Part shown: positions 1 to 64,000 of the stretch, piece after piece
Layout of the letters: every line of letters starts with the position of its first letter
How positions within the stretch are numbered: the stretch's first letter is position 1
Source of the DNA: a virus
Taxonomy: Duplodnaviria; Caudoviricetes
Strand: one strand, 5' to 3'
DNA length: 64,000 bases
Virus record (IMG/VR): IMGVR_UViG_3300021411_000005
Coordinates: 11,909-75,908 of that record
Position numbers and translations under genes: made by a program
Notes under the pieces: model-generated
Told to the model about the DNA's origin: nothing
What the model saw: the letters and a program-made list of their open reading frames with translations, nothing else
Databases searched by the model: none

Positions 1-998
1 ACGGCGGCAAAGGACAGGGTGTCCGCGATCTCCCCGAAGGACTGCTGGAACTTCTCCGGGTCGCCGACCACGGCGCAGAAGTCGCGCCGGGACCGGCCGT
101 CGATGATGACCGTCTTGACCGCTTCGGTCTTCCCGGCGCCGGGCACCCCGGTGACCAGGGTGTGAGGCAGTGCGCGCGGGTTCTCCGCGTCGTCGTCCCC
201 CACCACCCAGATGGCCATGTAGGAGCCGTCCGACCGGCCGCCGAAGACCAGCGCGCCGTCCGCGATGGAGGCGCCCGCCAGGGACGGCCCCGTCCAGTGC
301 AGCGTCCTGGCAGAACTCTCCTTCGGCTCGAACGCCAGGAGCACCTGGTCCGCGCGGCCGGGGACAGCCGTCACGGACACTTCGTTCGGGTCCATGCCGA
401 CCGCGCTGGCAATCCGGTCCTTGTCGTTCTGGACGTCCGAAGCCGTGCCCTCACCCGGCTTGAGCTGGACCTTTGCCTCCACCCGGGTAGGGCTCTCCTT
501 CACCTTCTTCGTACGCGCCCCGGCCAGTGCGGACACCCGCTGGAACAGCGGGTCGCGGTGTCCCTGGGCCTTGTCCTCTTCGTGGTGCGGGGACATCGAC
601 GCGTGCCGGATGTTCCAGGCCAGGGACAGGACAACGGACCCGTAGCCCCAGGTGACAGCCATCATGTGGTCCAGCGGACCGGTGGCCGACGCCAGCGCGA
701 ACCAGCCGGTCACCGCTCCGCAGAAGGTCGTGGCCAGCGCCCGGGTGTGCTCATGACGGCGCGACCAGGTCAGGTGTGTGTAGCCGGTCAGGACGACCGC
801 TCCGGCGCCGGTCAGTACCGTCATGACCGGGTCGTCGCTCAACTGCCAGTTGGCCAGCAGCGCTGCGGGCATGGCGGAGCCCGTGATGCCCCAGGGGACC
901 AGGTGCGGGAGCAGCCGGGAACCGGCCAGCTCCGCCACACCCAGACGCTTGGTACGAACGTTCGACCTGCCCTTTTCCTTGCTGCTCACCGTGGTCAC
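1..998 (-). CDS. traB: FtsK/SpoIIIE-family conjugative DNA translocase (TraB-like), 3' end truncated by window edge
   Basis: Not in ORF track; read manually from GTG at 998 overlapping the upstream TGA (GTGA). N-terminal hydrophobic helices (HLVPWGITG..., LSLAWNIRH) and Walker A HTLVTGVPGAGKT; last gene of an spd-tra order typical of Streptomyces plasmids. Confidence 0.8.
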   Translation of the reverse strand, partial: MTTVSSKEKGRSNVRTKRLGVAELAGSRLLPHLVPWGITGSAMPAALLANWQLSDDPVMTVLTGAGAVVLTGYTHLTWSRRHEHTRALATTFCGAVTGWFALASATGPLDHMMAVTWGYGSVVLSLAWNIRHASMSPHHEEDKAQGHRDPLFQRVSALAGARTKKVKESPTRVEAKVQLKPGEGTASDVQNDKDRIASAVGMDPNEVSVTAVPGRADQVLLAFEPKESSARTLHWTGPSLAGASIADGALVFGGRSDGSYMAIWVVGDDDAENPRALPHTLVTGVPGAGKTEAVKTVIIDGRSRRDFCAVVGDPEKFQQSFGEIADTLSFAA

Positions 999-1495
999 CC
1001 CCCTGTCGAAATCGTGAAGCGCTTCGGCTTCGCGGGCTTGTTCCGGCCGTCCATGATCTCCCCGAAGACCTGTTCGAACGTGGTCCAGGCGGCTACGAAA
1101 CCGGCCGCCGCGCTGCCGAAGTCCCCGGCGGAGCCGTTCAGCTTCTTCGTCACCCGGCGCATCTTGAACACCGCACCCCAGGACCGGTTCAGGTGGCCCA
1201 TCTCCTTCGCCCCGGCCTCCAGCTCCCCGGCTGCCAGTGCGGTGACCACAGCCAGGTAGTGGGCCAGCTTCCGGCCGGATTCACAGAACTGGTGGAGGTC
1301 GTGCTGGTCGGTCAGCTCGATGTCGTCCATCGCCTTGACCAGCGCGTCCAGCTTGCTGGAGCCGGACGACCGGCTGGAGCCTCCGCCGTCCGGGATGCCG
1401 TCCATCCGGAGTCCTCTCTCCCGGGCGTCCTTCTCATCCTTCGGACGGCTGCCCCGGGTGCTGTTCTCCCCCGGCTTGATCTTCGGTTCGGCCAT
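995..1495 (-). CDS. Plasmid transfer protein, TraA-like
   Basis: 166 aa, ATG preceded by AAGGAGGA; lies between the DUF2637-like gene and traB with overlapping stop/start. Confidence 0.55.
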   Translation of the reverse strand: MAEPKIKPGENSTRGSRPKDEKDARERGLRMDGIPDGGGSSRSSGSSKLDALVKAMDDIELTDQHDLHQFCESGRKLAHYLAVVTALAAGELEAGAKEMGHLNRSWGAVFKMRRVTKKLNGSAGDFGSAAAGFVAAWTTFEQVFGEIMDGRNKPAKPKRFTISTGG

Positions 1496-1509
1496 GGTCC
1501 TGTCCTCCT

Positions 1510-2370
1510 TCACGCTGACTGAGCCAGAGCGCTGCGCGCCCGGCGGATGCTGGTGTTGATCGTGTTCGGCTTGGTGTCCTCACCGAACTCCGTCCGGACC
1601 ATGTCCTTCAGGACGCTGTCCGGGGTGTCCTCACTGCGGGACAGGATGTCCTCCACGAAGGACTTCATCGAGCCCCCGGCAACGGTGCGGACGCGCGGCG
1701 CCGGGACAGTGTCCCGGGACACGGCCGGTACCGGCGGGACAGCGGCCGGGGACACCGCGGCGGGGACAGGGACAGCCGGAGGCAGGACGGGCGGGACGGG
1801 GACAGCGGGACCGGCGTCCTCTGTGACAGCCGGGCTGTCCTGCGGGACATCCTCCGTGGCGCTGTCCCGGGACAGGACACGGGACACGGCGGTGAGGACA
1901 GCCGGGGACGCGGCCAGGTGGAGCAGGTGGCCGAAGACCAGGGCGGGGACACAGGACACGGTGACCATCAGGGTCTGCCGGTAGGTCCAGCCGTCCCCGG
2001 GCTCCCAGCCGGAGCTGTAGAGATGCGCGACCGGCTGAGCGGCCATGGCCGCGGTGATGGACAGGACGGCGCCTACGACGGCCGTGCGCTTGCCCGGGGC
2101 GCCCTTGTCGCGCTTGGTGGCCACGACGGCCGCCACACCCGCGTACATCGTCAGGACGGCGGGCATGCCCCAGGCCAGTTCCTTGTTCCAACCGGCCAGG
2201 TGCGCCAGGTAATGCTCTCCCGGCGCGCACATCACCAGGACGATGACAGCGACGGCCGGGCGGACCCAGTCCTGGATCCAGGACACCCAGCGGACGCTGT
2301 CCTGGGGGATGTCCTTGTCCTTGCGGGTGTCCTTGGTGTCCCGGTTCTTACGGGACAGTCGGTTCTTCAT
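1510..2370 (-). CDS. DUF2637/Spd-like membrane protein with C-terminal helical (HTH-like) domain
   Basis: About four hydrophobic segments (APGEHYLAHLAGW...), a V/P/A-rich linker and a C-terminal helical domain (SMKSFVEDIL...NTINTSIRRAR); first gene of the transfer operon. Confidence 0.7.
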   Translation of the reverse strand: MKNRLSRKNRDTKDTRKDKDIPQDSVRWVSWIQDWVRPAVAVIVLVMCAPGEHYLAHLAGWNKELAWGMPAVLTMYAGVAAVVATKRDKGAPGKRTAVVGAVLSITAAMAAQPVAHLYSSGWEPGDGWTYRQTLMVTVSCVPALVFGHLLHLAASPAVLTAVSRVLSRDSATEDVPQDSPAVTEDAGPAVPVPPVLPPAVPVPAAVSPAAVPPVPAVSRDTVPAPRVRTVAGGSMKSFVEDILSRSEDTPDSVLKDMVRTEFGEDTKPNTINTSIRRARSALAQSA

Positions 2371-2477
2371 GGTGTCCTCCGTATCCGGGACAGGATTTAA
2401 TTAAGTTGTCCCATCTAAAGGGACAGCGCCCGGACTGTCAAGGACAGCCGGGCGCCGGATACGGAGGACAGGGACAG
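2371..2477 (-). promoter_or_regulatory. Probable promoter/operator region of the spd-tra operon
   Basis: AT-rich core TTTAATTAA flanked by inverted GGGACA...TGTCCC in the only intergenic gap upstream of the transfer genes. Confidence 0.5.
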
Positions 2478-2831
2478 TCAGTCCCGTGGATGGATCTTCA
2501 GTGTGTCCGGGTCCGCTTCTTCTGTCCCCCAGTCCCTGTCCCGCAGGACGGGGACACCGCGGAAGGACACGGACTGTCCTGCGGGACTGTCCTCCTCCGC
2601 GATCCAGGACACCGCGTCCTCCGACAGCCCGTCCCGCAGTCCCGGGTTGTCCCGGGCCAGTGTTGTCACCATGGAGGACAGCCGGGACGCGGCCAGCTCC
2701 GCAGCCGCCCGGAGACCGGCGAAGGATGTCACCAGGCTGTTGACCGCTTCCGCCGTCCGGCGCAGCCGCGCTTCTTCGGCGGCCTTCAGTGCGTCCGGGT
2801 CAACGGTCCAGCGGTGGACCATGGGGTCCAT
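2478..2831 (-). CDS. Hypothetical protein (117 aa)
   Basis: ATG overlaps upstream TGA (TGATG); MDPMVHRWTVDP... Confidence 0.6.
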   Translation of the reverse strand: MDPMVHRWTVDPDALKAAEEARLRRTAEAVNSLVTSFAGLRAAAELAASRLSSMVTTLARDNPGLRDGLSEDAVSWIAEEDSPAGQSVSFRGVPVLRDRDWGTEEADPDTLKIHPRD

Positions 2832-3082
2832 CAGATCCTCACCCCGTGCGGCATCTCGGTGTAGACGAAGGACGCCACGTCGGCCGTATCCGGATTGATG
2901 TCCCCGTGCCGGGACATGAAGGACAGGACCACCCGGAGCACCTGTCCCGGCTTGTCCTTCATGTCCATTCCAGCTTCCGATGCCTGGTGTCCCTGGGCCG
3001 TGGTCACGCTGCCGTCCGGGTTGTTGATCACCACGGTGTAGACGTAGATGTTCCGGTCGTCGTAGAACGGTCCCGCTTCCAT
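2831..3082 (-). CDS. Hypothetical protein (83 aa)
   Basis: ORF track; RBS upstream; translational coupling with the next gene. Confidence 0.6.
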   Translation of the reverse strand: MEAGPFYDDRNIYVYTVVINNPDGSVTTAQGHQASEAGMDMKDKPGQVLRVVLSFMSRHGDINPDTADVASFVYTEMPHGVRI

Positions 3083-3096
3083 GCTTTCCTCGTTTC

Positions 3097-3474
3097 CTAG
3101 GTTCTCTCCGCTGCACGCCGGGCTTCGGCGTCCCCGATCAGGTCACTGATCTCCGCCAGGTAGAACTGGAGGACGGCGCGGTCCTTCGGAGCCATCGAGT
3201 CCAGGAACCCGCTGGCCTTGTCGTAGTCCTCCTGGATGACGGCCATGAGGATCTCCGTCTCCAGGAAGACCGGCACCGAAGTGGCCGTCCGCATCCGACG
3301 GACCTCCTCCGGGGAGGCGTCCAGTCCGGCCACGTCGGCCGCTATGTCGTGCGGACCCGGCCGTCCGGTGAGCTTCCGGGCCCTGGCTTCGTACGCCCGG
3401 AGCCGGTCATGCGCCTTCTGCGTCCGCCACCACGGCTTCGGGGTGTCGCCTTCAGATGCTCCGAAGCTGTTCAC
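3097..3474 (-). CDS. Hypothetical protein (125 aa)
   Basis: GTG at 3474 with GGAGG RBS, overlapping the upstream stop. Confidence 0.6.
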   Translation of the reverse strand: MNSFGASEGDTPKPWWRTQKAHDRLRAYEARARKLTGRPGPHDIAADVAGLDASPEEVRRMRTATSVPVFLETEILMAVIQEDYDKASGFLDSMAPKDRAVLQFYLAEISDLIGDAEARRAAERT

Positions 3475-3614
3475 CGGGTGCCCTCCAGCCACTTGAGGTA
3501 CGGGTCCAGGAACCAGCCGGGTTCGCGGCCGGAGACCATCCACACCAGAAGCTCCACGACGGCTCCGGCCGATATCACCGGGATGAGCGTCAGCCTCTTC
3601 AAGAAACCGGTCAC
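3471..3614 (-). CDS. Small membrane peptide (47 aa)
   Basis: Read manually: MTGFLKRLTLIPVISAGAVVELLVWMVSG...; GTGA overlaps at both ends. Confidence 0.55.
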   Translation of the reverse strand: MTGFLKRLTLIPVISAGAVVELLVWMVSGREPGWFLDPYLKWLEGTR

Positions 3615-4270
3615 ATCGGTACCCCGATCCCTGCCGTGTTGCCCTTGTGGACGTGCCAGAACCAGGTCTTCCGGTCCAGGTGCTCGAACTTCGCCCCGGC
3701 GTCCAGGAGCCTGATCAGATAGCCTTCGTCCTCCCCGCGGTACCGGCCGTCGGCCAGGTGGACCCCCTCCGGGAAGCCGCCGATTTCCTTCACCGGGCCG
3801 GTCCGCACCAGGTGGGTCATCGGGATGAACGACCCCTGGCGCCGCAGGTGCGCCTCCTGGTCGGCTCCGAACCGGATCCCCCAGGGAAGTGTGAGCTGGC
3901 CCTGATAGGTGACCGCGGTCGGGTCCACCCCGCCCACCATCCTCGGCACCGGGTAGACCAGGGTCGTCCCCGGGTTCCTGGTCAGGATCCGCATGCAGGA
4001 GATCAGGTGCGTGTCCATCAGTTCGTCGTCGTCGTCCAGCCAGGCCACGACGTCGGTATGCACCCGGGCCAGCGCCCGGTTGCGCGCCTGCGCGGCGCCG
4101 GTCCGCAGGCTGTCACGCTCCACCACCACCTGGTCCGGCTTCCGGCGCTGGGCCCGTACGGACGCCAGCGCCCGCTCCAGCAGCTTCTCCCGGCCGGGAA
4201 TGGTCGGGATGACCACCGCCACAGTCAGCCGCTCCGGTGCCCGTCCGGCGCGCCTCCTGGCCTCACCCAT
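3611..4270 (-). CDS. Glycosyltransferase, GT-A fold (GT2-like)
   Basis: VAVVIPTIPGR...GAAQARNRALARVHTDVVAWLDDDD (DxD), GEDEGY, WFWHVH. Confidence 0.9.
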   Translation of the reverse strand: MGEARRRAGRAPERLTVAVVIPTIPGREKLLERALASVRAQRRKPDQVVVERDSLRTGAAQARNRALARVHTDVVAWLDDDDELMDTHLISCMRILTRNPGTTLVYPVPRMVGGVDPTAVTYQGQLTLPWGIRFGADQEAHLRRQGSFIPMTHLVRTGPVKEIGGFPEGVHLADGRYRGEDEGYLIRLLDAGAKFEHLDRKTWFWHVHKGNTAGIGVPM

Positions 4271-4670
4271 GGTTCTCGCCTCCTTCGTCCTTGACGACCG
4301 GCTCCATGCCGGTCACGGTCACCGTTGCAGACCCGTCCGGGTTCATACGGAAGTCCCCGATCCGGAGACCGACGGCATCCGGATGGGCCGTCCTCACCTC
4401 CCGGACCATGTCACTGATGAACTTCCCGATTGGGAACCGGGCGGGGTCTTCGTCGGCAGGGGCCCTGACCGAATAGTCCTTGATCTCCACGGGGATGCGC
4501 TTGGCGGTCTTCTGGACCATCACGCGGTGCCCGGTGAAATCGCTGTGCTCGGTAGCCCAGCGGTTCCGTTCGTCCGGGTCGCTGAAGGGCTGGGGCAGCG
4601 GGGATCCGGAGCAGTCCACGCACAGCGCCAGCCACCAGGTGACGTCCATGACGGCAGGGGTATCGGCCAT
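4263..4670 (-). CDS. Hypothetical protein with CxxC...H motif
   Basis: ORF track; LCVDC...WATEHSDFTGH. Confidence 0.6.
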   Translation of the reverse strand: MADTPAVMDVTWWLALCVDCSGSPLPQPFSDPDERNRWATEHSDFTGHRVMVQKTAKRIPVEIKDYSVRAPADEDPARFPIGKFISDMVREVRTAHPDAVGLRIGDFRMNPDGSATVTVTGMEPVVKDEGGENHG

Positions 4671-4672
4671 CG

Positions 4673-5569
4673 TCAGTCCTCCCAGGGCATGGCGCGGTTG
4701 ATCCCCTGGGCCAGGCGGATCTCCGGTACGTAGATCGAGTCCATCCGGCCGGTGTAGCCGACGCGGTACGCCACGCCGGTCGGCTTGCCGGTCAGCTCCT
4801 GGACCCGCGGGCTGTACCGCGCCTGCGCGGTGACCCGGGCAGCCAGGTCACGGAAGGACGTCGGCACGCCGTTGCAGAGGTTCACCGGTAGCGGCGTCCC
4901 GTCCCCGGCCACTGCCAGGGCGCCCTTCACCACGTCGTCCACGTGGATGAAGTCCCGGACGCAGGACCCGCACCAGATGTCGAACGGGTCGTCCCGGCGC
5001 AGCGCCCGCTCCACGAAGGCCGGGAAGGGATAGGTGGTGTCCTGGTCCTCTCCGTAGCCGGAGAACGGCCGTACGACCGTGACCGGAACTCCGGCCGCCC
5101 GCAGCTCCGCGGCCAGGATCTCCCCGGTCAGCTTGGACCAGCCGTACACCTGGTCGGGCTTACCCCGGAACGGCTGGCCGGGGCCGGTCAGGTACTCCTT
5201 CAGCCAGCCGTATTCGTCGTCCTCCTGGAACTCCACCGGGTAGACCGCGGAGCTGGAGAGGTAGAGCACCCGGCCGGGCTTCGCCACGGCGGCCCAGCGG
5301 AACATCTCCGCGTCCAGGCTGAAGTTCACCGCGGTCTCCAGCGGGGAGCCGTCGATGACCTCCCGGCCGCCGACCACGGCAGCCGCGTGGACCACCAGGT
5401 CGTAGCGGCCGGGCACCCGCGCTCCGATGTCCCGGCCGAAGTAGCGTCGGCAGTCCTGGGACGGCGCCCGCTTGATGTCCAGACCGGTCACGTCCCAGCC
5501 GCGCGCCTCCAGCTCCGCCTTGAAATGCCGTCCCAGGAACCCGCGGTCCCCGGTCACCAGTGCCTTCAC
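4673..5569 (-). CDS. NAD-dependent NDP-sugar epimerase/dehydratase (extended SDR)
   Basis: Start re-picked at GTG (VKALVTGDRGFLG) with GGAGG RBS; LSSSAVY, YGWSK (YxxxK), RPFSGYG, RDFIHVDD. Confidence 0.9.
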   Translation of the reverse strand: MKALVTGDRGFLGRHFKAELEARGWDVTGLDIKRAPSQDCRRYFGRDIGARVPGRYDLVVHAAAVVGGREVIDGSPLETAVNFSLDAEMFRWAAVAKPGRVLYLSSSAVYPVEFQEDDEYGWLKEYLTGPGQPFRGKPDQVYGWSKLTGEILAAELRAAGVPVTVVRPFSGYGEDQDTTYPFPAFVERALRRDDPFDIWCGSCVRDFIHVDDVVKGALAVAGDGTPLPVNLCNGVPTSFRDLAARVTAQARYSPRVQELTGKPTGVAYRVGYTGRMDSIYVPEIRLAQGINRAMPWED

Positions 5570-5676
5570 AGCCGCCTCCACAGATCCCGCTGGCTCTCCA
5601 GTGCCGACCGCCAGTCGGCAGCCGTCCGGCGGACGCCGGTTATCCACTCCCGGGCCCATGCCCGGACGGTCCTCAC
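5566..5676 (-). CDS. Small hypothetical protein (36 aa)
   Basis: GTGA overlaps at both ends fill the operon gap. Confidence 0.35.
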   Translation of the reverse strand: MRTVRAWAREWITGVRRTAADWRSALESQRDLWRRL

Positions 5677-5900
5677 CAGCCCTCCCGGAAGTGCGGGGCC
5701 CGCGGCGACAGGTACCGATGATCCCCCAGCGGCCGGGCTCTCTTCCAGTCCAGCCGGGGGTGGAGGGTCTTCGGCCCGTAGCAGTGTCGGCAGATCCACC
5801 GGCGCCAGCCCTGGGGCTCGAACCCGTGCGGTTCGACCTGGTTCTCCCCTGCTCCCGTACGGCGTGTCCTGGCCACCCTGGCGTTCTCCCAGCCGGTCAC
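5673..5900 (-). CDS. Small CxxC protein (75 aa)
   Basis: GTG overlapping the GT stop; WICRHCYG. Confidence 0.5.
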   Translation of the reverse strand: MTGWENARVARTRRTGAGENQVEPHGFEPQGWRRWICRHCYGPKTLHPRLDWKRARPLGDHRYLSPRAPHFREGW

Positions 5901-6496
5901 CAGCGGTCCCCGCTTCCGGACGTGTTGCCGTCGTGCCAGTTCCAGCACCAGGTCCGGCCGCTGTGATGGACGAACTTGGCCCCTTCGTTCAGGCACTTGA
6001 TCCACATACCCCAGTCCTCACACGGGTTGGAAGGGTCTCCGCGGTGCTGGAATCCGCCGACGTGCCGGAGGAGCTGCGTCTTTGCCAGGACCGTGATCGG
6101 GATGTAGTTCTGGGCACCCCGGATCAAGTCGGCGTCGAACGGCTGGCCCTCCCGCTCCGGCCAGGGATCCCAGCCGCGCGGTACGTCGAACCACGGATAG
6201 ACCACGTCCGCCGCGGTGCTCCGTGCAGTCTCCAGGAGACTCTGGACGTGCCGGGGGTACCAGACGTCGTCCGAATCCAGGAAGGCTGTCCACTCCGTCT
6301 GTACGGTCTCCAGGGCGCGGTTCCTGGTGACCGCCGCGCCGTCGTGCGTGCTGTCCACCGCAACGGCCACGGCGGCCACTGCGACGGTCTGGGACATGAC
6401 GCTGGACAGCGCCCGGGACAGCATCCCGTTCGCCAGGTTCGGCAGGTGTGCCGGGATGACCGCCGTGACCTCTCCGGCCCGGTACCGGCGCGCCAT
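5897..6496 (-). CDS. Glycosyltransferase, GT-A fold (GT2-like)
   Basis: VTAVIPAH...GAAVTRNRALETVQTEWTAFLDSDD, CEDWGMW, WCWNWH; paralogous to 3611-4270. Confidence 0.9.
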   Translation of the reverse strand: MARRYRAGEVTAVIPAHLPNLANGMLSRALSSVMSQTVAVAAVAVAVDSTHDGAAVTRNRALETVQTEWTAFLDSDDVWYPRHVQSLLETARSTAADVVYPWFDVPRGWDPWPEREGQPFDADLIRGAQNYIPITVLAKTQLLRHVGGFQHRGDPSNPCEDWGMWIKCLNEGAKFVHHSGRTWCWNWHDGNTSGSGDRW

Positions 6497-7149
6497 CAGT
6501 ACGCCGTCCACATCTGGAAGCGGTAGACGTCGGCCGACACCGGGGTGAAGATCCGGTGATCCGTGACCCGCCACCCGGCCTCATGAAGCATGCTGCTCAC
6601 GGCTTCGGCGTCCCAGCCCCAGTAGTGCTCCACGTTGCCCCCGCCGTCGGCGCTGGGCTGCTCCCCGTCCGGCGTGGTGAGCAGGAGGTAACGGGACTTC
6701 TCGCGCGCTGCCCGGAGATAGGCGTCCGGGTCGTCCAGGTGCTCCAGCGTTTCGGAGGAAACGAACAGGTCCACCGGGCGGTCCTCCAGGGACGCCATGG
6801 TCTGGTCCAGCGTCCCTTCCCAGAAGACGATCGACTCCGGCCAGGAGCCGTTCCGGTCAAGGGAGGAGACGATCAGTTCCTTCGGGATGTTGACGTCCCC
6901 CAGGACGACGCGGTGGATACGCGCACCCGGGGTCTCCACGATCCCGCGCGCCACGGCGCCGTCCCCGCAGGACAGATCCGCCACGGAGTTGACCAGGCCG
7001 TCGGTCAGGAGCCCGCGCGCGAAGTCCACCGTGGCCGCCACCCGCTCCACGTGGTCGGGCCACCGGTCGTGGTGGTAACCGCCGGGGTAGCGCTCTGAGT
7101 AGAAGGCCGCGGTGTCGGCGTGCACCGGACGGAGCCTGACGCGCATCAC
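6496..7149 (-). CDS. Class I SAM-dependent methyltransferase
   Basis: Motif I VADLSCGDG, SSETLEHLDDP, EHYWGWD; coupled to GT genes on both sides. Confidence 0.85.
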   Translation of the reverse strand: MMRVRLRPVHADTAAFYSERYPGGYHHDRWPDHVERVAATVDFARGLLTDGLVNSVADLSCGDGAVARGIVETPGARIHRVVLGDVNIPKELIVSSLDRNGSWPESIVFWEGTLDQTMASLEDRPVDLFVSSETLEHLDDPDAYLRAAREKSRYLLLTTPDGEQPSADGGGNVEHYWGWDAEAVSSMLHEAGWRVTDHRIFTPVSADVYRFQMWTAY

Positions 7150-7823
7150 CGGGCGTACTCCGCCCGGACCCGCTCCACGGCGCCGTCCAGCTCATCCCGC
7201 TCGAACTGGAGCCAGCGCGTCCGGTCGGCGCTGTCCACCGCGGGGGCGTTGGCCTCCCGGTAGCCGTCGTCCATCTCCGCCTTGCCCGCGGCCGGGTGGA
7301 TGTGCTCGATGGTGACGTCCGGCAGGTAGACCAGACCCCCCAGCCGCTCACCCAGCACCTTCCAGTAGTTGTCCAGGTACAGGTGGACCATCCCGGACGG
7401 GACCATCGAGCGGAGCGCGCGGACGATCCCCGCCTGCATGAAGACGGCTGTCGGCAGGTTGGCGCCCTGGAGCAGGTCGTCCCCGTAGACGATCCGGGGG
7501 TCCGGGCTGTCCAGTGCGTTCAGGACGGCCGTGTCCCAGCCGTAGCTGCGCGGGAGGTGGTCGTCCCCCATGAACCCCAGCGCGTCGTAGCTGTCCATGT
7601 ACCGGACGGCCACGCTGTTGAGCGTCGGGCCCAGCCGCTCCCGGTGGACCACCTCCACACGCATCAGGCCCAGCCGCAGATAGTCCATCGCCTTCGGGTC
7701 GTCGTCGTCCACCACGTACAGGAAGTCCGTCTGGCTGTCGGCCGCCGTGTACAGGCGTGCCTTCTCCAGCCGGGCTGCGTTCTCCGGCCGTCCCCGGGTG
7801 GGGACGATCACCAGCATCTTCAT
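7146..7823 (-). CDS. Glycosyltransferase, GT-A fold
   Basis: MLVIVPTRGRP, YVVDDDD, GFMGDDHLPR, HLYLDN, IEHIHP. Confidence 0.85.
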   Translation of the reverse strand: MKMLVIVPTRGRPENAARLEKARLYTAADSQTDFLYVVDDDDPKAMDYLRLGLMRVEVVHRERLGPTLNSVAVRYMDSYDALGFMGDDHLPRSYGWDTAVLNALDSPDPRIVYGDDLLQGANLPTAVFMQAGIVRALRSMVPSGMVHLYLDNYWKVLGERLGGLVYLPDVTIEHIHPAAGKAEMDDGYREANAPAVDSADRTRWLQFERDELDGAVERVRAEYAR

Positions 7824-7826
7824 GGG

Positions 7827-8105
7827 TCAGTTCCTCGTTTCCTCGGTCTGTCCGATCGCGTTCATCCGCTGCTCCAGGTCCGCCATCGAGCGGGCCAGGG
7901 TGAGGACCATCCGGGAGCTGACCATGGCGGACATCGGCTGGCCCGTGATCAGGCACAGCTCCGCGATGGCCAGCGCGTTCTCCTCCCCGTACTCGAACCC
8001 GGAGATGAACCAGCTCCATGTACGGGATGACATGAACTGGCCCGGTTCCGCGTTCTCCGCCAGGAAGTTCCGGATCTCCTGCTCCGTCGGCCGGTTCAGG
8101 GGCAC
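7827..8105 (-). CDS. Hypothetical protein (92 aa)
   Basis: GTG with GGAG RBS overlapping the upstream gene end. Confidence 0.5.
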   Translation of the reverse strand: MPLNRPTEQEIRNFLAENAEPGQFMSSRTWSWFISGFEYGEENALAIAELCLITGQPMSAMVSSRMVLTLARSMADLEQRMNAIGQTEETRN

Positions 8106-8347
8106 GGCTGCTCCGTTTCGGTGCTCCAGACGGAAAAGCCGGTCCCGGACAGGCAGCGCTTCACCCGGCCGACCTTCCGGAGCCGGTCCAGGGCCAGGTA
8201 GGTCAGGCTGGGGTCGATACCCAGAGCAGCCGCAATGGCGTTCCGGGTGTCTGCTCCGTGCTCCTCCAGGTAGCGGAACACCGCGTCGTCCCGCTGGATG
8301 CTCTCCTCCGGCCTGGGGCGACCCCGGCGGGATGTCTCTTCCGTCAT
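8096..8347 (-). CDS. Winged-helix DNA-binding protein
   Basis: VFRYLEEHGADTRNAIAAALGIDPSLTYLALDRLRKVGRV. Confidence 0.75.
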   Translation of the reverse strand: MTEETSRRGRPRPEESIQRDDAVFRYLEEHGADTRNAIAAALGIDPSLTYLALDRLRKVGRVKRCLSGTGFSVWSTETEQPCP

Positions 8348-8393
8348 TGGCCTGTTCCTTTCGTTTGTTCGATCCGCTTAACAATAGACCAGG

Positions 8394-9146
8394 TCAGGAG
8401 GTCCGGCCCTCCAGGAACCGCTGAACGGTGTAGAGCCGGAACAGGTCGGCCGGGGTGACGTCTCCCTCCCACCGGCCGTCCGTGAACAGGTGCCAGCCGC
8501 TGATGTCCGCGGCGCGGTCGGCAAGCTGGGAGCAGATCAGATGGCCGGAGGAGCGGATGTACCTCTTCAGGAGCGGCGTCGGGATGTGCGCCCGGTGCAG
8601 CGCCAGGGCTGCATAGTCGGCGACGCTGTACGGCGTCCCGCGCAGCTCCAGCGCGGCGGCTGCCACCGCCTGGCGCTTGTCCTCCGGGCAGCGCAGGTAC
8701 ACCGGCTCCAGGCCGTCGTAGCGGGACAGCGGGGAGAGCAGGGCACCGCCGGGCATGGCCTCTATGATTTCCGGCCCGGTGTTCCAGTCCTCCTCCGTCT
8801 GCGCACGGACCACGACGAAGGCGTGTTCGTAGTCCTCAAAGCCGTCTCCGTTCAGCCACTGGCCGAAGCGGATCAGGCGGCCGACCGTGCCAGGCATCCG
8901 GACGATGCCGATGTCCCCGGGCTGCGGGGCGTAGGGGCTGGCCATGGAGTTCTTCTTCCTTTCGGGTACGCACGGACCCGGGTGGTCCGGCGGGAGAACG
9001 CAGGACAGGCCGCTGCGCGGTCCGCGCCAGCGGTAGTTCGGCGTACGGCCGGAAGGATCCGCCGTCAGATCAGCGGGCAGGCACGGGCCGGAGTGGCCCG
9101 GGTCGCGCAAGACGCACACGATGTGCGAACCGTTCAGGTGCGGCAT
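8394..9146 (-). CDS. Permuted papain-like (NlpC/P60-related) amidase/peptidase; alternative start at 8945
   Basis: PGDIGIV...YEHAFVV...GTPYS...ICSQL (His before Cys); N-terminal extension with two C-x-L-x3/4-H-x-GPC units; both starts have an RBS. Confidence 0.7.
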   Translation of the reverse strand: MPHLNGSHIVCVLRDPGHSGPCLPADLTADPSGRTPNYRWRGPRSGLSCVLPPDHPGPCVPERKKNSMASPYAPQPGDIGIVRMPGTVGRLIRFGQWLNGDGFEDYEHAFVVVRAQTEEDWNTGPEIIEAMPGGALLSPLSRYDGLEPVYLRCPEDKRQAVAAAALELRGTPYSVADYAALALHRAHIPTPLLKRYIRSSGHLICSQLADRAADISGWHLFTDGRWEGDVTPADLFRLYTVQRFLEGRTS

Positions 9147-9170
9147 CCGTCCTCTTCCGGGAATGAGGCA

Positions 9171-9217
9171 GGGCCCGTGAGGTGAGGGTGTGGGACTTCA
9201 CCTCACGCCACGGGCCC
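9171..9217. terminator. Stable hairpin (terminator-like)
   Basis: GGGCCCGTG...CACGGGCCC enclosing GTGAGGTGA/TCACCTCAC, between two minus-strand genes. Confidence 0.45.
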
Positions 9218-9279
9218 CGGCTGAGCGGGTGATGCGATTTAGTTAAATCGGTTCGACTATACCGGCCTGGATCCGGCGG

Positions 9280-9741
9280 TCAAGACCCTGCGTCCCAGCG
9301 CGCCAGCGCGGCCTTGAACTCCGGGTCGTACTCCGCGGACTGCTCCAGTGCGCGCCGGACCACATGAGAGAGGAACCGGCGCCCGGTCTCCTCTGCCGTG
9401 CCGGACATCAGGAAGACGGCTTCGTAGGCGTCCCGGGCGCTCTGCCACTTGATCCGGTCGTCCTCCCCCGGAACATCGGACATGCCCACGTTGTAGATCA
9501 GGCACGGACCGCTCCCGGCGGATTCCCGGAAGACGCGGGTCTCGAACCACCGGCAGGCCGGGCACCTGCGCCGGTCGGGGACGAAGTTCCCGGGGTGGCT
9601 GTGGCTGTCGCTCCGGGTGGACGCGGCGCCGGTCAGCAGTCCCCGGAACTCGATACTGTCGGCGCCGCTGCTGACCGGCAGGACCCAGAGGTCCGTACGG
9701 CCCACGTCAGCCTCTTCGGGGTACTCCATCACAGCCGCCAT
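9280..9741 (-). CDS. Hypothetical protein with HxH...CxxC motif
   Basis: ATG with AGGGAG RBS; HSHPG...RCPACRWFE. Confidence 0.65.
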   Translation of the reverse strand: MAAVMEYPEEADVGRTDLWVLPVSSGADSIEFRGLLTGAASTRSDSHSHPGNFVPDRRRCPACRWFETRVFRESAGSGPCLIYNVGMSDVPGEDDRIKWQSARDAYEAVFLMSGTAEETGRRFLSHVVRRALEQSAEYDPEFKAALARWDAGS

Positions 9742-9785
9742 CTCCCTGGATCGTGATTTCCTCCCTTCAGTCAACCACGGAGGAT

Positions 9786-9989
9786 CTAGCCGGGCTGCTC
9801 CTGCTTCACCTCCTCCGGAAGGTCCGGCGTGACGCTGTCCGACGTCAGGTAGGCGTCCAGTGCCCACCGGACCACGACGGACGGGTCCACGCCGAACCTG
9901 GCCGCCACCCGGCCGATCTTCTCCTTCACCTCGGGACGAACCTTCGCGTGGACGTCCCCCGTGTACTTAGCTGTTCCTTTGAGTGCCAT
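9786..9989 (-). CDS. Ribbon-helix-helix DNA-binding protein
   Basis: DVHAKVRPEVKEKIGRVAARFGVDPSVVVRWALDAYL. Confidence 0.75.
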   Translation of the reverse strand: MALKGTAKYTGDVHAKVRPEVKEKIGRVAARFGVDPSVVVRWALDAYLTSDSVTPDLPEEVKQEQPG

Positions 9990-10039
9990 GGTGAAACAAT
10001 ACCCGAGAGATGTCCGGTTACGCCAGATCGGGAGACGTT

Positions 10040-10687
10040 ATGACACAAGAGCCAAGGGTCCTGGGACTGGACCTCTCCATCACCAGCACCGGGGTGTGCC
10101 GACCTGACGGGACCACGTTCCTGATCGTCCCGAAGAAGGTGACCGGGGACGCACGGATCAACTTCATCAGGGACGCCGTCCGCGGAGAGCTGACCGGCGT
10201 GGACGTGGCGGTCGTGGAGGACTTCCCCGCCATGCTCCAGGCGGCTGCGGCCAAGGCAATCGGGATCGTCCAGGGCGCCGTACGGTCGGCGCTGATGGAC
10301 GCAGGCGTCCCCTACGCCGTGGTGCCCCCCAGCACCCTGAAGAAGTACGCCACGGACAACGGGTCGTGCTCCAAGACGGACATGGCGCTGGCCGCGTACA
10401 AGCGCGGCGCGGTCGAGTTCGAGAAGGATCCGAACGGTGACCGGTGTGACGCCTGGTGGCTGTTCGTGGCCGGGCTGGACCGGTACGCAGCACACCCGCC
10501 GCTGGGCGGCCTGCCGAAAGGCCAGCGCGCCGCGCTGGACAAGGTGGACTGGCCGGAGCCGCGGCCGCGGCCGGATGACGGGATGACGGAGCAGGAGGTC
10601 CGGGAGGACGCCGGGTTCGGTCTTCCGGTGTGCCCGGCCTGCGAAGGCGACCCCTTCGCCGACCACCTGGAGGGCTGCGGAGCCTGA
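10040..10687 (+). CDS. ruvC: RuvC-like Holliday junction resolvase
   Basis: VLGLDLSITSTG, VAVVED, VPPSTLKKYATDNG, DRCDAWWL. Confidence 0.85.
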   Translation: MTQEPRVLGLDLSITSTGVCRPDGTTFLIVPKKVTGDARINFIRDAVRGELTGVDVAVVEDFPAMLQAAAAKAIGIVQGAVRSALMDAGVPYAVVPPSTLKKYATDNGSCSKTDMALAAYKRGAVEFEKDPNGDRCDAWWLFVAGLDRYAAHPPLGGLPKGQRAALDKVDWPEPRPRPDDGMTEQEVREDAGFGLPVCPACEGDPFADHLEGCGA

Positions 10688-10696
10688 GCACGCGGA

Positions 10697-10731
10697 AGGG
10701 CCCCGCACCAGCCGATCCGGTGCGGGGCCCT
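10697..10731. terminator. Bidirectional intrinsic terminator
   Basis: 13-bp stem AGGGCCCCGCACC/GGTGCGGGGCCCT between convergent genes. Confidence 0.75.
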
Positions 10732-10750
10732 CCGTCTGCGGTGGAGCAGG

Positions 10751-11329
10751 TCACTCCGCGTCGGCGAAGGGGTCCTCCTCCATCAGCGCGTCCGCGGCCT
10801 TGGCGTTGTCGGACGCCTTGGTCCACACCGCGGTGAAGTTGTGGGAGGCGAACTCCGCGCCCTTCCTGACACTGCTCTGGGTCCGGGTGACCGAGATGTA
10901 CGCACCCTTCTCCAGCTTGCCCCCGGCCTCCTTCTTCGCCTTGTTGATCGCGGTCTGAAGGTTGCCCTTGACGTACAGGGTCCGCATGCCGTCGTCCTCC
11001 TCCAGGGGGACGGGGATGTACTCCTTCGTCTCCCAGGTCTCGAACGTGGCCTCCGACTGGACTTCCAGGAGGAGCTGCATCACCGGGTTCTTGCGGCTGT
11101 CGGTCGGCCGCATCTCGTTCTCCAGCTTGCGCTTCTTGCCGACCCAGAAGAGCAGCTCACCGGTCTTCATGTCGGTCTGCTGCCGCATGCTCCAGCCGGT
11201 GATGGTGCCCTCGAACGTGTACCCCACCTTCGGGAACTTCGCGGAGATGGAGCCCCCGCCGGAGAGGAAGCTCTCCGCGTCCCTGGTTTCGTCGTCGTCC
11301 GTTCCGTTGCCGAACGGGTCAACTGCCAT
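10751..11329 (-). CDS. Single-stranded DNA-binding protein-like
   Basis: Beta-rich actinophage-type sequence (SAKFPKVG...DDGMRTLYVKG) with acidic tail EEDPFADAE, next to an exonuclease. Confidence 0.6.
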   Translation of the reverse strand: MAVDPFGNGTDDDETRDAESFLSGGGSISAKFPKVGYTFEGTITGWSMRQQTDMKTGELLFWVGKKRKLENEMRPTDSRKNPVMQLLLEVQSEATFETWETKEYIPVPLEEDDGMRTLYVKGNLQTAINKAKKEAGGKLEKGAYISVTRTQSSVRKGAEFASHNFTAVWTKASDNAKAADALMEEDPFADAE

Positions 11330-11481
11330 GTCTGTGATCCTTTGTTCGTGTGTACCTGTGTCGGGGTGGGAGGACCGGCCCGGTACAGCCGTGTCTCCGG
11401 GAGTGGCCTGGCAAGGCTGCTCCGGTCCTCCGGTGGTGCGCTGGCCAGTCTACCGGTTTTCGTTCGACCGGTCCATCTATG

Positions 11482-14154
11482 TCAGAAGGGAATCAGAGCG
11501 CTCTGCCCGATCTTGATCAGCTCCAGGATGCGGGCCTTCCCGACCTCCTCCTCATGCTTCCTGACCTCCCGGTACAGCGCGGACGCCTCCGCCTTGTCCT
11601 TCACCGCGGCAAAGCGGTCCTCCCAGGTCGGCTCCGGCGGAGCGGCCGGTGCGGAAGCCGCCTTGATGGCCTCCTTCCCGATGCCGACCAGATCGGCCAG
11701 CCGGGTGGGGGTGATGCTGCTGTCGGCCTTCGCCTGCCGGTACAGATCCAGCGCCCCGGCCCTGTCCTTCACCACGCCGAAGCGCTGCTCCCAGGTGACC
11801 ACTGGCGGGGCCGCAGGTGTCTGGGGGTCCTTCGCCAGAGCCGGAGTGTCCTCCTCCAGGCCGATGGCTTTCCGGCCGATAGCCTTCAGGTCGGCCAGCC
11901 GCTCCGGGGAGAGCCCGGCCGATTCGGCTTTCTTGTACATCCGGAACAGGTCCCCGCCCTCCCGGCAGGCGGAGAAGCGGTCCTCCCAGGTCGGGTCCGG
12001 CAGCTTGACCCGCTCCGGCGACGGCAGCGGGACGTCCACGGCAGCGCGCTCCAGCGCCTTCTTCGCCACGCCGACCAGCCTCTTCAGCTCCGCAGCCGGA
12101 AGTTTGTCCTTGAACTCCTGGTAGAGCGCGGACGCCTCCGCCTTGGTGGTGACCGCGTCGAACCGGTCCTCCAGGACCGGCCAGGGATCAGCGGCCATGT
12201 CCTGTTCCAGCGCGACCGCGGCGGCCGACGGCTCCGGCTGGTCGCAGAAGACGCAGAACGACCCGCTGTGCCCGTTGCCGTCGTCCAGGTATTCGTACCT
12301 GCACGGTTCCGGAGCAGCGGGGCAGAGCTGCTGGCCGGGCTCTTCGTCCTGGAGATCGGCGCCTCCGGCGGACCCGTGCGCGTTGGCCAGGACGTCCGCA
12401 GCGGACCGGCCGCCCTTCTTCACCGACGGGTGGCCGCTGTCCATCTGCGCGGCCGACGGCCTGGCGTAGCCCTCCGGACCGGTGGCCGCCGTGGCCAGCG
12501 CCCGGTCCAGGACGACCGTGGACACGGTGGGAGTCTTGGTCCTCTGCCAGTCGGAGATCCGCTGGCAGAGCTGTGCGCCTTCCCAGCCCTTGGCGATGTC
12601 CACGGCGTACAGGAGGCAGCGTTCCTCCCCGTACGGCATGTGCATCACGATGGCCACATCGTTACGGACCTCCGGGACAGCCGGTCCGGGCGGGTTATCG
12701 GTGTCGTGCCGCTGCCAGGACCACTTCACCGGACGGCCGACCGGCACCGCGATACCGGCGGTGTTCACGCCGTTGGCGTAGAGCGCCAACTGGATGATGA
12801 TCTCCATCCAGTTGTAGTCCAGGTCCGCGCCGGTCTTCACGTCACCGATGACGTGGTCCCCGGCTTTCAGGTCAATGAAGTTGCCCGTACCGGCCTCCAC
12901 GGTCACGTCCCGGACCACCTTCAGGATCCGGTCGAACGTCCCGACCACACCCAGTTCCAGCACCGCGGTGGACCGCTCGATCAGGTGCTCCACCACAGCG
13001 AACGGGGAGGTCTCCATGCGGTTCCGGTAGGCGACCACGTCACGGACGAATTCGTCCGGGATCTCCTCCAGCGCCTGAGTGCCTTCGTCGGCCTTCTCGG
13101 TGTGCGTGTGAAGGATGGTCCCCTTGTTGGCCCGGGTGCTGGCACCGGCCGCGGTCTTGGCCCGGTCCACCAGCCGGTTCAGTGCCTCGCGCCGGGACTT
13201 GGCCAGTTCGTACGGAGCCTGTCCGTTCTCCCGGCCGTCCTTGACGATCTCCCGGGCCTTGCGCCCCAGCTCCAGATCGGAGACCAGGCCCAGCACGGTC
13301 ATCCGGTTGCCCCACAGCTCCAGCGCGAACCGGTCGGACGCTTTCTTCACGAAGTTCGTTGCCCGGGTGGCGGTCCACTTCTTCCCGGTGTGCGGGTTCG
13401 GAGCGTGGTAACGGCCGTTGACGACGCGCAGCTTCGGGCGCAGGAGCGGCTTGTCCTGCTCCGCGTCGGAGTCCCCGCAGCAGTCCTCTCCCTCCCAGCC
13501 GCCGGAACCGTCGGCGCGGATCTGGTCGCCTTCGTCAAAGTGGTCACCGCAGGAGGAGCACGATCCGTCGTAGCGGGCGGGGAAATACGGCGGGTCGTCC
13601 TCCTCTTCGTCGTCGTCACCGCCGGGCCCGCCGTTGCCGTCCAGGAACGCGTCAGCGTCGCCTCCGCTGGCTCCGGAGCTGCCGGACGGCCCGCCATTCA
13701 GGAACGCCTCTGCGGGGTCCTCTGCGGCCTGCTCAGGCTCCGCGGCGGGGTCCTGCGCCCGCAGCCGCTCCGTACGGCCGGGCGCATTTTCCGCGGGAGT
13801 CCCCGGCTGCCCGGTGCGCGCCTGCGCGTCGGTGACCGGCGCCCGGTGCGGGTTGGGGCCGCCGTGGTCCGGCCGCGTGCCGTACTTCGTGGCCCGGTCA
13901 ATGATCTCCTCCGCGGCGGCCGTCACGTCGGCCGGTGCGTCCGGTGCGGCCAGCGCGGTGTTGGCGTCCCGGAACTCACGGGCGTACGGGCGCAGATCCC
14001 CGGTGGCCTCCTCCGCGCCCTTCGGCAGGTCACTGCCTCCGGCGCACCGGTTGTCCCGCGGTCCGTGCGTACGGATCCGTCCGTTGGCGGTCAGGGCGCA
14101 GTCCGCATCGCAGACCTGGCACTTCCCCCGGCCGAAGTCCTGTCGTGCTGCCAT
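11482..14154 (-). CDS. Multidomain PD-(D/E)xK (RecE/Cas4-like) exonuclease with Zn-binding modules and four C-terminal helical repeats
   Basis: GTFDRIL...GDVKTG...QLALYA; CQVC, CSSC...CC and C..CVFC modules; repeats beginning (W)EDRF. Confidence 0.75.
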   Translation of the reverse strand: MAARQDFGRGKCQVCDADCALTANGRIRTHGPRDNRCAGGSDLPKGAEEATGDLRPYAREFRDANTALAAPDAPADVTAAAEEIIDRATKYGTRPDHGGPNPHRAPVTDAQARTGQPGTPAENAPGRTERLRAQDPAAEPEQAAEDPAEAFLNGGPSGSSGASGGDADAFLDGNGGPGGDDDEEEDDPPYFPARYDGSCSSCGDHFDEGDQIRADGSGGWEGEDCCGDSDAEQDKPLLRPKLRVVNGRYHAPNPHTGKKWTATRATNFVKKASDRFALELWGNRMTVLGLVSDLELGRKAREIVKDGRENGQAPYELAKSRREALNRLVDRAKTAAGASTRANKGTILHTHTEKADEGTQALEEIPDEFVRDVVAYRNRMETSPFAVVEHLIERSTAVLELGVVGTFDRILKVVRDVTVEAGTGNFIDLKAGDHVIGDVKTGADLDYNWMEIIIQLALYANGVNTAGIAVPVGRPVKWSWQRHDTDNPPGPAVPEVRNDVAIVMHMPYGEERCLLYAVDIAKGWEGAQLCQRISDWQRTKTPTVSTVVLDRALATAATGPEGYARPSAAQMDSGHPSVKKGGRSAADVLANAHGSAGGADLQDEEPGQQLCPAAPEPCRYEYLDDGNGHSGSFCVFCDQPEPSAAAVALEQDMAADPWPVLEDRFDAVTTKAEASALYQEFKDKLPAAELKRLVGVAKKALERAAVDVPLPSPERVKLPDPTWEDRFSACREGGDLFRMYKKAESAGLSPERLADLKAIGRKAIGLEEDTPALAKDPQTPAAPPVVTWEQRFGVVKDRAGALDLYRQAKADSSITPTRLADLVGIGKEAIKAASAPAAPPEPTWEDRFAAVKDKAEASALYREVRKHEEEVGKARILELIKIGQSALIPF

Positions 14155-14173
14155 CGTTTCCTTCTTTCCTTGA

Positions 14174-14686
14174 TCAGTTGTCGGTGTCGTGGTGCAGCCG
14201 GTTGCGCAGCCGCCGTTCCACGTCGCGCAGTGCGGTGTTCTGGGAGGGAAGCGTATCCGCCAGGTCCGACAGGATGTCGGCCAGCTCCTGGCGGACCACC
14301 CGGCGGATCAGCGCGGACTGCCGACGGCCCCGCTCCTGGTCCGCGCGCTGCTCCACGTAGTGGCGGTGGAGCAGGGATTCGTTCCGGATCTGTTCCTCCG
14401 TACGGAACCTGACCACCGCGTCCGTCACCCGGATGTCCACCTGGGACTGGTCGGTCCCGGGGAAGAACGTCCGCATGATCCAGGCTGCACTGACGTCCCC
14501 CTGCAACCGGGCCGCAGCCTGGCTGATGTCCTCCGTGGGGAAGCTGTAGCGGAAGGTCCGGTTCTGGGTGCAGTAGGCAGCTTTCCCGGCAGGAAGGGTT
14601 CTCCGGACGTCACTCATCAGGACTTCATCCGCGTCCGCGTCCATGTCCACGCCCCGGAACTCGATGCTGACGTCGTAGAAGGGCAT
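14174..14686 (-). CDS. Hypothetical protein
   Basis: ORF track, 170 aa, in operon. Confidence 0.65.
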   Translation of the reverse strand: MPFYDVSIEFRGVDMDADADEVLMSDVRRTLPAGKAAYCTQNRTFRYSFPTEDISQAAARLQGDVSAAWIMRTFFPGTDQSQVDIRVTDAVVRFRTEEQIRNESLLHRHYVEQRADQERGRRQSALIRRVVRQELADILSDLADTLPSQNTALRDVERRLRNRLHHDTDN

Positions 14687-14688
14687 GA

Positions 14689-15120
14689 TCAGCCGGTCCT
14701 TTCGAGATCGGCCGGACGCAGCGCGCCGTCAGGCTTCCGGATCCGGTACGTTCCCCAGTCGGGCAGCGGGCCCGGAAGGCCCAGGAGCTGGGCCAGTACG
14801 GTGCAGTCCGCCAGGGCGGTCCCCAGCCGCTCCTTCAGCGGGTGCCGGACCGTGATCCCGGCGGCCGACACCGTGGCGGTATGGCCGGTCTCGCGCTCCT
14901 CCAGAATGGTGCTCACCGCGTCCGGCTCCGGGCACTTCAGGAAGGAGCAGGTGACGTATCCCCCGTCCCCCAGGAACAGGGTCTCCCCGCAGCCCATCGG
15001 GCAGCGGCCCTTTACCGGCTGGTATGCGCTCACGTCGGTCTCCTTCCGGCTGGCCAGCTCCTCCCGGACAATCCGGCGGATCCGGTGCTCCAGCAGTTCG
15101 TTCCGGTTCAGTGTTGTCAT
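14689..15120 (-). CDS. Cys-rich hypothetical protein
   Basis: GRCPMGCGETL...VTCSFLKCPEP. Confidence 0.65.
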   Translation of the reverse strand: MTTLNRNELLEHRIRRIVREELASRKETDVSAYQPVKGRCPMGCGETLFLGDGGYVTCSFLKCPEPDAVSTILEERETGHTATVSAAGITVRHPLKERLGTALADCTVLAQLLGLPGPLPDWGTYRIRKPDGALRPADLERTG

Positions 15121-15126
15121 CGGTCA

Positions 15127-16824
15127 TCACACCTTCGCCGCATGCGGATCGAGCGCCCGGGACGCCAGCTTCACGGCCATGGCGTCACTGATCACTCCCT
15201 GGGTCATGGCGTCGGTGACGCGCAGGCCCATGGACTTCGCCTTGGTCACCATCGCCCGGGGCGGGGTCCTCCTCCGCCAGGTGGCCTGGCGCTGGACTCC
15301 GAAGGACGCATGCTCCTCCGCTTCGGTCTCTGCCCAGGCAGTCGCCATGCCCAGTGACAGGCCCTTGTGGAGCCTCCGCGGCCGGGCCTGGGAAGTAACC
15401 CGCTCCGGCCAGCCGTAGACGTCCCAGGTACCGTTCTCGCGCGGCCAGAGCAGGACGAAGCCTCCGCCCACCGGGATGAACATCACCCCGCCCGCCGTAC
15501 GCAGCCAGACGTGGCTGGACGCGGTGAAGATGTCCAGGTCCCGGTGTTTGAGCAGGAAGGCAGTGTTCCCGGTGTGGTGCTCCACCCGGTCGGCGTGCTC
15601 CTCCTGCCGGATGTACGCCTCTGCCAGGGACTCCCCGTCGGCCGGTGCGGTGACCAGGCCGGGCTCCAGGTCTATCAGGGTGGAGATCCGGCCGCCGGTC
15701 CCGGCCAGGTCGATAACCAGCGCGTCGGTCTTGCCCGGCCACGGCCGGAGCACCCGGCCCACCATCTGGATGAACAGCGGTGCCGACTGGGTGGGGCGCG
15801 CGATCACCGCGCAGTCGGCCATGGGGAAGTCCGCGCCTTCGGTGAGGACCATGCAGTTGACCATGACCGTGATCCCGCCGGAGCGGAAGGCGGAGTAGAT
15901 GGCCAGCCGCTCCTCCCGGGGGGTCGCTCCCGAGACGGCCGCGCAGCGCACCCCGCGCTTGTCCAGCTCCCGGACGGTCTCCGCAGTGGTCGCCACGGTC
16001 GGCGTGAAGACGATGGTCCGGCGCTCCGGAGCGTGCTGGAGGACGGTCCGCGCGATCAGCGCGGGGCCGCCGGACTCCATCAGCGCGTCTCCGAGCGCCC
16101 CGGCCGCGTAGTCCCCGCCGGTCTTCTTCACCGACGCCAGGTCCATGCCGGACTCGATCTCCCGGCCGCGGACATCCACCAGGTGGCCCTGGCTGATCAT
16201 CCACAGCACCGACCGGCTGTAGACCACATCGTTCCAGACGTCTCCCAGGCCGACGCCGTCACCACGCTTCAGGGTGGCGGTGAAGCCGACGCACTTGGTC
16301 CCGGCGCGGTAGTCCTCTTCGTCGTCCTTCAGGCCGCTGTAGCACCCGAGCGCGGCCATGATGTCCCGGTAGCTCTTCGCGGTGGCGTGGTGGCATTCAT
16401 CCACGATCACCAGGCCGATCTCCCCCACCGCATCGGCCGCGTCCAGGAGCTGGCGCATCCGGCGCTCCCGGGCCAGCGTCTGGACCGAGCACACCATCAC
16501 GTCGGCTGTCACCTCGTTGTCGGCAGCCTTCACCTTGCCGATGACCAGGTCCGGCGCCGCGGTACGCAGCTTGTCGATGGCCTGGTCAGCCAGTTCGTCA
16601 CGGTGCACCAGGACCACGACCCGGTAGGGCCGCCCCCAGGATGCGTTCGTGGACGGTTTCCAGACCTCCACGAACTGGCGGATCAGGCCGGAGAAGACCA
16701 CGGTCTTCCCGGAGCCGGTCGGCAGGACGACGGCCGGGCGCTGCATGCCGCTGGCCCAGGCGGACCAGGCGGCGCCTACGGCCTCTTCCTGGTACTCCCG
16801 CAGGTGGATCCCGGTGGCTGTCAC
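15127..16824 (-). CDS. SF2 DEAD/DEAH-box helicase
   Basis: LREYQ, LPTGSGKT, VDECHH, GFTATL, QMVGRVLR. Confidence 0.92.
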   Translation of the reverse strand: MTATGIHLREYQEEAVGAAWSAWASGMQRPAVVLPTGSGKTVVFSGLIRQFVEVWKPSTNASWGRPYRVVVLVHRDELADQAIDKLRTAAPDLVIGKVKAADNEVTADVMVCSVQTLARERRMRQLLDAADAVGEIGLVIVDECHHATAKSYRDIMAALGCYSGLKDDEEDYRAGTKCVGFTATLKRGDGVGLGDVWNDVVYSRSVLWMISQGHLVDVRGREIESGMDLASVKKTGGDYAAGALGDALMESGGPALIARTVLQHAPERRTIVFTPTVATTAETVRELDKRGVRCAAVSGATPREERLAIYSAFRSGGITVMVNCMVLTEGADFPMADCAVIARPTQSAPLFIQMVGRVLRPWPGKTDALVIDLAGTGGRISTLIDLEPGLVTAPADGESLAEAYIRQEEHADRVEHHTGNTAFLLKHRDLDIFTASSHVWLRTAGGVMFIPVGGGFVLLWPRENGTWDVYGWPERVTSQARPRRLHKGLSLGMATAWAETEAEEHASFGVQRQATWRRRTPPRAMVTKAKSMGLRVTDAMTQGVISDAMAVKLASRALDPHAAKV

Positions 16825-17336
16825 CTCTGATCCTCCCAGCGGTCCGGCGCTGTGATGTTCGGACCGGTCGCCAGGTATCCGGTCAGGTGCCACCTGGCCC
16901 ACTCCGGGATCCTGTCGATACCCACGACAGCCAGCGCTTCGGCGAACAGGCGGTTGTCACCGGACGGGTCCTCCTCTTCGGTGAAGGAGAGGGGTCCGAT
17001 GCCTTCGTTTGCCAGTGCTGCGTCACACCGGATCAGGAGGTCCGCCACCGCAGAGGACATGGCCGGGCGCCGGACCGGTGTGTACGGCTCTGCCTTCCCC
17101 CGCGTGAGGATGCGGTGGACCAGGATCCAGCGCTGTGCCCCGCCGGGGTAGTCGGCCGTCCGCTTGTGCACGTCGATACGGCAGGACTCGATGTCCTGGT
17201 CCGTCGGCTGGGTCTTCCGCCGCGGGACGATGAAGGAGGACCAGTGCGAGTGCTCGAACCGGTAAACGGTCCCGTTGATAACCCGTTCCCGGTTTTCCTG
17301 GCGATGGGTGACATTCTTGTCCACTCCGGTGCTCAT
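16821..17336 (-). CDS. Hypothetical protein
   Basis: ATG overlapping the upstream stop; in operon. Confidence 0.55.
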   Translation of the reverse strand: MSTGVDKNVTHRQENRERVINGTVYRFEHSHWSSFIVPRRKTQPTDQDIESCRIDVHKRTADYPGGAQRWILVHRILTRGKAEPYTPVRRPAMSSAVADLLIRCDAALANEGIGPLSFTEEEDPSGDNRLFAEALAVVGIDRIPEWARWHLTGYLATGPNITAPDRWEDQR

Positions 17337-17542
17337 TCCCCCTCCTTCGTTTTCTTGTTGTAGGTGACGCCGACCGTGGATTCGGCCATTACCGTATGAC
17401 CAGTAATCCTGGCGTGCACCGCAGCAATTCCCATGGAATTGCGGGTGTCCGATTTCCACACGCATTCTGCGCACCACGCCTGGGCACCCAGCAGTCCCGA
17501 ATGCTTGGTCGGCGGGGTACCGCGGGTCCGCCGGGCCGCCAT
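17333..17542 (-). CDS. Small CxxC...H protein
   Basis: AWCAECVW...HARITGH; TGATG coupling. Confidence 0.55.
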   Translation of the reverse strand: MAARRTRGTPPTKHSGLLGAQAWCAECVWKSDTRNSMGIAAVHARITGHTVMAESTVGVTYNKKTKEGE

Positions 17543-18120
17543 CAGCAGTCCCCGTAATCCACGGACCCCTGCATGGACACAGCGGCCGGGTCCTGGAGCC
17601 AGGCGGAGTAGGACAGACCGCTGTCCGCCAGAAACTTCTTCAGCCGCCACTCCAGCGCCAGGTCCACACCCGCCGGTTCGTGCACGGTGTGGAACTCCCC
17701 CTCACCGCACCGGCACAGGCCGTGCAGCCGGTCGGCGCCGCTCCAGCCGTGGCGGTAGGCCGGAGCCGGGGGCATGGCGGCCACTCCGCGGCGGATCTCC
17801 ATCTCCGCCAGGAGCAGCGCGACGGCAGCCGTCTGGACCAGCTCTTCCAGCCGGTCGCGGCCGGGAGCCGCGGTGAAGGCTTCGTAGACCTCCTCCAGGA
17901 GCACGGCGTCCCCGGTCCGGGTTCCGGTCTCGATGGCCGCGTCGTTGTACGCCTTGAACATCGCAGCCCAGACACCGTAGGACCGGCCGGTCAGGACGAT
18001 CTCCTGCTCCGCGGTGCCGGTCAGCGGGTACTGCTGGACGCCGAACTTGTCGTCCTGGGCCCGGCGCTCCCGCGCGACGGCGGCCAGGAGCTTCATCACG
18101 ATTACCTTGCTCTGGTCCAT
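17542..18120 (-). CDS. MazG-like all-alpha NTP pyrophosphatase fold protein
   Basis: ERRAQDDKFGVQ...LLEEVYEAF...EELVQTAAVAL. Confidence 0.6.
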   Translation of the reverse strand: MDQSKVIVMKLLAAVARERRAQDDKFGVQQYPLTGTAEQEIVLTGRSYGVWAAMFKAYNDAAIETGTRTGDAVLLEEVYEAFTAAPGRDRLEELVQTAAVALLLAEMEIRRGVAAMPPAPAYRHGWSGADRLHGLCRCGEGEFHTVHEPAGVDLALEWRLKKFLADSGLSYSAWLQDPAAVSMQGSVDYGDC

Positions 18121-18126
18121 GATCTG

Positions 18127-18531
18127 TCAGACCTTCCTCTTCAGGACGTTGTGGACATACCACCGGCCGGACCGGTGCCGGACGGGAACGCGCTCCCCGT
18201 CGGTCCGACCGCAGTCGGCACAGACCTGGAGTTCGTCCCTCCAGGCCGGATTGCGCTTCCAGCCGCAGTGCTTGCACCGCCACACCGTGCACAGGGCGCA
18301 TGCGGCTCCGTGGCGCCGGGCGGGCCTGGGGGTCCTGCGGACGTTGGCCGGGCCGGTGAACCCGGCCGCGGAGCGGAACCGGATCCGCAGCTCCTCCAGT
18401 GTGGTGGCGCAGCGGTCGCACATCGGGTGGCTGTAGGACACCTGGTCGGGGTCCATGGTCCACGCCCGGCAGCGCAGGCACCGGGGCCCGCGCGCAGCGA
18501 CGGCGGCCAGGACGGCGGGGAAGTTGCTCAC
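18127..18531 (-). CDS. Zn-finger-rich hypothetical protein
   Basis: Five CxxC pairs. Confidence 0.6.
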   Translation of the reverse strand: MSNFPAVLAAVAARGPRCLRCRAWTMDPDQVSYSHPMCDRCATTLEELRIRFRSAAGFTGPANVRRTPRPARRHGAACALCTVWRCKHCGWKRNPAWRDELQVCADCGRTDGERVPVRHRSGRWYVHNVLKRKV

Positions 18532-18953
18532 TCCTCCACATCCCAGGTGACCATTTTCGGAAGGCTCCAGCACGGGTTCTTTCCGGCGTGCGCGGCCTGG
18601 ACCGACCAGTCCTTGAACACCCGGGGACCGGCGGGGCCGCTCTCCGTGGTGACCTCCCGGCGGTCCGGGTGGATGTCGATCTCCAGGAAGAAGATCCCGG
18701 CCTTCAGCATCGACACGAAGTAGGCGACCGGCTCCCGGTGGCGGTACAGCTCCCCGGCCACCACCAGGTGGCTGCCGACGATTCCGGCGCTGTCCATGAA
18801 GCCCAGGACCAGGCCGTGGCCGGGACCGGCAGCGGGCGCCAGGACCGGCGCCCTGCCGCGGTACAGGATCTTCTCCGCGGGAGTGTCCAGGACCCGCCGG
18901 TCGGCGGTCGGGCTGTACAGCTCCGCCACGGCGGCCAGGAAGCGGGTGGTCAC
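18528..18953 (-). CDS. Hypothetical protein (141 aa)
   Basis: GTGA overlaps at both ends. Confidence 0.55.
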   Translation of the reverse strand: MTTRFLAAVAELYSPTADRRVLDTPAEKILYRGRAPVLAPAAGPGHGLVLGFMDSAGIVGSHLVVAGELYRHREPVAYFVSMLKAGIFFLEIDIHPDRREVTTESGPAGPRVFKDWSVQAAHAGKNPCWSLPKMVTWDVEE

Positions 18954-19153
18954 GGTTTCACCTGCCGGTACCGCTCGGCAATGCCCCAGAAGGCTCCGGT
19001 CTTCAGCTCCAGCGCGTCGGCCAGGCCGTAGACCGCGATGATCGCGCTGGTGATCTTCTCCGCGTCGTACCAGTGCGGCGCGGTGGTGGTGCCGTTCAGG
19101 CGGAGCTTCACCGACGCCAGGACTTCGCTCCGGTTGTCCAGGGCCTTCAGCAC
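18950..19153 (-). CDS. Hypothetical protein (67 aa)
   Basis: GTG with GGAG RBS. Confidence 0.5.
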   Translation of the reverse strand: MLKALDNRSEVLASVKLRLNGTTTAPHWYDAEKITSAIIAVYGLADALELKTGAFWGIAERYRQVKP

Positions 19154-19539
19154 GGCTCCTCCGTCCGGCGCAGCGACCAGGTGTGCCCGTACATCGGGTG
19201 GTGCCAGTGGCCTCCCCCGGCGGTGAGCACCGGGGATCCGGTGGCCTCTCCGCCGCAGCCGCACAGGGCGTAGGCGTAGACGGAGGAGAGGCAGCACACG
19301 GTGGCCGGGCGGGACGGCTGCCCGAAGGACGGGTACAGCGTGATCTCCGTGCCGGGCTCCGGGTGGCGGTACTCCGCGGCCAGGATCTGGAAGTCCTCCC
19401 GGTTGACCGCGTCGGGGTGCCGGGCGCCGTACGTCTCCAGGTAGGAGCTGGCGACGGCCGACAGGTTGTACTGGCCGTCCAGCTCCAGCACCCGGTTCCG
19501 CACCAGTTCCCGGACCTGCCGTTCACTGAAGGATGTCAT
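19147..19539 (-). CDS. Hypothetical protein, first gene of the leftward operon
   Basis: ATG with AAAGAGGA RBS downstream of a consensus promoter. Confidence 0.6.
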   Translation of the reverse strand: MTSFSERQVRELVRNRVLELDGQYNLSAVASSYLETYGARHPDAVNREDFQILAAEYRHPEPGTEITLYPSFGQPSRPATVCCLSSVYAYALCGCGGEATGSPVLTAGGGHWHHPMYGHTWSLRRTEEPC

Positions 19540-19568
19540 CGGTTCCTCTTTCCTGTATCAGTAGGGCC

Positions 19569-19620
19569 ACCGTACGGGCACTGCCAGATGCTGTCAATCG
19601 CTGCCACTCGATGCTATGGT
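19569..19620. promoter_or_regulatory. Divergent early promoters
   Basis: Minus strand TTGACA (19592-19597)-N17-TACGGT (19569-19574); plus strand TATGGT at 19615-19620, 6 nt before the ATG (leaderless-type). Confidence 0.7.
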
Positions 19621-19626
19621 CCCGGC

Positions 19627-19815
19627 ATGAATGACACTCTGATCACCCGGAGGGAAGCGGCCGACAGGGCATCTGTCGGCCTGCGGACCGTGGACCGGTG
19701 GCTGGCCGAAGGACGGCTGACCCGGCACAAGGACGGTCTGGGCCGTGTGACGATCAGTCCCCTGGAGCTGGACGAACTGACGACCCCCAGGCCCGTCAGT
19801 GCCACCGGCCGGTAG
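19627..19815 (+). CDS. MerR/excisionase-like HTH DNA-binding protein
   Basis: LITRREAADRASVGLRTVDRWLAEGRL. Confidence 0.8.
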   Translation: MNDTLITRREAADRASVGLRTVDRWLAEGRLTRHKDGLGRVTISPLELDELTTPRPVSATGR

Positions 19816-19837
19816 ACCTGCGAGGAACGAGGAAACC

Positions 19838-20311
19838 ATGGCTGCGCGCATCAAGGCCATTGAGACCCAGTACGCGGGGTGCCGGTTCCGGTCCCGCCTG
19901 GAGGCCCGCTGGGCCGTGTTCTGGGACACCCTGGAGTGGCCCTGGGAGTACGAGCCGCAGGGGTTCGCCCTGCCGTCGGGCAACTACCTGCCGGACTTCC
20001 GGGTCCACGTCCCGGACAGCTCGAACGGGCCCGTGTGGTTCGAGGTGAAGCCGCCCGGCGTGCCGGACGACCCGCGGTGGCCGGAGCTGGCCGCCATGAC
20101 GGACGCAATGATCATCGTGGCCAAGGGCATGCACCGGTCGGGGGATTCGTGCAGGAGCGCGCACACCGCTGACGCGTACAGCGGGACGGCGGTCGGCAGG
20201 GACCTCAAGCTGTGGATGCACAGCCCTGCGGCGGCCTGGGACGCGGCGTCCGGCGCCCGGTTCGAGCACGGGGAATCGCCGGTCACCCGGCGCGGCCGGA
20301 GGAAGCGGTGA
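19838..20311 (+). CDS. PD-(D/E)xK-like nuclease
   Basis: FRSRLEARWAVFWD...WEYEPQGF...YLPDF...WFEVKP. Confidence 0.7.
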   Translation: MAARIKAIETQYAGCRFRSRLEARWAVFWDTLEWPWEYEPQGFALPSGNYLPDFRVHVPDSSNGPVWFEVKPPGVPDDPRWPELAAMTDAMIIVAKGMHRSGDSCRSAHTADAYSGTAVGRDLKLWMHSPAAAWDAASGARFEHGESPVTRRGRRKR

Positions 20312-23300
20312 CGGCCGCCGCGGTGACGGAGGTCTCCCCCGTCCATGCGGAGGAACTGGCATCGAGCTGCATCGGGGCGGACCACATCGCAGCGCGCGGC
20401 TACCGCACGCTGTACGGCAGCGACGACGACCGGGCGGAACTGAAGACCCTGCGGATCCCGCGGTTCATGTGGCGCCACGACACGGCGTTCCCCGGGCTGC
20501 TCATCCCGGAGTACCGGGTGACCGGGGAGCTGATCGGCTACCAGTGGAAGCCCGCGGTCCCGCAGCGGAACTCCGACGGGAAGCCGGTGAAGTACGCCTC
20601 CCAGTCGGGGACGCCGAACCACCTGGACATCCCGCCGCTGGTCAGCGACAAGGTAAGGGATCCCAGCAATCCGCTGTGGATCACCGAAGGCGTGAAGAAG
20701 GCGGACTGCCTGGCCACGCTGGAGAAGGCCGTCATCACACTGACCGGCGTCTACAACTGGCGGAGCAAGCTGGGCACGCTGGGGGACTGGGAGGACATCC
20801 CGATCCAGGGGCGGACCGTCGTGGTCTGTTTCGACTCCGACGCGCGCAGCAAGCGGCCGGTCATGCTGGCCATGCGCCGTCTGGGGCTCTGGCTCCAGTC
20901 CAAGGGCGCCGCGGAGGTCCGGTACCTGATCGTCCCCTCCGAGGTTCCGCAGGGGGAGGACCGGGCCGCCGTTGAGGTCAAGGGCGTGGACGACTACTTC
21001 CACGCCGGGGGAACCCTGGAGGATCTGGGGGGCCACGCGGCGCGGGAGCTGCCGGTGGACGGCGCACGGGACGCGGCCTTCTCGGACGCGGTCCTGGCCG
21101 ACACGGTGTGCAGTGAGGAGCTGGAGGGCCAGTACAAGTGGTCGTCCGGCCTGGGCTGGATGGTCTGGACGGGGAAGTTCTGGAAGAGCGCGGAAGACGT
21201 CACGGTGACCGAAGCCGTACGGCTGTGGGTCCTGTCCCAGTTCCACCGGGTGATCGACCTCCAGGGCGCGGACCCGAACCGGGACATGCGCTCCCAGATC
21301 GATGGCTGGCGCAGTGCGCTGGCCGCGTCCAAGCTCAGCAGCCTGGTCAAGCTCAGCCGGGGAATCCTGGAGTGCGACGCATCGGATTTCGACTCCGATG
21401 CGGACGTCCTGAACTGCCCGAACGGCATTCTGGACCTGCGCACGGGCGTGCTGACGACGCACGACCCGGACCGGCTGATGACGAAGATGGCCGGGGTGGA
21501 CTACGTCAAGGGCGCGCAGCACCCGGACTGGGACACTGCGCTGACCGCCCTGCCCGCCGATGTCCTGGAGTGGTTCCAGCTCCGCATCGGACAGGCCCTG
21601 ACCGGCCACCTGACCCCGGACGACCTGGCCGTCATCTGCCAGGGAGGCGGGGAGAACGGCAAGTCCACGGTCTTCAACGCGCTGACCACGGCCGCGGGGA
21701 AGTACCACATCACCGTGGCGGACCGGGCGATGCTGGGCAACGCCAGCGACAACCACCCCACGGAGATGACCGATTTCCTGGGTGCACGGTTCGCCATTCT
21801 GGAGGAGACCCCGGAGTCCCGGCGGCTGGACACCAACCGGCTGAAGAAGCTGGTCGGCACCCGGGAGATCACCGCCCGGAAGATCCGGCAGAACGACATC
21901 ACGTTCACCACGACACACAGCCTCTTCGTGAACACGAACTTCCGCCCGGTGGTGGATGAGACCGACCACGGGACCTGGAGGCGCCTGGCGCTGCTCATCT
22001 TCCCGTACACGTACCGGAAGACCCCGGCGGAGGTTCTGGGGCCCCAGGACCGCCTGGGGGACGGCGCGCTGCGCCAGCGGATAGAGACCCAGCCGGTCAT
22101 GGAGGCCGCACTGGCCTGGGCCGTCCAGGGCGCTCAGCGCTGGTACGACATGGAGCGGATCATGCCGGACATGCCGGACCGGGTGCGGGGGGACACCCTG
22201 GGGTGGCGGAAGGAGAGTGACCCGGTGATGACCTTCGTGGACGAAGAGATCGTGTTCGATCCGGACGCTTTCATCATCGGCTCAGAACTACGGAGCGTGT
22301 TCAACCACAAGATCACGGAGAAGGGCGGCCGGGAGTGGGGCGACAAGACGTTCAGCGCCCGTTTCGGGGGCCATGACCTGGTGGTTCAGCACGGTGTGGA
22401 GTACAAGGTCACCAAAAACGGAACGGGCCTCTCCACCCGCCTGCGGAACCCCTCTTCGGCGTCCACCGTACGAGCCTGGCGAGGCGTCCGATTCTCCGAT
22501 CCGGACGCCGAAACAGGGGGTGGGGCTGAGAACGACCCATTTGGAAAATCCCCGGTCGGAGGGGGTAACCAAGATCAGGTTACGGCAGTTACATCTGCGC
22601 CGATAAGCACAAATCCTGGATCTCGCATAGAGGTTAACCGCCAACGTGTAACTGCTGTAACCGATCTTGAAATCACCCTTCCCAGCGATCAAGGAAATGA
22701 GGAAGAATTGGAGAACTCGATCATGCTTCCCGATGATCCTTTCGGTGAGGCGGAGGACCCCCCGGCCGCTGTGTGGGAGGGCCCGCTGCCGGACCGGGTG
22801 ACATTCGACCTGGAGACCGCTTCGGCCGACGAAATGTTTACTTACGGTGACGGTTTCGTCCGGCTGGCGGGCTTCGCGGCCGACGACGGAGAACCGCGCA
22901 CCGGGGTGGATATCGGGCAGCTTGTCTGGCTGCTGGAGCGCGTCCCGTCGGCCAGCCACAACGGCATGCAGTTCGACGGTCCGGCGCTGGCCTACCACCA
23001 CGGGATGGACTGGGAGAAGTTCAGCGCGCTGGCGGAGGACACGGAGATCAAGGCCCGGCTGGCCGACCCCCCGCGGTCCAAGGAAACCGGCGGGTCGGAC
23101 GACAAGTACGACCTGGACCACACCGCGGAGAAGCTGGGGGTCCGGGGCAAGACCGACAGCGCGAAGCGGCTGAAGAACAAGTTCGGCGGCTGGGACCGGA
23201 TCCCGCAGGACGACCCGGAGTACCACGCCTACCTGTCGGGTGACGTGGAGGCCGGGCGCGCGGTGGACCGCCTGCTCCCCGTCACGGAGTACGGGCGCCG

Positions 23301-24513
23301 GGAGCACCGGCTGGCCGGGCTGGCCGGGCGGATGACGCTGAACGGGTGCCGGGTGGACGTCCCGCTGCTGAAGGAGCGGATCCGGGAGGGGCAGGAGAAG
23401 AAGGCTTCCGCCCTGGAGGCGCTCAGCGGTACCTACAGCCTCCCGCTGGGCCGTGAGGTGATGCGGGGCCGCGGGAAGGCGAAGGCGCCCGCCTGGGAGC
23501 CGTTCAGCTCCCCGCTGGCCACTACGGAGGGCGGCGCCTGGCTGGCCGACCTCTGGAAGCAGTTCGGCGTGGTCCGTCCCCCGCGGACTCCGAACGGCAA
23601 CCTGTCCACCGCCGCGGAGCGGCTGAAGGAGGTGGCGGAGAACAGGCACTGCCCGCCGGAGCTGAAGACCGCGCTGGAGCTGATGGGGATCGTCACCACC
23701 ACCAGGACCGTCTACCAGACCGTGGAGAAGTACCTGACCGTGGAGGGGCGCGTCCATCCGACGGTCAGCATGCGGCAGGCGTCCGGCCGGTGGTCCGTCA
23801 CCAAGCCGGGTCTGACCGTCTTCGGCAAGCGGGACGGCCGCCACATCGAACGGGACGTGATCGTCCCGGAGGAAGGCCACCTCCTGGTGACCTGTGACCT
23901 GGCCCAGGTGGACATGCGCGCCGTGGCCGCGCACTGCCAGGACGAGAACTACATGCAGTTGTTCGAGCCCGGCCGGGACGCGCACGCGGAGATTGCGGCG
24001 CTGATCGGGGTGTCCCGGCAGGACGCCAAGCCGCTGGGCCACGGCTACAACTACGGCATGGGCCGTGCCCGGATGAAGCGGGACGGCCACGATCCGGAAC
24101 TGGTGGACGCGTTTTTCGACGGCATGGAGAGCCAGTTCCCGGTCAAGATGGCGTGGACCAAGGACGTCATTGCCCGGGGCACCGCCGGGGAGCTGCTGGA
24201 CAACGGGTTCGGCCGGATGATGCGCTGCGACCCGCGGTCGGCCTACACCGTGGCGCCCGCGCTGATGGGCCAGGGCGGCGCCCGGGACATCACCTGTGAA
24301 GTGCTGCTCCGGCTGATCGACCGGCACCCGGAGTACCAGCCCTACCTGCGCGCCTACGTCCACGATGAGTTCGTCTTCTCCGTACCGGAGGACCGGGCGG
24401 AGGAGATCGGGGCGGAGATCAAGGACGCGTTCACCTGGGAGTGGAAGGGTGTGCCGATCCTGGCCGACCTGTCCGGCCCGGGTCCGTCCTGGGGTGCGGT
24501 GAGCGCGAAGTGA
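20308..24513 (+). CDS. Trifunctional replication protein: DUF3854-type TOPRIM primase + P4/D5-type SF3 helicase + family A DNA polymerase (with 3'-5' exonuclease)
   Basis: Single 1401-aa ORF: WITEGVKKAD, CFDSD, KGVDD; GGENGKST, AILEE, FVNTNFRP; FDLET, HNGMQFD, YLSGDV; CDLAQVDMR, RQDAKPLGHGYNYG, YVHDE. Confidence 0.9.
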   Translation: MTAAAVTEVSPVHAEELASSCIGADHIAARGYRTLYGSDDDRAELKTLRIPRFMWRHDTAFPGLLIPEYRVTGELIGYQWKPAVPQRNSDGKPVKYASQSGTPNHLDIPPLVSDKVRDPSNPLWITEGVKKADCLATLEKAVITLTGVYNWRSKLGTLGDWEDIPIQGRTVVVCFDSDARSKRPVMLAMRRLGLWLQSKGAAEVRYLIVPSEVPQGEDRAAVEVKGVDDYFHAGGTLEDLGGHAARELPVDGARDAAFSDAVLADTVCSEELEGQYKWSSGLGWMVWTGKFWKSAEDVTVTEAVRLWVLSQFHRVIDLQGADPNRDMRSQIDGWRSALAASKLSSLVKLSRGILECDASDFDSDADVLNCPNGILDLRTGVLTTHDPDRLMTKMAGVDYVKGAQHPDWDTALTALPADVLEWFQLRIGQALTGHLTPDDLAVICQGGGENGKSTVFNALTTAAGKYHITVADRAMLGNASDNHPTEMTDFLGARFAILEETPESRRLDTNRLKKLVGTREITARKIRQNDITFTTTHSLFVNTNFRPVVDETDHGTWRRLALLIFPYTYRKTPAEVLGPQDRLGDGALRQRIETQPVMEAALAWAVQGAQRWYDMERIMPDMPDRVRGDTLGWRKESDPVMTFVDEEIVFDPDAFIIGSELRSVFNHKITEKGGREWGDKTFSARFGGHDLVVQHGVEYKVTKNGTGLSTRLRNPSSASTVRAWRGVRFSDPDAETGGGAENDPFGKSPVGGGNQDQVTAVTSAPISTNPGSRIEVNRQRVTAVTDLEITLPSDQGNEEELENSIMLPDDPFGEAEDPPAAVWEGPLPDRVTFDLETASADEMFTYGDGFVRLAGFAADDGEPRTGVDIGQLVWLLERVPSASHNGMQFDGPALAYHHGMDWEKFSALAEDTEIKARLADPPRSKETGGSDDKYDLDHTAEKLGVRGKTDSAKRLKNKFGGWDRIPQDDPEYHAYLSGDVEAGRAVDRLLPVTEYGRREHRLAGLAGRMTLNGCRVDVPLLKERIREGQEKKASALEALSGTYSLPLGREVMRGRGKAKAPAWEPFSSPLATTEGGAWLADLWKQFGVVRPPRTPNGNLSTAAERLKEVAENRHCPPELKTALELMGIVTTTRTVYQTVEKYLTVEGRVHPTVSMRQASGRWSVTKPGLTVFGKRDGRHIERDVIVPEEGHLLVTCDLAQVDMRAVAAHCQDENYMQLFEPGRDAHAEIAALIGVSRQDAKPLGHGYNYGMGRARMKRDGHDPELVDAFFDGMESQFPVKMAWTKDVIARGTAGELLDNGFGRMMRCDPRSAYTVAPALMGQGGARDITCEVLLRLIDRHPEYQPYLRAYVHDEFVFSVPEDRAEEIGAEIKDAFTWEWKGVPILADLSGPGPSWGAVSAK
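22578..22662. repeat. 16-bp inverted repeat in an AT-richer patch inside the replication gene (candidate origin)
   Basis: GGTTACGGCAGTTACA (22578-22593) and TGTAACTGCTGTAACC (22647-22662) match 15/16 as reverse complements; 53-nt spacer; extra GGTAACC and GGTTAACC nearby. Confidence 0.75.
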
Positions 24514-25222
24514 TCGAGAGAGAGAGAGAGAGAGCGGTGTCCGGCCCCGGATCCTGGATCTTTTCGGAGGCGGAGGCGGGGCCGCCATGGGGTACCACAT
24601 GGCTGGATGGGATGTGACCGGCGTGGACCTGGCGCCGCAGCCCAACTACCCGTTCCGGTTCGTCCAGGCCGATGCGCTGACCTTCCCACTGGACGGCTAC
24701 GACGCTGTTCACCTGTCCCCGCCCTGCCAGGGGTACGGGCGGCTGCGGCACCGGTCGGGCGGGAAGGTCTATCCGCGGCTGATTGCTCCGATGCGGGAAC
24801 GCCTCTTCCGGGAGGCGCCGGACATGCCGTACGTGATGGAGAACGTGGAGGACGCGCTGCCCCATCTGATCAGTCCGGTGATGCTCTGCGGGTCGTCGTT
24901 CGGCCTTCGGGTGCGTCGACACCGGTATTTCGAAACGAACTGGAAGCTGGTCCCGGTCGGCTGCGATCACGGCTGGCAGGACAGGCACAAGCCCTACCGG
25001 CTGTACGTCGGCAAGGCCCGGACCAACGGGCTCGGGTATCGGGAGAGCGGGATCCAGCAAGTGTTCGGCGGTAACCACAACGTGGGCGGCCGGTCGCACT
25101 TTTTCAAGTCGGTGGCCATGGGGATTGACTGGATGACTGAAACCGAGCTGAACGAGTCGATCCCTCCGGCGTACACCGCTCTGGTGGGAACACAACTGAT
25201 GGAGCTGGTGAGTGCGAAGTGA
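24510..25222 (+). CDS. Compact C5 DNA cytosine methyltransferase, out of frame at its 5' end as sequenced
   Basis: Motif I RILDLFGGGGG lies upstream of the first in-frame ATG (24587) with no in-frame start; SPPCQ, ENV, RRHR and ESIPP motifs intact; coupled GTG at 24510 comes into frame if one GA is lost. Confidence 0.85.
24516..24534 (+). repeat. (GA)9G simple sequence repeat
   Basis: 19-nt perfect dinucleotide tract immediately after GTG ATC. Confidence 0.95.
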
Positions 25223-25464
25223 CCGGCTTGCTGGGCCTGGCCGTACGGGTGATGCGGCACGGCATGCTGCCGACACGGGAGCACCTGTCCTGGGCCCTGG
25301 AGGCGGAGGAGTACGTCATCCGGGCGCGGGCGCTGGGGTACAGCCGGGAGGAGGCTGTGGTCCTCCTGCACGAAGCCGTCCAGCGCGGCGGGTACACGGA
25401 TCTGGCGCTGCGGCTGATGAAGACCGGCTGGAGGCCGGTGGACCAGGGAGTGAGGAAGACATGA
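25219..25464 (+). CDS. Hypothetical protein
   Basis: GTGA coupling. Confidence 0.6.
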   Translation: MTGLLGLAVRVMRHGMLPTREHLSWALEAEEYVIRARALGYSREEAVVLLHEAVQRGGYTDLALRLMKTGWRPVDQGVRKT

Positions 25465-25880
25465 GTGATCAGTCCGAATACCCGCCCGGGGTGGAAGACC
25501 GGGACGGCTACGACGCGATGACGTACCTGGAGGGCGGTACGGAGGAGGCCATGGCCGCAGCCGCGCGGATGGACCTGCGGGCAGCGGCCCGTGCCGTGGA
25601 CCCGTCGGGCCTGGTGGGGCGGACGGTCAGGATGAACGCCTTCTGCTCCCGGGAGACGAAGCGGGGTGCGGAGCTGGATCTGTACGCGCAGTACGGCGCG
25701 GCGCTGGGGTTCAGCCGGGAGCGGGCTCTGGAGATCCTGGAGGAGACCGGGAGCCCGGAGCGGGCCAGGGCGAAGATGTGCGACGGGAGCATCCGGGCCG
25801 TGAACGCCCTGGTGGCACTGGCTCCGTCGGCTGTCCCGCTGCTGCTCCGGGCCGTCCGGAGGTGGAACCGTGGACGCTGA
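25461..25880 (+). CDS. Hypothetical protein
   Basis: ATG at 25461 with RBS. Confidence 0.55.
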   Translation: MSDQSEYPPGVEDRDGYDAMTYLEGGTEEAMAAAARMDLRAAARAVDPSGLVGRTVRMNAFCSRETKRGAELDLYAQYGAALGFSRERALEILEETGSPERARAKMCDGSIRAVNALVALAPSAVPLLLRAVRRWNRGR

Positions 25881-26085
25881 GCAGGCCGATCGGATAGCCC
25901 GGACCAGCGTCCACCCCGCGGCCGTCATCCTGGGGTGCCCCGTGGTCCTGATGGCTGCGGGCTGCCCGGCGGGGGAGGCCGACCGGCTGACCGAGCAACT
26001 GGCCGGTGTGGACCACCGGCCCTACTCGCTGGCCCAGGTTGTCCTGGCCATCGCACTGGTGATGAAGGAAGGCACGGAGTCATGA
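25870..26085 (+). CDS. Hypothetical protein
   Basis: ORF track, in operon. Confidence 0.5.
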   Translation: MDAEQADRIARTSVHPAAVILGCPVVLMAAGCPAGEADRLTEQLAGVDHRPYSLAQVVLAIALVMKEGTES

Positions 26086-26789
26086 GGAAGTTCTGGAAGC
26101 GGGAAGGCTACTCGGCACGCTGGAACCGGGCGGTGCAGGAGGCCGATGTGGGAGGCGCCATGCGGCGCGGCATGGAGCAGGCCGACCGGGTGATGAAGGC
26201 GTTCGAGCGGGGCCGGATGTACGAGCGGAAGCAGTGGGAGGCGGCCGTCCGGCTGGGTGCCGGTGCAGCCCGGGACTTCACCCGGCAGATGGAGGAGCTG
26301 CGCCGGATGCCCGGGACCGGTGAGGAGGATCTGGCCCGGGTGAAGGGGCGCGTCCTGGACATGAGCCAGGGCCTGGATGCCGTGAGGAACAGTGGCCTGA
26401 CGGCGGAGGAGGCCGACCGGTCGCTCCGGGCCTGGGCCGGTGGCGGAGCCAGCGCAGCATCTCTGGACCGGCAGCGCTGCCCGGAGTGCGGCTGCACGGA
26501 CCACAAGTCCTTCGGGCCCTGCTCCTCCACCGGGTGCTCCTGCTCCGGCCTGCCGTTCGGCGTGCTGTCCGAAGAAGCGGAGGCCGGGAGCCTGGACGGT
26601 CCGTGCCGACTGCCGCTGATGTGCTACCACCCGGACCAGACGGCGCGGTGGCGGGTGTCGCTCGATCCGGCCCGGCCCGGGGCGTCGTTCAGCATCCATG
26701 AACGGCGGTGCCCGGACTGCGCTGCGGAGACTGCGGCCTGCGGCCGGGAAGCCGCTCCGCTGCCTCCCTGGATGGTGCCGGGCCAGTGA
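26082..26789 (+). CDS. Hypothetical protein with C-terminal Cys-rich motifs
   Basis: ATGA coupling; CPECGC..H...C, RCPDC. Confidence 0.6.
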   Translation: MRKFWKREGYSARWNRAVQEADVGGAMRRGMEQADRVMKAFERGRMYERKQWEAAVRLGAGAARDFTRQMEELRRMPGTGEEDLARVKGRVLDMSQGLDAVRNSGLTAEEADRSLRAWAGGGASAASLDRQRCPECGCTDHKSFGPCSSTGCSCSGLPFGVLSEEAEAGSLDGPCRLPLMCYHPDQTARWRVSLDPARPGASFSIHERRCPDCAAETAACGREAAPLPPWMVPGQ

Positions 26790-26816
26790 TCATTACCACG
26801 CGGTCATAATCAGATC

Positions 26817-27386
26817 ATGACGTTGGTGATCATCCCGCGGTGCCCTACGCTCCAGCCCAACGGCCGGATGTGCATGCAGCCTGCCGGGAGCCAGACGGGA
26901 CACAAGGGCTGGGGCCGGTGCTTCTGGCACCGCGGCCGTACGGCACCGGTAGAGGAAACGTGGAGGAACGCCATGGAGCTGGCCGAACAGCTCGACATGA
27001 ACCCGCTGGAAGCGCTGCTCCACTCCGTCAGGGTGGCCGCCGCGCACGCCGCCTGGTCGGACACGCATCTCCGGGAGGCGGTCAGGGCGCAGGGCGGGGA
27101 GCCGGGCGACGAACCGGGGTCCGCGGTGAAGGCGTGGCTGATCGAGTCGCGGAAGGAGCGCACGCTGTTCGCCAAGATCTCCAAGGCAGCGGTGGACGCA
27201 GGGGTGGCCGCCGCACTGGTGGCCAGGGTGGACCTGGAGTCCATGGCCGCAGCCGAAGCCATCCTGGCCGCGGTGGACTCCCTGGAGCTGGCACCGGACC
27301 AGCGCCAGCGCGCACTGGAGGCGGGGCAGGCGCGGCTCCTGGCCATCGCGGGTCCGGAGGGCTCCGATATGGGGGACTTCGGCTGA
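26817..27386 (+). CDS. Possible terminase small subunit / HGG-type DNA-binding protein
   Basis: RCPT...GRMCMQPAG..TGHKGWGRCFWH followed by a helical region, resembling actinophage TerS-like proteins. Confidence 0.45.
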   Translation: MTLVIIPRCPTLQPNGRMCMQPAGSQTGHKGWGRCFWHRGRTAPVEETWRNAMELAEQLDMNPLEALLHSVRVAAAHAAWSDTHLREAVRAQGGEPGDEPGSAVKAWLIESRKERTLFAKISKAAVDAGVAAALVARVDLESMAAAEAILAAVDSLELAPDQRQRALEAGQARLLAIAGPEGSDMGDFG

Positions 27387-27393
27387 CCCTGTC

Positions 27394-28153
<760 letters not shown>

Positions 28154-28183
28154 TACGCTGCCGGTACTGCCTGGCCGCAGACG

Positions 28184-28224
28184 AAGGACCGCAGGTGCCC
28201 GTGTGGGGCGCGCCTGCGGTCCTT
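28184..28224. terminator. Intrinsic terminator, probably bidirectional
   Basis: AAGGACCGCAGG/CCTGCGGTCCTT stem between convergent genes. Confidence 0.7.
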
Positions 28225-28238
28225 TGCTGTACAGGGGG

Positions 28239-28751
28239 TCAGATCATTCCGCCGGTCCGCTGCTGCGCCGGAGCCACACCCAGGCGGGCCAATGCCTCCC
28301 GCGCCCGGTCGCGGACCGTACGGGCCGCGCGCAGCTCCGCGGGGACCGGTTCGTCGGTGTTGGCGTCGATGCAGTAGACCGCGTACTCCACCAGCATCTC
28401 CAGTACCGCCGTGCTGGCGGTGACGGTCAGGTAGTAGCTGCGCCCGGCTGTCCGCTGGACGGATGCCTCCATGGCCAGCCGCAGGGCCAGGCACTCGCTG
28501 TCGCTGTCGTCCTGGCCCTGCGCCACGCCGGTACCGGTGAACCAGTCGGCGAAGGCGCCGGGGACCGTGATCTCCGTGACCGGCTCCGGCGCGGCGGTGA
28601 CCGTGGCCTCCTGCCGGGCGTCGAATGCGGCCAGAACCTCCTTCATCTCCGCGTCACCGGCTTCGCGCTGCGCGGTCCGGTTCGCTTCGGTGGGGTTGGC
28701 GGCGTACGCGGCTTCGGCGGTCCGGCGGGCGGCGGTGGAGGGGAAGTCCAT
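28239..28751 (-). CDS. Hypothetical protein (170 aa), antisense moron
   Basis: ATG with AAGAAGGA RBS; upstream TTGACA on the minus strand; flanked by hairpins. Confidence 0.65.
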   Translation of the reverse strand: MDFPSTAARRTAEAAYAANPTEANRTAQREAGDAEMKEVLAAFDARQEATVTAAPEPVTEITVPGAFADWFTGTGVAQGQDDSDSECLALRLAMEASVQRTAGRSYYLTVTASTAVLEMLVEYAVYCIDANTDEPVPAELRAARTVRDRAREALARLGVAPAQQRTGGMI

Positions 28752-28999
28752 GATTTCCTTCTTCCTGGTCTGTGCTGCTGTAGGACCCATACTCCTCCGC
28801 CGATGGGTGTATGTCAAGTCATGACACACTCTTTGACCAGGCGTTGGAGGTGGACATGGTCCACCTGTACTGTCCTTCCGGGCACAAGCGCGGGGTGCAC
28901 CCGGAGCAGGGGCGGGGACCGGCCGGGCGCAGAGGTACTCCGCCGGGCGCTGGCGCAGGGGCGGCCCCGGTGCAAAGGCAGAGGTACCCCGGACACGGC

Positions 29000-29027
29000 G
29001 AAGCCCCCGGTTGGCGCCGGGGGCTTC
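29000..29027. terminator. Hairpin, terminator-like
   Basis: GAAGCCCCCGG/CCGGGGGCTTC. Confidence 0.55.
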
Positions 29028-29120
29028 TGGGTGCTCACCATCCATGCCCGTGAGGAGCAGCGCCAGACTACTCCGGATCGGGCAGTATCGTAAGATCAGT
29101 CCGCCGAAAGGAATCAGCCA

Positions 29121-29972
29121 ATGCCGGATGAAATGGTCACCACCTACGAACACGTCTACACCCCGACGGACCGGCGGCTGGGCCGCCACGTCCGGCACGA
29201 CAGCCGGTCCCTGCGTCACGCTGTCGGCGTGCTCCCCCGCAGCGCCATCAAGGCGGTGAGCTGGACCCGGCGCATTCCGATCCTGGACCAGGGCCAGATC
29301 GGGGACTGCGTCCCGAACGCGCTGACCGGCATCCTGGGCACCGACAGCGAGCAGCGCACCGGCCTGGCCCAGGTCACCGTGAAGGCCGATCCGGGCGGTG
29401 TCTTCCAGGGCGGGCCGTACCCGCTGAACGAGTCGTTTGCCGTGCGGCTCTACAGCCTGATCACCGCACTGGACAGCTATCCCGGCCAGTACCCGCCGGA
29501 CGACACCGGCAGCGACGCGCTGGGGGCCATGGCTGCGGCCCAGGCGCTCGGGCTGGCCGGTGAATACCAGCACGCGTTCAGCTACACCGCGGCGCAGTCG
29601 GCCGTCCAGAAGGGCCCGCTGATGTGGGGCACGGAGTGGCTGGAGTCGATGTTCGACACGGACCGCAACGGCTTCCTGGTGGTGGACCGGAAGAGCGGCG
29701 TGGCGGGCGGCCACGAACTGGTGCTGTCCGGGTACGACCCGGACACGGACGTGTGGCAGGCGGACAACTCCTGGGGCACATCGTGGGGTGCCGACGGCCG
29801 GGCTTCCGTCACCGGGGTGAACCTGCGCTGGCTGCTTACCCAGGAAGGGGACATCACGCTGCCGACCTGGATCACGTCCCCGGTCACCCCGCCCGGCCCG
29901 GCGCCGTTCACCGACGCGGAGTTCTGGGAGTACGCACAGCAGTGGGCAGCGGGCAAGGGGTTCACGTCGTGA
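29121..29972 (+). CDS. Papain-like (C1) cysteine peptidase
   Basis: LDQGQIGDCVPNA, GGHELVLSGYD, DNSWGTSWGADG. Confidence 0.85.
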   Translation: MPDEMVTTYEHVYTPTDRRLGRHVRHDSRSLRHAVGVLPRSAIKAVSWTRRIPILDQGQIGDCVPNALTGILGTDSEQRTGLAQVTVKADPGGVFQGGPYPLNESFAVRLYSLITALDSYPGQYPPDDTGSDALGAMAAAQALGLAGEYQHAFSYTAAQSAVQKGPLMWGTEWLESMFDTDRNGFLVVDRKSGVAGGHELVLSGYDPDTDVWQADNSWGTSWGADGRASVTGVNLRWLLTQEGDITLPTWITSPVTPPGPAPFTDAEFWEYAQQWAAGKGFTS

Positions 29973-30184
29973 GCTGGCTGCGCCGTACGAGGGAGCTTCC
30001 GGCCGGGCACTTCGTCAGCTACGCCGCATGCCTGGTCCGGCAGGGCGGGGACGGGGTGATCGAGCTTCACGGCTACAGCATGGAGGACGTGATCAAGTAT
30101 CTGGCCTTCCTCCAGAACGGACTCCAGGACGACGTCCCGGACGCCGATTCTCTGGACCTCCTCCGCAACCGGCCGCACCCGTGA
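29969..30184 (+). CDS. Hypothetical protein
   Basis: GTGA coupling. Confidence 0.5.
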   Translation: MSWLRRTRELPAGHFVSYAACLVRQGGDGVIELHGYSMEDVIKYLAFLQNGLQDDVPDADSLDLLRNRPHP

Positions 30185-30363
30185 CCGGCCAGTCGGAGAC
30201 CGGCGTCTACTCGGTTGTCACCGATGCTGAGTTCCCTCACGGCCTGCGGTGCAGCGACTGCATGACCGTCATCGAGCCCGGCCAGCTCTACCGCAGCACA
30301 CCCGACAGCATGACCGGCGACGGTACCCCCGTGGAGCGCCTGGTCTGCGACCAACACCCGTAG
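30181..30363 (+). CDS. Small Zn-ribbon-like protein
   Basis: RCSDC...VCDQH; GTGA coupling. Confidence 0.5.
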   Translation: MTGQSETGVYSVVTDAEFPHGLRCSDCMTVIEPGQLYRSTPDSMTGDGTPVERLVCDQHP

Positions 30364-30375
30364 ACAGGACTGATC

Positions 30376-31398
30376 ATGAAGCGCGTACTTCTCACCGGAG
30401 CGGCCGGGTTCGTCGGCAGCCACGTCCTCCGGCACATCCTGATGGAGACGGACTGGGAGGTCGTCTGCCCGGTGACCTTCCGGCACAAGGGCATCCCGCC
30501 GCGGATCCACAGTGCCCTGGACTCCGTGACCGGAGCAGCCGCGCGCGTCTCCACGGTGATCCTGGACCTGACCGCCCCAGTGGACCCGATCACCACGGCG
30601 CAGCTCGGGCGCATAGATGTGATCATGAACGTGGCCAGCAACAGCCATGTGGACCGCTCCCTGGAGCGGCCGGTCCCGTTCGTGCTCGACAACGTGGCCA
30701 TCATGCTGAACACGCTGGAGCTGGCCCGGGTGCTCCATCCGTTCATGTTCCTCCAGATGAGCACCGACGAAGTGTACGGACCGGCGCCCGCCGGTTACGA
30801 CTCCGTGGAGTGGGATCCCATCGTCCCGTCCAACCCGTACTCCGCCAGCAAGGCCGCGCAGGAGGCGGTGGCCATCAGCTACTGGCGCAGCTACGGCGTA
30901 CCGCTGGTGATCACCAACACCATGAACGTCATCGGGGAGATGCAGGACCCGGAGAAGTTCGTGCCGATGATCATCCGCAAGGTGCTGGCCGGAGACCCGG
31001 TGCCGGTGCACTGCGCCCCGGACGGGACCGCGGGCAGCCGGTTCTACCTCCATGCCCGCAATCTGGCCGACGCCTGGGTGATGCTGGCCGGGAGCCAGTC
31101 CGATCCGGTGGAGCGGTACGCCGACGGGGCGACCAGGCCCGCGCGGTACAGCGTGGTCGGTGAGCTGGAGCTGGGCAACGACGAACTGGTGACCATGATC
31201 GCCGACATCCTGGGGCGCCCGGCCTTTATCGACCGGCAGACCTTCCATGCCACCAGGCCGGGGCACGACCTGCGCTATGCCCTGGACGGAAGCAAGATCT
31301 GGGAGCGCTTCGGATGGTCCCCGCCGGTCCCGCTGCGGGATTCGCTCAAGCGCACCGTGGAGTGGACGCTGGCGCATCCGGAGTGGCTGGAGCTGTGA
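30376..31398 (+). CDS. rmlB: dTDP-glucose 4,6-dehydratase-like (RmlB family)
   Basis: LLTGAAGFVGSH, SHVDRS, STDEVYG, PSNPYSASKAA, RPGHDLRYALD. Confidence 0.88.
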   Translation: MKRVLLTGAAGFVGSHVLRHILMETDWEVVCPVTFRHKGIPPRIHSALDSVTGAAARVSTVILDLTAPVDPITTAQLGRIDVIMNVASNSHVDRSLERPVPFVLDNVAIMLNTLELARVLHPFMFLQMSTDEVYGPAPAGYDSVEWDPIVPSNPYSASKAAQEAVAISYWRSYGVPLVITNTMNVIGEMQDPEKFVPMIIRKVLAGDPVPVHCAPDGTAGSRFYLHARNLADAWVMLAGSQSDPVERYADGATRPARYSVVGELELGNDELVTMIADILGRPAFIDRQTFHATRPGHDLRYALDGSKIWERFGWSPPVPLRDSLKRTVEWTLAHPEWLEL

Positions 31399-31595
31399 GA
31401 CGGCGCCGGATCTGCTCCTGGTGCGCGGCCTGGCTCGACTGGCGGAGCAGGCTCCGGCTGTGCGCCTTCTCCCGGTGCGGGTACTGCCGGGACTGCCACT
31501 CCTACGGGTGCACGGAGTGCGGGATCTACCTTCAGAACGGCGGGCCGCCGTACCGGAACCACGCCAGAGCAGCGATGTGGGAAGTGAGGCACTGA
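31395..31595 (+). CDS. Small Cys-rich protein
   Basis: Eight Cys in 66 aa; GTGA coupling. Confidence 0.5.
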   Translation: MRRRRICSWCAAWLDWRSRLRLCAFSRCGYCRDCHSYGCTECGIYLQNGGPPYRNHARAAMWEVRH

Positions 31596-31735
31596 TGCCC
31601 AGAGCAGGGAACAGCAAGCTGAAGAAGGCGGTTCGCGCCAGGATGAAGCAGACCGGGGAGAGGTACACCACGGCACTGGTTGCGGTAAAGGCGGCCTGGG
31701 CTCAGGCGGGTGCCGACGCTGCACGGAAGCGCTGA
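31595..31735 (+). CDS. Small basic protein (46 aa)
   Basis: TGATG coupling at both ends. Confidence 0.5.
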   Translation: MPRAGNSKLKKAVRARMKQTGERYTTALVAVKAAWAQAGADAARKR

Positions 31736-31950
31736 TGAGCGAACAGCCGGTCTTCGCCCGGCAGGACGTCCCCGTGGCGGTCATGCAGGGGCGGGGGCTG
31801 ATGGATGTTCTGGACGTGATCCGCTTCCTGGAGTCGGCGTCCGGAGTGCTCAGCCGGGATCCGTGCACGGCAGTGGCCGGGGAAGTGTTCCGGCTGGAGA
31901 AGGAAGCGCTGATCAAAAAGGCGAGAATGGCGGGGGACCAGCGGTTCTGA
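31735..31950 (+). CDS. Hypothetical protein
   Basis: ORF track. Confidence 0.55.
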   Translation: MSEQPVFARQDVPVAVMQGRGLMDVLDVIRFLESASGVLSRDPCTAVAGEVFRLEKEALIKKARMAGDQRF

Positions 31951-31965
31951 CAACCGGGAGCAGCC

Positions 31966-33375
31966 ATGGCGACGGACGTACAGCGGATAGCAGCCGGAGC
32001 CGCACGGCACCTGGCCCGCGGCATGGCCTCCACCCGCTGGACGCCGCTCCCCCACCAGGTGCCCCCGCCCGGGGAGTGGTACGGCTGGCTGCTCATGGCC
32101 GGGCGCGGCGCGGGCAAGACGGACGCCTGTGCGGAGTACATGATCCAGCACGTGAAGGGCCCGCCGTGCCTCCCCGGTCCCAGTCCGCACTGGATGGGCA
32201 TTATTGCCCCGACGCTCGGTGACGCGGCCACGTCGTGCTTCTCCGGTCCGTCGGGGATCCGGGCGCACGATCCGTCGGCGCAGATGGTCACCACCAAGGG
32301 CGGTACGGTCGTCCGCTGGCCGAACGGCAGTGAAGCCAAGCTGTTCGGTGCGCACACGGAGGAGGAGACCGACCGGCTGCGCTCCGGCGGCAACCGGTGC
32401 CTGATGTGGCTGGAGGAGCTGGCCGCCTGGCGCTACCTGGACGAAGCCTGGGCCCAGATGCGGTTCGGCCTCCGTGTAGGTCCGCACCCGCACTGGATCG
32501 GCTCCACCACACCGAAGACCCGGCAGTTGATCCGGCGCCTGCATGAGGGCAAGGTCCGCAACACGGTGCTGACCAGGGGGTCCATGTACGACAACCCCCA
32601 CCTTTCGGAGGAAGTGCGCATAGCGCTGGAGGAGGAGTACGCCGGTACGCCGCTGGGGCGCCAGGAGCTGATGGGTCTCCTGATCGAGGAAGACGAAAAC
32701 GCGCTCTGGAGCCGGAAGGTGGTGGACGCAGGCCGGATCGACCCGCGGAACCTGCCGGACCTGGGCCGGATCTCCGTCGGCGTGGACCCGTCCGGCGGTG
32801 CCGGTGAGCAGGGGATCATCGTGGTGGGCAAGTCCAAGCTGATGCTGCCCCCGGTGGTCATGCCCCCGGACATCCTGCCGGAGGGCAGTCCGGCGCAGCC
32901 GATGAACGCCCGGCACCGGGGATTCGTGCTGGCCGACCGGACCGTCCACCTCAAGCCGGAGGGCTGGGGCCGTGCCGTGGTGAAGGCCGCGGTGGAGTGG
33001 GATGCTGACGAGATCTTCGTGGAGGTCAACTACGGCGGGGACATGTGCATCTCCACCGTGGGCTCCGTGCTGGAGTCCGAAGGGCTGCACATCCCGATCC
33101 GGCCGGTGCGCGCCACGCGGGGCAAGGCCATCCGCGCGCAGCCGGTCAGTGCGCTGTCGTACCAGGGTGCGTGGTCGCACGCCGGGGAGTTCCCGGAGCT
33201 GGAGGACCAGATGACCACCTGGACCCCGGAGTCCGACTGGAGCCCGGACCGGCTGGACGGATCCGTGTGGAACGCTCACGGGCTGCGCCTGGTGGGCCCC
33301 ACGATCCGCGGCAAGGGGCAATTCGGTGGTTCAATGGCATCAAAGCAAATCGCTGCCCCGGGAAGAGTCCGATGA
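31966..33375 (+). CDS. terL: Terminase large subunit
   Basis: AGRGAGKT, WLEELA, STTPK, VGVDPSG, SPDRLD. Confidence 0.92.
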   Translation: MATDVQRIAAGAARHLARGMASTRWTPLPHQVPPPGEWYGWLLMAGRGAGKTDACAEYMIQHVKGPPCLPGPSPHWMGIIAPTLGDAATSCFSGPSGIRAHDPSAQMVTTKGGTVVRWPNGSEAKLFGAHTEEETDRLRSGGNRCLMWLEELAAWRYLDEAWAQMRFGLRVGPHPHWIGSTTPKTRQLIRRLHEGKVRNTVLTRGSMYDNPHLSEEVRIALEEEYAGTPLGRQELMGLLIEEDENALWSRKVVDAGRIDPRNLPDLGRISVGVDPSGGAGEQGIIVVGKSKLMLPPVVMPPDILPEGSPAQPMNARHRGFVLADRTVHLKPEGWGRAVVKAAVEWDADEIFVEVNYGGDMCISTVGSVLESEGLHIPIRPVRATRGKAIRAQPVSALSYQGAWSHAGEFPELEDQMTTWTPESDWSPDRLDGSVWNAHGLRLVGPTIRGKGQFGGSMASKQIAAPGRVR

Positions 33376-33554
33376 TCACCCTGTCACTGTCCGCGCTGCT
33401 GATCTTCATCGTTGTCTGCCTGGCCGTGGCGCGGGACCGGCTGGTGGTGCTGGTGGCCATGCTGTCGGTGACCGCCGGGGTGCTGCTGGCCAATTCCGCC
33501 TTCGGCCACTTCGTAGGGGACGCCAGCTCCGCACTGGTGGGGATCTTCGTCTGA
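33372..33554 (+). CDS. Small membrane protein
   Basis: Two hydrophobic helices; ATGA coupling. Confidence 0.55.
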   Translation: MITLSLSALLIFIVVCLAVARDRLVVLVAMLSVTAGVLLANSAFGHFVGDASSALVGIFV

Positions 33555-33601
33555 CCGGGTAACGTCTTCCGTGAACCGGTCAAACGAAGTGAGAGGCTGA
33601 C

Positions 33602-33967
33602 ATGAAGATCTTCGGCAGAGAGCTGGCCGTCTGGCTGGCCACGATCGCAGCGGTGTTCCAGGTGGTGACGTCCTTCGGGTTCGACCTGGACGGCCAGTGG
33701 CAGGGCATCGTCACCGCGGTGATCGTGTTCGTCTTCGGCGTGGTCACCGCCATCAGGTCCCATGACGGGATCATCGCCATGGCAACCGGCGTGGTCACCG
33801 CGCTGTTCTCGCTGTTCGCGGCCTTCAATCTGGACTGGAGCCCGGAGCGGCAGGGCTACATCATCGGCGCCATCACCCTGATTCTGGGCTTCTGGGTCCG
33901 CGACCGCGTCACCTCCCCGGTACCGGCGTCCGTCTCCCCCGCCGGAAAGCTGGTCACCCGGGCATGA
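33602..33967 (+). CDS. Holin-like membrane protein
   Basis: MKIFGRE..., four hydrophobic segments. Confidence 0.6.
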   Translation: MKIFGRELAVWLATIAAVFQVVTSFGFDLDGQWQGIVTAVIVFVFGVVTAIRSHDGIIAMATGVVTALFSLFAAFNLDWSPERQGYIIGAITLILGFWVRDRVTSPVPASVSPAGKLVTRA

Positions 33968-34122
33968 GGCTTCCGCACTGGCTGGACCGGCTGCTGGGCA
34001 TCCAGCGGCCGGGCCGCCCCGCTTCCCCGGATAACATCCGAGACAGCCTGGACTACGTCCGGCGCACCTACGGTGACACCCGGCCGCCGGGCTGGTACGG
34101 GCACGGCGGGCGGTACCGGTGA
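33964..34122 (+). CDS. Small hypothetical protein (52 aa)
   Basis: Read manually, ATGA coupling; MRLPHWLDRLLG... Confidence 0.4.
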   Translation: MRLPHWLDRLLGIQRPGRPASPDNIRDSLDYVRRTYGDTRPPGWYGHGGRYR

Positions 34123-34252
34123 TCATCATCATGCCGTGGTGGCTGGACCGGGTGCTCTTCCGGCTCTTCGGTGTCCGGCGTCCTCATGTGCTCTGCCAGT
34201 TCGTCAACGGCCGGTGCCGCACCAATCACCGGCTCAAATTCTAGGAGACCGA

Positions 34253-34693
34253 GTGCCTGCCTGGACCGTACTGCTGTTCCTCGGGCTGGCCACGTACCGG
34301 CTGACCCGGCTGGTGGTGAAGGACGATTTCCCGCCCGCGCTCTGGTTCCGCGACCGGATCGCGGGCGGCTGGCGTCCGCTCAGCCGGAAAGAGCTGGAGA
34401 CAGCCGGGCTGCCCGCACCGGGCGACTGGTCGGCGGTCATTGCCGGACTGGGACAGACCGAATACCGGGACGGGGCGTACCGGCGGTACGTCACCCGCGC
34501 ATCCTGGTCCCCCGCGTGGCTGGCCGACCTGGTGAGCTGCCCCTGGTGCGCGTCGGGCTGGATCTCGCTGGCGCTCACCGCGTACACCGTGGCGGTTCCG
34601 TGGCCGGGGTCGTTCACCTGGTGGCAGGCCGCAATCGTCTGGCCCGCCGTCTGGGGCGCCGGGTCTCTGCTGGCCAGTAAGGAGTGGGCATGA
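34253..34693 (+). CDS. DUF1360-like membrane protein
   Basis: LATYRLTRLVVKD...LVSCPWCASGW. Confidence 0.75.
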   Translation: MPAWTVLLFLGLATYRLTRLVVKDDFPPALWFRDRIAGGWRPLSRKELETAGLPAPGDWSAVIAGLGQTEYRDGAYRRYVTRASWSPAWLADLVSCPWCASGWISLALTAYTVAVPWPGSFTWWQAAIVWPAVWGAGSLLASKEWA

Positions 34694-35301
34694 CCGAATG
34701 GAAGCTGTTCGACGGAGACGTCCCGTACGTCTCCACCGCGGAGTTCCACGCCGACCGGGAGCGGGCTCCGCACCTGGAGCAGGAGTGGCACCAGCCGCGC
34801 CTGTACCGGGCGGTGAACCTGGTCCGGGACTCGATCACATCCATGCAGGCAGAGGACCCGCTGCACCCGATCACGGTCTCCGACCTGGGATGCGGAGACG
34901 GCGGCCTGCTCCAGGCGCTGGCCTATCCGCTGTCCTGGGGTTACGACTTCGCCCCGGCCAACGCTGCCGGGTGGACGGAGCGCCGGGTCACCGCCGTGTC
35001 GGCCGACGTCTTCGGAGCCGACCAGGACCGGATCCGGCTGGGGGACATCGTGGTGATGACCGAAGTCCTGGAGCACGTGGCCGACCCGCACGGCGTGCTC
35101 CGCTGGCTGAAGGGCTCCGGTGTCCCGGTGATCGTCTGTTCCAGCCCGCTGAACGAGAACCAGCACAACCACAGCCCGGAGCACGCCTGGGCCTGGGACA
35201 CCCAGGGCTACGCGGAGATGCTCGCTGCGGCCGGGTGGGTCATCGCCAACCACGAACAGGCCGGACTGTTCCAGGTGGTCAGAGCGGTGAACATCACGTG
35301 A
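34690..35301 (+). CDS. Class I SAM-dependent methyltransferase (paralog of 6496-7149)
   Basis: VSDLGCGDG, TEVLEHVADP, EHAWAWD. Confidence 0.85.
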   Translation: MTEWKLFDGDVPYVSTAEFHADRERAPHLEQEWHQPRLYRAVNLVRDSITSMQAEDPLHPITVSDLGCGDGGLLQALAYPLSWGYDFAPANAAGWTERRVTAVSADVFGADQDRIRLGDIVVMTEVLEHVADPHGVLRWLKGSGVPVIVCSSPLNENQHNHSPEHAWAWDTQGYAEMLAAAGWVIANHEQAGLFQVVRAVNIT

Positions 35302-35549
35302 CGACCCCGCCCAACGGCCAGGCCCGGCAGATTCCTCCGGTCGATCCCGGCAACGAGCTGCTGAACGAAGTCCCGGCGCAGTTGACCACGGGCCTGGTTC
35401 CGACCCCCGGCGGCCAGCGCCTGGTCCTCACCATCCGTACGGCCACCACCACGCTGACCGTGTTCCTGGCGAAGGAGTACGCGGAGAACTGGCGGGACAT
35501 CATCGTCAAGGACGTCAGCCGGATGAACGGCCTGATCCTTCCGCCATGA
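35298..35549 (+). CDS. Hypothetical protein
   Basis: GTGA coupling. Confidence 0.55.
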   Translation: MTTPPNGQARQIPPVDPGNELLNEVPAQLTTGLVPTPGGQRLVLTIRTATTTLTVFLAKEYAENWRDIIVKDVSRMNGLILPP

Positions 35550-35556
35550 TTGAGAC

Positions 35557-35838
35557 ATGAACAGATTCTGGTCGGCCGCGGACAGTGCACCGGATCCGCT
35601 GGCCGGGATCCTGGTCCAGTACGGCGCCGTCGGGGCAATCGCCCTGATGGCGCTGTTTGCTGTGCGGGTGCTGTTCGCGCGGCTGACCACCGCGCTGGAC
35701 CAGCAGACGCAGCGTGCCGACCGGCTGGAGGAGGAGCTGCGTAAACTCAACGAGACGATCCGGAGCGAGTACATCAAAGCGATATCCGACGCCAACCGCG
35801 CCGTTGCCGAAACGCTCGCAACCGTGCGCAGGAGCTGA
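35557..35838 (+). CDS. Membrane protein with coiled-coil tail (lysis accessory-like)
   Basis: One TM helix, then RADRLEEELRKLNE. Confidence 0.65.
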   Translation: MNRFWSAADSAPDPLAGILVQYGAVGAIALMALFAVRVLFARLTTALDQQTQRADRLEEELRKLNETIRSEYIKAISDANRAVAETLATVRRS

Positions 35839-35843
35839 TCACC

Positions 35844-36086
35844 ATGGTGAGAGCCAGTCCTGTAGACCGACTGGTGGAGGAGTCGGAGAGGCTGCGCGGG
35901 GTGCTGCTCGAAACGGCCCGTGAACTTACGGCCTTCTCGGATGATCTACTGGCGGAAGCGCGCGCGCTGAACCGCGTGCCGGAAGGAGACTGCGATGACG
36001 GAGCAGACAGAGACTCCGGAGGGGCCGCAGGACGACCGGATGGAACGCCTGATCACTCTGGCGGAGCGTCTGGTCCAGGAGATTGA
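35844..36086 (+). CDS. Hypothetical coiled-coil protein
   Basis: ORF track; 3' part overlaps the next gene. Confidence 0.45.
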   Translation: MVRASPVDRLVEESERLRGVLLETARELTAFSDDLLAEARALNRVPEGDCDDGADRDSGGAAGRPDGTPDHSGGASGPGD

Positions 36087-36456
36087 CGAATTCACCAAGG
36101 CAGGCGGGGAGCAGTTCGTCTCCCTGGCGCAGCGCGCCCGGACCAACCGGCGTCTGATCACGCTGGCCATCGGCAGCATCATCCTGGACCTGGTGATCAC
36201 TGCGGTTCTGTCGGTCGGCTGGGTCCAGGTGGTGAACAACGATCACCGGATCACCGGACTGACCGAGCGGCTGGACGTGGCCCAGACCGTCCAGAGGCAG
36301 AAGGCGCTCTGCCCGCTCTATCAGCTTCTGCTGGACTCCAAGTCGGCCGCGGGCCGGAAGGCCGCGCCGGACCCGGTGGCCTACGATCACGCTTTCGTGG
36401 TGATCGAATCCGGTTACCAGGCGCTGGAGTGCAGCGACTTCATCAAGGCCCAGTAG
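35995..36456 (+). CDS. Single-pass membrane coiled-coil protein
   Basis: ITLAIGSIILDLVITAVLSVGWV TM segment. Confidence 0.65.
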   Translation: MTEQTETPEGPQDDRMERLITLAERLVQEIDEFTKAGGEQFVSLAQRARTNRRLITLAIGSIILDLVITAVLSVGWVQVVNNDHRITGLTERLDVAQTVQRQKALCPLYQLLLDSKSAAGRKAAPDPVAYDHAFVVIESGYQALECSDFIKAQ

Positions 36457-36521
36457 CCGCTCCGGACGGGGCGTCCCGATCATCACGCTACGCTGTCCCC
36501 AGTTGACCGCAGGAGGCAGGC

Positions 36522-38303
36522 ATGCCGTGGTGGAACACATTCGGGATCGGCCGCCGTCCGGAACCTCCGGCCGCTGACCCGGTCCCGGCCGCGCTGACCG
36601 CGGCAGCGGCGCCCGTGAAGAAGCCGCAGTCCCAGTTCCTCCAGCACACCCAGGCGTGGCAGTCCGAAGCATGGGACTTCTACGATGCGTCGGGTGAGAT
36701 GAATTACGCCATCACCTGGCTGGCCAACATGATGAGCCAGGTCCGGCTCCGCGCGGCGCGGCTGTCCCCGGAACTGGATGAGCCGGAGATCCTGAACGAC
36801 GGCCCGGCCGCGGAGATTGTGGCCGCGCTGGCGGGCGGTGTCGGCGGCCAGTCGCAGATCATGCGCGGCCTGTCCTCCCAGCTCTCCGTTCCCGGGGACT
36901 GCTACCTGATCGGGGAGCAGAAGGGCCAGGCGTACACCTGGTCGGTCCGCAGCACGGACGAAGTACGTGTCCAGGGCACGGATTTCCAGGTGGTCTCCGA
37001 CCGTACGCCGACGATCGAATGGTCCAACCTGCCGAAGGACGCCATCCCGATCCGGGTCTGGCGTCCTCATGCCCGCTGGTACCACATCGCCGACTCCCCG
37101 GCGCGCTCCGCGCTGCCGATCCTGCGGGAGCTGGACCTGGTCAACCGGCACATCACCGCTCAGTACCTGTCCCGGCTGGCGTCCGCCGGAATCGTGATCT
37201 TCCCCGAAGAGGTGACCTTCCCGGTCCGGGAGGAGTTCGAGGATGCCAACGATCCGTTCATGGCGGAATGGATCGAGATAGCGGCCGAAGCCATCCGCAC
37301 ACCCGGCACCGCGTCCGCCGTGATTCCGATCCCGATCCGGGTACCTGCGGAGTTCGTGGACAAGGTCAAGCACATCGACTTCACGCTGAAGATTGATGAG
37401 AAGATCATCGAGAAGCGGGAGTCCGCGGTCAACCGGCTGGCCACCAAGCTGGACATCCCCACCGAAGTGCTGACCGGCATCGGCCGGGTGAACCACTGGA
37501 CCGCCTGGCAGCTCGATGAAGGCGCGCTGAAGAACCACATTGCCCCGCTGGCGGAGCTGATCTGCCACTGCCTCACGGTCGGCTACCTGGCGCCCCGGAT
37601 GGAGGCCAGCGGGGAGAAGAACCTGGAGGAGTTTGTCGTCTGGTACGACATGTCCGAGCTGGCCATGCGGCCGGACCAGTCGCAGAACGCCAAGGACGCG
37701 TACGACCGGATGGAGCTGTCCGGCGAAGCGCTGCGCCGGGAGTCCGGGTTCGGTGAGGACGACAAGCCGAAGCCTGACGAACTGGAGACCATCGCTCTCA
37801 AGAGCATCATCCGGAACTTCTCCGGGGACGCTGCGGCAGCCCTGGACGCTCTCCTGGGCAAAACCGTGCTCCAGGTGGCCGCTGCGGCACCGGCAGCCAC
37901 CGGTACCGGCAGTGCGCCGGAGCAGCCCCCGCCAGGGACCGGTGAGGACCCGCCGTCCGTGCCGAAGACGCAGGGCGCGCCACCGGACGCGGCGGCCGCC
38001 TCGGACCGGATTCTCCAGCAGACCAAGGCGGTGCACGCCATCCGGTTCAGCATGACCAGACCGGGTGAGCTGCTCCATCCGCCGGTCTGCCGGACGCACG
38101 CCTACTCCTGCCCGTTCACCCATGCGGCCTGGAACATCGGCGTACCGGCGCTGACCACTGGAACGTACGAATGCCGTCTGGACGCGTTCGGCCAGCTCCT
38201 GATCGGCCGGAACGCCCCGGAGCTGGACACGGAGTCGTGGACGGTCACCCAGGGCTTCATTGCGACCCGGAAGGGGCAGCTCAATGGCCGTGCCAAGGTC
38301 TGA
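36522..38303 (+). CDS. Portal protein
   Basis: Follows terL; actinophage portal-like motifs (EAWDFYD, VWRPH...ADSP, SRLASAG, VNHWTAW). Confidence 0.85.
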   Translation: MPWWNTFGIGRRPEPPAADPVPAALTAAAAPVKKPQSQFLQHTQAWQSEAWDFYDASGEMNYAITWLANMMSQVRLRAARLSPELDEPEILNDGPAAEIVAALAGGVGGQSQIMRGLSSQLSVPGDCYLIGEQKGQAYTWSVRSTDEVRVQGTDFQVVSDRTPTIEWSNLPKDAIPIRVWRPHARWYHIADSPARSALPILRELDLVNRHITAQYLSRLASAGIVIFPEEVTFPVREEFEDANDPFMAEWIEIAAEAIRTPGTASAVIPIPIRVPAEFVDKVKHIDFTLKIDEKIIEKRESAVNRLATKLDIPTEVLTGIGRVNHWTAWQLDEGALKNHIAPLAELICHCLTVGYLAPRMEASGEKNLEEFVVWYDMSELAMRPDQSQNAKDAYDRMELSGEALRRESGFGEDDKPKPDELETIALKSIIRNFSGDAAAALDALLGKTVLQVAAAAPAATGTGSAPEQPPPGTGEDPPSVPKTQGAPPDAAAASDRILQQTKAVHAIRFSMTRPGELLHPPVCRTHAYSCPFTHAAWNIGVPALTTGTYECRLDAFGQLLIGRNAPELDTESWTVTQGFIATRKGQLNGRAKV

Positions 38304-41193
38304 GCAGCTTCACCAGCACGGCCATCACGTACAGAAGGCGCACGGCCGCCGGACTGCGGAGCTGGCTGCCGACGGGAGCCACCTGAGCGGCTGCATGATC
38401 GCGCTCATGCCGGTCGCGGAGGACGCCAAGCGGCTGGCGCTGCGCGGCGGGGAGCGGGCGGCCGACCTCCACCTCACGCTGTTCTACGTCGGTCCGGACG
38501 CCGGAGCCTGGGACGACGACCAGCGCGGGGAACTGACCGCCGGTCTCCGCGGCCTGGTGACGTCGGCACCGTTCGGTTCGGCCAACATCACCGAAGCGAA
38601 CATCTTCGGAGCAGCCCACTGGAATGCCGGAGGGGATGCGCCGTCCTGGGTGTGGTCCGTCGGGGACGGTCCGGACGGCCAGGACCCCCTGGAGCTGTTC
38701 CACACACTGGCTGTGGAGGCTCTGGAGTCCATGCACAGCCAGCCGGATATCCCGTCCCAGCACACACCCTGGGTCGCGCACATCTGTGCTGCATACACCG
38801 ATGATCTGTCGCTCCTGCCGGAGATGGAGAAGCGCCTGGGGCCGGTGACGTTCGACCGGATCCGGGTCTCCTTCGGGGACGCCGACACGGACATCCCGCT
38901 GAACCAGGACGTGGCGATGACCGCGGGCGCCCGGCCGTTCCGGCGCAGGCCCACGGAGACGGAGCTGGCAGCCACCACGGACTTCGCGCTGATGGACTCC
39001 GCCTGGAAGACGGCCGTGGACGCCGTCACCGCGGCCTGGGGGCCGGTGCTGGAGGCCCAGCGGACGGAGCTGACCGGCCAGATCCGCACGGCGGTGGACA
39101 GCTACCGCCAGGGGGACCTTGCGGAGCTGTCGGTGAGCACCGCGGCGGCCACTGGGACACTGACCGAGCACATGGCGGCCTTCGCGCAGAAGGCCGGGGA
39201 ACAGCAGCAGCGGGAGGCGGAGAACCAGGGGATCAAGGTCGGGGAATGGTCGCTGTCGGAAGACGCGCTCAGCGCGGCGGCGCTCCAGTCCTTCCTCCAC
39301 CGGATCCGCTCCTTCGCCCGGGTCACCGCGGGTGCACTGGCGTCCCGGCTGTCCACGTCCGCATCCAGCCGCGCCGTGGTGCTGGCCTCCGGCACGGACG
39401 ACGGGGAGTCCGTGGCGCGCCAGGTGGACGACGACCTGTCCGGCCGGTCCGACAGCTACGTCCGGGAGGAACTGGCGGGGGCCATGACCGCTGCGCAGAA
39501 CTTCGGCCGCACGGCCGTGCTCCAGGCGGCCCCGCCGGGGCAGTATTTCGCTTCCGAACTGCTGGACAACAACACGTGCAAGCCGTGCGGCGCGATCGAC
39601 GGGGAGGAGTTCGAGGATCTGTCAGCGGCGGATCTGGCCTACCCTGCCGGTGGATACGTCAACTGCCAGGGCGGCGGACGCTGCCGTGGATCCCTGATAA
39701 CGATCTGGGGAGAGGCCACAACCGCCAGCGCGGTGGAGACCAAGGGAGAGACCATGGCAGGCACCGAACTGGGCGGCAAGCCCAACGAGGGAACGAAGAA
39801 GGACAAGCGGCTGAAGGAGAACGGCAAGGCGGCCAAGACCACCGTGGAGGAGCACCCCTGGGACGGCGCAGCCACCCTGGGTGAAGCCGTGGAGCTGGCC
39901 CGCGCGGCGCTCCCGGTGGAATCCGTGGAGAATTTCGACGCTCCGGAGACCGTCACCACGGCTCCGTGGAAGGGCCCGCTGGCCATTGAGGGCACCACGA
40001 CCGGCGACGGCCGGGAGTTCGCCAAGGACTCCCTGGTCTGGCGGGATCTGCCGGTGCCGCTGCGCTGGAACAAGGAAGACAGTCACGGCGGGGAGGCGCA
40101 CACCGTGGCGGTCAACGTTGGCCGTATCGACCGGATTTACCGTGAGGGTGAGCTGGTCATGGGGGAGGGCGTCTTCAACCTGGCGGAGCCGGACGGCCAG
40201 CGCGCCCACGACCTGGTGGCGGGCAAGTTCCTGCGCGGGGTCTCGATCGACGCGGACCAGATCACCGAAGCCGACGTGGAGTACGTCTGGCCCGAAGACA
40301 TCTCCGACGGGGACATGGAGGACGACCCGCTGGCCATGCTGTTCGCGCAGCCGGAGAAGATCATTTTCCACGCCGGACGCATCTCCGCGGCCACCCTGTG
40401 CGACATCCCGGCCTTCGCGGAGGCGTACGTGGCGCTGGTGGACGAAGAAGGCGCCGTAGTGGCGGGCGGAACCCCCGCCGGGGCGGACGGGAAGGTCCAG
40501 ATCCGGGCGGAGCGCAAGCGCACCGTGGACGGCCTGACCGCGCACGGCGGACCGGAGTGGAAGCCCCCGGCGGCTTGGTTCGCGGACCCGAAGCTCTCGC
40601 TGCCGACCGGCATCACGGTGACGGACGACGGCCGGGTGTACGGCCACGCGGCCATGTGGGGCTCCTGCCACATCGGCCAGTCCGACGTCTGCGTCAGCCC
40701 GCCGCAGGAGGACGGTCACCCGTACTACATGACCGGGGAGGTGACCTGCGCGGAGGGCACCCGCCAGGCGGTCGGCCAGATCACGGTGGGCACCGGCCAC
40801 GCTCCGCTGCGCATGGGAGCGGTTCCCGCAACCGAGCACTACGAACACACCGGCCACGCGGTCGCTGATGTGGCGGTCGGCAACGACGCGCACGGGATCT
40901 GGGTGGCGGGCGCCATCCGGCCGGGTGCGGATCCGCTGCTGGTGCACGAACTCCGTGCGTCCGGGCAGGTGTCCGGGGACTGGCGCCGGATCGGCTCCGC
41001 GCTGCGCATGGTCGGCCTTCTGGCTGTCAACGTGCCCGGCTTCCCGGTGCCGAAGATGGCCGCCCGGGTCGCCTCCGGGAGCCAGGAAGCGCTGGTGGCC
41101 GCCGGGCGGCCGACCGTGGCGCACGGCCAGACGTCCCAGGACGCGCTGCGCACCGTGATGACGGCCCTGTCGGGCCACGTGAAGGGGAGGTGA
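38284..41193 (+). CDS. Head morphogenesis fusion: 2H phosphoesterase + MuF-like + probable maturation protease
   Basis: LHLTL and WVAHIC (2H motifs); ELLDNNTCKPC...CQGGGRCRG (MuF-like); LAIEGTTTGDGR...VGRIDRI. Confidence 0.75.
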   Translation: MAVPRSEQLHQHGHHVQKAHGRRTAELAADGSHLSGCMIALMPVAEDAKRLALRGGERAADLHLTLFYVGPDAGAWDDDQRGELTAGLRGLVTSAPFGSANITEANIFGAAHWNAGGDAPSWVWSVGDGPDGQDPLELFHTLAVEALESMHSQPDIPSQHTPWVAHICAAYTDDLSLLPEMEKRLGPVTFDRIRVSFGDADTDIPLNQDVAMTAGARPFRRRPTETELAATTDFALMDSAWKTAVDAVTAAWGPVLEAQRTELTGQIRTAVDSYRQGDLAELSVSTAAATGTLTEHMAAFAQKAGEQQQREAENQGIKVGEWSLSEDALSAAALQSFLHRIRSFARVTAGALASRLSTSASSRAVVLASGTDDGESVARQVDDDLSGRSDSYVREELAGAMTAAQNFGRTAVLQAAPPGQYFASELLDNNTCKPCGAIDGEEFEDLSAADLAYPAGGYVNCQGGGRCRGSLITIWGEATTASAVETKGETMAGTELGGKPNEGTKKDKRLKENGKAAKTTVEEHPWDGAATLGEAVELARAALPVESVENFDAPETVTTAPWKGPLAIEGTTTGDGREFAKDSLVWRDLPVPLRWNKEDSHGGEAHTVAVNVGRIDRIYREGELVMGEGVFNLAEPDGQRAHDLVAGKFLRGVSIDADQITEADVEYVWPEDISDGDMEDDPLAMLFAQPEKIIFHAGRISAATLCDIPAFAEAYVALVDEEGAVVAGGTPAGADGKVQIRAERKRTVDGLTAHGGPEWKPPAAWFADPKLSLPTGITVTDDGRVYGHAAMWGSCHIGQSDVCVSPPQEDGHPYYMTGEVTCAEGTRQAVGQITVGTGHAPLRMGAVPATEHYEHTGHAVADVAVGNDAHGIWVAGAIRPGADPLLVHELRASGQVSGDWRRIGSALRMVGLLAVNVPGFPVPKMAARVASGSQEALVAAGRPTVAHGQTSQDALRTVMTALSGHVKGR

Positions 41194-41305
41194 CCACCGT
41201 GTTCCACCGGACGCAGTTCAGGACGGCGGACGGCGCTGCCGTACGCTGTTCCTGGTTCCAGTTCGGCAGCCTGATCCTCGGCTATCGGCAGAAGGAGGTC
41301 TGACC

Positions 41306-41362
41306 ATGTGCGGATGCCAGCAGCAGCCCCCGCCCCCACCGCCCCCGGCACCGGCCGAGTGA
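41306..41362 (+). CDS. Micro-ORF MCGCQQQPPPPPPPAPAE (18 aa)
   Basis: Strong AAGGAGG RBS; last ORF before a terminator. Confidence 0.45.
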   Translation: MCGCQQQPPPPPPPAPAE

Positions 41363-41373
41363 CCCCCGGCAGC

Positions 41374-41404
41374 CAGCCCCCGCCCTACCCTCCGGCGGGG
41401 GCTG
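41374..41404. terminator. Bidirectional terminator
   Basis: CAGCCCCCGCC/GGCGGGGGCTG between convergent genes. Confidence 0.65.
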
Positions 41405-41411
41405 TGCTGTG

Positions 41412-41909
41412 TCAGGAGACAGGCCCGGTGAACACCGCGTCGTTGTGCCCGAAGTCCGGGCTCACCTCCACCTGGATTTCGTGCACCGCGGCCGGAACGG
41501 CGCAGGCGGCTTTGATGCGGTAGCTCTTCCCCGGGAGCAGGTGCCCGTTCGGCAGGTCCAGGCCGTCATCGAACACCCGCTCCGCCGGTCGGCCTCCGGC
41601 GGTGCAGTCGGCCGTCATCCACTCCAGGTCCACGCTCTGGCCGGAGCTGTTGGCCACGGAGACGAAGAAGCTGACGTACTCCGCGTCCGGCGGGCTGCCG
41701 GACTCCCCGGACTTCCCGCGGCCGAATCCGGCCAGCGACACCGACACCCCGTCCCCGTACGTCCAGGTGTCGCGGAGCGTCTTCGCGCCGTTCACCGTGA
41801 CAGAGGCGGACGGCGCCGGGACGGGTACTGGATCGGCGTGGTGCCGGGCACCGCATCCGGCCGCGGCCAGTCCGATTACAGTCACTGCCATCATTCGCAT
41901 GGTTTTCAT
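41412..41909 (-). CDS. Lipoprotein (antisense moron in the head module)
   Basis: Signal peptide with lipobox LAAAGC, Pro-rich linker, beta-rich domain. Confidence 0.8.
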   Translation of the reverse strand: MKTMRMMAVTVIGLAAAGCGARHHADPVPVPAPSASVTVNGAKTLRDTWTYGDGVSVSLAGFGRGKSGESGSPPDAEYVSFFVSVANSSGQSVDLEWMTADCTAGGRPAERVFDDGLDLPNGHLLPGKSYRIKAACAVPAAVHEIQVEVSPDFGHNDAVFTGPVS

Positions 41910-42026
41910 GGATCCTGACTTTACATTATTCGATTCGATAAACCATTTGATCTTTGGTTATCGAGAAACTGCCTGCTACCTTGACACCAAACATCATCTT
42001 CAGGGCCCCGTCAGCGGGAGGACACC
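41910..42026. promoter_or_regulatory. AT-rich divergent promoter region with inverted repeat
   Basis: TCGATAAACCA...TGGTTATCGA between the lipoprotein and capsid genes. Confidence 0.5.
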
Positions 42027-43814
42027 GTGCCCGAACAGATCGAGAAGTCCGACAAGTTCCCCGCTCCGGACGACCTCACCACGGTCTCCGACGCGGATCT
42101 CCAGGCTCTGGAGACGGAGGGCGTGGCCGAATTCGATCGGGTTCACGGTCTCCAGGAGTACGCTCCGGCCGATGTGGAGTACGCGCTCCGCCTGAGCACC
42201 GACCTGGACCGGATCAAGGCGGAGCTGTCCGCCCGGAAGGTCCGTGCCGAAACGGCAGCCGCGCAGGAGAAGGCGCGGGCGGACCGCCAGATGGCGGAAC
42301 TCCAGGAGCAGGTCCACGGCCCGGCCGCCGGTACGCCGGAAGCGCTGGCCGCGGAGGCCCAGATGGACGCCTCCCGGGTGGAACAGATCGTGGCCGCCGC
42401 ATCCAAGGGCACGGCGGACGCACTGCTCCGGGTGATCGGCGACCGGACCGGCGGCAACACACTCAGCCGTGTCACCCGTACCGGTGTCGCGTCGCTCGGT
42501 GACACCGCAGCGGTCGCCCCGAAGCCGAAGGTCCCGGCCGCGCGGCTGGCCATCACCGCCAGCGCCAACGGACAGGACATCCCTTCGCTGGACGCGCTGG
42601 CGAAGCTCTTCATCGAGCGGGCCCAGTCCGTACCGACCTCCCAGGCCGGGCGCCAGGCGGCGCGCTACCCGGTGGCGAAGATCCGCAACGACTTCGCGCA
42701 CACCGTGGACGAACGCACCAACCCGGGCGAGATCGAGGAACTGTGGCGGGAGATGGTCACCCCGGAGAGCGCCGGGGCTCTGGTGGCCGGTGGCGGCTGG
42801 TGTGCCCCGTCGGAGATCATGTACCAGTTCTTCAACGTGGCCGACATGGACGGCGCGATCGACCTTCCGACCGTCGGCGTGACCCGCGGCGGTATCCGGT
42901 TCCCGGTCTCCCCCGCCATCGGTGACGTGTTCTTCCAGTCCGCAGGCTCCAACCCGGCCTCCGGTTTCGGCGGCTTCGCGTTCCCCTTCAGCAACGCGTC
43001 CGACCCGTGGCTGTGGACCGAGACGGACGACATCCTGACCGTCACCGGCTCCGTCAACAAGCCGACTCTGCGCGTGCCCTGCGCCAGCTTCAACGAAGCC
43101 AGGCTGGAGGCGTACGGCATCACGGTCACGGCGGGCAACCTGACCGACAACGCGTACCCCGAAGCCACCCAGAACTTCATCCGGCTCCTGCGCATGGCCT
43201 ACGCGCACGCGATCAACGCGCGGCTGATCGGGCTCATGGACACCGCGGCGGGCGGCGCCAACACCATCGGTGCCATCACCACCGACCCGGCCGCCCCCCG
43301 CCTGTTCAATGCGGTGGAGCTGGCTGCGGTGGACTACCGCGCCCGGTACGCCATGAACACCAAGGCCGTGCTGGAAGTCGTCATGCCGTACTGGGTCAAG
43401 AGCGTGATCCGCTCCGACCTGGCGTACAAGACCGGCATCGACTCCACGGAGCTGTACGCCGTGCTGGACGCGCAGATTGACGCGTTCTTCACCGCGCGCA
43501 ACGTCCGGGTCCAGTGGGTCAACGACTATCAGGTCCGCGGAGCTTCCCAGCCCGGCAACGCCACGGTCCAGCTTGTCTGGCCGACCACGGTCAACTTCCT
43601 GGTCTACGCGGCCGGGACGTTCCTCCACGGGACCGGCCTCCAGCTTGACCTGGGTGTCGTCCGTGACTCCGTCCTGAACGCGGAGAACGACTTCACCGCG
43701 GCATGGGCGGAAGAGGCACACCTGATCGCCATGGTGGGTCACGCGGCGCGCAAGTACACGGTGGCCTTCCAGGTCAACGGCGCCAGCGGTGGCGGTACGG
43801 CTGCCCGTGTCTGA
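42027..43814 (+). CDS. Major capsid protein with N-terminal scaffold region (hexamer-type)
   Basis: Coiled-coil N-terminus, LVAGGGWCAPSE motif, HK97-like size and position. Confidence 0.85.
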   Translation: MPEQIEKSDKFPAPDDLTTVSDADLQALETEGVAEFDRVHGLQEYAPADVEYALRLSTDLDRIKAELSARKVRAETAAAQEKARADRQMAELQEQVHGPAAGTPEALAAEAQMDASRVEQIVAAASKGTADALLRVIGDRTGGNTLSRVTRTGVASLGDTAAVAPKPKVPAARLAITASANGQDIPSLDALAKLFIERAQSVPTSQAGRQAARYPVAKIRNDFAHTVDERTNPGEIEELWREMVTPESAGALVAGGGWCAPSEIMYQFFNVADMDGAIDLPTVGVTRGGIRFPVSPAIGDVFFQSAGSNPASGFGGFAFPFSNASDPWLWTETDDILTVTGSVNKPTLRVPCASFNEARLEAYGITVTAGNLTDNAYPEATQNFIRLLRMAYAHAINARLIGLMDTAAGGANTIGAITTDPAAPRLFNAVELAAVDYRARYAMNTKAVLEVVMPYWVKSVIRSDLAYKTGIDSTELYAVLDAQIDAFFTARNVRVQWVNDYQVRGASQPGNATVQLVWPTTVNFLVYAAGTFLHGTGLQLDLGVVRDSVLNAENDFTAAWAEEAHLIAMVGHAARKYTVAFQVNGASGGGTAARV

Positions 43815-43846
43815 TCCGTCCATGACTTAGGCGAAAGGAGGCCCCG

Positions 43847-44128
43847 ATGTCCGCTTTCATCAGCTCGCAGGTCAGCGTGGCCGCCAGTACGCCCGTGAAG
43901 ATCGTGGATGCTGACGACTTTGACCGGGTCGTTCTTGTGCTCGATCCGGTCACTGGGATGCGGCTGGCGTTCACTTCTGCGGGTGCATCGGCAGGGTTCC
44001 TGGTCCGGAATCTGGAGTCCGCGGGTGCTACGGCGAACCGGTTCGTTCTCCCGGCGGACCAGGAAGCATGGGTCTACAGCACTGCGGCCACGGTGACGGA
44101 AGTCTTCGTCACTACGATTGCGCGGTGA
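43847..44128 (+). CDS. Small structural/hypothetical protein
   Basis: AAAGGAGG RBS; follows the capsid gene. Confidence 0.6.
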   Translation: MSAFISSQVSVAASTPVKIVDADDFDRVVLVLDPVTGMRLAFTSAGASAGFLVRNLESAGATANRFVLPADQEAWVYSTAATVTEVFVTTIAR

Positions 44129-44131
44129 GCC

Positions 44132-45046
44132 GTGGCCGGGATGCGTCAGGTCGTTGACGGGCCCAGCTTCGCGCCGCTCCCGTACGGGCTGTGGGAGGCG
44201 GTTCAGAAGCCGACTCCCACAGATTCGCACTGGCAGAACGGCATCACGTATTCGGAGTGGTGCGGCGGTGGCGGGACGCTGTACGACGAATGCATTGCGG
44301 TCACCGGGACGGGGGGCGCTCCGCCCCAGGCGGCCATGACCCCCAACATCACCCAGGACAACCGGGGCGCCACGGCCTTCACGGTGTATGCGGAGTTCGA
44401 CTGCTCCCGGGTCGGCCTGGGCATCGGCGACGCTCAGCGGATCGCGCTGGAGGCGCTGGACCGGGTGGAGCCGTGGCAGGTGGAAGCGGCCTTCTGGACC
44501 GGCACGGCGGGCAAATCGGGGTCCACCCCCCAGACCACGGTCTTCCCCCACCTGGCCGCCAACGCCACTGTGGTGGACACGGTGGACAGCATCACTCTCC
44601 AGTCCGCGGCCTCCGTCGTGGCGACCGGCGCCGGGGACGACGTGGTCATCACCCTGGGCCAGCTTGAGGGTGCGCTGGCCGACTGCTACCACGGCAAGGG
44701 CCTGATCCATGTCCCGTACGAAGCCCTGGCCACCTTCATGGCCTGGGACCTGTTCGAGGCGGACGACACGGGCGCGCTCTTCAGCCCGGCCGGGCACCGC
44801 GTGGTGATCGGGTCCGGCTACCCCGGGACCGGGCCGGACGGCAGCGCAGCTCCGGCCGGGACGTCCTGGGTCTACGCGACCGGTGCCATGTTCGGCTACC
44901 GCAGCGACGTGCGCATTCCGCCGGAGGAAGTCCAGTCGTTCGACCGGGTGGAGAACACGGTGCGGATGATCGCTCAGCGGACCTATGTCCTGGGCTGGGA
45001 GTGCTGCCACTTCGCTGCCCGTGTCAATCTCGGCGTGCCTACGTAA
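44132..45046 (+). CDS. Second capsid-fold protein (possible pentamer/minor capsid)
   Basis: PLPYGLW...HWQNGITY...C; position matches phages with separate hexamer and pentamer genes. Confidence 0.5.
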   Translation: MAGMRQVVDGPSFAPLPYGLWEAVQKPTPTDSHWQNGITYSEWCGGGGTLYDECIAVTGTGGAPPQAAMTPNITQDNRGATAFTVYAEFDCSRVGLGIGDAQRIALEALDRVEPWQVEAAFWTGTAGKSGSTPQTTVFPHLAANATVVDTVDSITLQSAASVVATGAGDDVVITLGQLEGALADCYHGKGLIHVPYEALATFMAWDLFEADDTGALFSPAGHRVVIGSGYPGTGPDGSAAPAGTSWVYATGAMFGYRSDVRIPPEEVQSFDRVENTVRMIAQRTYVLGWECCHFAARVNLGVPT

Positions 45047-45060
45047 GGAGTTGAGACCCC

Positions 45061-45765
45061 ATGGCCACCACATCGAACTGTGCAACTCCGATCAAGGGCA
45101 CCATGTACCGCATGGTCAAGCTGGACGCCTGCGGCAACCCGGTGACCGGCGCTGCGTCGGTCCAGATCATCAGCAAGGGCTTCGTGCAGGTCCAGATGGA
45201 GCCGCAGTACGAAGACGGAACGGAGTTCTTCGAGCGGACCGCGGACGGTACCCCGTGCGTGAACCAGAAGGACGACCCGGTACTGAAGAGGTTCCAGCTC
45301 ACGATCGACTTCTGCGAAGTCAACATCACCGGGGCCTCCTGGATGATGTCGGCGCGGGAGCTGGTGGTCACGAACACCGGCTACGGCTTCGCGGTCGCGG
45401 AGGGCCAGCCGACCAACCGGTACTCCCTGGAGGTCTGGCAGCAAGTCGCGGGATCCGGAGCGTGCGACGCGTCCGGAAACCAGCGGTACATCTACCACGC
45501 CTGGCCGAACTGCGGCGCTACGAAGATCGGCAGCTACACGGTGGAGAACGGGCGCGGCGTCCTTCAGCTCATGTCGGAGACCCGGGCCGGTTCGAGCGTG
45601 GCCACCATCGGATGGAACGACGGGCCCGGAACCGGGACCACGTGGCTGCCCGCCGGGGCCGCCAACGCGGTCGGCGGAGGCACAGGCGCCCTGGACCACT
45701 GGATGTGGAACATCACCACCACGGCCCCGCCTGCGGCGTCCTGCTCTCCGGTGACGCTGACGTGA
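45061..45765 (+). CDS. Major tail (tube) protein
   Basis: Size and position; RMVKLDACG, FERTADG.PC. Confidence 0.75.
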   Translation: MATTSNCATPIKGTMYRMVKLDACGNPVTGAASVQIISKGFVQVQMEPQYEDGTEFFERTADGTPCVNQKDDPVLKRFQLTIDFCEVNITGASWMMSARELVVTNTGYGFAVAEGQPTNRYSLEVWQQVAGSGACDASGNQRYIYHAWPNCGATKIGSYTVENGRGVLQLMSETRAGSSVATIGWNDGPGTGTTWLPAGAANAVGGGTGALDHWMWNITTTAPPAASCSPVTLT

Positions 45766-46070
45766 CCATCATCCTGGAGCAGGCGGAACAGCACTGGGAG
45801 TGCCCGGAGTGCACCGTTACGGCGGTCACCACCGGGCAGCCCAACCGCTTCCACGCCTGCTCCGGGATGGCCGGGCTCCTGGTGGCCATGGTCCCGGCCG
45901 GTACGAAGTGCAAGATGGAGGCCGTGGAGCGCCAGGACTGGGTGGGCGGGGAAGACGTCCAGCTCGATGGCAACGGGCGGCCGGTCATGGCCGTCATCAC
46001 CACCCGGGACGACGGGACCGACTGCACGGTGTACGCACCGACCGCTTACGTGAGGGGTGATCCGCAGTGA
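45762..46070 (+). CDS. Hypothetical protein with CxxC
   Basis: GTGA coupling; HWECPEC. Confidence 0.6.
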   Translation: MTIILEQAEQHWECPECTVTAVTTGQPNRFHACSGMAGLLVAMVPAGTKCKMEAVERQDWVGGEDVQLDGNGRPVMAVITTRDDGTDCTVYAPTAYVRGDPQ

Positions 46071-46582
46071 CCTGGAGCGCAAGCGCGATCTTCCGGGAGT
46101 GGCCGAAGTCGGTCATGGGCCAGGGCCAGACGGCTGCCGTCCTCCCCGCGGCCTACGGCGGCCTGGGTGCCGACACGGTCAAGGCCGCGCTGTTCGGCAC
46201 CACGGCCTCCATGACCCCCGACAAGGACGCGTCCCTGGTCACCACCGGATACAACTCCGCCGCGTCCCAGTGGGTCGTGGCCAACGAGAAGACCGGCTCC
46301 TCCGAATGGGTGGCGGGTGGCCGGACGCTGGCGTCCAAGACGCTAACGACCCCCTCCAGCGGCGTCTTCATGTTCGACGCGGCCGACCTGACCGGCGCTG
46401 CGTCGATCACCATGTCCGGTGTGGCCGGGTGCCTGGTCTACGACAGCACCATCACCGCCGGGACCGGCGGAATCGCTGCCCAGGGCGTGTGCTTCAACTA
46501 CTTCGGCGGGGACCAGTCGGTGACCGCCGGTACCTTCTCCGTCGTCTTCAACGCGAGCGGCGTCTTCCGGTTCACCGTATAG
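46067..46582 (+). CDS. Virion structural protein
   Basis: S/T/G-rich beta-type sequence in the late operon. Confidence 0.65.
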   Translation: MTWSASAIFREWPKSVMGQGQTAAVLPAAYGGLGADTVKAALFGTTASMTPDKDASLVTTGYNSAASQWVVANEKTGSSEWVAGGRTLASKTLTTPSSGVFMFDAADLTGAASITMSGVAGCLVYDSTITAGTGGIAAQGVCFNYFGGDQSVTAGTFSVVFNASGVFRFTV

Positions 46583-46594
46583 GGGTGATCCGCT

Positions 46595-47947
46595 GTGGCG
46601 GTCGCGTTCACGAAGAAGGCTTCCGGCCAGTCCGGAACCGCATCCACCACCATCACTCTCACGCTGGCATCTGCTCCGGCGGCCGGGAGTTTCCTGCTCT
46701 TCGCCATGGCCGGGGACAAGAACACCGGAGCCCTGACACTCAGCGGCTGGACGCAGCTCTTCACCCTGAACTCCACGTCGGTGTCCCTGTACTTCTGGTA
46801 CAAGGTCTCCGACGGGACCGAGACGGCCATCTCCCCGTCCTGGGCCAGCTCTTCGGCCACCGGCAATGCTGCCTGGTACGGAGAATTCGATGACGCGTCC
46901 GTAGGCGGGAACACCTGGCAGATCTCCGGCCAGGCCAGCCACAATACGGATGAAACCAACGTCACCTCCTGGTCCACCGGGACTACCGGGACCATCTCCG
47001 CGGCCGGGCTGGCCGTAGCCGTCATCACCATGGATTCCGCGGACTCCGTGGTGGACGGGACCACGGCGTGGACCAACAGCTTCGCCTCCCTGTTCACCAC
47101 CCTGGCCAGCGCGGGCGCGCGCGGCGGTCTCCACATGGCCGACCTTCTGGTCAGCTCCGGCGGTACCACGGAGACCACCTTCAGCTTCACTGCGTCCACC
47201 ACGCTGCGGGACCAGCTCTCCGGCGCCATCGCGGTCATCACCAAGGTGGCATCCGGGACCAGCGCGCCCGCCGGGCAGGGCGCGGCCACCGGAGCGGCCC
47301 AGGACGCCTCCGCCGCGCTGGCTGCGCTGCCGGATGCACCGGCCGCCGCGGGAGCTGCCCAGGACGCCTCCACGGCGCTGGCTGCGCTGCCGGACACTCC
47401 GTCGGCCGCGGGCTCCGCACTCGGTTCTGTTGCGGCTGTGTCGGCGCTGCCGGATGCACCGGCCGCCGCGGGAGCTGCCCAGGACGCCTCCACGGCGGCC
47501 GGTGCGCTGCCCGGTGCCCCCACGGGCTCCGGCGCCGCGCAGGACGCCTCCGCCGCGCTGGCCGTACTGCCGGACACTCCGTCCGGCGCGGGCGCTGCGC
47601 TCGATGCCACCGCGGTGGCCGGGACACTGGCCCTGCCGGGAACCGCGGCCGGAACCGGCGCCGCGCAGGACGCCTCCACGGCACTGGCCGTACTGCCGGA
47701 CACCCCGTCGGCCGCGGGTACGGCGTACGGCGCCATCGGATCCAGCTCCACTACGGCGCTGGCCGGGCTGGCAGCCGGTACCGGCACGGCGTACGGCGTG
47801 AACCAGGGAGCGCCCCAGACACCGCTCCGGGTCCGGGTGCACGGCCGGGAGCCGGTCGGCAGGGCCGGAGGAACGGAGCCGGTATCGTCGTGGTCGGGGA
47901 GAGAGCCCGCTGACCGGGCCTTCGGAGAGGAACTGGGGACGCCGTGA
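46595..47947 (+). CDS. Fibre-like structural protein with 20-aa tandem repeats
   Basis: S/T-rich N-domain, then about 8 units like GAAQDASTALAALPDTPSAA. Confidence 0.7.
   Translation: MAVAFTKKASGQSGTASTTITLTLASAPAAGSFLLFAMAGDKNTGALTLSGWTQLFTLNSTSVSLYFWYKVSDGTETAISPSWASSSATGNAAWYGEFDDASVGGNTWQISGQASHNTDETNVTSWSTGTTGTISAAGLAVAVITMDSADSVVDGTTAWTNSFASLFTTLASAGARGGLHMADLLVSSGGTTETTFSFTASTTLRDQLSGAIAVITKVASGTSAPAGQGAATGAAQDASAALAALPDAPAAAGAAQDASTALAALPDTPSAAGSALGSVAAVSALPDAPAAAGAAQDASTAAGALPGAPTGSGAAQDASAALAVLPDTPSGAGAALDATAVAGTLALPGTAAGTGAAQDASTALAVLPDTPSAAGTAYGAIGSSSTTALAGLAAGTGTAYGVNQGAPQTPLRVRVHGREPVGRAGGTEPVSSWSGREPADRAFGEELGTP
47270..47780 (+). repeat. Intragenic ~60-bp tandem repeats
   Basis: gccggatgcaccggccgccgcgggagctgcccaggacgcctccacggcg recurs exactly 120 bp apart; other units are degenerate. 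Confidence 0.85.
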
Positions 47948-48282
47948 CGGCTGAACTGACGCTTGGCCCGTACGTGACCGGAGAGAAGCCTGCCCCGCTC
48001 CAGTACCAGTTCCAGGACAGCGACGGCGTGGCTATCGACCTGTCCGGCTACACCGTGGACTTCAACGTCTCGGAGCAGTACGGCGCGCCGTCCACTTTCA
48101 CCGGCTCCCTGGTGACCGGCGGGACGACCGGCTGGGTCCAGTACACCTGGACCGGAAACGAGTGGCCGACGTCCGGCCGCTACTTCGCTCAGTTCTGGGT
48201 GGGGAACGGAACCAACCGGTTCGCGTCCCTGCGCATGGAATTCGACGTGGCCCAGCCGGTCGGCGTGGTCCCGAGCATCTGA
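47944..48282 (+). CDS. BppU-like / Ig-fold structural protein
   Basis: IDLSGYTV...GWVQYTW...GRYFAQFWV. Confidence 0.55.
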   Translation: MTAELTLGPYVTGEKPAPLQYQFQDSDGVAIDLSGYTVDFNVSEQYGAPSTFTGSLVTGGTTGWVQYTWTGNEWPTSGRYFAQFWVGNGTNRFASLRMEFDVAQPVGVVPSI

Positions 48283-48294
48283 AAGGCGGGTCCG

Positions 48295-48612
48295 GTGAGC
48301 ACTGAATGGACAGACCTGGGGGACGGCCATTTCTACCGCTTCGCCGGATGGTTTCCTGACCGGGACTTGAACCCGCAGTACGACGGCATCCCCGACGTGG
48401 CCAGGTATGCGGCGATGGTCCGGCATCTCACCCCGGCAGGCATACCGTGCATGGGTGGAGTCACCTTTGACAGTGAGACCGCCCGCCGAATCGAACCGGG
48501 GAAGCCGACGTGGACTGTCGAGTCGTGGGAGCCGCTGACTCTGTCTCCGTCACTGCTCTGTAGCTGTGGTGATCACGGATTCATCCGTGACGGAAGGTGG
48601 GTAAAGGCGTGA
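48295..48612 (+). CDS. DUF6527-like protein
   Basis: WTVESWEPLTLSPSLLCSCGDHGFIRDGRW; lower GC than neighbours. Confidence 0.6.
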   Translation: MSTEWTDLGDGHFYRFAGWFPDRDLNPQYDGIPDVARYAAMVRHLTPAGIPCMGGVTFDSETARRIEPGKPTWTVESWEPLTLSPSLLCSCGDHGFIRDGRWVKA

Positions 48613-49412
48613 CTGCGAACTTCGGGCCCTGCGCCCCCTGGGATCCGATCTGGAACTGTGACGTGTCGGTGAAGTCCCCGACGGCCACCGGCTACGCTGC
48701 GCAGGCCGCCACGGAGATGGTCTGGGCCCTGTCCGGCCGCCGGTTCGGCGCCTGTCCGGTGACGCTCCGGCCGTGCCGGAAATCCTGCTACGGGGATCCC
48801 TGGTGGAGCGCGTACGGCCCGGCCTGGTCCAACGTCTACTCCGGTCCCGGCTACAGCTACGGGACGTCCTGGGGGTTCTGGTTCGACATGGGCTGCGGGA
48901 GCTGCTCCGGCGGCTGCTCCTGCTCCGAAGTGTCGGAGATCGTCCTGCCGACGCCGGTCAATTCGATCGTTTCGGTGAAGATGGACGGTACACCGATGGC
49001 GACCGGCGCTTATCGGGTGGACAACAACCGGCTGCTGGTGCGCACCGACGGTCAGCGGTGGCCGCGCTGCAACGACCTCTCCAAGAACGACAGCCAGCCG
49101 GGAACCTGGTCCGTCACTGCGCTGTACGGAGAAGACGTCCCGGTGTCCGGGCGGCTGGCCGTCGGAGAGCTGGCCTGCGAGATCCTCAAAGCCATGGCCG
49201 GTGAGGAGTGCATGATCCCGGCCGGTGTCGTCTCCCTGGTCCGCCAGGGGGTCACGATCAATCTGCCGGACCCGGGTGATCTGTGGAAGGGGGGCAAGAC
49301 CGGGCTTTACCTGGTGGACGCCTTCACAGCCACGGTCAACCCGGCCGGTCTCAAGCGCCGGTCGCAGGTCTTCAGCGTGGACTACCCGGGGCCGCGGAGG
49401 GCTGGCACATGA
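48609..49412 (+). CDS. Head-to-tail adaptor
   Basis: MVWALSGRRFG.C, CEILKA...C, RQGVT; position. Confidence 0.7.
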   Translation: MTANFGPCAPWDPIWNCDVSVKSPTATGYAAQAATEMVWALSGRRFGACPVTLRPCRKSCYGDPWWSAYGPAWSNVYSGPGYSYGTSWGFWFDMGCGSCSGGCSCSEVSEIVLPTPVNSIVSVKMDGTPMATGAYRVDNNRLLVRTDGQRWPRCNDLSKNDSQPGTWSVTALYGEDVPVSGRLAVGELACEILKAMAGEECMIPAGVVSLVRQGVTINLPDPGDLWKGGKTGLYLVDAFTATVNPAGLKRRSQVFSVDYPGPRRAGT

Positions 49413-49909
49413 TGATCACGGGTGACCTGAAGTGGTACGCCGTGGAGAAGATCCTCCTGGACGCGGTCTACAACGGTCTGACCACCAAGCCGGACCGCTG
49501 GGGCATCGTTCCCGGCGCCATCCCCTGGGACGCCTGCGACTGCGGCATGCTGGCAGTCTCCTGGGCCCAGACCTGGCTCAGCGACACTTTCCCGGATGAG
49601 CAGACTGCCGTGGTCGGCAACTGTGACGCGGTCTGGGAAGTGTCGGAGATCGTGATCCAGCTCATCCGGTGCGCGCCGGGTCCGGACAGCCAGGGCAAGC
49701 CGCCGACCTCCAAGGCCCAGGACACCGCGGCCCAGTTGGTGGCGGTGGACGGCAACCAGCTCGAACGCCTGGTCTCCTGGGCCCTGTGCCAGATGAAGGA
49801 GGACGGCCAGGTCTCGGATGCGATCATGGGGCGGAGAACATCGCAGGGCCCGGAGGGCAACTGCGTAGGGTCGGAACTGCGCGTCTCCGTGGCGCTCGGA
49901 AGGGGCTGA
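49409..49909 (+). CDS. Neck/tail terminator-type protein
   Basis: ATGA coupling; position between adaptor and gp10-like gene. Confidence 0.55.
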   Translation: MMITGDLKWYAVEKILLDAVYNGLTTKPDRWGIVPGAIPWDACDCGMLAVSWAQTWLSDTFPDEQTAVVGNCDAVWEVSEIVIQLIRCAPGPDSQGKPPTSKAQDTAAQLVAVDGNQLERLVSWALCQMKEDGQVSDAIMGRRTSQGPEGNCVGSELRVSVALGRG

Positions 49910-49914
49910 CGGCC

Positions 49915-50286
49915 GTGGCCGAATTCATCACGCTCAACGCCAGCGCTGCCCAGCGGCTGGCTGTGAAGTCCTCCGGACCCCAGGTGGCCAGTACGACCCG
50001 CGCGGTCGCGCGCTACGCCCGGCTGTACGCCCCGGGCTCGATGAAGAGCCAGATCCGGCCCATCAGCACGGGCGGTCCGTCCCCGATCGGCATCGTGATC
50101 TGCGACCACCCGGCGTCCGTCTTCGTGCTGCGCGGAACCAAGCCGCACATCATCAAGCCGAAGAAGCCCAAGGGCCGTCTGGTCTTCACCCCCAGGGGCT
50201 CCGGGACCAAGGTCTTCGCCCGGCTGGTGCACCACCCCGGGACCAAGGCGAACAACTTCCTGCTGAAGGCGCTGCGCTCCGTCTGA
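49915..50286 (+). CDS. HK97 gp10-like neck protein
   Basis: GTKPHIIKP...VHHPGTKANNFL. Confidence 0.7.
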   Translation: MAEFITLNASAAQRLAVKSSGPQVASTTRAVARYARLYAPGSMKSQIRPISTGGPSPIGIVICDHPASVFVLRGTKPHIIKPKKPKGRLVFTPRGSGTKVFARLVHHPGTKANNFLLKALRSV

Positions 50287-50323
50287 CCGGCTCCGGAAAG
50301 ATCATGGATTTTCCGCCCGTAGT

Positions 50324-50752
50324 GTGATGACCATGAAGGATTTCACGCGGGCCCGGAAGAAGGTCCAGTTCCTGATCGACGCCGACACCTTCACTGGTGT
50401 GGACGCGCTTCCGGCCGAAGTGATGATGGACTTCACACTCCGGTTCGAGGCCATGGACGAAGAGAGCCCGGCCGACGGCATCAACGCGCTGAAGGACGTC
50501 CTGGACACCGTGCTCCTGGACGACTCCGCAGCGCGCTTCCGGGAGCGCATGGGCAGCAAGACGGATCCGATCGAGCTGCCCCAGGTCAACGACGTGGTGA
50601 TGTGGCTGCTGGAGCAGTACGGGATGCGCCCTACGGAGCAGCCCTCCAACTCTGTGGTTGGGCTGCCATCCCAGGTATCTGGCATGAGCTTGACGGGGAC
50701 TACACCGGCCGTGGAATCGACCTCCTCTCTCTCCCCCTTGACCGGTTCCTGA
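50324..50752 (+). CDS. Tail assembly chaperone
   Basis: Immediately upstream of the tape measure gene; ends ...GMRPTEQPS... Confidence 0.75.
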   Translation: MMTMKDFTRARKKVQFLIDADTFTGVDALPAEVMMDFTLRFEAMDEESPADGINALKDVLDTVLLDDSAARFRERMGSKTDPIELPQVNDVVMWLLEQYGMRPTEQPSNSVVGLPSQVSGMSLTGTTPAVESTSSLSPLTGS

Positions 50753-50982
50753 ACGTCGTCTATTACGCCATGCTCCAGCGCCTGGACGCCCCGGAAGGCA
50801 AGGACCCGGAGCAGGCGCGGAGAGAGTTCGACAACAGCCTTGGTGTGTCCGGCTGGAGGACGCCAGGGGCCGGGTCCGAACCGGCCGAAGAGCGTGAGCC
50901 CGGAGCGCCGCTGTGGTGGCAGGGCGAAGAGGAGGCCAGCGCGGCCTTCCTGATGTCGCAGGGGGTAGTCCTGAATGGCTGA
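50630..50982 (+). CDS. Tail assembly chaperone extension (-1 frame)
   Basis: Overlapping -1 frame ORF lacking a clear RBS: ...WHELDGDYTGRGIDLLSLPLDRFLNVVY... Confidence 0.6.
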
Positions 50983-53900
50983 AGAGGTCATTGGACGCGG
51001 ACTGATCGAAATCCTTCCCGACTTCCGGAAGTTCGGGAAGGAGCTGGCCGCGTCGATGCGTACCGCGCGGTCCCAGCTCAACGGTTCGGCCGCCGGACTG
51101 CGCGCCAGCGCGGGCACGATCTTCACCTCCATGGCCAAGGTCGGCAAGGGCGTGTCCGTGATCGGCGTCGGCGTGGCCGTCGCGTCGGTCAAGATGGCCG
51201 GTGACTTCCAGGCGGAGACTGCCGTCCTCCAGACCGCGGCCGGGGAGACCGCGGCCAACCTGGGGACGGTCCGCAAGGGGATCATGGACATCTCCAAGGG
51301 CACCGGTACCGGCTTGAAGAACCTCACCGACGGCATGTACACGATCGAGAAGGCCGGGTTCCGGGGAGCCGACGGCCTGAAGGTGCTGAAGGCCGCAGCC
51401 CAGGGCGCGAAGGAAGAGAACGCCGACCTGGCCGACGTGACCAACGCCATGACATCGGTCATGGCCAGCTACCACCTGGGGACCGACAAGTCCGTCCAGG
51501 TGATGAATGCCCTGAAGACGGCCGCGGGTGAAGGCAAGATCACCATGGAGGAGTTCTCCGGTGCGCTGAGCACGGTCCTCCCGATCGCGTCGGCCAACAA
51601 GATCTCCCTGGCCCAGGTCGGCGGCGCCATCGCCACGCTGACCCAGCACGGAACGTCGGCGCGGGAGGCCACCCAGGAGCTGGCAGCCACCATCCGCAGC
51701 CTGGCCGCTCCGAACAACGTGGCCATCCGGGAGATGGCGCGCTTCGGCATCACCTCCACCGACGTCAGCCAGAACCTGGGGAAGAACGGGCTCACCGGCA
51801 CGATCGACATTCTGACCAAGGCCATCACGGCCAAGATGGGCCCCAGCGGGAAGATTCTCCTGTCCGCCTTTGAGGGGACGAAAGAGTCGGCAAAAGACGC
51901 TCAGATCGAGCTGAAGACGATGCCGAAGAGCCTTCAGGACGTCGCCAAGTCCTATCTGGCAGGGAAGATCTCCCTGGAGGACTGGAACCAGAACATGAAG
52001 TCCACTCCGGTGAACCAGCAGCCGATGCTCCGGAACTTCAAAACCCTGGTGGACCGCAGTCACGGATTCTCCCGTGAACTGAAGGCGGGCGGCCCGGCGG
52101 CCAAGACCTACACCGACGCGCTGAAGAAGATGTCCGGTGGCGCGATCGGCCTCAATACCATTCTCCAGCTCTCCGGCGAATCGTCGGCCGGTCTGGAAGA
52201 GCGTGTGAAGAAGGTCGGGGAATCCTACGGCAACACGTCCAAGGACGTGGAGGGCTGGAAGGTAACCCAGGGCCTGTTCAATACGCAACTGTCCATCATG
52301 AAACAGAACATCCAGGTTCTGATGGTCCAGTTGGGCACCAAGCTGATCCCTATTCTGATGGGGATGGTCCACTGGTTCAGCGAGAACCAGAAATACGTCA
52401 TCATCCTGGCCGGGGCCATCGCAGGTGTTCTCACCCTGTCGGTTGTGGCCTTCGCGGCCAAGACCGTGATCTCCTTCGGGAAGGCCGGGCTGTCAGTCGC
52501 CAAGTTCGGGCTGTCGGTCGCCAAGCTGGGGGTCAACCTGGTGCGCGGCCTGGCCAGTGCCAGCGCGGCGGCCAGCTCCTCTACCGGACTGGCCGGAACG
52601 CTCGGAGGGATGATCCGCAAGGGGCTGTCCCCCTCCACGTACTCCTCCGCCTTCGCCACGCTGCGGATCCGCAGCATGTACGCCATAGACGCGATCAAGA
52701 GCGGGTTCCGGTCGGCCGGTACGGCCGTGGCCGGGTTCGCCAGCACAGTGAAGACGGCTGCCGTGTCCACGGCCACCACCGCCTGGTCCGGGATCACCAC
52801 GGCGGTCTCCGCGGTCGGCCGCGGGATGAAGACGGCGGCCATCGCCACCCGGGACTTCGCCAAGGCGCAGTACGAGAGTGCCGTGGCCGGAGCCAAGGCC
52901 GGGATCATCTACGTGGCCCAGAAGATCAAGACCATTGCGGTGGCTGCTGCTACCGGTATCGCCACGGCAGCCCAGTGGCTGTGGAACGTGGCGATGGACG
53001 CCAACCCCATAGCCCTGATCATCATCGGCATAGCAGCGCTGATTGCCATCGTGGTGGTGATCGCCACGAAGACCACCTGGTTCCAGACCATCTGGAAAAT
53101 CACCTGGAAGGCCATCACCACGGCCTTCAACGCCACGTTCAATTTCATAAAGGACCACTGGAAGCTGCTCCTGGCAATCCTCACCGGCCCGATCGGGATA
53201 GCGGTTCTGATCGTCACCAAATACTGGAAGCAGATAAGGGACGGAGCCAGCGCTGCCCTGTCCTGGGTCAAGGGTCACTGGCCGCTGCTCCTGAGCATCA
53301 TCACCGGGCCGATCGGTGCAGCGACGATCTACATCATCCGGCACTGGAAGCAGATCTCCGACGGAGCGAAGAACGCTGTAAACAACGTCACCACCTGGTT
53401 CCGGGGACTTCCCGGGAAGATCTCCGGAGCTGTCGGCAAGCTGTCCGGCCTCCTTTACCGTTCCGGGAAGAACACGATCAGCGGACTTCTGTCCGGTGCA
53501 CGTGAAGGTCTCAGCGCGGTCGGCACTTTCGCCAAGTCCGTGAAGGACAAGGTGGTCGGGGCCATCAAGTCGGTGTTCGGGATCCACTCCCCGTCCACCG
53601 TGATGGCCGGGCTCGGCGGTCACATGATGTCGGGCCTCTTTAAGGGCCTGCTCTCCGGTAAGAACGTTCTCAACTCCGTTGTGAAGAGCATTTTCCACAA
53701 CCCGCTCGATGCAGCCAAGGCGCTGATAAAGAACGGCGTCAACGTCACCGGATTCCTGGGGAAGAACGCAGGCAAGCTGGCCAGCCAGCTCTTCGGGGAC
53801 CTGGGCTTCGGCGGGAGCGGTCCTCCTGCCGGAGTGAACCAGACGCTGGGCAAGCGGATGATGGAGGCCATGGGCTGGGGCTCCGACCAGTGGCCCGCCC

Positions 53901-54376
53901 TCCAGAAGCTCTGGAACGGGGAGAGCGGCTGGCGCTCGGACGCGCTGAACAAGTCGTCCGGCGCGTACGGCATCCCGCAGTCCCTCCCGGCCAGCAAGAT
54001 GGCCAGCTCCGGGTCCGACTGGCGCAGCAACCCGGCAACCCAGATCGACTGGGGACTCCGGTACATCAAGTCCCGGTACGGGTCTCCGGGTAACGCCTTC
54101 GCGTCCTGGGCCGACCGGAACCCGCACTGGTACGACAACGGCGGCTGGCTGCCCCCTGGGCTGTCTCTGACGATGAACGGGACCGGACGGCCGGAGCGCA
54201 TCCGTACGGCGTCCCAGGAGGCTGCTCTGGGCCGGGGCGGGGCCGCCACGGTCAACCTGACTGTGGTCAACCAGGGGGTCATCGGTTCCAAGGCGGAGAC
54301 CCTGAACTGGCTCACCAAGGCTCTGGACGAACTGGGGCGGGCTCACCGGATACCCACCTCTGTAAAGAACGGGTGA
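50975..54376 (+). CDS. Tape measure protein with C-terminal lytic transglycosylase
   Basis: 1133 aa helical; W-spaced repeats; LWNGESGW...GAYGIPQSLP...NPATQIDWGLRYIKSRYG. Confidence 0.92.
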   Translation: MAEEVIGRGLIEILPDFRKFGKELAASMRTARSQLNGSAAGLRASAGTIFTSMAKVGKGVSVIGVGVAVASVKMAGDFQAETAVLQTAAGETAANLGTVRKGIMDISKGTGTGLKNLTDGMYTIEKAGFRGADGLKVLKAAAQGAKEENADLADVTNAMTSVMASYHLGTDKSVQVMNALKTAAGEGKITMEEFSGALSTVLPIASANKISLAQVGGAIATLTQHGTSAREATQELAATIRSLAAPNNVAIREMARFGITSTDVSQNLGKNGLTGTIDILTKAITAKMGPSGKILLSAFEGTKESAKDAQIELKTMPKSLQDVAKSYLAGKISLEDWNQNMKSTPVNQQPMLRNFKTLVDRSHGFSRELKAGGPAAKTYTDALKKMSGGAIGLNTILQLSGESSAGLEERVKKVGESYGNTSKDVEGWKVTQGLFNTQLSIMKQNIQVLMVQLGTKLIPILMGMVHWFSENQKYVIILAGAIAGVLTLSVVAFAAKTVISFGKAGLSVAKFGLSVAKLGVNLVRGLASASAAASSSTGLAGTLGGMIRKGLSPSTYSSAFATLRIRSMYAIDAIKSGFRSAGTAVAGFASTVKTAAVSTATTAWSGITTAVSAVGRGMKTAAIATRDFAKAQYESAVAGAKAGIIYVAQKIKTIAVAAATGIATAAQWLWNVAMDANPIALIIIGIAALIAIVVVIATKTTWFQTIWKITWKAITTAFNATFNFIKDHWKLLLAILTGPIGIAVLIVTKYWKQIRDGASAALSWVKGHWPLLLSIITGPIGAATIYIIRHWKQISDGAKNAVNNVTTWFRGLPGKISGAVGKLSGLLYRSGKNTISGLLSGAREGLSAVGTFAKSVKDKVVGAIKSVFGIHSPSTVMAGLGGHMMSGLFKGLLSGKNVLNSVVKSIFHNPLDAAKALIKNGVNVTGFLGKNAGKLASQLFGDLGFGGSGPPAGVNQTLGKRMMEAMGWGSDQWPALQKLWNGESGWRSDALNKSSGAYGIPQSLPASKMASSGSDWRSNPATQIDWGLRYIKSRYGSPGNAFASWADRNPHWYDNGGWLPPGLSLTMNGTGRPERIRTASQEAALGRGGAATVNLTVVNQGVIGSKAETLNWLTKALDELGRAHRIPTSVKNG

Positions 54377-54380
54377 CCCG

Positions 54381-57236
54381 GTGGCCATCGCCTTCCGTTC
54401 CGCAGGCACCCGGCTGAAGACCGATGTCGGAGTGACAGGAGATCTCCAGAACGTCCCCATGCCCGCCGGGCACGTGGCCACCGATCTTCTGCTGATGTTC
54501 GTGCTCACGGATGACAACGTCGGTCCGACCAACTACCCGGGCTGGACGTTCCTCGGAGTGGGCACCCCGGGTCCGTCCACCACGTCCCTGCTCCGGCCGC
54601 ATCTCTGGGTCTTCTACCGGATTGACACCGGATCCCTGGGGGCCAACGCTCAGATCAACTTCAGCCTGAACGCGTACCCCAACGGCTTCCCCTACGTCCT
54701 GGCGTGCATCCTGGCGTACACCGGCTGCGACCAGACCTCACCGATCGGTGAGTGGAATCTCCAGGGGACAACCGAAAGCGCAGTCACCCGGGCCCACCCC
54801 CAGCTCACCACCGCCACGGCCAGTGACTGGCTGATGACGGTCCGGGCTGTCAGCGCCGGATCCCCCGCGGCCACCTTCACCTGCTCTGTCGGAACCGATG
54901 CGGAGCGGGTGGACGACAACGACGGTTTCCCGGAGCTGTCCTTCGGCATCTACGACTCCAACACGGCGCTGGCCGCCGGGCTCCAGACCCAGCGCAGTAC
55001 CACGGCCAGCCGGACTGCGTCCTGGGGCAGCGTCCTGGCGTCCATCGCGCTCCGGCCGACGTCCCCGAACGTCTCCCAGGCTCCCGTGGCCCAGGGCTCC
55101 GGCGCGGCGTACGACGCTACCGTCCATGCGGTCTCCGGACCCTGGGACGCCTGCGGGGTGCTGCCGGTCTACAGCTTCGCCATTGACTGGAACGGTGACG
55201 GGAGCCTGAGCACGCCGGGCGCCAACCTGACGTCCAACCCCTACGTACCGGTGGACATCACCGGCTGGAACGGGAACAACGCTGCCGTCACCTGGTCCGC
55301 CGACCTGGCACCGATCCGGGTACCCGGATCCGTCAAGGCGGTGCCCAACGGGTCCAGCGCGTCCGGCGGGGTGAACCAGTCACCGCACAGCACGCTGAAC
55401 AGCATCACGGCGGGGAACAGCTACACCGCCGACGGCTGGGTCTACGTGCCCGGCGGCTGGAGCGACATACAGGCGTGCGTGGACTGGTTCGACGCTTCGG
55501 ACGTCTTCATCTCCTCCGGCCTGGGAACCGGGATCCCGGCCGCCGCGGGAACCTGGGTCCACCTCACCCAGACCTTCGTTGCGCCGTCCGGCGCAGTCCG
55601 CGGGTCGGCGCGGATCCGGCACGGCAGCACTCCGGCATCCAGCGTCGTCTACTACGCCTGGGGAATCCTGCTCCTGGACCCGGTGGCGCCGGGGACCTAC
55701 ATAGCCCCCGGGCCCGGAGAGGACGTCACCTCCGACATCCTGAGCGACGGAGTCACGATCGAGTACGGCAGGGACCAGTCCCGCCAGCTCTCCCCGCCGA
55801 AGATCGGGAACTCCTCCTTCTCGCTTGACAACACCGCCCGGGTCTACTCCCCGGAGAACGCCACGTCCCCGCTGGCCGGTGACCTGGACCCGGCGCGGCC
55901 GATGGCCGGGGCGGTCCTCTTCAACGGCACGGTCTACCCCATGGGCACCGGCCGGATAGACGACTACGACCTCCACGCCGACTACACGAACCGGACCGTC
56001 AGCTTCACGTTCATGGACGGCCTGAAGTCCCTGGACGGCGTGACCCTGTCCACGGAGGTGGTCAGGTCCCAGCGCACCGGGGACCTGATCAACTACATCC
56101 TGGACCAGGCCGGATGGACCGGGCCGCGGGATATCGACCCGGGCGCCACGATCGTCCCGTACTGGTGGGCCGAAGGGGTCAGCGCCTTCTCCGCCGTCCA
56201 GGATCTGGTGAAGTCGGAGGGGCCGCCGTCGATCGCCTACGTCAGCCTGGACGGAACCTTCGTCTTCCGGGACCGCCACCACCGGCTCCTGCGTACGCAG
56301 TCCGTCACGGCGCAGGCGGTCTTCGCTCAGCCGGAGCTGGGGGAGTGCGCGCCTCCGGCCGTGACCGGCCTGAGCTTCACTCCGCCGTTCGACTACCAGC
56401 ACGGCTGGCGCGACATCGTCAACTCCGTGACCTTCACGGTGACCGACCGGAACCCGGACGCTGTGCTGACCGCGGTCTGGACTTCGGACGACAGTGTCAC
56501 CCTGGCCATCGGGGAGACGTATTCGATCGAGATCTCCGCCAGCGACCCGTTCGTCAATGCCGTGGCTCCAGTGCTGGGAACCGACTTCACCAAGACCGGT
56601 CTGGGCACGGTCCAGGCCACGATTTCCCGGACGTCCGGGCAGACCACCACGGTCATGCTCCTGGCGGTCGGCGGATCCGTGACCGTCACCGGTCTTCAGC
56701 TCCGCGCGCAGGCCATCCCGGTGGTGCGCACCACCAAGGTCTCCCGGCAGGACACCGGGTCGATCTCCCAGCACGGGGAGCGCGCGTACCCGGACACAGC
56801 GCCCTGGGCCAACGTGGCCGACTCCTACGCCATCGCGGGAACGCTGCTGGTCCACTACTCCCAGCGGCGCCCCACCATTCAGCTACGGGTGGTGGCCGCC
56901 GACGGGGAGCACTACCGGCAGATCCTCTCCCGGATGATCTCCGACCGGATCCACATCGTCAACGGGGAGCTGGGCCTGGATGACGACTTCTTCATCGAAC
57001 AGGTGTCGCACCGGATCGACCGCCTGAACAAGCCCGGCCAGCCGCCGGTCCACTCCGTGGTCTTCGGATGTGAGAAGGAGCTGTTCGTCACCTCCAACCC
57101 CTTCCGGTTCGACGTTCGCGGGGCCGGATTCGACCAGGGTGTGTTCGACCCGATCAGCTCGGACGACCCGGCCACCGTTTTCGTGTTCGATGATCTGGTC
57201 CGGGGTCAGTTCGACGTCGGCACCTTCGGAACGTGA
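54381..57236 (+). CDS. Minor tail / baseplate protein with carbohydrate-binding-like module
   Basis: 951 aa after TMP; CBM-like segment (AGNSYTADGW...AGTWVHLTQTFVAPSGA). Confidence 0.75.
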   Translation: MAIAFRSAGTRLKTDVGVTGDLQNVPMPAGHVATDLLLMFVLTDDNVGPTNYPGWTFLGVGTPGPSTTSLLRPHLWVFYRIDTGSLGANAQINFSLNAYPNGFPYVLACILAYTGCDQTSPIGEWNLQGTTESAVTRAHPQLTTATASDWLMTVRAVSAGSPAATFTCSVGTDAERVDDNDGFPELSFGIYDSNTALAAGLQTQRSTTASRTASWGSVLASIALRPTSPNVSQAPVAQGSGAAYDATVHAVSGPWDACGVLPVYSFAIDWNGDGSLSTPGANLTSNPYVPVDITGWNGNNAAVTWSADLAPIRVPGSVKAVPNGSSASGGVNQSPHSTLNSITAGNSYTADGWVYVPGGWSDIQACVDWFDASDVFISSGLGTGIPAAAGTWVHLTQTFVAPSGAVRGSARIRHGSTPASSVVYYAWGILLLDPVAPGTYIAPGPGEDVTSDILSDGVTIEYGRDQSRQLSPPKIGNSSFSLDNTARVYSPENATSPLAGDLDPARPMAGAVLFNGTVYPMGTGRIDDYDLHADYTNRTVSFTFMDGLKSLDGVTLSTEVVRSQRTGDLINYILDQAGWTGPRDIDPGATIVPYWWAEGVSAFSAVQDLVKSEGPPSIAYVSLDGTFVFRDRHHRLLRTQSVTAQAVFAQPELGECAPPAVTGLSFTPPFDYQHGWRDIVNSVTFTVTDRNPDAVLTAVWTSDDSVTLAIGETYSIEISASDPFVNAVAPVLGTDFTKTGLGTVQATISRTSGQTTTVMLLAVGGSVTVTGLQLRAQAIPVVRTTKVSRQDTGSISQHGERAYPDTAPWANVADSYAIAGTLLVHYSQRRPTIQLRVVAADGEHYRQILSRMISDRIHIVNGELGLDDDFFIEQVSHRIDRLNKPGQPPVHSVVFGCEKELFVTSNPFRFDVRGAGFDQGVFDPISSDDPATVFVFDDLVRGQFDVGTFGT

Positions 57237-57243
57237 GGAAACC

Positions 57244-57597
57244 ATGGACCTGACCCCGGCACGCGCATACATCTACAACGGCGAATGGGTCGCCGACTGC
57301 CCGCGGAAGGGCTGCGGGAACGTGGAGTTCCTCTGGACCGCCGTGGTCCCCAACGGGCCGCGATGCCAGCCGAAGCCCTTCTATGCCTGCTCCTACTGCG
57401 GGTACCAGGGCGGAATCGACTGGCCGGACACCGGCTTCATGGTCCGGGCCATGGACATCCTGATGAAGCGGCCGGTCCCCAATACCCGGAACTGGTACCC
57501 CCAGGACCACCCGGTGGCGGTCAACTTCCGGATCCCGCACGGCCAGACCATCGGTGATCTGATGGCGGAGAACGAAGAGCACGGGGTGACGGTATGA
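57244..57597 (+). CDS. Cys-rich tail-associated protein
   Basis: GAGG RBS; DCPRKGC, CSYC. Confidence 0.6.
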   Translation: MDLTPARAYIYNGEWVADCPRKGCGNVEFLWTAVVPNGPRCQPKPFYACSYCGYQGGIDWPDTGFMVRAMDILMKRPVPNTRNWYPQDHPVAVNFRIPHGQTIGDLMAENEEHGVTV

Positions 57598-58133
57598 GCT
57601 GGTCAGCACCTATGACGGCCGTGGCCGGAGCCACCTTCACCGCGGCCCAGTTCAACCAGTACGTCCGGGACAATCTGAACGCCACCGCCCCGGCGCTGGC
57701 CACGGCGGCCAGCCAGATCTTCGTCTCCACCGGGATCAACGCCATTGCCGCCCGGGTTCCCTCCAGCCAGTCGGTCTCCACGGCGCAGGCGTCCTCCACT
57801 TCGTCGTACCTGGACCTGGCCACCGCCGGTCCGACCATCACCGCTGTCACCGGGACGATCGCCATCGTGCTGTTCGCCTGCGGCGTGTCCACCGCCACTA
57901 ACGACACGTCCTGTCTGGTGAGCGTCGCCGTCAGCGGTGCGTCGTCCGTGGCGGCCAGCGATGCATGGGCCATCCAGATGGACGGCATCACCGCGAACAA
58001 CGTGGTGCGGTACAGCGGCGTACACATCTTCACCGGGCTCACCGCCGGGTCGAACACCTTCACCATGAAATACAAGGCGGGCGGGTCCACATCCACCTTC
58101 CGTAACCGGGAACTCAACCTCATTCCCCTTTAA
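57594..58133 (+). CDS. Tail fibre/tip protein A
   Basis: MSWSAPMTAVAGATFTAAQFNQYVRDNLN; S/T-rich. Confidence 0.7.
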   Translation: MSWSAPMTAVAGATFTAAQFNQYVRDNLNATAPALATAASQIFVSTGINAIAARVPSSQSVSTAQASSTSSYLDLATAGPTITAVTGTIAIVLFACGVSTATNDTSCLVSVAVSGASSVAASDAWAIQMDGITANNVVRYSGVHIFTGLTAGSNTFTMKYKAGGSTSTFRNRELNLIPL

Positions 58134-58146
58134 AGGAGGGAGCGCC

Positions 58147-58449
58147 GTGGCTACGGTGAAGAACTACATGCGCACGCTGTGGGATACGCAGCAGACCGTC
58201 TGCAATGCGCTGGGCATGGACCTGCGCCGGGCGTCTTTCGACATCCGGTGCCTGGTCATTGCTATGGACGCACCCATTGCCCTCCTGATCAAGATCATGG
58301 TGGACAAGGGCCTGTTCACCGACGTGGAGCTGAACGGCTACGTGCAGGCAGCACGGAATCAGCCCTTCCTCCGGATGCCGGTGGAGGACCCGGTGATCCC
58401 CGACGCCGGGCCCGGGACCATCCCCTTCCCCCTGCCGATTCAGGAGTGA
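58147..58449 (+). CDS. Hypothetical protein (partner of fibre A)
   Basis: AAAGGAGG RBS. Confidence 0.6.
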   Translation: MATVKNYMRTLWDTQQTVCNALGMDLRRASFDIRCLVIAMDAPIALLIKIMVDKGLFTDVELNGYVQAARNQPFLRMPVEDPVIPDAGPGTIPFPLPIQE

Positions 58450-58455
58450 TCGCTG

Positions 58456-58995
58456 ATGTCCTGGACAGCACCCATGACCGCCATCGCGGGCAGCGTCTTC
58501 ACCGCGGCCCAGTTCAACACCTTCGTCCGTGACAATCTGAACGAATGCCCGGCTGCCAAAGCCAGCACACCGGGCAGTATGTTCGTCACATCGGCAACCA
58601 ATCAGGTGGCGGAGCGCACGCCGGTCACAGCCGCAGTGGCAGCACAGGAGTCCACTACTTCACTGTCATTCGTCAATCTGACCACCCCGGGTCCGGCGGT
58701 CACCCTGGTCACCGGAAGCACTGCTCTCATCATCATCACGTCTCAGGTAAACGATCAGAGCGCTTCGTTCGGTGCGTCAGTTGGTGTTGACATCAGCGGA
58801 GCAACCAGCGAGTCGGCCGACATCAGCGAATGTCTGCGGCATGAGACCAACGGAACGACCGAATTCAACCGGAGCAGCGCTGTCCGGCTGCATACGTCTC
58901 TCACTCCAGGAACCAATACGTTCAAGCTCATGTATCTGGTGGACGGCGGAACGGGGCAGTTCCGGTACCGGACCATTACTGTTGTCCCGTTTTGA
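58456..58995 (+). CDS. Tail fibre/tip protein B (paralog of A)
   Basis: MSWTAPMTAIAGSVFTAAQFNTFVRDNLN; same length (179 aa); lower GC. Confidence 0.7.
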   Translation: MSWTAPMTAIAGSVFTAAQFNTFVRDNLNECPAAKASTPGSMFVTSATNQVAERTPVTAAVAAQESTTSLSFVNLTTPGPAVTLVTGSTALIIITSQVNDQSASFGASVGVDISGATSESADISECLRHETNGTTEFNRSSAVRLHTSLTPGTNTFKLMYLVDGGTGQFRYRTITVVPF

Positions 58996-59007
58996 AAGGA
59001 GTGGCTG

Positions 59008-59280
59008 ATGGCCACACAGTCTGAAGCATTCCAGCGCGCTTACGGAGTAACAAATCTGTCGTTTTACGGGGTGTCCCTTCTCATAGGGCCTACCTGGTAT
59101 CTCAACAGTCTCAGCGAAGATCTGTCCCTGAGCCGGGAACTGACGGCCACCACTGCGGCGACTGCCAAAACGGAAGCGGAGGAGTATTTGTCCGGGACGC
59201 TGGGATTCACCCAGGTGGGCCGATGGGCAGAAGACCCCGGCCAGGAGTTCACATCCGTCTGGGTGAACATCCCGATCTGA
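59008..59280 (+). CDS. Hypothetical protein (partner of fibre B)
   Basis: AAAGGAG RBS; lower GC. Confidence 0.6.
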   Translation: MATQSEAFQRAYGVTNLSFYGVSLLIGPTWYLNSLSEDLSLSRELTATTAATAKTEAEEYLSGTLGFTQVGRWAEDPGQEFTSVWVNIPI

Positions 59281-59294
59281 GAGGAACGGTCAGC

Positions 59295-60260
59295 ATGGTC
59301 AGCATCCCCGGGGTGGACTACCCCTGGACACACCCCAGCGCCAAGGCGCTCCAGGACGCCGGGAAGAAGTTCGCCTGCCGGTACCTGTCCCGGGACACGG
59401 AGAAGAACCTGTCCCTGGCCGAAGCCCGGGACCTGGCCGCGCACGGAATGTCCTCCGTCGTGGTCTGGGAGACCACGGCCAACCGGGCGCTGTCCGGCCG
59501 TACGGGCGGTATCGCCGACGCTCGGGCCGCCGCGCTCCAGGCCACCGCGTGCGGGATGCCTTCCGGGCGACCGGTTTACTTCGCCACCGACTGGGACGTT
59601 ACCGAAGCTCAGCAATCTGTGGTGAACGCCTACCTGGATGGCGCCGGATCGGTCATCGGGAAGTCCTGGGTGGGGGTGTACGGGGGCTACTACGCCGTGA
59701 AGCGCGCCCTGGACGGCGGTCACGCGGAGTGGGGCTGGCAGACGTTCGCCTGGTCCGGCGGACAATGGGACTCCCGGGCAGTCATCCGCCAGGGCAATCA
59801 GGCGAAGATCGGCGGAGTCACCGTTGATCTGGACACCGCTCTGGCCGCCGACTACGGCCAGTGGACACCGGGAGAACTCCCGGAGGAGGCAGATGTGGCA
59901 CTCACCGACGCAGACAAGACCTGGATCAAGGGCACGGTCACCGCAGCGGCCCAGGCCGCCGTCCGGGACCTGGCGTATCCCGCGGTCGTCCAGGGCGACA
60001 AGGTACCGGCGCCGCTGCCGGACGCGAAGAACCCGGCCTGGACGATGGAGACCTACCTCCGGCAGCTCTACCTCCGGGTGCTGGAGGTCAAGGCCGGGGG
60101 CAGCGGGGACTCCGGCGCGCCGGAGCTGATCGCGGCCGTCAACGACCTGCGCGCTTCGGTGGACCAGCTCCGTACCGCGGTCACCGACCCGTCCGGCTTC
60201 CTGGACAAGCTGTCCGCGGAGCTGGCGCAGTACACCGTGAAGTTCGAGAAGGAGGCGTAA
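59295..60260 (+). CDS. Endolysin, DUF1906/GH25-like glycoside hydrolase
   Basis: PGVDY...FACRYLS...VVWET...VYFATDWD...GVYGG...WQTFAWS. Confidence 0.85.
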   Translation: MVSIPGVDYPWTHPSAKALQDAGKKFACRYLSRDTEKNLSLAEARDLAAHGMSSVVVWETTANRALSGRTGGIADARAAALQATACGMPSGRPVYFATDWDVTEAQQSVVNAYLDGAGSVIGKSWVGVYGGYYAVKRALDGGHAEWGWQTFAWSGGQWDSRAVIRQGNQAKIGGVTVDLDTALAADYGQWTPGELPEEADVALTDADKTWIKGTVTAAAQAAVRDLAYPAVVQGDKVPAPLPDAKNPAWTMETYLRQLYLRVLEVKAGGSGDSGAPELIAAVNDLRASVDQLRTAVTDPSGFLDKLSAELAQYTVKFEKEA

Positions 60261-60265
60261 GTCCC

Positions 60266-60529
60266 GTGTCGATGCAGGCTCAGATCAAGGAATGGGTGGA
60301 TGACGCACTCCAGGCCGTCCTGGGTGGCGTGCTGGAGCGTCTGGTCAAGCTGGAGGACTACGTCAAGGCCATCGAACAGGCCGACCAGGTACCCGCCGAC
60401 CCGGCGCCCCGTGTGGCCAATCCCGCCCGTACGACGTCGGGGACGGCGGCCAAGAGCACCCCGGCCAAGGCGTCCGGCGGGACCACGGCGCGGGCGGCCA
60501 CGGCCACCGGCAAGGGCACGGCCACGTAG
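60266..60529 (+). CDS. Hypothetical protein
   Basis: AAGGAGG RBS; coiled coil with an A/T/K-rich tail. Confidence 0.55.
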   Translation: MSMQAQIKEWVDDALQAVLGGVLERLVKLEDYVKAIEQADQVPADPAPRVANPARTTSGTAAKSTPAKASGGTTARAATATGKGTAT

Positions 60530-60569
60530 TACGCTGGCCGGTGGTTGGTGATGACCGTTCGGAGGCCCG

Positions 60570-60596
60570 GGGCCGCTCTCGCAGGAGCGGCCCTTT
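60570..60596 (+). terminator. Intrinsic terminator
   Basis: GGGCCGCTC/GAGCGGCCC followed by TTT. Confidence 0.6.
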
Positions 60597-60623
60597 GCCG
60601 TACCAGGAGAAAAGGAAACCAGG

Positions 60624-61712
60624 ATGAAGATCACCGTGTTCCCGGCCGACGTCTACGGCTGCGGTCACTTCCGGCTCATCTGGGCCTGCGAGCTGCTCCG
60701 GGCCCAGGGCGCGGACATCGACGTCGTACCGCCGGGAGAGCGCCAACTGGAACTCCGGGTGGACCGGGAACGGGTGGACGATGTGATCGGCCTGGAGACG
60801 GACGTAGTGGTCTTCCAGCGGGTCACGCACAGCTTCATGGCGCAGGCGGTCCCGATCCTGCGGGCCAAGGGCGTGACGGTCGTGGTGGACATTGACGACG
60901 ACCTGATGTCGGTCCATCCGTCGAATCCGGCCTACGCGGCCATGCACCCGCGCAACGAGTGGCGCAGCGAACCGGGCGCACGCGGTCCCCGGCGCCACAA
61001 CTGGAAGCATCTCAGCACGGCGTGCCGGGAAGCCTCGCTGGTGACCGTGTCCACGCCGGGTCTGCTGGACGTCTACGCCCGGCACGGCCGGGGACGCGTG
61101 ATCTACAACCACCTGCCGGACATCTACTACGGCGTGGAGCACACCGACAGCGACATCATCGGCTGGCCCGCGGCGCTGGCCTCCCACCCGGAGGACCCCT
61201 CCGCCACGGGGGGCGCCGTCGCGCGGCTGTGCAGCGACCAGGCGGCCTTCCGGGTGGTCGGTGACCCGACGGGCTGCGGGCTGGCCTTCGGGCTCCCCCA
61301 GGACCCTCCAGGGATCCAGGGTGTGGACGTCTACCGGTGGCCGCTGGAGGTGGCGAAGCTGGGGATCGGAATTGCCCCGCTGGCCGACAGCCGGTTCAAC
61401 GCCTGCAAGAGCTGGCTGAAGCCGCTGGAGATGTCGGCGCTGGGTGTCCCCTGGGTGGCCTCCCCGCGGCCGGAGTACGCAGCGCTGCATGCGCGCGGCG
61501 CCGGGATCCTGGCGGGCAACCCCCGGCGCTGGTACCGGGAGCTGGACCGGCTGCGGAAGTCGGCCGGACTGCGGGAGGAGCTGGCCGGGCGCGGCCGGGA
61601 GACGGCCGATGGCCTCCGGCTGCGGGGGAACGAGTGGCGGTGGATGGACGCCTGGATGTACGCCTACGCGCTACAGAACGGCAGGGACCGGACCGGAGCG
61701 TCGGCGCAGTAG
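60624..61712 (+). CDS. Glycosyltransferase, GT-B fold (GT4-like)
   Basis: GCGHFRL, VVFQR, VVDIDDD, VTVSTP, GIAPLADSRFNACKSWLKPLEMSALGVPWVASP. Confidence 0.88.
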   Translation: MKITVFPADVYGCGHFRLIWACELLRAQGADIDVVPPGERQLELRVDRERVDDVIGLETDVVVFQRVTHSFMAQAVPILRAKGVTVVVDIDDDLMSVHPSNPAYAAMHPRNEWRSEPGARGPRRHNWKHLSTACREASLVTVSTPGLLDVYARHGRGRVIYNHLPDIYYGVEHTDSDIIGWPAALASHPEDPSATGGAVARLCSDQAAFRVVGDPTGCGLAFGLPQDPPGIQGVDVYRWPLEVAKLGIGIAPLADSRFNACKSWLKPLEMSALGVPWVASPRPEYAALHARGAGILAGNPRRWYRELDRLRKSAGLREELAGRGRETADGLRLRGNEWRWMDAWMYAYALQNGRDRTGASAQ

Positions 61713-61883
61713 CTCCGCGCACCCCTTCTCCAGTTCGTCGGTGCGCCCCTCCAGTGCGGCTATCTGGGACAGCAGAAAGGCCCGGGAACCGGGATCCATC
61801 CTCCCGTCCCGGGCCAGGTGTCTCTTGGCCTCCAGCCGGTCCCGCACGTTCGCTGTGTGGTCGGCCAGCTCTTCCAGGGTCAT
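61671..61883 (-). CDS. Hypothetical protein
   Basis: In the leftward operon downstream of whiB. Confidence 0.45.
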   Translation of the reverse strand: MTLEELADHTANVRDRLEAKRHLARDGRMDPGSRAFLLSQIAALEGRTDELEKGCAELLRRRSGPVPAVL

Positions 61884-61885
61884 GG

Positions 61886-62257
61886 TCACGATGCGTCTTC
61901 TCTCTCGGGTTCGGGACGGCTCCCGTTCGGCCACGAAGAGCCGCACCGGCCGCAGATCTCATAACTGGTGATCACCACCAGGTCGGTCCCCAGGCAGACC
62001 GGGCACTTGGCCCGGGTGCGGCTGCGGGAGATGGCCCGGCGCATGGCGGTGGAGGTCCCGCCCCAGTAGCCCTCCGACCCTGATTCCAGGGCCTCCTGGA
62101 GGCACTTCGGCCGGACGGGGCAGTGGTCGCAGTAGCGCCCCCGGGTGGCGGCCAGACCGTGATCGGTCTCCACCAGCGGCATGAACAGGTCCGGGTCGGC
62201 GCCCCTGCACAGCGCTGCGCCCTGCCAGTTGTCCGATGTGACGTGACCTCTGCCCAT
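61886..62257 (-). CDS. whiB: WhiB-family Fe-S transcription factor with C-terminal Zn-ribbon
   Basis: WQGAALCRGADPDLF...CDHCPVRPKCLQEAL...GYWGGTS...R; extra CPVC...CGRC. Confidence 0.9.
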   Translation of the reverse strand: MGRGHVTSDNWQGAALCRGADPDLFMPLVETDHGLAATRGRYCDHCPVRPKCLQEALESGSEGYWGGTSTAMRRAISRSRTRAKCPVCLGTDLVVITSYEICGRCGSSWPNGSRPEPEREDAS

Positions 62258-62308
62258 GATTTCCTCGGTCCTGTTAACTGCATTGTGCCTCCGTGCCCCG
62301 GAAACGAA

Positions 62309-62341
62309 GAAGGGCCGTACCGGAGTCCGGTACGGCCCTTC
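62309..62341. terminator. Strong hairpin (terminator-like)
   Basis: 15-bp stem GAAGGGCCGTACCGG/CCGGTACGGCCCTTC. Confidence 0.65.
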
Positions 62342-62347
62342 GGCAGT

Positions 62348-62464
62348 TCATCCTCTCGGTTCGTCCACGGGCGGGCACGGAACGGTGATCGGGTGCTTCT
62401 CCGGCGGCGCCGGGCGCGGCTCGTACTTCGGCCGCTGATCGTACGGCCGGGGATCTTTGGCCAT
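62348..62464 (-). CDS. Small Pro-rich peptide (38 aa)
   Basis: GAGGAAG RBS; MAKDPRPYDQRPKYEPRP... Confidence 0.4.
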   Translation of the reverse strand: MAKDPRPYDQRPKYEPRPAPPEKHPITVPCPPVDEPRG

Positions 62465-62499
62465 GGCTTCCTCATTTCCTTCGTCGGGTGGTGCGGGGA

Positions 62500-62883
62500 T
62501 CAGAATCTCCACCAGCCGCTGTAGCCCGGCGGGATCTCCGGGTACGCGGCCAGCATCGGGCGCAGGACGGCCAGGTGGATCTCCTGGACCGTCAGCGGGA
62601 CGTTCCCCCAGTAGGACTCCCCGTCCCAGCGGCCATCGCACTGGCCGCCGTACCGGCCGTCGTCATGCCGGGCCAGGAACTCCTCCGCGTCTGCCGGAGC
62701 GGGCTTCTGGTGGTCCCAGAGGGTTCCGATGTTCGCGGAGGTGATCCCGTTCTTCCGTCGGTACCAGACAGCTCCGATCCGCAGATCGGTCCAGCCGATA
62801 CCGCGGTCCAGGGTCATCCGGAGACCGGAGAGGTCCACGGCGTACGGCCGGTGGGAGAACACGAACTTCTCTTCGCGGATCAC
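62500..62883 (-). CDS. Hypothetical protein
   Basis: GTGA coupling. Confidence 0.6.
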   Translation of the reverse strand: MIREEKFVFSHRPYAVDLSGLRMTLDRGIGWTDLRIGAVWYRRKNGITSANIGTLWDHQKPAPADAEEFLARHDDGRYGGQCDGRWDGESYWGNVPLTVQEIHLAVLRPMLAAYPEIPPGYSGWWRF

Positions 62884-63788
62884 CGCGGGTTGTCCGCCAG
62901 GAACTGGCGGATCTCCGGCCAGCGCTCGGACACTTCCACCAGGCTGCTCCGGTCCTCTTCCATCTGCTCCGTGGCAGCGTCCCAGGCGGTCTCATCCCGG
63001 TACGGCAGAACGCTGTCCCGGACCAGGTCCCCGATCGTCACGGGGTCCAGCGCGTCCAGCTCCCAGGACTGGTCCCCGTACAGGTCCACGTAGCCGGACG
63101 CACGGGCGTCCGACATCTTGGCCGGGTTCGGCGGGGGGTTGTACTGGTCCACCTGGTCCATGGTCAGCGCAATCCGGCGGACCTCCACGGTGGAGCCGAA
63201 CAGGGCCAGGCGGTCCTGGATGTCCCGGGTCATGTCGATGCCGGAGGGGTCGTGGTCTCCCAGGTGGAGGATCACCGTGTCCTGCCCGGCGCGCTCGTAC
63301 GTCTTCAGCCGACCGGCCGCGCGCCACATCGCCGACGCACTGGTGTACCCGCGGCAGGAGAAGTACCGGACGTCCAACTCTTCGCACGGACGTTCCAGGA
63401 CGCCGACCAGGGCGTCCTTCTCGATCCAGACCTCCAGCCGTGCGGGCTGGTCCTGCCAGCGCTCGGTCAGGTAGCCGTACTGGACGCTTTCGATCACATC
63501 GGCCGGGCTGGTGACGTAGCTGTTGCCCCGCAGGAAGCGGGTCCGGTCCATGATGTGGTACCAGTCGATCATCCCGGCCAGCCGGGCGTCCGCGATGATG
63601 TCCCCCAGCCGCTTGTACTGCCGGTCGTTGTTGGGGATCAGGCCGCGGGAGACAAACTGGTAGTAGAGCTGGCGGAGCGTGAGGTCCAGCCCCTGTTCCT
63701 GGTAGCTGATGCAGATGGCCTCCGCCTGAGCGATGACGTCCAGGGACGCCTGGCCGAACCGCTTCGGAACGTATGTGATCTTCGGCAC
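62880..63788 (-). CDS. TopoVI-A/JetD-like TOPRIM protein
   Basis: TLRQLYY (wHTH Tyr), LEVWIEKDAL, CRGYTS, HLGDHDPSG (DxD), WELDAL. Confidence 0.8.
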   Translation of the reverse strand: MPKITYVPKRFGQASLDVIAQAEAICISYQEQGLDLTLRQLYYQFVSRGLIPNNDRQYKRLGDIIADARLAGMIDWYHIMDRTRFLRGNSYVTSPADVIESVQYGYLTERWQDQPARLEVWIEKDALVGVLERPCEELDVRYFSCRGYTSASAMWRAAGRLKTYERAGQDTVILHLGDHDPSGIDMTRDIQDRLALFGSTVEVRRIALTMDQVDQYNPPPNPAKMSDARASGYVDLYGDQSWELDALDPVTIGDLVRDSVLPYRDETAWDAATEQMEEDRSSLVEVSERWPEIRQFLADNPR

Positions 63789-63847
63789 GGCTCCTCCGTT
63801 TCCTCTTTCCTGGTGGCGGCCGGGCGGTCTCCCGCCCGGCCGGTGGA

Positions 63848-64000
63848 TCACTTGAAGATGTTCCGGGGACCGGCGTCCATCTTGATCTTCGTCCCCTTCA
63901 GGACGCCTTTCCTGAACGCCGGGCGCCGCTCCGACCCCGGGGAGGAGTAGATGGCGCCCGCGTCGCTGGGCTGCTCCACCTGCGGGACGCCGTCATGGAA
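63848..64000 (-). CDS. C-terminus of a gene truncated by the window edge
   Basis: Open frame of 51 codons ending ...DAGPRNIFK-stop. Confidence 0.45.
   Translation of the reverse strand, partial: FHDGVPQVEQPSDAGAIYSSPGSERRPAFRKGVLKGTKIKMDAGPRNIFK

What the first reader, a model, noticed from the sequence alone, without database searches (positions are those of the whole stretch)
1..2477. Complete virion machinery plus a Streptomyces-type TraB conjugation module: candidate conjugative phage-plasmid
Seen: an spd-like/traA-like/FtsK-traB operon with its own AT-rich promoter on the same element as full head, tail and lysin genes, and no integrase in the window. Known: TraB alone mediates dsDNA transfer of Streptomyces plasmids, and plasmid-phage pZL12 is a precedent for combining the two lifestyles. 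Inference: this element can spread both as virions and by hyphal conjugation and intramycelial spreading.
Basis: partly seen in the sequence, partly recalled or inferred. Interest (0 to 1): 0.8.

Follow-up and report, generated by a model that had tools for sequence, protein, structure and literature searches.

The report
Soil actinophage with built-in TraB DNA-transfer module
A complete 76-kb tailed phage from soil carries, as an old inherited part of its genome, the one-motor system (TraB, TraA, docking repeats, membrane helpers) that Streptomyces plasmids use to push double-stranded DNA between hyphae. It may therefore spread without virus particles, an idea with one laboratory precedent (pZL12) that is untested for this lineage.

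Summary
W3-2370 (minus strand) is a translationally coupled operon: a 286-aa four-helix membrane protein, a TraA-like protein and TraB. Its AT-rich promoter region lies at W2371-2477. TraB is whole in the 75.9-kb record (668 aa, intact Walker A/B, FtsK-motor fold, C-terminal winged helix). A 151-bp clt-like cluster of TGTCAG(A) repeats and two small membrane proteins follow it.

The record has TerL, portal, capsid, tape measure and lysin. It has no integrase, ParA, ParB or GntR repressor. Its ends overlap by 140 nt.

The module is not an insertion. At least 33 IMG/VR contigs (54-99 kb) carry this TraB clade, and 22 of 22 near-complete ones also carry the capsid homologue. TraB and capsid co-diverge (Mantel r 0.91). 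Phage TraBs form one branch against plasmid TraBs.

Only a derived subclade has integrase and ParA. That subclade is the one found as separate about 92-99 kb contigs or as a plasmid (pS1D4-14.2) in Streptomyces isolates. "Phage-plasmid" is therefore unproven for this element.

New detail: dense arrays of short repeats (here GGGACA) sit in and before the membrane-protein gene. Their sequence tracks that protein's C-terminal domain type, not TraB.

pZL12 is only a functional precedent; it is unrelated in sequence. This scan has found phage-borne TraB modules many times on other DNA.

The parts
3..998 (-). traB, first 332 codons. The gene continues 1,008 nt beyond the window start to G10900, giving 668 aa in all.
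   Evidence: NCBIfam NF041214 plasmid_TraB: E 3.5e-116, residues 27-659 on profile positions 4-634 of 639. Walker A G289-K290-T291 and Walker B E389-E390 are invariant in 23 homologues. The AF2 model's best PDB match is the FtsK motor domain, E 4.8e-13.
995..1513 (-). traA-like gene (172 aa). It overlaps traB by 4 nt.
   Evidence: NCBIfam NF041213 plasmid_TraA: E 2.9e-10, 40 bits, cut-off 80. BLASTP to TraA of a S. longwoodensis plasmid: E 4e-4. It sits directly upstream of traB, as in pSN22, and is detectable at that place in most relatives.
1510..2370 (-). 286-aa membrane protein: four long helices, a Pro-rich linker and a C-terminal three-helix domain. It is a positional and architectural analogue of SpdB2, not a DUF2637 member.
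   Evidence: AF2 model: helices 27-58, 63-86, 94-119, 127-154; a disordered stretch 171-234; a C-terminal bundle 235-285 with pLDDT above 90. No Pfam or NCBIfam hit. DUF2637 HMM: no hit. hhalign: probability 0.1%. 146 homologues were found, many on contigs of the TraB-bearing phage size range.
1638..1951 (.). Dense array of 12 GGGACA copies on the + strand (TGTCCC on the coding strand), written through the linker-coding part of the membrane-protein gene.
   Evidence: This is the strongest local k-mer cluster in the 75.9-kb record. The motif sits in two reading frames and uses rare GCT/ACT/CCT codons: GCT is 5 of 16 Ala codons here against 8.4% genome-wide. Relatives have 25-68 copies of the same or a lineage-specific hexamer at the same place.
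2337..2993 (.). Looser field of GGGACA/TGTCCC copies (about 16, on both strands) over the promoter region and the two small upstream ORFs.
   Evidence: In relatives the matching stretch is a non-coding tandem array (L022 3713-3935, L031 4152-4306, L011 4239-4619).
2371..2477 (-). Promoter/operator region of the transfer operon: TTGACA-18 nt-TAGATG, an AT-rich patch and a GGAGGA ribosome-binding site. It is flanked by a perfect 16-nt inverted repeat (W2373-2388 and W2455-2470).
   Evidence: Sequence read. Lowest-GC 40-mer of W1-4000. Inverted repeat: 2 matches against 0 expected. The promoter was not called by the consensus scanner, so it remains inferred.
20212..24513 (+). Fused primase-helicase-family A polymerase (1433 aa), the element's own replicase.
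   Evidence: Pfam DUF3854, D5_N, DUF5906 and DNA_pol_A. 48% identical to the 'P4 family primase' of pS1D4-14.2.
31966..33375 (+). Terminase large subunit.
   Evidence: Pfam Terminase_6N E 6e-14 and Terminase_6C E 3e-7.
36522..38303 (+). Portal protein.
   Evidence: phrog_776 portal, E 2.3e-128.
42027..43814 (+). Major capsid protein.
   Evidence: phrog_777 major head protein, E 1.3e-110. 53-73% identical homologues in 24 TraB-bearing viral records.
50975..54376 (+). Tape measure protein.
   Evidence: Pfam PhageMin_Tail, E 1e-20.
59223..60260 (+). Lysin (Rv2525c-like glycoside hydrolase).
   Evidence: Pfam PF08924, E 1.4e-23.

Best explanation
The window is most of a complete, closed tailed-phage genome of about 75.8 kb from a soil actinomycete, most likely Streptomyces or a close relative. 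Its leftward early arm contains a full Streptomyces-plasmid-type double-stranded-DNA transfer module.

Shown by computation:
- The operon is membrane protein, TraA-like, TraB.
- TraB has the three-part build of plasmid TraB: N-terminal membrane helices, an FtsK-like motor with intact ATPase motifs, and a C-terminal winged helix.
- A cluster of 8-bp-type TGTCAG(A) repeats lies directly 3' of traB, where plasmid clt sites lie. Two small membrane proteins follow.
- The module has co-diverged with the capsid gene throughout a lineage of 75-99 kb phages.

Inferred mechanism:
- TraB hexamers dock on the TGTCAG(A) repeats through the winged helix. They pump the unprocessed phage genome through the hyphal wall or cross-walls into neighbouring hyphae or compartments.
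- The four-helix membrane protein binds the GGGACA arrays in and before its own gene through its C-terminal three-helix domain. This either holds the genome at the membrane beside the pump or autoregulates the operon.
- The phage would thus have a virion-free route of spread in a mycelial host in addition to infection by particles.

Whether this operates from a plasmid-prophage state or during productive infection is open for this element.
For: TraB identity and integrity:
-.

Operon structure:
- 4-nt gene overlaps, promoter region and ribosome-binding site.

clt-like site:
- 8 of the record's 20 TGTCAG copies lie in the 151 bp after traB (about 0.04 expected). Relatives have 4-8 copies of TGTCAGA, TGTCACGG, CGTGATCA or CTGATCAG at the same place.
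- This matches the published definition of clt as direct 8-bp repeats recognised by the cognate TraB (PMC4447253).
- The TGATCA-type repeats occur only with the 'TP.W.Y..L.LL' variant of the TraB winged helix.

Same element and ancient:
- 22 of 22 near-complete viral records with this TraB hold the capsid homologue.
- The module has a fixed position next to a GT-A gene.
- Mantel r 0.91, 0 of 5000 permutations as high.
- Phage TraBs form one branch with SH-aLRT 100.

Synteny with plasmids:
- Membrane protein, traA, traB is the order in classical plasmids.

Repeat arrays are a DNA-level feature tied to the membrane protein:
-.

Relatives exist as separate replicons in Streptomyces:
-.

Literature:
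- pZL12's transfer locus (PMC3583192).
Against: - No experiment exists, and no RNA data were available.
- TraB scores 389 bits against the curated 800-bit equivalog cut-off, so it is a distant subfamily whose activity is assumed by homology.
- No kil-kor (GntR TraR/KorA) repressor is present, unlike classical plasmids.
- There is no ParA, ParB, integrase or recognisable immunity repressor, so a stable donor state is not evident.
- The downstream 338-aa and 632-aa genes have no known family.
- No cultured phage in 50,697 records has this TraB, so nothing is known of the biology of any member.
- The membrane protein's DNA-binding role rests on co-variation and a predicted three-helix bundle. Foldseek gave no match.
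Confidence: 0.6

Rival explanations
1. The element is a virulent (non-temperate) phage. The TraB/membrane-protein module works only during infection. It moves replicating phage DNA across cross-walls into neighbouring hyphal compartments or prespores, like a movement protein, rather than mediating plasmid-style conjugation from a stable donor.
For: - This element and the basal lineages of the family lack integrase, ParA and a GntR kor repressor.
- On the TraB tree the integrase+ParA members are a derived tip clade.
- All members found in isolate genomes or plasmid collections belong to that derived clade. No integrase-less member is seen in 185,579 species genomes or in PLSDB.
- The operon lies in the leftward early arm with DNA-metabolism genes.
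- Thoma et al. 2015 already raised spreading of phage DNA by Spd homologues (PMC4447253).
Against: - Absence of recognisable lysogeny genes does not prove virulence. Many small Streptomyces plasmids also lack par genes.
- The hosts of the integrase-less lineages may simply be uncultured.
- No data exist on infection spread.
Confidence: 0.25
2. The module serves another purpose than moving the phage's own genome. Examples: mobilising host chromosomal or plasmid DNA, excluding superinfecting elements, or anchoring and partitioning the phage genome at the membrane, with the repeat arrays acting as a centromere.
For: - The large GGGACA arrays track a membrane-anchored putative DNA-binding protein rather than TraB. 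This is also what a membrane-tethering partition system would look like.
- ParA/ParB are absent.
Against: - The module has the full traA-traB-clt-small-membrane-protein layout of transfer modules.
- The clt-like repeats are on the phage's own DNA.
- TraB's translocase motifs are invariant.
Confidence: 0.1
3. The transfer genes are a decaying remnant of a plasmid or AICE that once fused with the phage and have no function now.
For: HMM scores fall below the curated cut-offs for TraB and TraA.
Against: - The reading frames are intact and full length in about 100 sequence clusters at 38-63% identity, with invariant catalytic residues.
- TraB co-diverges with the capsid.
- Phage TraBs have a single origin.
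- The position is conserved.
Confidence: 0.03

Closest known systems
TraB-clt-Spd transfer modules of Streptomyces plasmids and AICEs (pSVH1, pSN22, pIJ101, pJV1, pWTY27)
   Same: - The gene order membrane protein, traA, traB.
- TraB has membrane, FtsK-motor and winged-helix parts.
- A short direct-repeat cluster lies next to traB (PMC4447253, PMC3583192).
- Small hydrophobic genes follow.
   Different: - The module is carried by a complete tailed phage, not a plasmid.
- TraB is a separate clade, at most 33% identical to plasmid TraBs.
- There is no GntR kil-kor repressor.
- The membrane protein is not DUF2637. It has a swappable C-terminal domain with matching arrays of 25-68 hexamers, which is not described for plasmids in the papers read.
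Streptomyces plasmid-phage pZL12 / phage ZL12 (GQ919031; Zhong et al. 2010, as cited in PMC3583192, PMC4487206, PMC7157519)
   Same: A roughly 90-kb actinomycete element with full virion genes and an FtsK/SpoIIIE-type transfer gene. It is the experimental precedent for combining the phage and conjugative lifestyles.
   Different: - It is unrelated in sequence. Only TerL (36% over 205 aa) and a few small hits are shared, and TraB finds nothing.
- pZL12 has ParA, ParB and an integrase/recombinase; this element has none.
- pZL12's Tra (pZL12.71c) is not of the NCBIfam plasmid_TraB type by tblastn.
Plasmid pS1D4-14.2 of Streptomyces sp. S1D4-14 (NZ_CP041606.1, 98.8 kb) and the 92-96 kb contigs of S. 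africanus NRRL B-24243 and Streptomyces sp. NRRL S-455
   Same: - Same phage lineage: syntenic head, tail, replicase, glycosylation and traA-traB genes.
- Capsid 57% and TraB 42% identical.
   Different: - They carry a tyrosine integrase and ParA, and are 17-23 kb larger.
- pS1D4-14.2 uses a different array motif (GAAAGC) and a different C-terminal domain on the upstream protein.
- In the deposited record it is annotated only as a plasmid with hypothetical proteins at these genes.
SpdB2 of pSVH1
   Same: [quoted passage not shown] Homologues are noted on actinophages (PMC4447253).
   Different: - No detectable sequence or profile similarity.
- SpdB2 binds DNA non-specifically. Here a sequence-specific role is inferred from motif/domain co-variation.

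Membership tests
Streptomyces plasmid transfer protein TraB (NCBIfam NF041214) | Full-length HMM match over the curated equivalog cut-off | tested here: not met
   389 bits, E 3.5e-116, end to end, but the cut-off is 800 bits. This is a homologue, not an equivalog.
Streptomyces plasmid transfer protein TraB (NCBIfam NF041214) | FtsK/SpoIIIE-like motor domain with intact Walker A and B motifs | tested here: met
   GAGKT and DIEEA are invariant in 23 sequences. Foldseek top hits are FtsK motor domains 6t8o/2ius, E about 5e-13. The profile's best PDB hit is FtsK.
Streptomyces plasmid transfer protein TraB (NCBIfam NF041214) | N-terminal membrane part and C-terminal winged-helix DNA-recognition domain | tested here: met
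   AF2 model: four N-terminal helices 21-132; C-terminal H592-608, H622-626, H630-642 followed by a beta hairpin 646-657. Prediction only.
Streptomyces plasmid transfer protein TraB (NCBIfam NF041214) | Cognate clt with direct 8-bp repeats on the same replicon | tested here: inconclusive
   A TGTCAG(A) cluster (6 direct and 2 inverted copies in 151 bp) lies directly after traB, with lineage-specific equivalents in relatives. Binding is not testable here.
Streptomyces plasmid transfer protein TraB (NCBIfam NF041214) | Mediates contact-dependent dsDNA transfer | not testable with these tools
   Needs mating and pock assays.
Phage-plasmid (extrachromosomal prophage) | Complete virion gene set | tested here: met
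   TerL, portal, capsid, tape measure and lysin.
Phage-plasmid (extrachromosomal prophage) | Plasmid partition or plasmid-type replication genes | tested here: not met
   PF01656 (ParA) and PF02195 (ParB) give no hit in six frames of the whole record. The only replicase is a phage-type primase-helicase-PolA fusion.
Phage-plasmid (extrachromosomal prophage) | Maintained as a separate replicon in a lysogen | not testable with these tools
   This record comes from a soil metagenome. Only distant kin (TraB 40-43% identical) are separate contigs or plasmids in isolates.
pZL12-like plasmid-phages | Sequence relatedness of structural and transfer genes | tested here: not met
   tblastn of all 81 ORFs against pZL12: only TerL (36%) and a few weak hits; TraB finds nothing.
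DUF2637 / SpdB2-type spread proteins | Match to PF10935 or to a plasmid DUF2637 protein | tested here: not met
   No hit at E<=10. hhalign probability 0.1%. Only position and the four-helix build are shared.
Plasmid transfer protein TraA (NCBIfam NF041213) | HMM match over the cut-off and position directly upstream of traB | tested here: inconclusive
   40.4 bits, E 2.9e-10, cut-off 80. The position and the 4-nt overlap with traB are met.

The most novel reading that the evidence does not exclude
This integrase-less, par-less, kor-less lineage is a virulent phage. It uses an inherited TraB pump, a clt site and a sequence-specific membrane-anchored DNA-binding protein to move its replicating genome through hyphal cross-walls and between hyphae. 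That would be a bacterial counterpart of viral movement proteins. The plasmid-prophage lifestyle (integrase plus ParA) would be a later addition in one subclade.
Probability: 0.25. Interest if true: 0.85.

Novelty: new variant of a known kind. Interest (0 to 1): 0.55.

Why it matters
Phages of mycelial bacteria face a host divided into compartments. A phage lineage that has kept a plasmid-type DNA pump for as long as it has kept its capsid suggests that virion-free, cell-to-cell spread is a regular part of actinophage biology. If so, it is not a curiosity of one plasmid-phage.

Surveys of phage-plasmids look for relaxases and type IV secretion (CONJscan; PMC7969092). They cannot see TraB-type transfer, so this class is invisible to them.

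The co-varying pair of a membrane-anchored DNA-binding domain and repeat arrays, together with the separate clt-like site, give two concrete and cheap binding tests. Cultivable relatives exist in which transfer can be assayed (pS1D4-14.2, NRRL S-455, NRRL B-24243).

Tried and rejected
- DUF2637 identity of the 286-aa protein: rejected.
- Kinship with pZL12: rejected.
- 'Transfer genes belong to an adjacent element': rejected.
- 'Translocase truncated beyond the window': rejected.
- GGGACA array as a mere by-product of a Pro/Val-rich peptide: rejected. The motif sits in two frames, uses rare codons, and is non-coding in relatives.
- GGGACA arrays as the TraB recognition site: disfavoured. L025 keeps the winged helix of L016 but has GAAAGC arrays.
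- The consensus promoter scan found nothing in W1-3700.
- Pfam FtsK_SpoIIIE gives only a 14.9-bit P-loop hit.
- Foldseek of the membrane-protein model: no match at E<=0.001.
- tblastn of TraB against 50,697 phage records: no match. megablast of W1-8000 against phages: no match.
- Search for GntR, integrase, resolvase, ParA and ParB in the record: none.
- Sequencing runs: no RNA holder listed. The only full holders are the probable source soil sample.
The contexts of the roughly 100 metagenomic TraB homologues were therefore checked only through IMG/VR and GTDB loci.
- The pZL12 paper itself (PMC2897331) is not held. Its content is cited second-hand.
Full report
**What the record is.**
The window is bases 11909-75908 of a single-contig IMG/VR virus record of 75,908 bp. 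I write W for window coordinates and G for record coordinates.
- The first and last 140 nt are the same apart from one mismatch. The genome is therefore closed or terminally redundant, with a unit of about 75.8 kb.
- IMG/VR lists the record as 'linear', and CheckV estimates 92% completeness.
- The DNA is 68% G+C and comes from a soil metagenome.

**The observation.**
On the minus strand, three genes overlap one another by 4 nt:
- W1510-2370, 286 aa;
- W995-1513, 172 aa;
- a gene starting at W998 that leaves the window.

In the whole record the third gene is complete (G10900-12906, 668 aa).
- It matches NCBIfam plasmid_TraB over its full length (E 3.5e-116). The score of 389 bits is below the 800-bit equivalog cut-off.
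- The 172-aa protein matches plasmid_TraA weakly (E 2.9e-10; BLASTP to a plasmid TraA E 4e-4).

The 107-nt spacer W2371-2477 has these features:
- the lowest-GC stretch of the first 4 kb;
- TTGACA-18 nt-TAGATG;
- a GGAGGA ribosome-binding site;
- a perfect 16-nt inverted repeat on either side.

The promoter is plausible but not called by the consensus scanner.

Virion and lysis genes are real: TerL, portal, capsid, tape measure and lysin. Six-frame HMM searches of the whole record find no tyrosine or serine recombinase, ParA, ParB or GntR regulator.

**TraB is intact.**
- In an alignment of 23 homologues at 37-64% identity, Walker A (G-x-G-K-T), Walker B (D-I-E-E) and downstream Arg/Ser/Gln positions are invariant.
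- The AlphaFold model (pLDDT 73.7) has four N-terminal helices, an alpha/beta motor and a C-terminal helix-helix-helix-hairpin domain.
- Its best structural matches are FtsK motor domains (E 4.8e-13), followed by the TcpA coupling protein.
- By sequence profile the best solved relative is also FtsK.

**The module belongs to the phage and is old.**
- TraB has about 100 homologous 90%-identity clusters at 38-63% identity, many on contigs of 58-94 kb.
- A profile scan finds 33 IMG/VR contigs of 54-99 kb.
- Every one of the 22 that are at least 90% complete also encodes the capsid homologue at 53-73% identity, and ten have direct terminal repeats.
- The module sits at a fixed place, a few genes from a conserved GT-A glycosyltransferase, with traA-like directly before traB.
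- Over 21 records, pairwise TraB identity tracks pairwise capsid identity: Mantel r 0.91, with none of 5000 permutations as high.
- In a maximum-likelihood tree, the 23 phage-borne TraBs are one side of a branch with SH-aLRT 100. On the other side are 11 TraBs from classical plasmids (pSN22, pFP4, a S. longwoodensis plasmid, an Amycolatopsis plasmid) and from chromosomal elements.

**Lifestyle.**
The closest annotated relative is plasmid pS1D4-14.2 (98.8 kb) of Streptomyces sp. S1D4-14.
- It is syntenic throughout, with capsid 57% and TraB 42% identical.
- It has portal, capsid, tape measure, ParA, ParB and a tyrosine integrase.

In one genome per species of GTDB, this TraB clade occurs in four Streptomyces isolates. 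In three the contig is about 92-96 kb, roughly the size of the whole element, and one of those has direct terminal repeats. The fourth contig is 54 kb. None lies on a large chromosomal contig. Ordinary TraBs (29-33% identical) do lie on large chromosomal contigs.

Among 23 near-complete family members:
- nine have an integrase;
- five to nine have ParA.

On the TraB tree these form a derived tip clade. That clade also contains pS1D4-14.2 and the four isolate contigs, which are the only members found in isolate genomes or plasmid collections.

This element, its sister (77.8 kb, terminal repeats) and the other basal lineages have none of these genes. 'Phage-plasmid' is thus well supported for the derived subclade and unproven here. 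Absence of an integrase is confirmed, but so is absence of any recognisable plasmid maintenance or immunity function. Small Streptomyces plasmids also often lack par genes, so this does not exclude a plasmid state.

**A clt-like site.**
The 151-bp spacer directly after traB (G10749-10899, just outside the window) holds eight of the record's twenty TGTCAG copies. Six are direct, mostly TGTCAGA/G, and two are inverted. About 0.04 would be expected by chance.

Relatives have four to eight copies of TGTCAGA, TGTCAGG, TGTCACGG, CGTGATCA or CTGATCAG at the same place.
- This fits the published description of clt as direct 8-bp repeats recognised by the cognate TraB (PMC4447253) and the repeat-built clt sites of pJV1 and pIJ101 (PMC3583192).
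- The TGATCA-type repeats go with one distinct variant of the TraB winged helix. This is suggestive, but the numbers are few.

Two small membrane proteins (75 and 134 aa) follow, as spread genes do on plasmids.

**A second, larger repeat system.**
- The word is GGGACA/TGTCCC. There are 28 copies in W1638-2993, about 20 per kb, against roughly one per kb elsewhere.
- The densest run (12 copies in 310 bp) lies inside the linker-coding part of the membrane-protein gene.
- It is a DNA-level feature. The hexamer sits in two reading frames, encodes different peptides and relies on rare GCT/ACT/CCT codons. In relatives much of the array is non-coding.
- Nearly every relative has 25-68 copies of a hexamer in the 3 kb before traB, enriched 5- to 40-fold over the rest of the locus. 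The word differs by lineage: GGGACA, CGGACA, AGGACA, TCCGGA, CGTCTC, GTTGCA, GAAAGC or CTGAGC.

The word does not follow TraB. L025 has the winged helix of L016 but GAAAGC instead of GGGACA. It follows the C-terminal domain of the membrane protein encoded before traA:
- 24 of 25 loci with the '..DS(I/L)xKAIxRAR' domain have NGGACA arrays;
- none of the six loci with other domain types does. These are three with an HTH_17-like domain, two with a second helix-turn-helix type and one with a third.

The model of the 286-aa protein shows four long membrane helices, a disordered Pro-rich linker and a confident three-helix C-terminal bundle. I infer a membrane-anchored, sequence-specific DNA-binding protein that either holds the genome at the membrane next to TraB or autoregulates the operon.

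It occupies the place that DUF2637/SpdB2-type genes hold on plasmids. It shares SpdB2's four-helix, DNA-binding description (PMC4447253), but it is not a detectable member of that family.

**Comparison with what is known.**
[quoted passage not shown] It has ParA, ParB and an integrase, and shares almost nothing with this element.
- Thoma et al. 2015 noted SpdB2 homologues on actinophages and suggested a role in spreading phage DNA (PMC4447253).
- Phage-plasmid surveys search only for relaxase and type IV conjugation genes and do not mention Streptomyces (PMC7969092).
- I found no paper describing this lineage. pS1D4-14.2 appears only in a genome announcement.
- This scan has reported phage-borne TraB modules many times on other DNA, including a 78-kb soil phage of the same family and a 99-kb circular phage-plasmid of Streptomyces.

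**Verdict.**
The kind (an actinomycete phage with an FtsK-type transfer system) is known. This is a distinct lineage with a canonical traA-traB-clt layout, no lysogeny or kor genes, and a previously undescribed pairing of a membrane protein with repeat arrays. Function remains inferred.

Noticed in passing
window 2373-2388 and 2455-2470: A perfect 16-nt inverted repeat (TGTCCTCCGTATCCGG) brackets the promoter-like AT-rich patch. The arm nearer the gene contains the GGAGGA ribosome-binding site of the membrane-protein gene. In a read-through transcript the hairpin would hide that site.
   Followed up: partly
window 47287-47718: A tandem array with a 60/120-nt period (3.5-5 copies, about 70% matches) lies between the head and tail genes. 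It is presumably a repeated 20-residue unit of a structural protein.
   Followed up: no
window 27521-28153 (+): A 210-aa protein with an Rpf-type transglycosylase domain (E 1.5e-35) plus LysM. This is a resuscitation-promoting-factor-like wall hydrolase, separate from the lysin at 59223-60260.
   Followed up: no
window 62880-63851 (-): A 323-aa protein matches phrog_6247 'DNA topoisomerase' (E 6e-107) but has no Pfam hit. It is absent from pS1D4-14.2.
   Followed up: no
L001 2596-4269 (-), i.e. record G2596-4269, outside the window: A 557-aa protein has collagen-like G-x-y runs followed by a long beta-helix-like C-terminal part. It is probably a tail fibre or depolymerase, encoded far from the tail module on the opposite strand.
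   Followed up: no
L001 6943-9881 (-), record G6943-9881: Two large soluble proteins (632 and 338 aa) downstream of the transfer module have no Pfam or NCBIfam family. Only the nearest relative (L006) has homologues.
   Followed up: partly
record ends (G1-140 and G75769-75908): A 140-nt terminal direct repeat with one T/C mismatch at position 14. IMG/VR classes the record as linear, probably because of that mismatch.
   Followed up: yes
window 19642-19779 (+): A weak HTH_17 match (20 bits) lies at the divergent switch between the leftward and rightward arms, just before the replicase operon. It is a candidate early regulator.
   Followed up: no

What the first reader, a model, noticed from the sequence alone, without database searches (positions are those of the whole stretch)
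3611..7823. Phage glycan-building operon: three GT-A transferases, a methyltransferase and an NDP-sugar epimerase/dehydratase
Seen: five translationally coupled sugar enzymes interspersed with small ORFs, immediately upstream of the transfer operon. Known: mycobacteriophage Che8 uses phage glycosyltransferases to glycosylate capsid and tail tube. Inference: this element makes its own modified (methylated/deoxy) sugar and builds an oligosaccharide on virions, on host surface polymers (exclusion) or on the transfer apparatus. No hydroxymethyl-base enzyme is visible, which argues against T4-style DNA glucosylation.
Basis: partly seen in the sequence, partly recalled or inferred. Interest (0 to 1): 0.8.

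Follow-up and report, generated by a model that had tools for sequence, protein, structure and literature searches.

The report
Phage sugar-coating gene set, target unproven
A soil phage of Streptomyces-like bacteria carries enzymes that most likely build a short chain of methylated, deoxygenated sugars inside the infected cell, probably to coat its own particle as some mycobacterial phages do, but what the sugars are attached to has not been measured.

Summary
On the minus strand of 3611-7823 lie three GT-A glycosyltransferases, a SAM methyltransferase and an extended SDR. They are tightly packed or overlapping and interleaved with two small CxxC ORFs. The system is larger than reported: an RmlB-like NDP-hexose 4,6-dehydratase (30376-31398), a second methyltransferase (34684-35301) and a GT-B transferase (60624-61712) sit in the late operon.

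The record is a 75.9-kb Streptomyces-type siphophage/phage-plasmid. GT3 (7146-7823) belongs to a large, Pfam-less, mostly viral GT-A family. Elsewhere it is fused to methyltransferase and GT2 domains, and it is strictly co-inherited with the SDR. Sister phages lacking the pair carry a different GT plus SDR at the same locus, yet keep GT1/GT2, GT4 and usually RmlB.

All sugar proteins are soluble. No flippase, hydroxymethylase or TET/JBP was found.

Best reading (about 50%): cytoplasmic assembly of a methylated 6-deoxyhexose glycan on virion proteins, analogous to Che8/Corndog but not orthologous. Rivals are host wall-polymer modification (about 20%) and DNA modification (under 5%). No acceptor was identified. 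This scan has noted similar cassettes on other phage DNA. Verdict: new variant of a known kind, moderate interest.

The parts
7146..7823 (-). GT3: 225-aa GT-A-fold glycosyltransferase of a large, mostly viral family with no Pfam model. Conserved motifs are DDDDP, GDDH and EHxHP.
   Evidence: phrog_14945 E 6.8e-59 and no Pfam/NCBIfam match. AlphaFold pLDDT 96.3; Foldseek finds GT-A enzymes (AvpGT, SpsA, TarP, RmlT) at E 1e-8 to 1e-6, TM about 0.55-0.66. At least 1800 homologues in the protein database and at least 573 IMG/VR stretches. Invariant residues are listed.
6496..7149 (-). MT1: 217-aa class I SAM methyltransferase. Its GTG start overlaps the GT3 stop (GTGA).
   Evidence: PF13489 Methyltransf_23 E 6.7e-9; junction read. 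GT3::Methyltransf_23 fusion proteins exist elsewhere. 45% identical to the methyltransferase of plasmid pS1D4-14.2, in the same gene order.
5897..6496 (-). GT2: 199-aa GT-A (GT2-family) glycosyltransferase with a DSD motif. Its ATG shares one base with the MT1 stop.
   Evidence: PF00535 E 1.2e-9; phrog_14775 E 2.5e-30. 37% identical paralogue of GT1. Orthologues at 56-60% are kept in sister phages that lack GT3.
5673..5900 (-). sm75: small 75-aa ORF with a WICRHC motif. Its GTG overlaps the GT2 stop. Function unknown; probably not a sugar enzyme.
   Evidence: Frame read and GC3 0.87. No family match for the longer ORF 5673-6005.
4673..5569 (-). EPI: 298-aa extended SDR (GxxGxxG, SSS, YGWSK). 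Nearest solved relatives are GDP-mannose 3,5-epimerase and GDP-fucose synthase, but the catalytic Cys is replaced by an invariant Ala. Probably a 4-ketoreductase or 4-epimerase that makes the donor sugar for GT3.
   Evidence: PF01370 E 4.7e-30. Family profile against PDB: 2c5e E 2.5e-36, 7ll6 E 1.1e-31. Invariant columns. Adjacent to GT3 in 71/80 viral and 51/64 genomic loci. Orthologues occur in exactly the 8 GT3-positive records of 22 related records.
4263..4670 (-). sm135: small 135-aa ORF with an N-terminal W-x3-C-x2-C motif. Not conserved in relatives.
   Evidence: phrog_27770 E 1e-7 over residues 11-53. No homologue in 144 related loci.
3611..4270 (-). GT1: 219-aa GT-A (GT2-family) glycosyltransferase with a DDDD motif. 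It overlaps the sm135 stop by 8 nt and has a strong RBS.
   Evidence: PF00535 E 4.2e-10; phrog_14775 E 6.6e-22. Junction read. A 69% orthologue sits at the syntenic locus of the GT3-negative sister phage G003.
9256..9283 (-). Promoter-like site (TTGACC-16-TATAGT) at the head of the leftward unit that contains the cassette. No terminator-like site lies between it and GT1 on this strand.
   Evidence: the only promoter-like match in 12 kb, against 0.5 expected. This is a consensus match only.
30376..31398 (+). RmlB-like NDP-hexose 4,6-dehydratase (340 aa), lying 568 nt upstream of the large terminase gene. Proposed first step toward the 6-deoxyhexose donor.
   Evidence: TIGR01181 E 8.6e-60, 202 bits, below the 365-bit equivalog cut-off. 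PDB 1bxk E 6.7e-42 over the full length, with STDEVYG and PYSASKA aligned. Present in 11 of 12 complete relatives. Adjacent to the GT cluster in relative G020.
34684..35301 (+). MT2: 205-aa class I SAM methyltransferase, a distant paralogue of MT1, lying between the terminase and portal genes.
   Evidence: PF13489 E 2.5e-8. 24% identical to MT1, E 2e-10. Its homologues lie within 10 kb of GT3 in 37 viral and 17 genomic loci, often in tandem with an MT1-type gene.
60624..61712 (+). GT4: 362-aa GT-B-fold glycosyltransferase at the end of the late operon, after the endolysin gene.
   Evidence: phrog_7162 E 1.4e-25. Atlas feature and structure neighbours are viral Glyco_trans_1_4 / Glycos_transf_1 clusters, TM 0.8-0.93. 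Adjacent to GT3 cassettes in several other phages. A 59-71% orthologue occurs in all five complete sister phages that lack GT3.

Best explanation
The cassette is the core of a soluble, cytoplasmic glycan-assembly system encoded by the phage and spread over three loci.

Proposed pathway (inferred):
1. Host NDP-glucose (probably dTDP-glucose) is converted by the RmlB-like dehydratase to an NDP-4-keto-6-deoxyhexose.
2. The cassette SDR reduces it, perhaps after epimerisation, to a specific 6-deoxyhexose donor.
3. GT3, which is always inherited together with that SDR, transfers this sugar.
4. GT1, GT2 and the GT-B enzyme GT4 add further residues from host nucleotide-sugar pools.
5. MT1 and MT2 O-methylate the glycan.

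The most likely acceptor is one or more virion proteins, modified before or during assembly. This parallels the O-glycans that mycobacteriophages Che8, Corndog and Myrna put on capsid and tail-tube subunits.

The GT3+SDR pair is a swappable sub-module. Sister phages carry a different GT plus SDR at the same locus, which would give different glycan types on otherwise similar particles.

Shown here: gene content, folds, catalytic motifs, fusions, co-inheritance, the module swap, and the absence of membrane or DNA-modification partners. Inferred: the nucleotide carrier, the exact sugar, the order of transfers and the acceptor.
For: Evidence that the parts work together:
- The junctions are overlapping or near-abutting.
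- Natural fusions exist: GT3::Methyltransf_23, GT3::Methyltransf_24, GT3::GT2 and GT3::MT::GT2. phiAsp2 Pas34 is one example.
- The SDR is adjacent to GT3 in 71/80 viral and 51/64 genomic loci.
- Among 22 records with a related tail tube, SDR orthologues occur in exactly the 8 GT3-positive ones.

Evidence for the module swap: the GT3-negative sisters G003 and G002 keep GT1/GT2 orthologues. At the syntenic locus G003 has a TOD1/MUCI70-like GT plus a different SDR, and G002 has a Pfam-less 257-aa ORF, a different SDR and a methyltransferase. GT4 and PF00535 GTs are in all five complete GT3-negative sisters. RmlB is in 11 of 12 complete relatives.

Evidence pointing to a virion acceptor (all indirect):
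- RmlB, MT2 and GT4 lie inside the rightward packaging-head-tail-lysis operon.
- In relative G020 the GT cluster abuts the terminase gene.
- In phiAsp2 a GT3 homologue sits directly after the tail genes, between homologues of Che8 gp108 (E 5e-12) and of Che8 gp110 (32% identity, E 1.7e-24). Che8 gp110 is reported as essential for capsid glycosylation (PMC12363180).
- Che8 gp108 is itself a GT2::O-methyltransferase fusion.
- Corndog-type phages carry an O-methyltransferase plus three GTs that modify capsid and tail tube (PMC11600133).
- GT3 homologues occur in Streptomyces BE/BK phages of about 130 kb.
- No integrase, resolvase or ParB was found in this record.
- All sugar proteins lack membrane segments.
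Against: No glycan has been measured on anything.
- None of GT1-GT4 is an orthologue of Che8 gp108-110. The best BLAST E-value is 1e-3, which is fold-level similarity only.
- No acceptor signature was found. The T-rich, P-rich C-terminus of the tail tube is conserved whether or not GT3 is present, and also in distant Microbacterium, Gordonia and cyanophage tail tubes. Che8's capsid and tail tube both end in ...GS, unlike here.
- The five-enzyme cassette sits in the leftward arm with recombination genes, next to the TraB-like module, not among structural genes.
- Relatives persist in cultured Streptomyces as separate replicons of about 90-99 kb, for example the linear plasmid pS1D4-14.2 (MCP 57% identical). 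A carrier-state function is therefore possible.
- One complete GT3/SDR-positive relative (G006) lacks the RmlB-like gene, so the dehydratase-SDR link is not obligatory.
- A census of genes neighbouring GT3 in 52 diverse viral loci was mixed: head, portal, adaptor and endolysin genes, but also exonuclease and TraB-like genes.
Confidence: 0.5

Rival explanations
1. Host envelope conversion. The soluble GTs decorate a host wall glycopolymer precursor (teichoic or teichulosonic acid, or another polymer) on the cytoplasmic face. Host exporters then carry it out, as with the prophage-encoded TarP of Staphylococcus aureus. This would change the receptor to exclude related phages, or to keep progeny from re-adsorbing, in mycelium that carries the element as a plasmid-prophage.
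For: Relatives of this phage are maintained as separate replicons in cultured Streptomyces: pS1D4-14.2, and contigs of about 92-96 kb with terminal repeats in isolate assemblies. The cassette lies next to a TraB/Spd-like module. TarP, TarS and RmlT are among the structural neighbours of GT3. Swapping of GT+SDR pairs between sister phages resembles serotype variation of surface polymers.
Against: GT1-GT3 are bare catalytic domains of 199-225 aa, without the extra acceptor-binding or oligomerisation domains of TarP/TarS. The cassette has no promoter or terminator of its own like a moron, and is embedded in a polycistronic lytic-type arm. Three system genes are in the late structural operon. GT3 homologues are present in large Streptomyces BE/BK phages. 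This record has no integrase, ParB or evident lysogeny module.
Confidence: 0.2
2. DNA hypermodification. The transferases glycosylate phage DNA bases to evade restriction, as in T4 or TET-dependent systems.
For: The cassette sits among replication and recombination genes (RuvC-like, exonuclease, helicase). GT3 homologues in BK phages lie among nucleotide-metabolism genes.
Against: No ThyA-like hydroxymethylase, ThyX or TET/JBP dioxygenase was found in the near-complete record. To my knowledge, four transferases, two O-methyltransferases and a 6-deoxyhexose pathway have no precedent in DNA modification. The 'DNA methyltransferase' label on the GT3 fusion Pas34 is a RefSeq relabelling of an O-methyltransferase domain (PF13578).
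Confidence: 0.04
3. Another cytoplasmic acceptor. The glycan might be put on a small molecule (for example, inactivating an anti-phage Streptomyces metabolite), on a host protein, or on the TraB/Spd transfer proteins.
For: The best Foldseek hit of GT3 is AvpGT, a promiscuous nucleoside-analogue glucosyltransferase (PMC11959488, listed). The cassette is adjacent to the transfer-like module.
Against: The AvpGT match is fold-level only (TM 0.56, 19% identity). A multi-GT, multi-MT assembly line with swappable sugar-specific modules fits an oligosaccharide better than a single detoxifying transfer. GT3 cassettes occur in many phages without TraB-like genes, in loci with GC from 39% to 73%.
Confidence: 0.08

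Closest known systems
Virion O-glycosylation of mycobacteriophages (Che8 gp108-110; Corndog O-methyltransferase plus three GTs; Myrna). Source: Freeman et al. 2023, Cell Host Microbe 31:1216, known to me from its abstract and from citing papers PMC12363180 and PMC11600133; the full text was not held.
   Same: A phage-encoded tandem set of small soluble GT-A transferases together with a sugar O-methyltransferase. A GT is directly coupled to a methyltransferase: Che8 gp108 is a GT2::Methyltransf_24/TylF fusion, and here GT3 overlaps MT1. The host is an actinobacterium. No membrane components are involved.
   Different: There is no orthology: the best BLAST E-value against Che8 gp108-110 is 1e-3. 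The methyltransferase family differs (Methyltransf_23, not 24). This phage adds its own donor-sugar enzymes (RmlB-like dehydratase plus SDR) and a GT-B enzyme, and spreads the genes over three loci. The acceptor is unknown, and the capsid and tail-tube C-termini do not resemble Che8's ...GS ends.
Actinoplanes phage phiAsp2 genes pas33-pas35
   Same: Pas34 carries an N-terminal GT3-family domain (38% identical to GT3, E 1e-35) fused to an O-methyltransferase and flanked by two GT-A genes.
   Different: In phiAsp2 the cluster follows the tail genes directly, and its flanking GTs are homologues of Che8 gp108 and gp110, which this window lacks. phiAsp2 has no SDR or dehydratase in the cluster. Its function is untested.
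GT + GT3-type GT + cytidylyltransferase-like trio of Streptomyces BE/BK-cluster phages (e.g. Jay2Jay gp39-37, Blueeyedbeauty gp76-78) and Arthrobacter phages (Mimi gp176-178)
   Same: GT3 homologues (45-50% identical) are coupled to a second GT and to an enzyme that makes an activated donor.
   Different: The donor-forming partner there is a nucleotidyltransferase (PF01467), not an SDR. No methyltransferase is present. These are cultured phages of about 130-190 kb. None of these trios has been characterised, as far as the held literature shows.
dTDP-6-deoxyhexose pathways of bacteria (RmlB followed by a 4-ketoreductase or epimerase-reductase), and GDP-fucose synthase / GDP-mannose 3,5-epimerase
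   Same: The RmlB-like protein keeps the TDE and YxxxK motifs over a full-length alignment to E. coli RmlB. The cassette SDR falls in the GME/GFS clade by profile search.
   Different: The RmlB-like protein scores below NCBI's equivalog cut-off (202 against 365 bits). The SDR has an invariant Ala where GME and GFS have the catalytic Cys. No RmlA or RmlC was seen, so the nucleotide carrier and the product sugar are unknown.
Prophage-encoded wall teichoic acid glycosyltransferase TarP (S. aureus)
   Same: A phage-borne soluble GT-A enzyme. It is a structural neighbour of GT3 (Foldseek E 4e-7, TM 0.59).
   Different: TarP is a single 327-aa enzyme with a trimerisation/acceptor domain, expressed from a prophage. 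Here there are four GTs, two methyltransferases and sugar-tailoring enzymes, all minimal domains, and some lie in the late operon.

Membership tests
Che8/Corndog-type actinophage virion glycosylation system | Phage-encoded soluble glycosyltransferases with an associated sugar O-methyltransferase | tested here: met
   Three GT-A, one GT-B and two SAM methyltransferases, none with a membrane segment. The methyltransferases are Methyltransf_23, not the Methyltransf_24/TylF type of Che8 gp108.
Che8/Corndog-type actinophage virion glycosylation system | Homologue of the essential transferase (Che8 gp110 / Corndog gp38 structural cluster) | tested here: not met
   BLASTP of GT1-GT4 against Che8 gp108-110 gave no hit to gp110 at E < 1 and only E 1e-3 to gp108/gp109. 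Profile or structure comparison with gp110 was not run.
Che8/Corndog-type actinophage virion glycosylation system | O-linked glycans on the C-termini of capsid and tail-tube subunits | not testable with these tools
   This needs glycoprotein staining or mass spectrometry. Sequence gives no tag: the tail-tube TTxAPP C-terminus is conserved regardless of GT content.
Glycosyltransferase family 2 / GT-A fold (GT1, GT2, GT3) | Rossmann-like GT-A domain with an acidic DxD-type metal/nucleotide motif | tested here: met
   GT1 and GT2 exceed the PF00535 gathering score (40.2 and 38.8 against 23.3 bits) and carry DDDD and DSD motifs. GT3 has no Pfam match, but its confident model (pLDDT 96) matches GT-A structures, and its family has invariant DxDD, GDDH and EHxH motifs.
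Extended SDR NDP-sugar epimerase/reductase (cassette SDR) | GxxGxxG cofactor motif and a Ser...YxxxK catalytic triad | tested here: met
   TGDRGFLG, SSS and YGWSK are present and invariant in 27 orthologues. PF01370 E 4.7e-30.
NDP-hexose 4,6-dehydratase (cassette SDR) | Thr-Asp-Glu catalytic motif | tested here: not met
   The SDR has SSSAVY at this position. The dehydratase role instead falls to the separate gene 30376-31398, which has STDEVYG.
GDP-mannose 3,5-epimerase / GDP-fucose synthase | Catalytic Cys acting as general base for epimerisation | tested here: not met
   The profile alignment to 2c5e places the invariant Ala108 opposite the Cys of the SSACIYP motif. The best matches are nevertheless these enzymes (E 2.5e-36 and 1.1e-31).
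dTDP-glucose 4,6-dehydratase RmlB (gene 30376-31398) | Score above the TIGR01181 equivalog cut-off, with TDE and YxxxK motifs | tested here: inconclusive
   202.5 bits against a cut-off of 365.1. The motifs are conserved and the alignment to 1bxk is full length (E 6.7e-42). The nucleotide specificity is unknown.
T4-like or TET-dependent DNA glycosylation | A hydroxymethylating enzyme (dCMP/dUMP hydroxymethylase or TET/JBP) that creates the acceptor base | tested here: not met
   PF00303, PF02511 and PF12851 gave no match at E <= 1 in the whole 75.9-kb record.
Gtr-type seroconversion (GtrA/GtrB/Gtr*) | A membrane flippase and a bactoprenol-linked, membrane-anchored transferase | tested here: not met
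   No sugar protein has a convincing hydrophobic segment. The highest value, 1.85 in GT2, lies in the Ala/Val-rich core strand before the DSD motif.

The most novel reading that the evidence does not exclude
Phages of this Streptomyces phage-plasmid lineage wear a polymorphic glycan coat. A conserved scaffold of transferases (GT1, GT2, GT4, with the RmlB-like dehydratase) is combined with interchangeable 'sugar-specific' pairs of one SDR and one transferase at a fixed locus: GT3 + GME/GFS-like SDR in some phages, TOD1/MUCI70-like GT + another SDR in others. Near-identical particles would then display different methylated deoxy-sugar epitopes. This would be an O-antigen-like serotype system on virions (or, alternatively, on the carrier's surface), driven by selection from hosts or predators rather than by animal immunity.
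Probability: 0.3. Interest if true: 0.65.

Novelty: new variant of a known kind. Interest (0 to 1): 0.42.

Why it matters
Virion glycosylation has been demonstrated only in a few mycobacteriophages, where it blunts antibody recognition. Why soil phages would need it is an open question.

This lineage offers four things:
- An uncharacterised GT-A family with thousands of mostly viral members and no Pfam model.
- A phage-borne route to a tailored 6-deoxyhexose.
- A natural swap of GT+SDR pairs between sister phages, which predicts glycan types.
- Cultured handles for testing (Streptomyces sp. S1D4-14 with pS1D4-14.2; BE/BK, Zukovirus and Arthrobacter phages).

Identifying the acceptor would show whether sugar coats are a general feature of actinophage particles or a tool for remodelling the host surface. 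It could also supply new enzymes for glyco-engineering of phages.

Tried and rejected
1. Tail-tube C-terminus (…NITTTAPPAASCSPVTLT) as a glycosylation tag: rejected. The motif is present in GT3-positive and GT3-negative relatives alike. T219/A222/P223/P224 are invariant even in Microbacterium, Gordonia and Pseudanabaena phage tail tubes.
2. Capsid C-terminus: short, G/S/T-containing and variable, with no pattern linked to GT3.
3. Orthology to Che8 gp108-110: none by BLAST.
4. tblastn of MT1 against 50,697 phage records gave no match. For the SDR the best identity was about 29%. The GT3-MT-SDR cassette is therefore absent from deposited phage genomes in that collection, although records near the window's own may be masked.
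5. PHROG census of 145 genes neighbouring GT3 in 52 diverse viral loci: a mixed picture (TraB-like 11, extra GT 7, major head 5+2, endolysins, portal, adaptors, exonucleases). It does not identify the acceptor.
6. The Foldseek top hit AvpGT (nucleoside glucosyltransferase) was treated as fold-level similarity only.
7. Freeman et al. 2023 could not be read; I rely on its abstract from memory and on citing papers.
Contexts were obtained with the search for related loci and the genome search instead.
9. Expression: no RNA holder was listed for this DNA.
10. Lysogeny genes: no tyrosine or serine recombinase and no ParB in the record. This does not exclude a plasmid-prophage state.
11. Not run: the second structure-prediction slot, the large representative search, and a profile or structure comparison of GT1-GT4 with Che8 gp110.

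Full report
**What the element is**

The window is bases 11909-75908 of a 75,908-bp IMG/VR virus record, with a CheckV completeness of 92%. Its first and last 140 bases are the same apart from one mismatch, so the record is probably a complete, terminally redundant or circularly assembled genome. GC content is about 69%.

The rightward arm encodes:
- large terminase (31966-33375);
- portal (36522-38303);
- a MuF/protease-like fusion protein (38260-41193);
- a 595-aa major capsid protein (42027-43814);
- major tail protein (45061-45765);
- head-tail adaptor (48597-49412) and tape measure protein (50975-54376);
- endolysin (59223-60260).

The leftward arm encodes helicase, exonuclease and a TraB/FtsK-like protein; a RuvC-like resolvase gene (10010-10687) lies among them on the plus strand.

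The capsid is only 31-35% identical to capsids of deposited phages. It is 57% identical, over 97% of its length, to the capsid gene of pS1D4-14.2, a 98.8-kb linear 'plasmid' of a cultured Streptomyces isolate. Relatives also appear as separate contigs of 92-96 kb in Streptomyces isolate assemblies, and as proviruses. The host is therefore Streptomyces or a close relative, and the lineage can persist in carriers. This record itself shows no integrase, resolvase or ParB.

**Checking the observation**

On the minus strand, in order of transcription, the genes are:

| Gene | Coordinates | Size | Evidence |
|---|---|---|---|
| GT3 | 7146-7823 | 225 aa | no Pfam; phrog_14945 |
| MT1 | 6496-7149 | 217 aa | Methyltransf_23 |
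| GT2 | 5897-6496 | 199 aa | PF00535 |
| sm75 | 5673-5900 | 75 aa | CxxC motif |
| SDR | 4673-5569 | 298 aa | PF01370 |
| sm135 | 4263-4670 | 135 aa | CxxC motif |
| GT1 | 3611-4270 | 219 aa | PF00535 |

Two ORFs listed by the first start codon are too long. GT2 most likely starts at the ATG that shares a base with the MT1 stop. The SDR most likely starts at a GTG seven bases after a GGAGG, which is also where the plasmid orthologue begins.

The junctions are GTGA, TGATG, GTGA, 103 nt, 2 nt and an 8-nt overlap. The frames have the GC3 of 0.84-0.95 expected of real genes in this genome. A promoter-like site at 9283-9256 heads the unit, and no terminator-like site interrupts it on this strand.

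**More sugar genes outside the reported region**

- *A dehydratase.* A Pfam scan of other genes found a 340-aa protein at 30376-31398, just upstream of the terminase gene. It aligns end to end with dTDP-glucose 4,6-dehydratases (TIGR01181 E 8.6e-60; PDB 1bxk E 6.7e-42) and keeps the STDEVYG and YxxxK catalytic motifs.
- *A second methyltransferase.* MT2 lies at 34684-35301, between terminase and portal. It is a distant paralogue of MT1, 24% identical with E 2e-10.
- *A fourth transferase.* GT4 lies at 60624-61712, after the endolysin gene. Its closest feature and structure neighbours are viral GT-B (Glyco_trans_1_4 / Glycos_transf_1) clusters.

An earlier first-reader note on the overlapping window of this genome listed the dehydratase and both methyltransferases (e1-5796848). 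I reached them independently and tested them.

**What GT3 is**

GT3 has no Pfam or NCBIfam match. The protein database holds at least 1800 homologues, almost all unnamed and many on phage-sized contigs. IMG/VR holds at least 573 encoding stretches, in loci with GC from 39% to 73%.

A model built from 32 homologues is confident (pLDDT 96.3). It matches GT-A transferases at fold level only: AvpGT, SpsA, TarP, RmlT and WrtF, with TM 0.55-0.66. Invariant acidic and histidine motifs (DxDD, GDDH, EHxH) fit a metal-dependent GT-A enzyme.

Among deposited phages, homologues (38-50% identical) occur in Streptomyces BE/BK-cluster phages and in Arthrobacter phages. There they lie next to another GT and a cytidylyltransferase-like gene. 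A homologue also occurs in Actinoplanes phage phiAsp2.

**Evidence that the parts form one system**

1. *Fusions.* Longer proteins carry the GT3 domain fused to Methyltransf_23, to Methyltransf_24, to GT2, or to methyltransferase plus GT2. The last arrangement has the same order as the genes GT3-MT1-GT2 in this window. phiAsp2 Pas34 is a GT3::O-methyltransferase fusion.
2. *Neighbourhood.* An orthologue of the SDR lies beside GT3 in 71 of 80 viral loci and 51 of 64 genomic loci, often immediately downstream. MT1/MT2-type, GT1/GT2-type and GT4-type genes are frequent partners.
3. *Co-inheritance.* Among 22 IMG/VR records whose tail tube is 54-86% identical to this one, GT3 is present in 8. Strong SDR orthologues (E < 1e-100) occur in exactly those 8.
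4. *Module swap.* The complete sister phages without GT3 keep GT1/GT2 orthologues at the syntenic locus, between the RuvC-side genes and the TraB-like module. In place of GT3-MT1-SDR, G003 carries a TOD1/MUCI70-like GT plus a different SDR (about 25% identical); G002 carries a Pfam-less 257-aa ORF, a different SDR and a Methyltransf_23 gene. All five complete GT3-negative sisters have a GT4 orthologue (59-71%) and PF00535 GTs. Eleven of 12 complete relatives have the RmlB-like gene.

The lineage therefore has a conserved sugar scaffold and a variable GT+SDR pair.

**The likely chemistry**

The profile of 27 SDR orthologues is closest to GDP-mannose 3,5-epimerase (E 2.5e-36) and GDP-fucose synthase (E 1.1e-31). 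The Cys that those enzymes use as the epimerisation base is an invariant Ala here. The SDR also lacks the TDE motif of dehydratases. It is therefore best read as a 4-ketoreductase or 4-epimerase.

With the RmlB-like dehydratase upstream in the pathway, the simplest scheme has four steps:
1. Host NDP-glucose is dehydrated to an NDP-4-keto-6-deoxyhexose.
2. The SDR converts this to an NDP-6-deoxyhexose.
3. GT3 transfers that sugar.
4. MT1 and MT2 methylate the glycan.

This is inference. The nucleotide carrier and the sugar are unknown, and one GT3/SDR-positive relative lacks the dehydratase.

**The acceptor**

All sugar proteins are soluble, and there is no flippase or lipid-linked transferase. 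The glycan must therefore be built in the cytoplasm on its final acceptor.

DNA is unlikely. No ThyA-like, ThyX or TET/JBP enzyme exists in the record.

I favour virion proteins for these reasons:
- Three system genes lie in the late packaging-head-lysis operon.
- In relative G020 the GT cluster abuts the terminase gene.
- In phiAsp2 the GT3 homologue follows the tail genes directly, flanked by homologues of Che8 gp108 and of gp110. Che8 gp110 is reported as essential for capsid glycosylation (PMC12363180).
- Che8 gp108 is itself a GT::O-methyltransferase fusion.
- Corndog-type phages use an O-methyltransferase plus three GTs on capsid and tail tube (PMC11600133).
- GT3 homologues occur in large Streptomyces BE/BK phages.

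All of this evidence is indirect. None of the GTs here is orthologous to the characterised ones. I also found no acceptor tag. The attractive T/P-rich tail-tube C-terminus turned out to be a family-wide structural feature.

Modification of a host wall polymer, as by TarP, remains a serious rival. The lineage lives in carriers, and the cassette adjoins the TraB-like module.

**Novelty and score**

Phage-encoded virion glycosylation is known, and from memory of its abstract the defining paper already mentions putative GTs in Streptomyces phages. This scan has also repeatedly noted phage glycan cassettes on other DNA, including first-reader notes on relatives of this phage.

What is new here:
- the uncharacterised GT3 family and its obligate SDR partner;
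- the phage's own 6-deoxyhexose branch;
- the three-locus layout;
- the swap of GT+SDR pairs between sister phages.

I rate it a new variant of a known kind, of moderate interest (0.42). My confidence is about 0.85 that it builds a methylated deoxy-sugar glycan in the cytoplasm, and about 0.5 that virion proteins are the acceptor.

Noticed in passing
window 46595-47947 (+): A 450-aa protein between the tail-tube and head-tail adaptor genes carries about five to seven tandem 20-aa repeats rich in A/S/T/P/D (…AAQDASTALAALPDTPS…). Relatives have the same kind of repeat array at very different lengths (435-813 aa). It may be a fibre or decoration protein and is a candidate glycan acceptor. No family match was found.
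   Followed up: partly
window 3-998 (-), continuing to G000:10900-12906; window 995-1513 and 1510-2370 (-): A 668-aa TraB/FtsK-like protein (phrog_24831, Walker-type VTGVPGAGKTE) and two upstream genes, one membrane-like, lie directly downstream of the cassette. Homologues neighbour GT3 cassettes in 15 viral and 5 genomic loci. Earlier notes of this scan read this as a Streptomyces-type conjugation module in a phage-plasmid.
   Followed up: partly
G000 1-140 and 75769-75908 (the latter is window 63861-64000): The first and last 140 bases of the record are identical except for one T/C mismatch. IMG/VR classes the record as 'linear', but it is probably a complete, terminally redundant or circularly assembled genome.
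   Followed up: yes
window 29121-29972 (+): A 283-aa protein with a weak papain-family cysteine protease match (PF00112, E 2.5e-6) lies just upstream of the RmlB-like dehydratase. Its role is unknown.
   Followed up: no
window 5673-5900 and 4263-4670 (-): The two small ORFs inside the cassette share a W-x3-C-x2-C motif (WICRHC and WLALCVDC); the second matches phrog_27770. They are not conserved in related cassettes, so they look like fast-evolving small zinc-ribbon-like phage genes rather than sugar enzymes.
   Followed up: partly
L201:13020-13958 (relative G003, syntenic locus): A sister phage lacking GT3 carries a 312-aa protein with a glycoside hydrolase family 16 match (E 8e-5) next to its alternative GT+SDR pair. 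This hints that some lineage members also cleave a glycan.
   Followed up: no
window 8394-9146 (-): The first gene of the leftward unit (250 aa; phrog_1128, labelled 'enoyl-CoA hydratase-like'; no Pfam match) is conserved just upstream of the sugar genes in the closest relatives (66-74% identical in L007, L008 and G002). Its function is unknown.
   Followed up: no
L005 (phiAsp2 pas34) and PHROG phrog_2675: The label 'DNA methyltransferase' on Pas34 and on phrog_2675 appears to be an annotation drift. The protein is a GT3-type GT-A domain fused to a Methyltransf_24 O-methyltransferase domain, and the original depositor note says 'putative O-methyltransferase'.
   Followed up: yes

What the first reader, a model, noticed from the sequence alone, without database searches (positions are those of the whole stretch)
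20308..24513. One-polypeptide replisome: TOPRIM primase + SF3 helicase + family A polymerase
Seen: all catalytic motifs of three replication enzymes in one uninterrupted 1401-aa ORF. Known: primase-helicase fusions are common, and Plasmodium PfPrex is a primase-helicase-PolA fusion but with a DnaB-type helicase. Inference: DUF3854-SF3-PolA is a rare independent solution. Since SF3 helicases are usually hexameric, up to six polymerase domains could be tethered at the fork, and it may serve both plasmid and lytic replication.
Basis: partly seen in the sequence, partly recalled or inferred. Interest (0 to 1): 0.8.

Follow-up and report, generated by a model that had tools for sequence, protein, structure and literature searches.

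The report
Fused primase-helicase-polymerase with embedded origin
A Streptomyces-type phage-plasmid makes its DNA primase, helicase, proofreading exonuclease and polymerase as one 1401-residue protein, a design already noted once in 2016, and the DNA that encodes the flexible joint between helicase and polymerase looks like the element's own replication origin.

Summary
Window 20308-24513 (+) is one uninterrupted 1401-aa ORF. It carries a DnaG-type primase core (DUF3854), D5_N plus an SF3 ATPase, a winged-helix domain, a 3'-5' exonuclease and a family A polymerase. Every catalytic residue is invariant in 21 relatives.

The fusion is not an artefact. More than 120 protein clusters carry all four Pfam domains, including one on the complete linear Streptomyces plasmid pS1D4-14.2, which also carries this phage's capsid and portal genes.

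It is neither new nor rare. Kazlauskas et al. 2016 described the same DnaG-primase/SF3-helicase/PolA fusion in Pas55 of Actinoplanes phage phiAsp2, and Pas55 is a co-linear homologue. About 95 of the 150 nearest PolA representatives are fused.

The new result is in the linker DNA (about 22525-22750). GC falls to 48-51% and GC3 to 0.33-0.53. The stretch holds a dyad that is unique in the genome: two inverted arms, each with a pentamer repeated 9 bp apart, around a low-GC spacer. The layout is conserved with compensatory changes in 10 fused relatives, although the encoded peptides differ. It also recurs in non-coding DNA just after the unfused helicase gene of small Streptomyces plasmids.

I read it as the replication origin, translated as a linker (about 0.55).

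The parts
20298..20305 (+). Ribosome-binding site (GGAGGAAG) ahead of the GTG start. The start overlaps the stop of the upstream 170-aa gene, which indicates translational coupling.
   Evidence: start position agrees with homologues
20308..24513 (+). Whole replicase ORF: 1401 aa plus stop.
20308..21060 (+). DnaG-type primase catalytic core (N-terminal subdomain plus TOPRIM; Pfam DUF3854). No zinc-binding domain. Acidic residues E127, D176, D178, D228 and D229 are invariant.
21136..21543 (+). D5_N domain (aa 277-412).
21640..21984 (+). SF3 helicase ATPase core (DUF5906, aa 445-559) with Walker A, Walker B and motif C. Related to the ASFV C962R / D5 helicases.
22225..22497 (+). Winged-helix domain after the helicase (aa about 640-730). 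Candidate origin-binding domain. Unfused plasmid homologues end about 10 aa after its last conserved motif.
22498..22797 (+). Interdomain linker (aa about 731-830). Hypervariable in length and sequence, low GC (48-51%) and GC3 (0.33-0.53), yet always open in frame. Contains two conserved acidic DPF motifs (nt 22534-22542 and 22735-22743).
22570..22594 (.). Left arm of the dyad. It contains the pentamer GTTAC twice, 9 bp apart (22579 and 22588).
22595..22645 (.). Low-GC spacer between the arms. Its central motif at 22625-22637 is unique in the window and is shared with the non-coding region after the helicase gene of small Streptomyces plasmids.
22646..22669 (.). Right arm of the dyad, the reverse complement of the left arm (GTAAC at 22648 and 22657).
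22723..22725 (+). In-frame ATG (M806) with GGAG 9 nt upstream. Possible internal start for a free exonuclease-polymerase. Present in 5 of 9 relatives only.
22798..23337 (+). 3'-5' proofreading exonuclease domain (Exo I-III motifs invariant).
23560..24492 (+). Family A DNA polymerase domain (Pfam aa 1085-1395), motifs A, B and C invariant.

Best explanation
The gene encodes a working single-chain replicase of a tailed phage that can also live as a plasmid in Streptomyces-like hosts. The N-terminal 730 residues form a self-loading primase-helicase of the P4 alpha / SaPI PriRep type: a DnaG-type primase core, D5_N, an SF3 ATPase and a C-terminal winged helix. A disordered acidic linker joins it to a proofreading family A polymerase.

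The fusion arose when translation read through what used to be the non-coding gap between adjacent primase-helicase and polymerase genes. That gap held, and still holds, the element's replication origin. The origin has four pentamer sites in two inverted pairs, with sites 9 bp apart within a pair and the pairs about 70 bp apart, around an easily melted low-GC spacer.

Inferred mechanism: winged-helix domains bind the pentamers and one helicase ring loads on each side of the spacer. The rings then unwind outwards, while the attached primase and polymerase domains prime and extend.

Shown here: the domains, the catalytic residues, the conservation of the fusion, the DNA-level conservation of the dyad, and its homology to non-coding plasmid DNA. 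Inferred: every biochemical activity, the oligomeric state, binding of the dyad by the protein, and origin function.
For: Domains and motifs.

The fusion is conserved. All 120 best homologues carry the four Pfam domains, on contigs of up to 75-100 kb. One lies on the complete linear plasmid pS1D4-14.2, which also encodes this phage's major capsid protein (59% identity) and portal (58%). Frame 0 has no stop across the linker in 9 of 9 relatives, against 1-8 stops in the other frames.

The ancestral state is visible. Adjacent separate primase and PolA genes occur in BabyGotBac and phiC31, in the same frame with a 105-nt gap that holds a long hairpin.

The linker DNA is constrained as DNA.
- It is the lowest GC and GC3 stretch of the ORF here and in 10 relatives.
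- The paired-pentamer dyad is unique in the 76-kb genome, with 2 sites against 0.00 expected.
- RNAalifold predicts 22 pairs, 15 of them with compensatory changes. 91.8% of cells are paired, against 66% in shuffles and 31-41% in slid controls.
- The pentamer differs between clades (GTTAC, GTAAC, GTAC, GGCAG) while the 9-bp and roughly 70-bp spacings stay.
- The arms encode unrelated peptides in different relatives.

The same design lies in non-coding DNA 57 bp after the stop of the unfused helicase gene in two small Streptomyces plasmids. Those plasmids share the central spacer motif with the window's coding linker.

Precedent: the SaPI PriRep origin consists of penta- or hexanucleotide iterons oppositely disposed around an AT-rich region downstream of rep, bound by the C-terminal winged helix (bioRxiv 10.64898/2026.10.17.759575). 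In Streptomyces plasmid pWTY27, RepA binds a long inverted repeat of the iteron region (PMC3583192).
Against: There is no experimental evidence for any activity, for binding, or for origin function.

A 22-25-bp stem with strong covariation would equally fit an RNA or single-strand DNA hairpin. Folding z-scores are -6.4 for RNA and -5.8 for DNA.

The winged-helix assignment is weak. The best Foldseek E-value is 3.6e-3, and the first 80 residues of that model have low confidence.

The primase core has no zinc-binding domain, which DnaG-type primases normally use for template recognition.

The cumulative GC-skew minimum lies near 18 kb, about 4.6 kb from the dyad, and it coincides with the switch in gene orientation.

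phiAsp2 Pas55 is fused but shows no comparable GC3 dip or dyad, so the origin-in-linker feature is not tied to the fusion as such.

Stand-alone PolA genes of 53% identity exist next to separate primase-helicase genes, so the fusion is not mechanistically required.
Confidence: 0.55

Rival explanations
1. The fused replicase is real, but the dyad acts in the mRNA. It would be a long stem-loop inherited from the hairpin that separates the primase and polymerase genes in unfused phages. It would tune expression, for example by pausing ribosomes, by attenuating or processing the transcript, or by controlling an internal start that yields a free exonuclease-polymerase alongside the full-length protein.
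For: The RNA fold is strong: -50 kcal/mol with z -6.4. 15 of 22 pairs show compensatory changes and there are several G-U cells. Unfused phages have tight 18-24-nt hairpins in the 105-nt gap between primase and PolA. An in-frame start with a Shine-Dalgarno-like sequence lies 40-75 nt after the right arm in the window (ATG 22723) and in L006, L010, L012 and L013.
Against: A simple hairpin does not need a pentamer repeated at a fixed 9-bp spacing inside each arm, yet this is kept in every clade even where the pentamer itself changes. The same design lies in non-coding DNA after a terminator in small plasmids, where it would hardly be transcribed as part of the rep mRNA. Four of nine relatives have no usable internal start, and two have no start codon at all in that stretch. 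There is no Rfam match. No sigma-70-type promoter lies in the linker.
Confidence: 0.22
2. The dyad is a binding site for another DNA-binding protein of the element. It could be an operator for the small helix-turn-helix protein encoded just upstream of the replicase in relatives, a partition site, or a packaging site. It would not be the origin.
For: Four short repeats in dyad arrangement suit any dimeric or tetrameric DNA binder. Small HTH genes lie directly upstream of the replicase in relatives: HTH_17 in L011, HTH_3 in L018, and an HTH protein in pS1D4-14.2.
Against: The site is unique in the genome, which is unusual for operators of a phage regulator. It keeps a fixed position directly after the winged-helix coding part, in fused genes and in unfused plasmids alike. 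The upstream small genes belong to different families in different relatives, while the dyad design is constant.
Confidence: 0.13
3. The long ORF is an artefact or a decaying gene: an assembly join or a lost stop codon with no function. In that case the two halves act as separate proteins or not at all.
For: The coding GC3 signal is lost in the linker. Close PolA relatives exist as stand-alone genes.
Against: The fusion recurs in more than 120 independent clusters from NCBI, JGI, ENA and Logan assemblies, including a finished plasmid. All catalytic residues are invariant. The linker is always in frame and free of stops despite its low GC content.
Confidence: 0.03

Closest known systems
Pas55 of Actinoplanes phage phiAsp2: a DnaG primase + SF3 helicase + PolA fusion (Kazlauskas, Krupovic and Venclovas 2016, PMC4889955)
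   Same: Same domain order and nearly the same length (1415 vs 1401 aa). The two align co-linearly end to end (hhalign E 4.7e-98). The exonuclease-PolA part is 41% identical and the DUF3854 part 25%. The host is also an actinomycete.
   Different: The helicase middle of Pas55 gives no D5_N or DUF5906 Pfam hit. Its linker shows no GC3 collapse and no paired-pentamer dyad. phiAsp2 is a 58.6-kb phage not known as a plasmid.
Self-loading primase-helicases with a winged-helix origin binder: phage P4 alpha, and SaPI PriRep5 with its iteron / AT-rich / iteron origin (bioRxiv 10.64898/2026.10.17.759575). N15 RepA also belongs here, from my own knowledge.
   Same: Primase, then SF3 ATPase, then a C-terminal winged helix. 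The origin is made of short repeats oppositely disposed around an AT-rich stretch directly after the helicase coding part. NCBI names the homologues 'phage/plasmid primase, P4 family'.
   Different: Those proteins stop after the winged helix and recruit a host polymerase. Here the reading frame runs on through the origin-like DNA into a polymerase.
Small Streptomyces plasmids with a PrimPol gene, a P4-family helicase gene and a downstream dyad (NZ_CP109526.1, pSM17B); pWTY27 repAB plus iteron (PMC3583192)
   Same: The helicase-winged-helix part is 42-44% identical. The same inverted arrays of a pentamer at 9-bp spacing surround a low-GC spacer that carries the same central motif.
   Different: In the plasmids the primase is an AEP PrimPol encoded by a separate gene, there is no polymerase gene in the module, and the dyad is non-coding and follows a terminator.
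Plasmodium PfPrex, the apicoplast primase-helicase-PolA polyprotein
   Same: A TOPRIM primase, a helicase and a proofreading PolA in one translation product (PMC10201439).
   Different: The PfPrex helicase is DnaB/T7 gp4-like (SF4) rather than SF3. Its PolA belongs to the Aquificae-like subfamily; the Prex polymerase matches my profile at only E 9.4e-18, against 1.6e-30 for Taq. PfPrex is described as a polyprotein, and nothing here shows processing.
Phage T7 replisome: the gp4 primase-helicase hexamer plus gp5 PolA
   Same: A DnaG-type primase, a ring helicase and a proofreading PolA work together. From my own knowledge, gp4 tethers polymerases through an acidic C-terminal tail ending in an aromatic residue. 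The linker here, and the C-terminus of the unfused BabyGotBac primase, carry acidic DPF motifs.
   Different: In T7 the association is non-covalent, the helicase is SF4, and thioredoxin acts as the processivity factor.
PolA-S3H fusions of Sputnik-like virophages and polinton-like viruses (PMC11071308)
   Same: A family A polymerase and an SF3 helicase in one chain.
   Different: The order is reversed, with the polymerase N-terminal. There is no exonuclease domain and no TOPRIM primase, and the hosts are eukaryotic.

Membership tests
P4-family / D5-like primase-helicase | N-terminal DnaG-type (TOPRIM) primase core with conserved acidic residues | tested here: met
   DUF3854 E 9.6e-13. E127, D176/D178 and D228/D229 are invariant. 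The 30 best PDB fold matches of the model are all DnaG, T4 gp61, T7 gp4 or Twinkle primase cores.
P4-family / D5-like primase-helicase | D5_N domain followed by an SF3 ATPase with Walker A, Walker B and motif C | tested here: met
   D5_N E 5.3e-17 and DUF5906 E 2.4e-09. The profile matches ASFV C962R at E 4.8e-25. The motif residues are invariant.
P4-family / D5-like primase-helicase | C-terminal winged-helix DNA-binding domain | tested here: inconclusive
   In the model, aa 640-735 have pLDDT above 90. The best fold matches are the RFX DNA-binding domain (E 3.6e-3, probability 1.0) and the C962R C-terminal region. No match reaches E 1e-3.
P4-family / D5-like primase-helicase | Zinc-binding domain ahead of the primase core, as in DnaG and T7 gp4 | tested here: not met
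   No conserved Cys/His cluster in aa 1-120 of 21 homologues. The model aligns to the RNA-polymerase domain only. Whether P4-type primases need such a domain was not checked.
Family A DNA polymerase with proofreading | Polymerase motifs A, B and C | tested here: met
   DNA_pol_A E 9.3e-27. Taq and Klenow match at E 1e-30. D1197, R1237, K1241 and H1352-D1353-E1354 are invariant in 34 diverse relatives.
Family A DNA polymerase with proofreading | Exo I, II and III motifs of the 3'-5' exonuclease | tested here: met
   D834, E836, D890, Y975 and D979 are invariant in 34 relatives; N885 is conserved in at least 90% of them and invariant in the 21 closer homologues.
Single-chain primase / SF3 helicase / PolA replicase (Pas55 type) | All three modules in one ORF, in the order primase, helicase, polymerase, with homology to Pas55 | tested here: met
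   description of the type in PMC4889955
PfPrex | DnaB/gp4-type (SF4) helicase between the primase and PolA | tested here: not met
   The helicase is SF3 (D5_N and DUF5906). No DnaB-type Pfam match at E <= 0.01.
Iteron / AT-rich / iteron origin of self-loading SF3 helicases (SaPI type) | Short repeats oppositely disposed around an AT-rich stretch, directly after the helicase-winged-helix coding part | tested here: met
   Pentamer pairs at 22579/22588 and 22648/22657 around a spacer of about 50% GC, roughly 80 bp after the last winged-helix motif. The design is kept in 10 fused relatives and 2 plasmids.
Iteron / AT-rich / iteron origin of self-loading SF3 helicases (SaPI type) | Specific binding by the helicase's winged helix, and initiation of replication at the site | not testable with these tools
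   Needs gel-shift or footprinting and replication assays.

The most novel reading that the evidence does not exclude
The linker between helicase and polymerase is a translated replication origin. One ORF would then contain a whole minimal replicon: the origin, its binding domain, primase, helicase, proofreader and polymerase. The peptide sequence of the linker would be dictated by the DNA sites (for example, VTAVT is simply the pentamer pair read in frame). If so, this gene alone might drive replication of any DNA that carries it in high-GC actinomycetes. It would also be a clear case of a cis-acting element that was captured into coding sequence by a gene fusion and kept working.
Probability: 0.45. 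Interest if true: 0.7.

Novelty: new member of a known kind. Interest (0 to 1): 0.5.

Why it matters
The fused replicase itself is a homologue of a type noted bioinformatically in 2016. As far as the searched literature shows, no protein of this type has been studied at the bench. It is not a curiosity of one phage.

The fixed 1:1 ratio of helicase to polymerase makes the family a natural test case for how many polymerases a ring helicase can use at a fork.

The candidate origin inside the linker, if confirmed, would do three things. It would explain why the linker is kept open yet varies so much. It would give a compact replicon for actinomycete genetics. And it would show how a non-coding origin can survive being read through by a gene fusion.

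Tried and rejected
- pZL12, the known Streptomyces plasmid-phage (GQ919031), is not of this family and has no fused replicase among my hits. Its paper is not held in the library.
- Single-protein scans of genome contigs and viral contigs returned only one locus each. Relatives cannot be drawn for a virus record, so I have no count per host species.
- A simple sigma-70 promoter scan found nothing in the linker. Rfam found nothing.
- The internal-start idea (a free polymerase from M806) holds for only 5 of 9 relatives, so I rejected it as a family-wide feature.
- The DPF acidic motif as a relic of a polymerase-binding tail is partly supported. It is seen at the C-terminus of the BabyGotBac primase, and an acidic/aromatic tail is seen in L017. 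It is absent from phiC31 gp9a and from Pas55. I keep it as a weak idea only.
- Paper searches for DUF3854, for 'primase-helicase-polymerase' and for strain S1D4-14 gave nothing on this protein. The PolA reclassification paper lists no such fusion for actinophage PolAs.
- The N15 repA origin could not be cited from the library.
- I sent no complex prediction, because no binding claim here rests on one.
Full report
**The ORF**

Window 20308-24513 on the plus strand is a single 1401-codon frame with no stop. The GTG start overlaps the TGA of the upstream 170-aa gene and follows a GGAGGAAG site. Homologues begin at the same point. GC3 is about 0.90 along the whole frame except in the linker, so there is no hidden frameshift.

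**The domains**

Pfam places four families above their curated cut-offs:
- DUF3854 at aa 118-231
- D5_N at 277-412
- DUF5906, the SF3 ATPase, at 445-559
- DNA_pol_A at 1085-1395

PHROGs agrees, calling a DNA primase over 269-739 and a DNA polymerase over 829-1396.

In an alignment of 21 homologues at 51-70% identity, every catalytic residue is invariant. This covers the TOPRIM acidic residues, Walker A and B and motif C, the three exonuclease motifs and the three polymerase motifs. In a wider set of 34 proteins at 25-44% identity, the polymerase motif residues and five of the six exonuclease motif residues stay invariant; N885 is conserved in at least 90%.

An AlphaFold model of aa 1-262 (pLDDT 88.8) matches only DnaG-type primase catalytic cores in its 30 best PDB hits. 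These are Aquifex and E. coli DnaG, T4 gp61, T7 gp4 and Twinkle. DUF3854 here is therefore a full DnaG-like RNA-polymerase core, not a bare TOPRIM fold. It has no zinc-binding domain.

A profile of the family matches Taq and Klenow polymerases at about 1e-30 and the hexameric ASFV C962R D5-like helicase at about 5e-25.

A model of aa 560-735 is confident only for aa 640-735. That part resembles winged-helix DNA binders (RFX DBD, E 3.6e-3) and the C-terminal part of C962R. The support is weak but consistent.

**The element**

The window is part of a 75.9-kb IMG/VR virus record rated 92% complete. It encodes a large terminase, a portal and a major capsid protein, plus an SF2 helicase and an exonuclease on the other strand.

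The best homologue in the plasmid collection is 47.7% identical over 99% of the length. It is a single gene on pS1D4-14.2, a finished 98.8-kb linear Streptomyces plasmid. That plasmid also encodes this phage's capsid protein (59% identity) and portal (58%). The family therefore includes plasmid-prophages.

pZL12, the known Streptomyces plasmid-phage, is unrelated in this respect.

**How common and how new**

All 120 best hits in the 90%-clustered protein collection carry the same four Pfam domains, are 1389-1808 aa long, and come from four independent sources. Many lie on contigs of 75-100 kb.

I searched the exonuclease-polymerase part alone against 1.84 billion 50%-identity representatives. 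About 95 of the best 150 are 1200-1800 aa with the polymerase at the C-terminus.

Of 34 such proteins scanned with Pfam, all carry DNA_pol_A, 19 DUF5906, 18 D5_N and 17 DUF3854. Three carry an AEP Prim-Pol domain.

Among 50,697 deposited phage genomes, only phiAsp2 has the fusion as one annotated gene.

The architecture has been published. [quoted passage not shown] Pas55 is a co-linear homologue, with hhalign E 4.7e-98, 41% identity in the polymerase part and 25% in the primase part. The 2023 reclassification of family A polymerases does not list this fusion.

The protein is thus a new member of a known, uncharacterised type.

**Origin of the fusion**

In Streptomyces phages BabyGotBac and phiC31, a homologous primase-helicase gene and a PolA gene are adjacent. 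In both phages they lie in the same frame and are separated by 105 nt. Each gap holds a long tight hairpin.

Stand-alone PolA genes of 53% identity also exist next to separate primase-helicase genes. The fusion is therefore a derived and not obligatory state. Loss of one stop codon would be enough to produce it.

**The linker DNA**

This is the new result. Nucleotides about 22525-22750 have 48-51% GC against 68% for the gene, and GC3 of 0.33-0.53 against 0.90. The same dip is the lowest point of the ORF in ten fused relatives of 33-69% identity.

Frame 0 has no stop there in any of nine relatives, while the other frames have 1-8. Selection therefore keeps the frame open.

Inside the dip lies a dyad:
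- The left arm is 22570-22594 and the right arm is 22646-22669.
- Each arm contains a pentamer twice at a 9-bp spacing.
- The two pentamer pairs start 69 bp apart.

All five GTWAC pentamers of the 4.2-kb gene sit in this 95-bp stretch. The paired form occurs nowhere else in the 76-kb genome, with 0.00 expected by chance.

In nine family members the arms stay complementary while the sequence changes. There are 22 pairs, 15 of them with compensatory changes. 91.8% of cells are paired, against 66% in shuffles and 31-41% when the partner is slid.

The pentamer is GTTAC, GTAAC or GTAC in different members and GGCAG in two distant ones. The 9-bp spacing within an arm is kept in all of them. The spacing between the pairs is 68-70 bp in the nine closer members and differs in the two distant ones.

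The peptides that the arms encode differ entirely between arms and between relatives. The constraint is therefore on the nucleic acid and not on the protein.

**The link to plasmids**

Two small Streptomyces plasmids carry a separate PrimPol gene followed by a helicase-winged-helix gene that is 42-44% identical to this one. Their helicase protein ends about ten residues after the motif that closes the winged-helix domain here.

A terminator hairpin follows. Then, 57 bp after the stop, come inverted arrays of a GTTCC pentamer at 9-bp spacing around the lowest-GC stretch of the region.

The middle of their spacer carries the same 13-14-nt motif as the middle of the window's spacer (22625-22637). 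In the window that motif occurs once, with 0.00 expected.

The linker-coding DNA of the fusion is therefore homologous to a non-coding element that sits where plasmid origins are expected.

**Interpretation**

The design closely resembles the origins of self-loading SF3 helicases. In SaPI PriRep5, penta- or hexanucleotide iterons are oppositely disposed around an AT-rich region just downstream of rep and are bound by the C-terminal winged helix. In Streptomyces plasmid pWTY27, RepA binds a long inverted repeat of the iteron region next to repAB. From my own knowledge, phage lambda and the linear plasmid-prophage N15 also place their origins inside the initiator gene, and the SV40 core origin uses four pentamers in inverted pairs.

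I therefore read the dyad as the element's origin, now translated as the interdomain linker (confidence about 0.55).

The main rival is an mRNA stem-loop with a regulatory role. The strong fold supports it, as does an internal start after the dyad in five of nine relatives. Against it stand the repeat inside each arm, the non-coding plasmid counterpart, and the relatives that lack any internal start.

**What remains inference**

All enzyme activities, the ring size, the number of polymerase domains used at a fork, binding of the dyad, and the use of this one replicase in both plasmid and lytic modes are inferred. GC skew does not help, because its minimum coincides with the switch in gene orientation near 18-19.6 kb.

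Noticed in passing
proteins P0027, P0050, P0093 (relatives, 1804-1808 aa): Three fused homologues are about 350 aa longer. Two of them (P0027, P0050) carry Pfam PF14528 (LAGLIDADG-type homing endonuclease) where the others carry the SF3 ATPase family; P0093 shows neither family. An intein probably sits in the helicase core.
   Followed up: no
L007:2839-2943 (phiC31 gp9a/gp11) and L002:4312-4416 (BabyGotBac gp50/gp49): In both distantly related phages the primase and polymerase genes are in the same frame, and the gap between them is exactly 105 nt. Each gap holds an 18-24-nt perfect or near-perfect hairpin.
   Followed up: partly
window 22570-22576 and 22663-22669, and the same places in L006, L010-L014: The base of the dyad contains GATC on both sides (CAAGATC ... 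GATCTTG) in most relatives. A DNA methyltransferase-like gene directly follows the replicase (window 24587-25222; an N6_N4_Mtase overlaps the replicase stop in the P0003 contig). The candidate origin might be controlled by methylation.
   Followed up: no
L016:3824-4261: A relative with a separate PrimPol-helicase gene has a 438-bp non-coding gap right after that gene. The gap is packed with perfect 16-nt inverted repeats, one of which contains the same CAAGATC word.
   Followed up: partly
window 1-998 (-), continuing to G000:C1:10900: Other notes of this scan call this 668-aa ORF TraB. In my Pfam scan at E <= 1e-3 it gave no FtsK/SpoIIIE hit, only a sub-threshold UbiA match. The conjugation reading needs its own check.
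   Followed up: partly
protein P0132 (1321 aa): One representative has the exonuclease-polymerase part at its N-terminus (residues 3-569) with about 750 further residues after it. This could be a reversed arrangement or a mis-called gene.
   Followed up: no
window 11482-14154 (-) and 15127-16902 (-): The divergent arm next to the replicase encodes an 890-aa protein with an exonuclease family match (phrog_466) and a 591-aa SF2 helicase (ResIII/DEAD/Helicase_C). The same helicase sits in the same place in pS1D4-14.2 and in the P0003 contig, so it belongs to the conserved replication module.
   Followed up: partly
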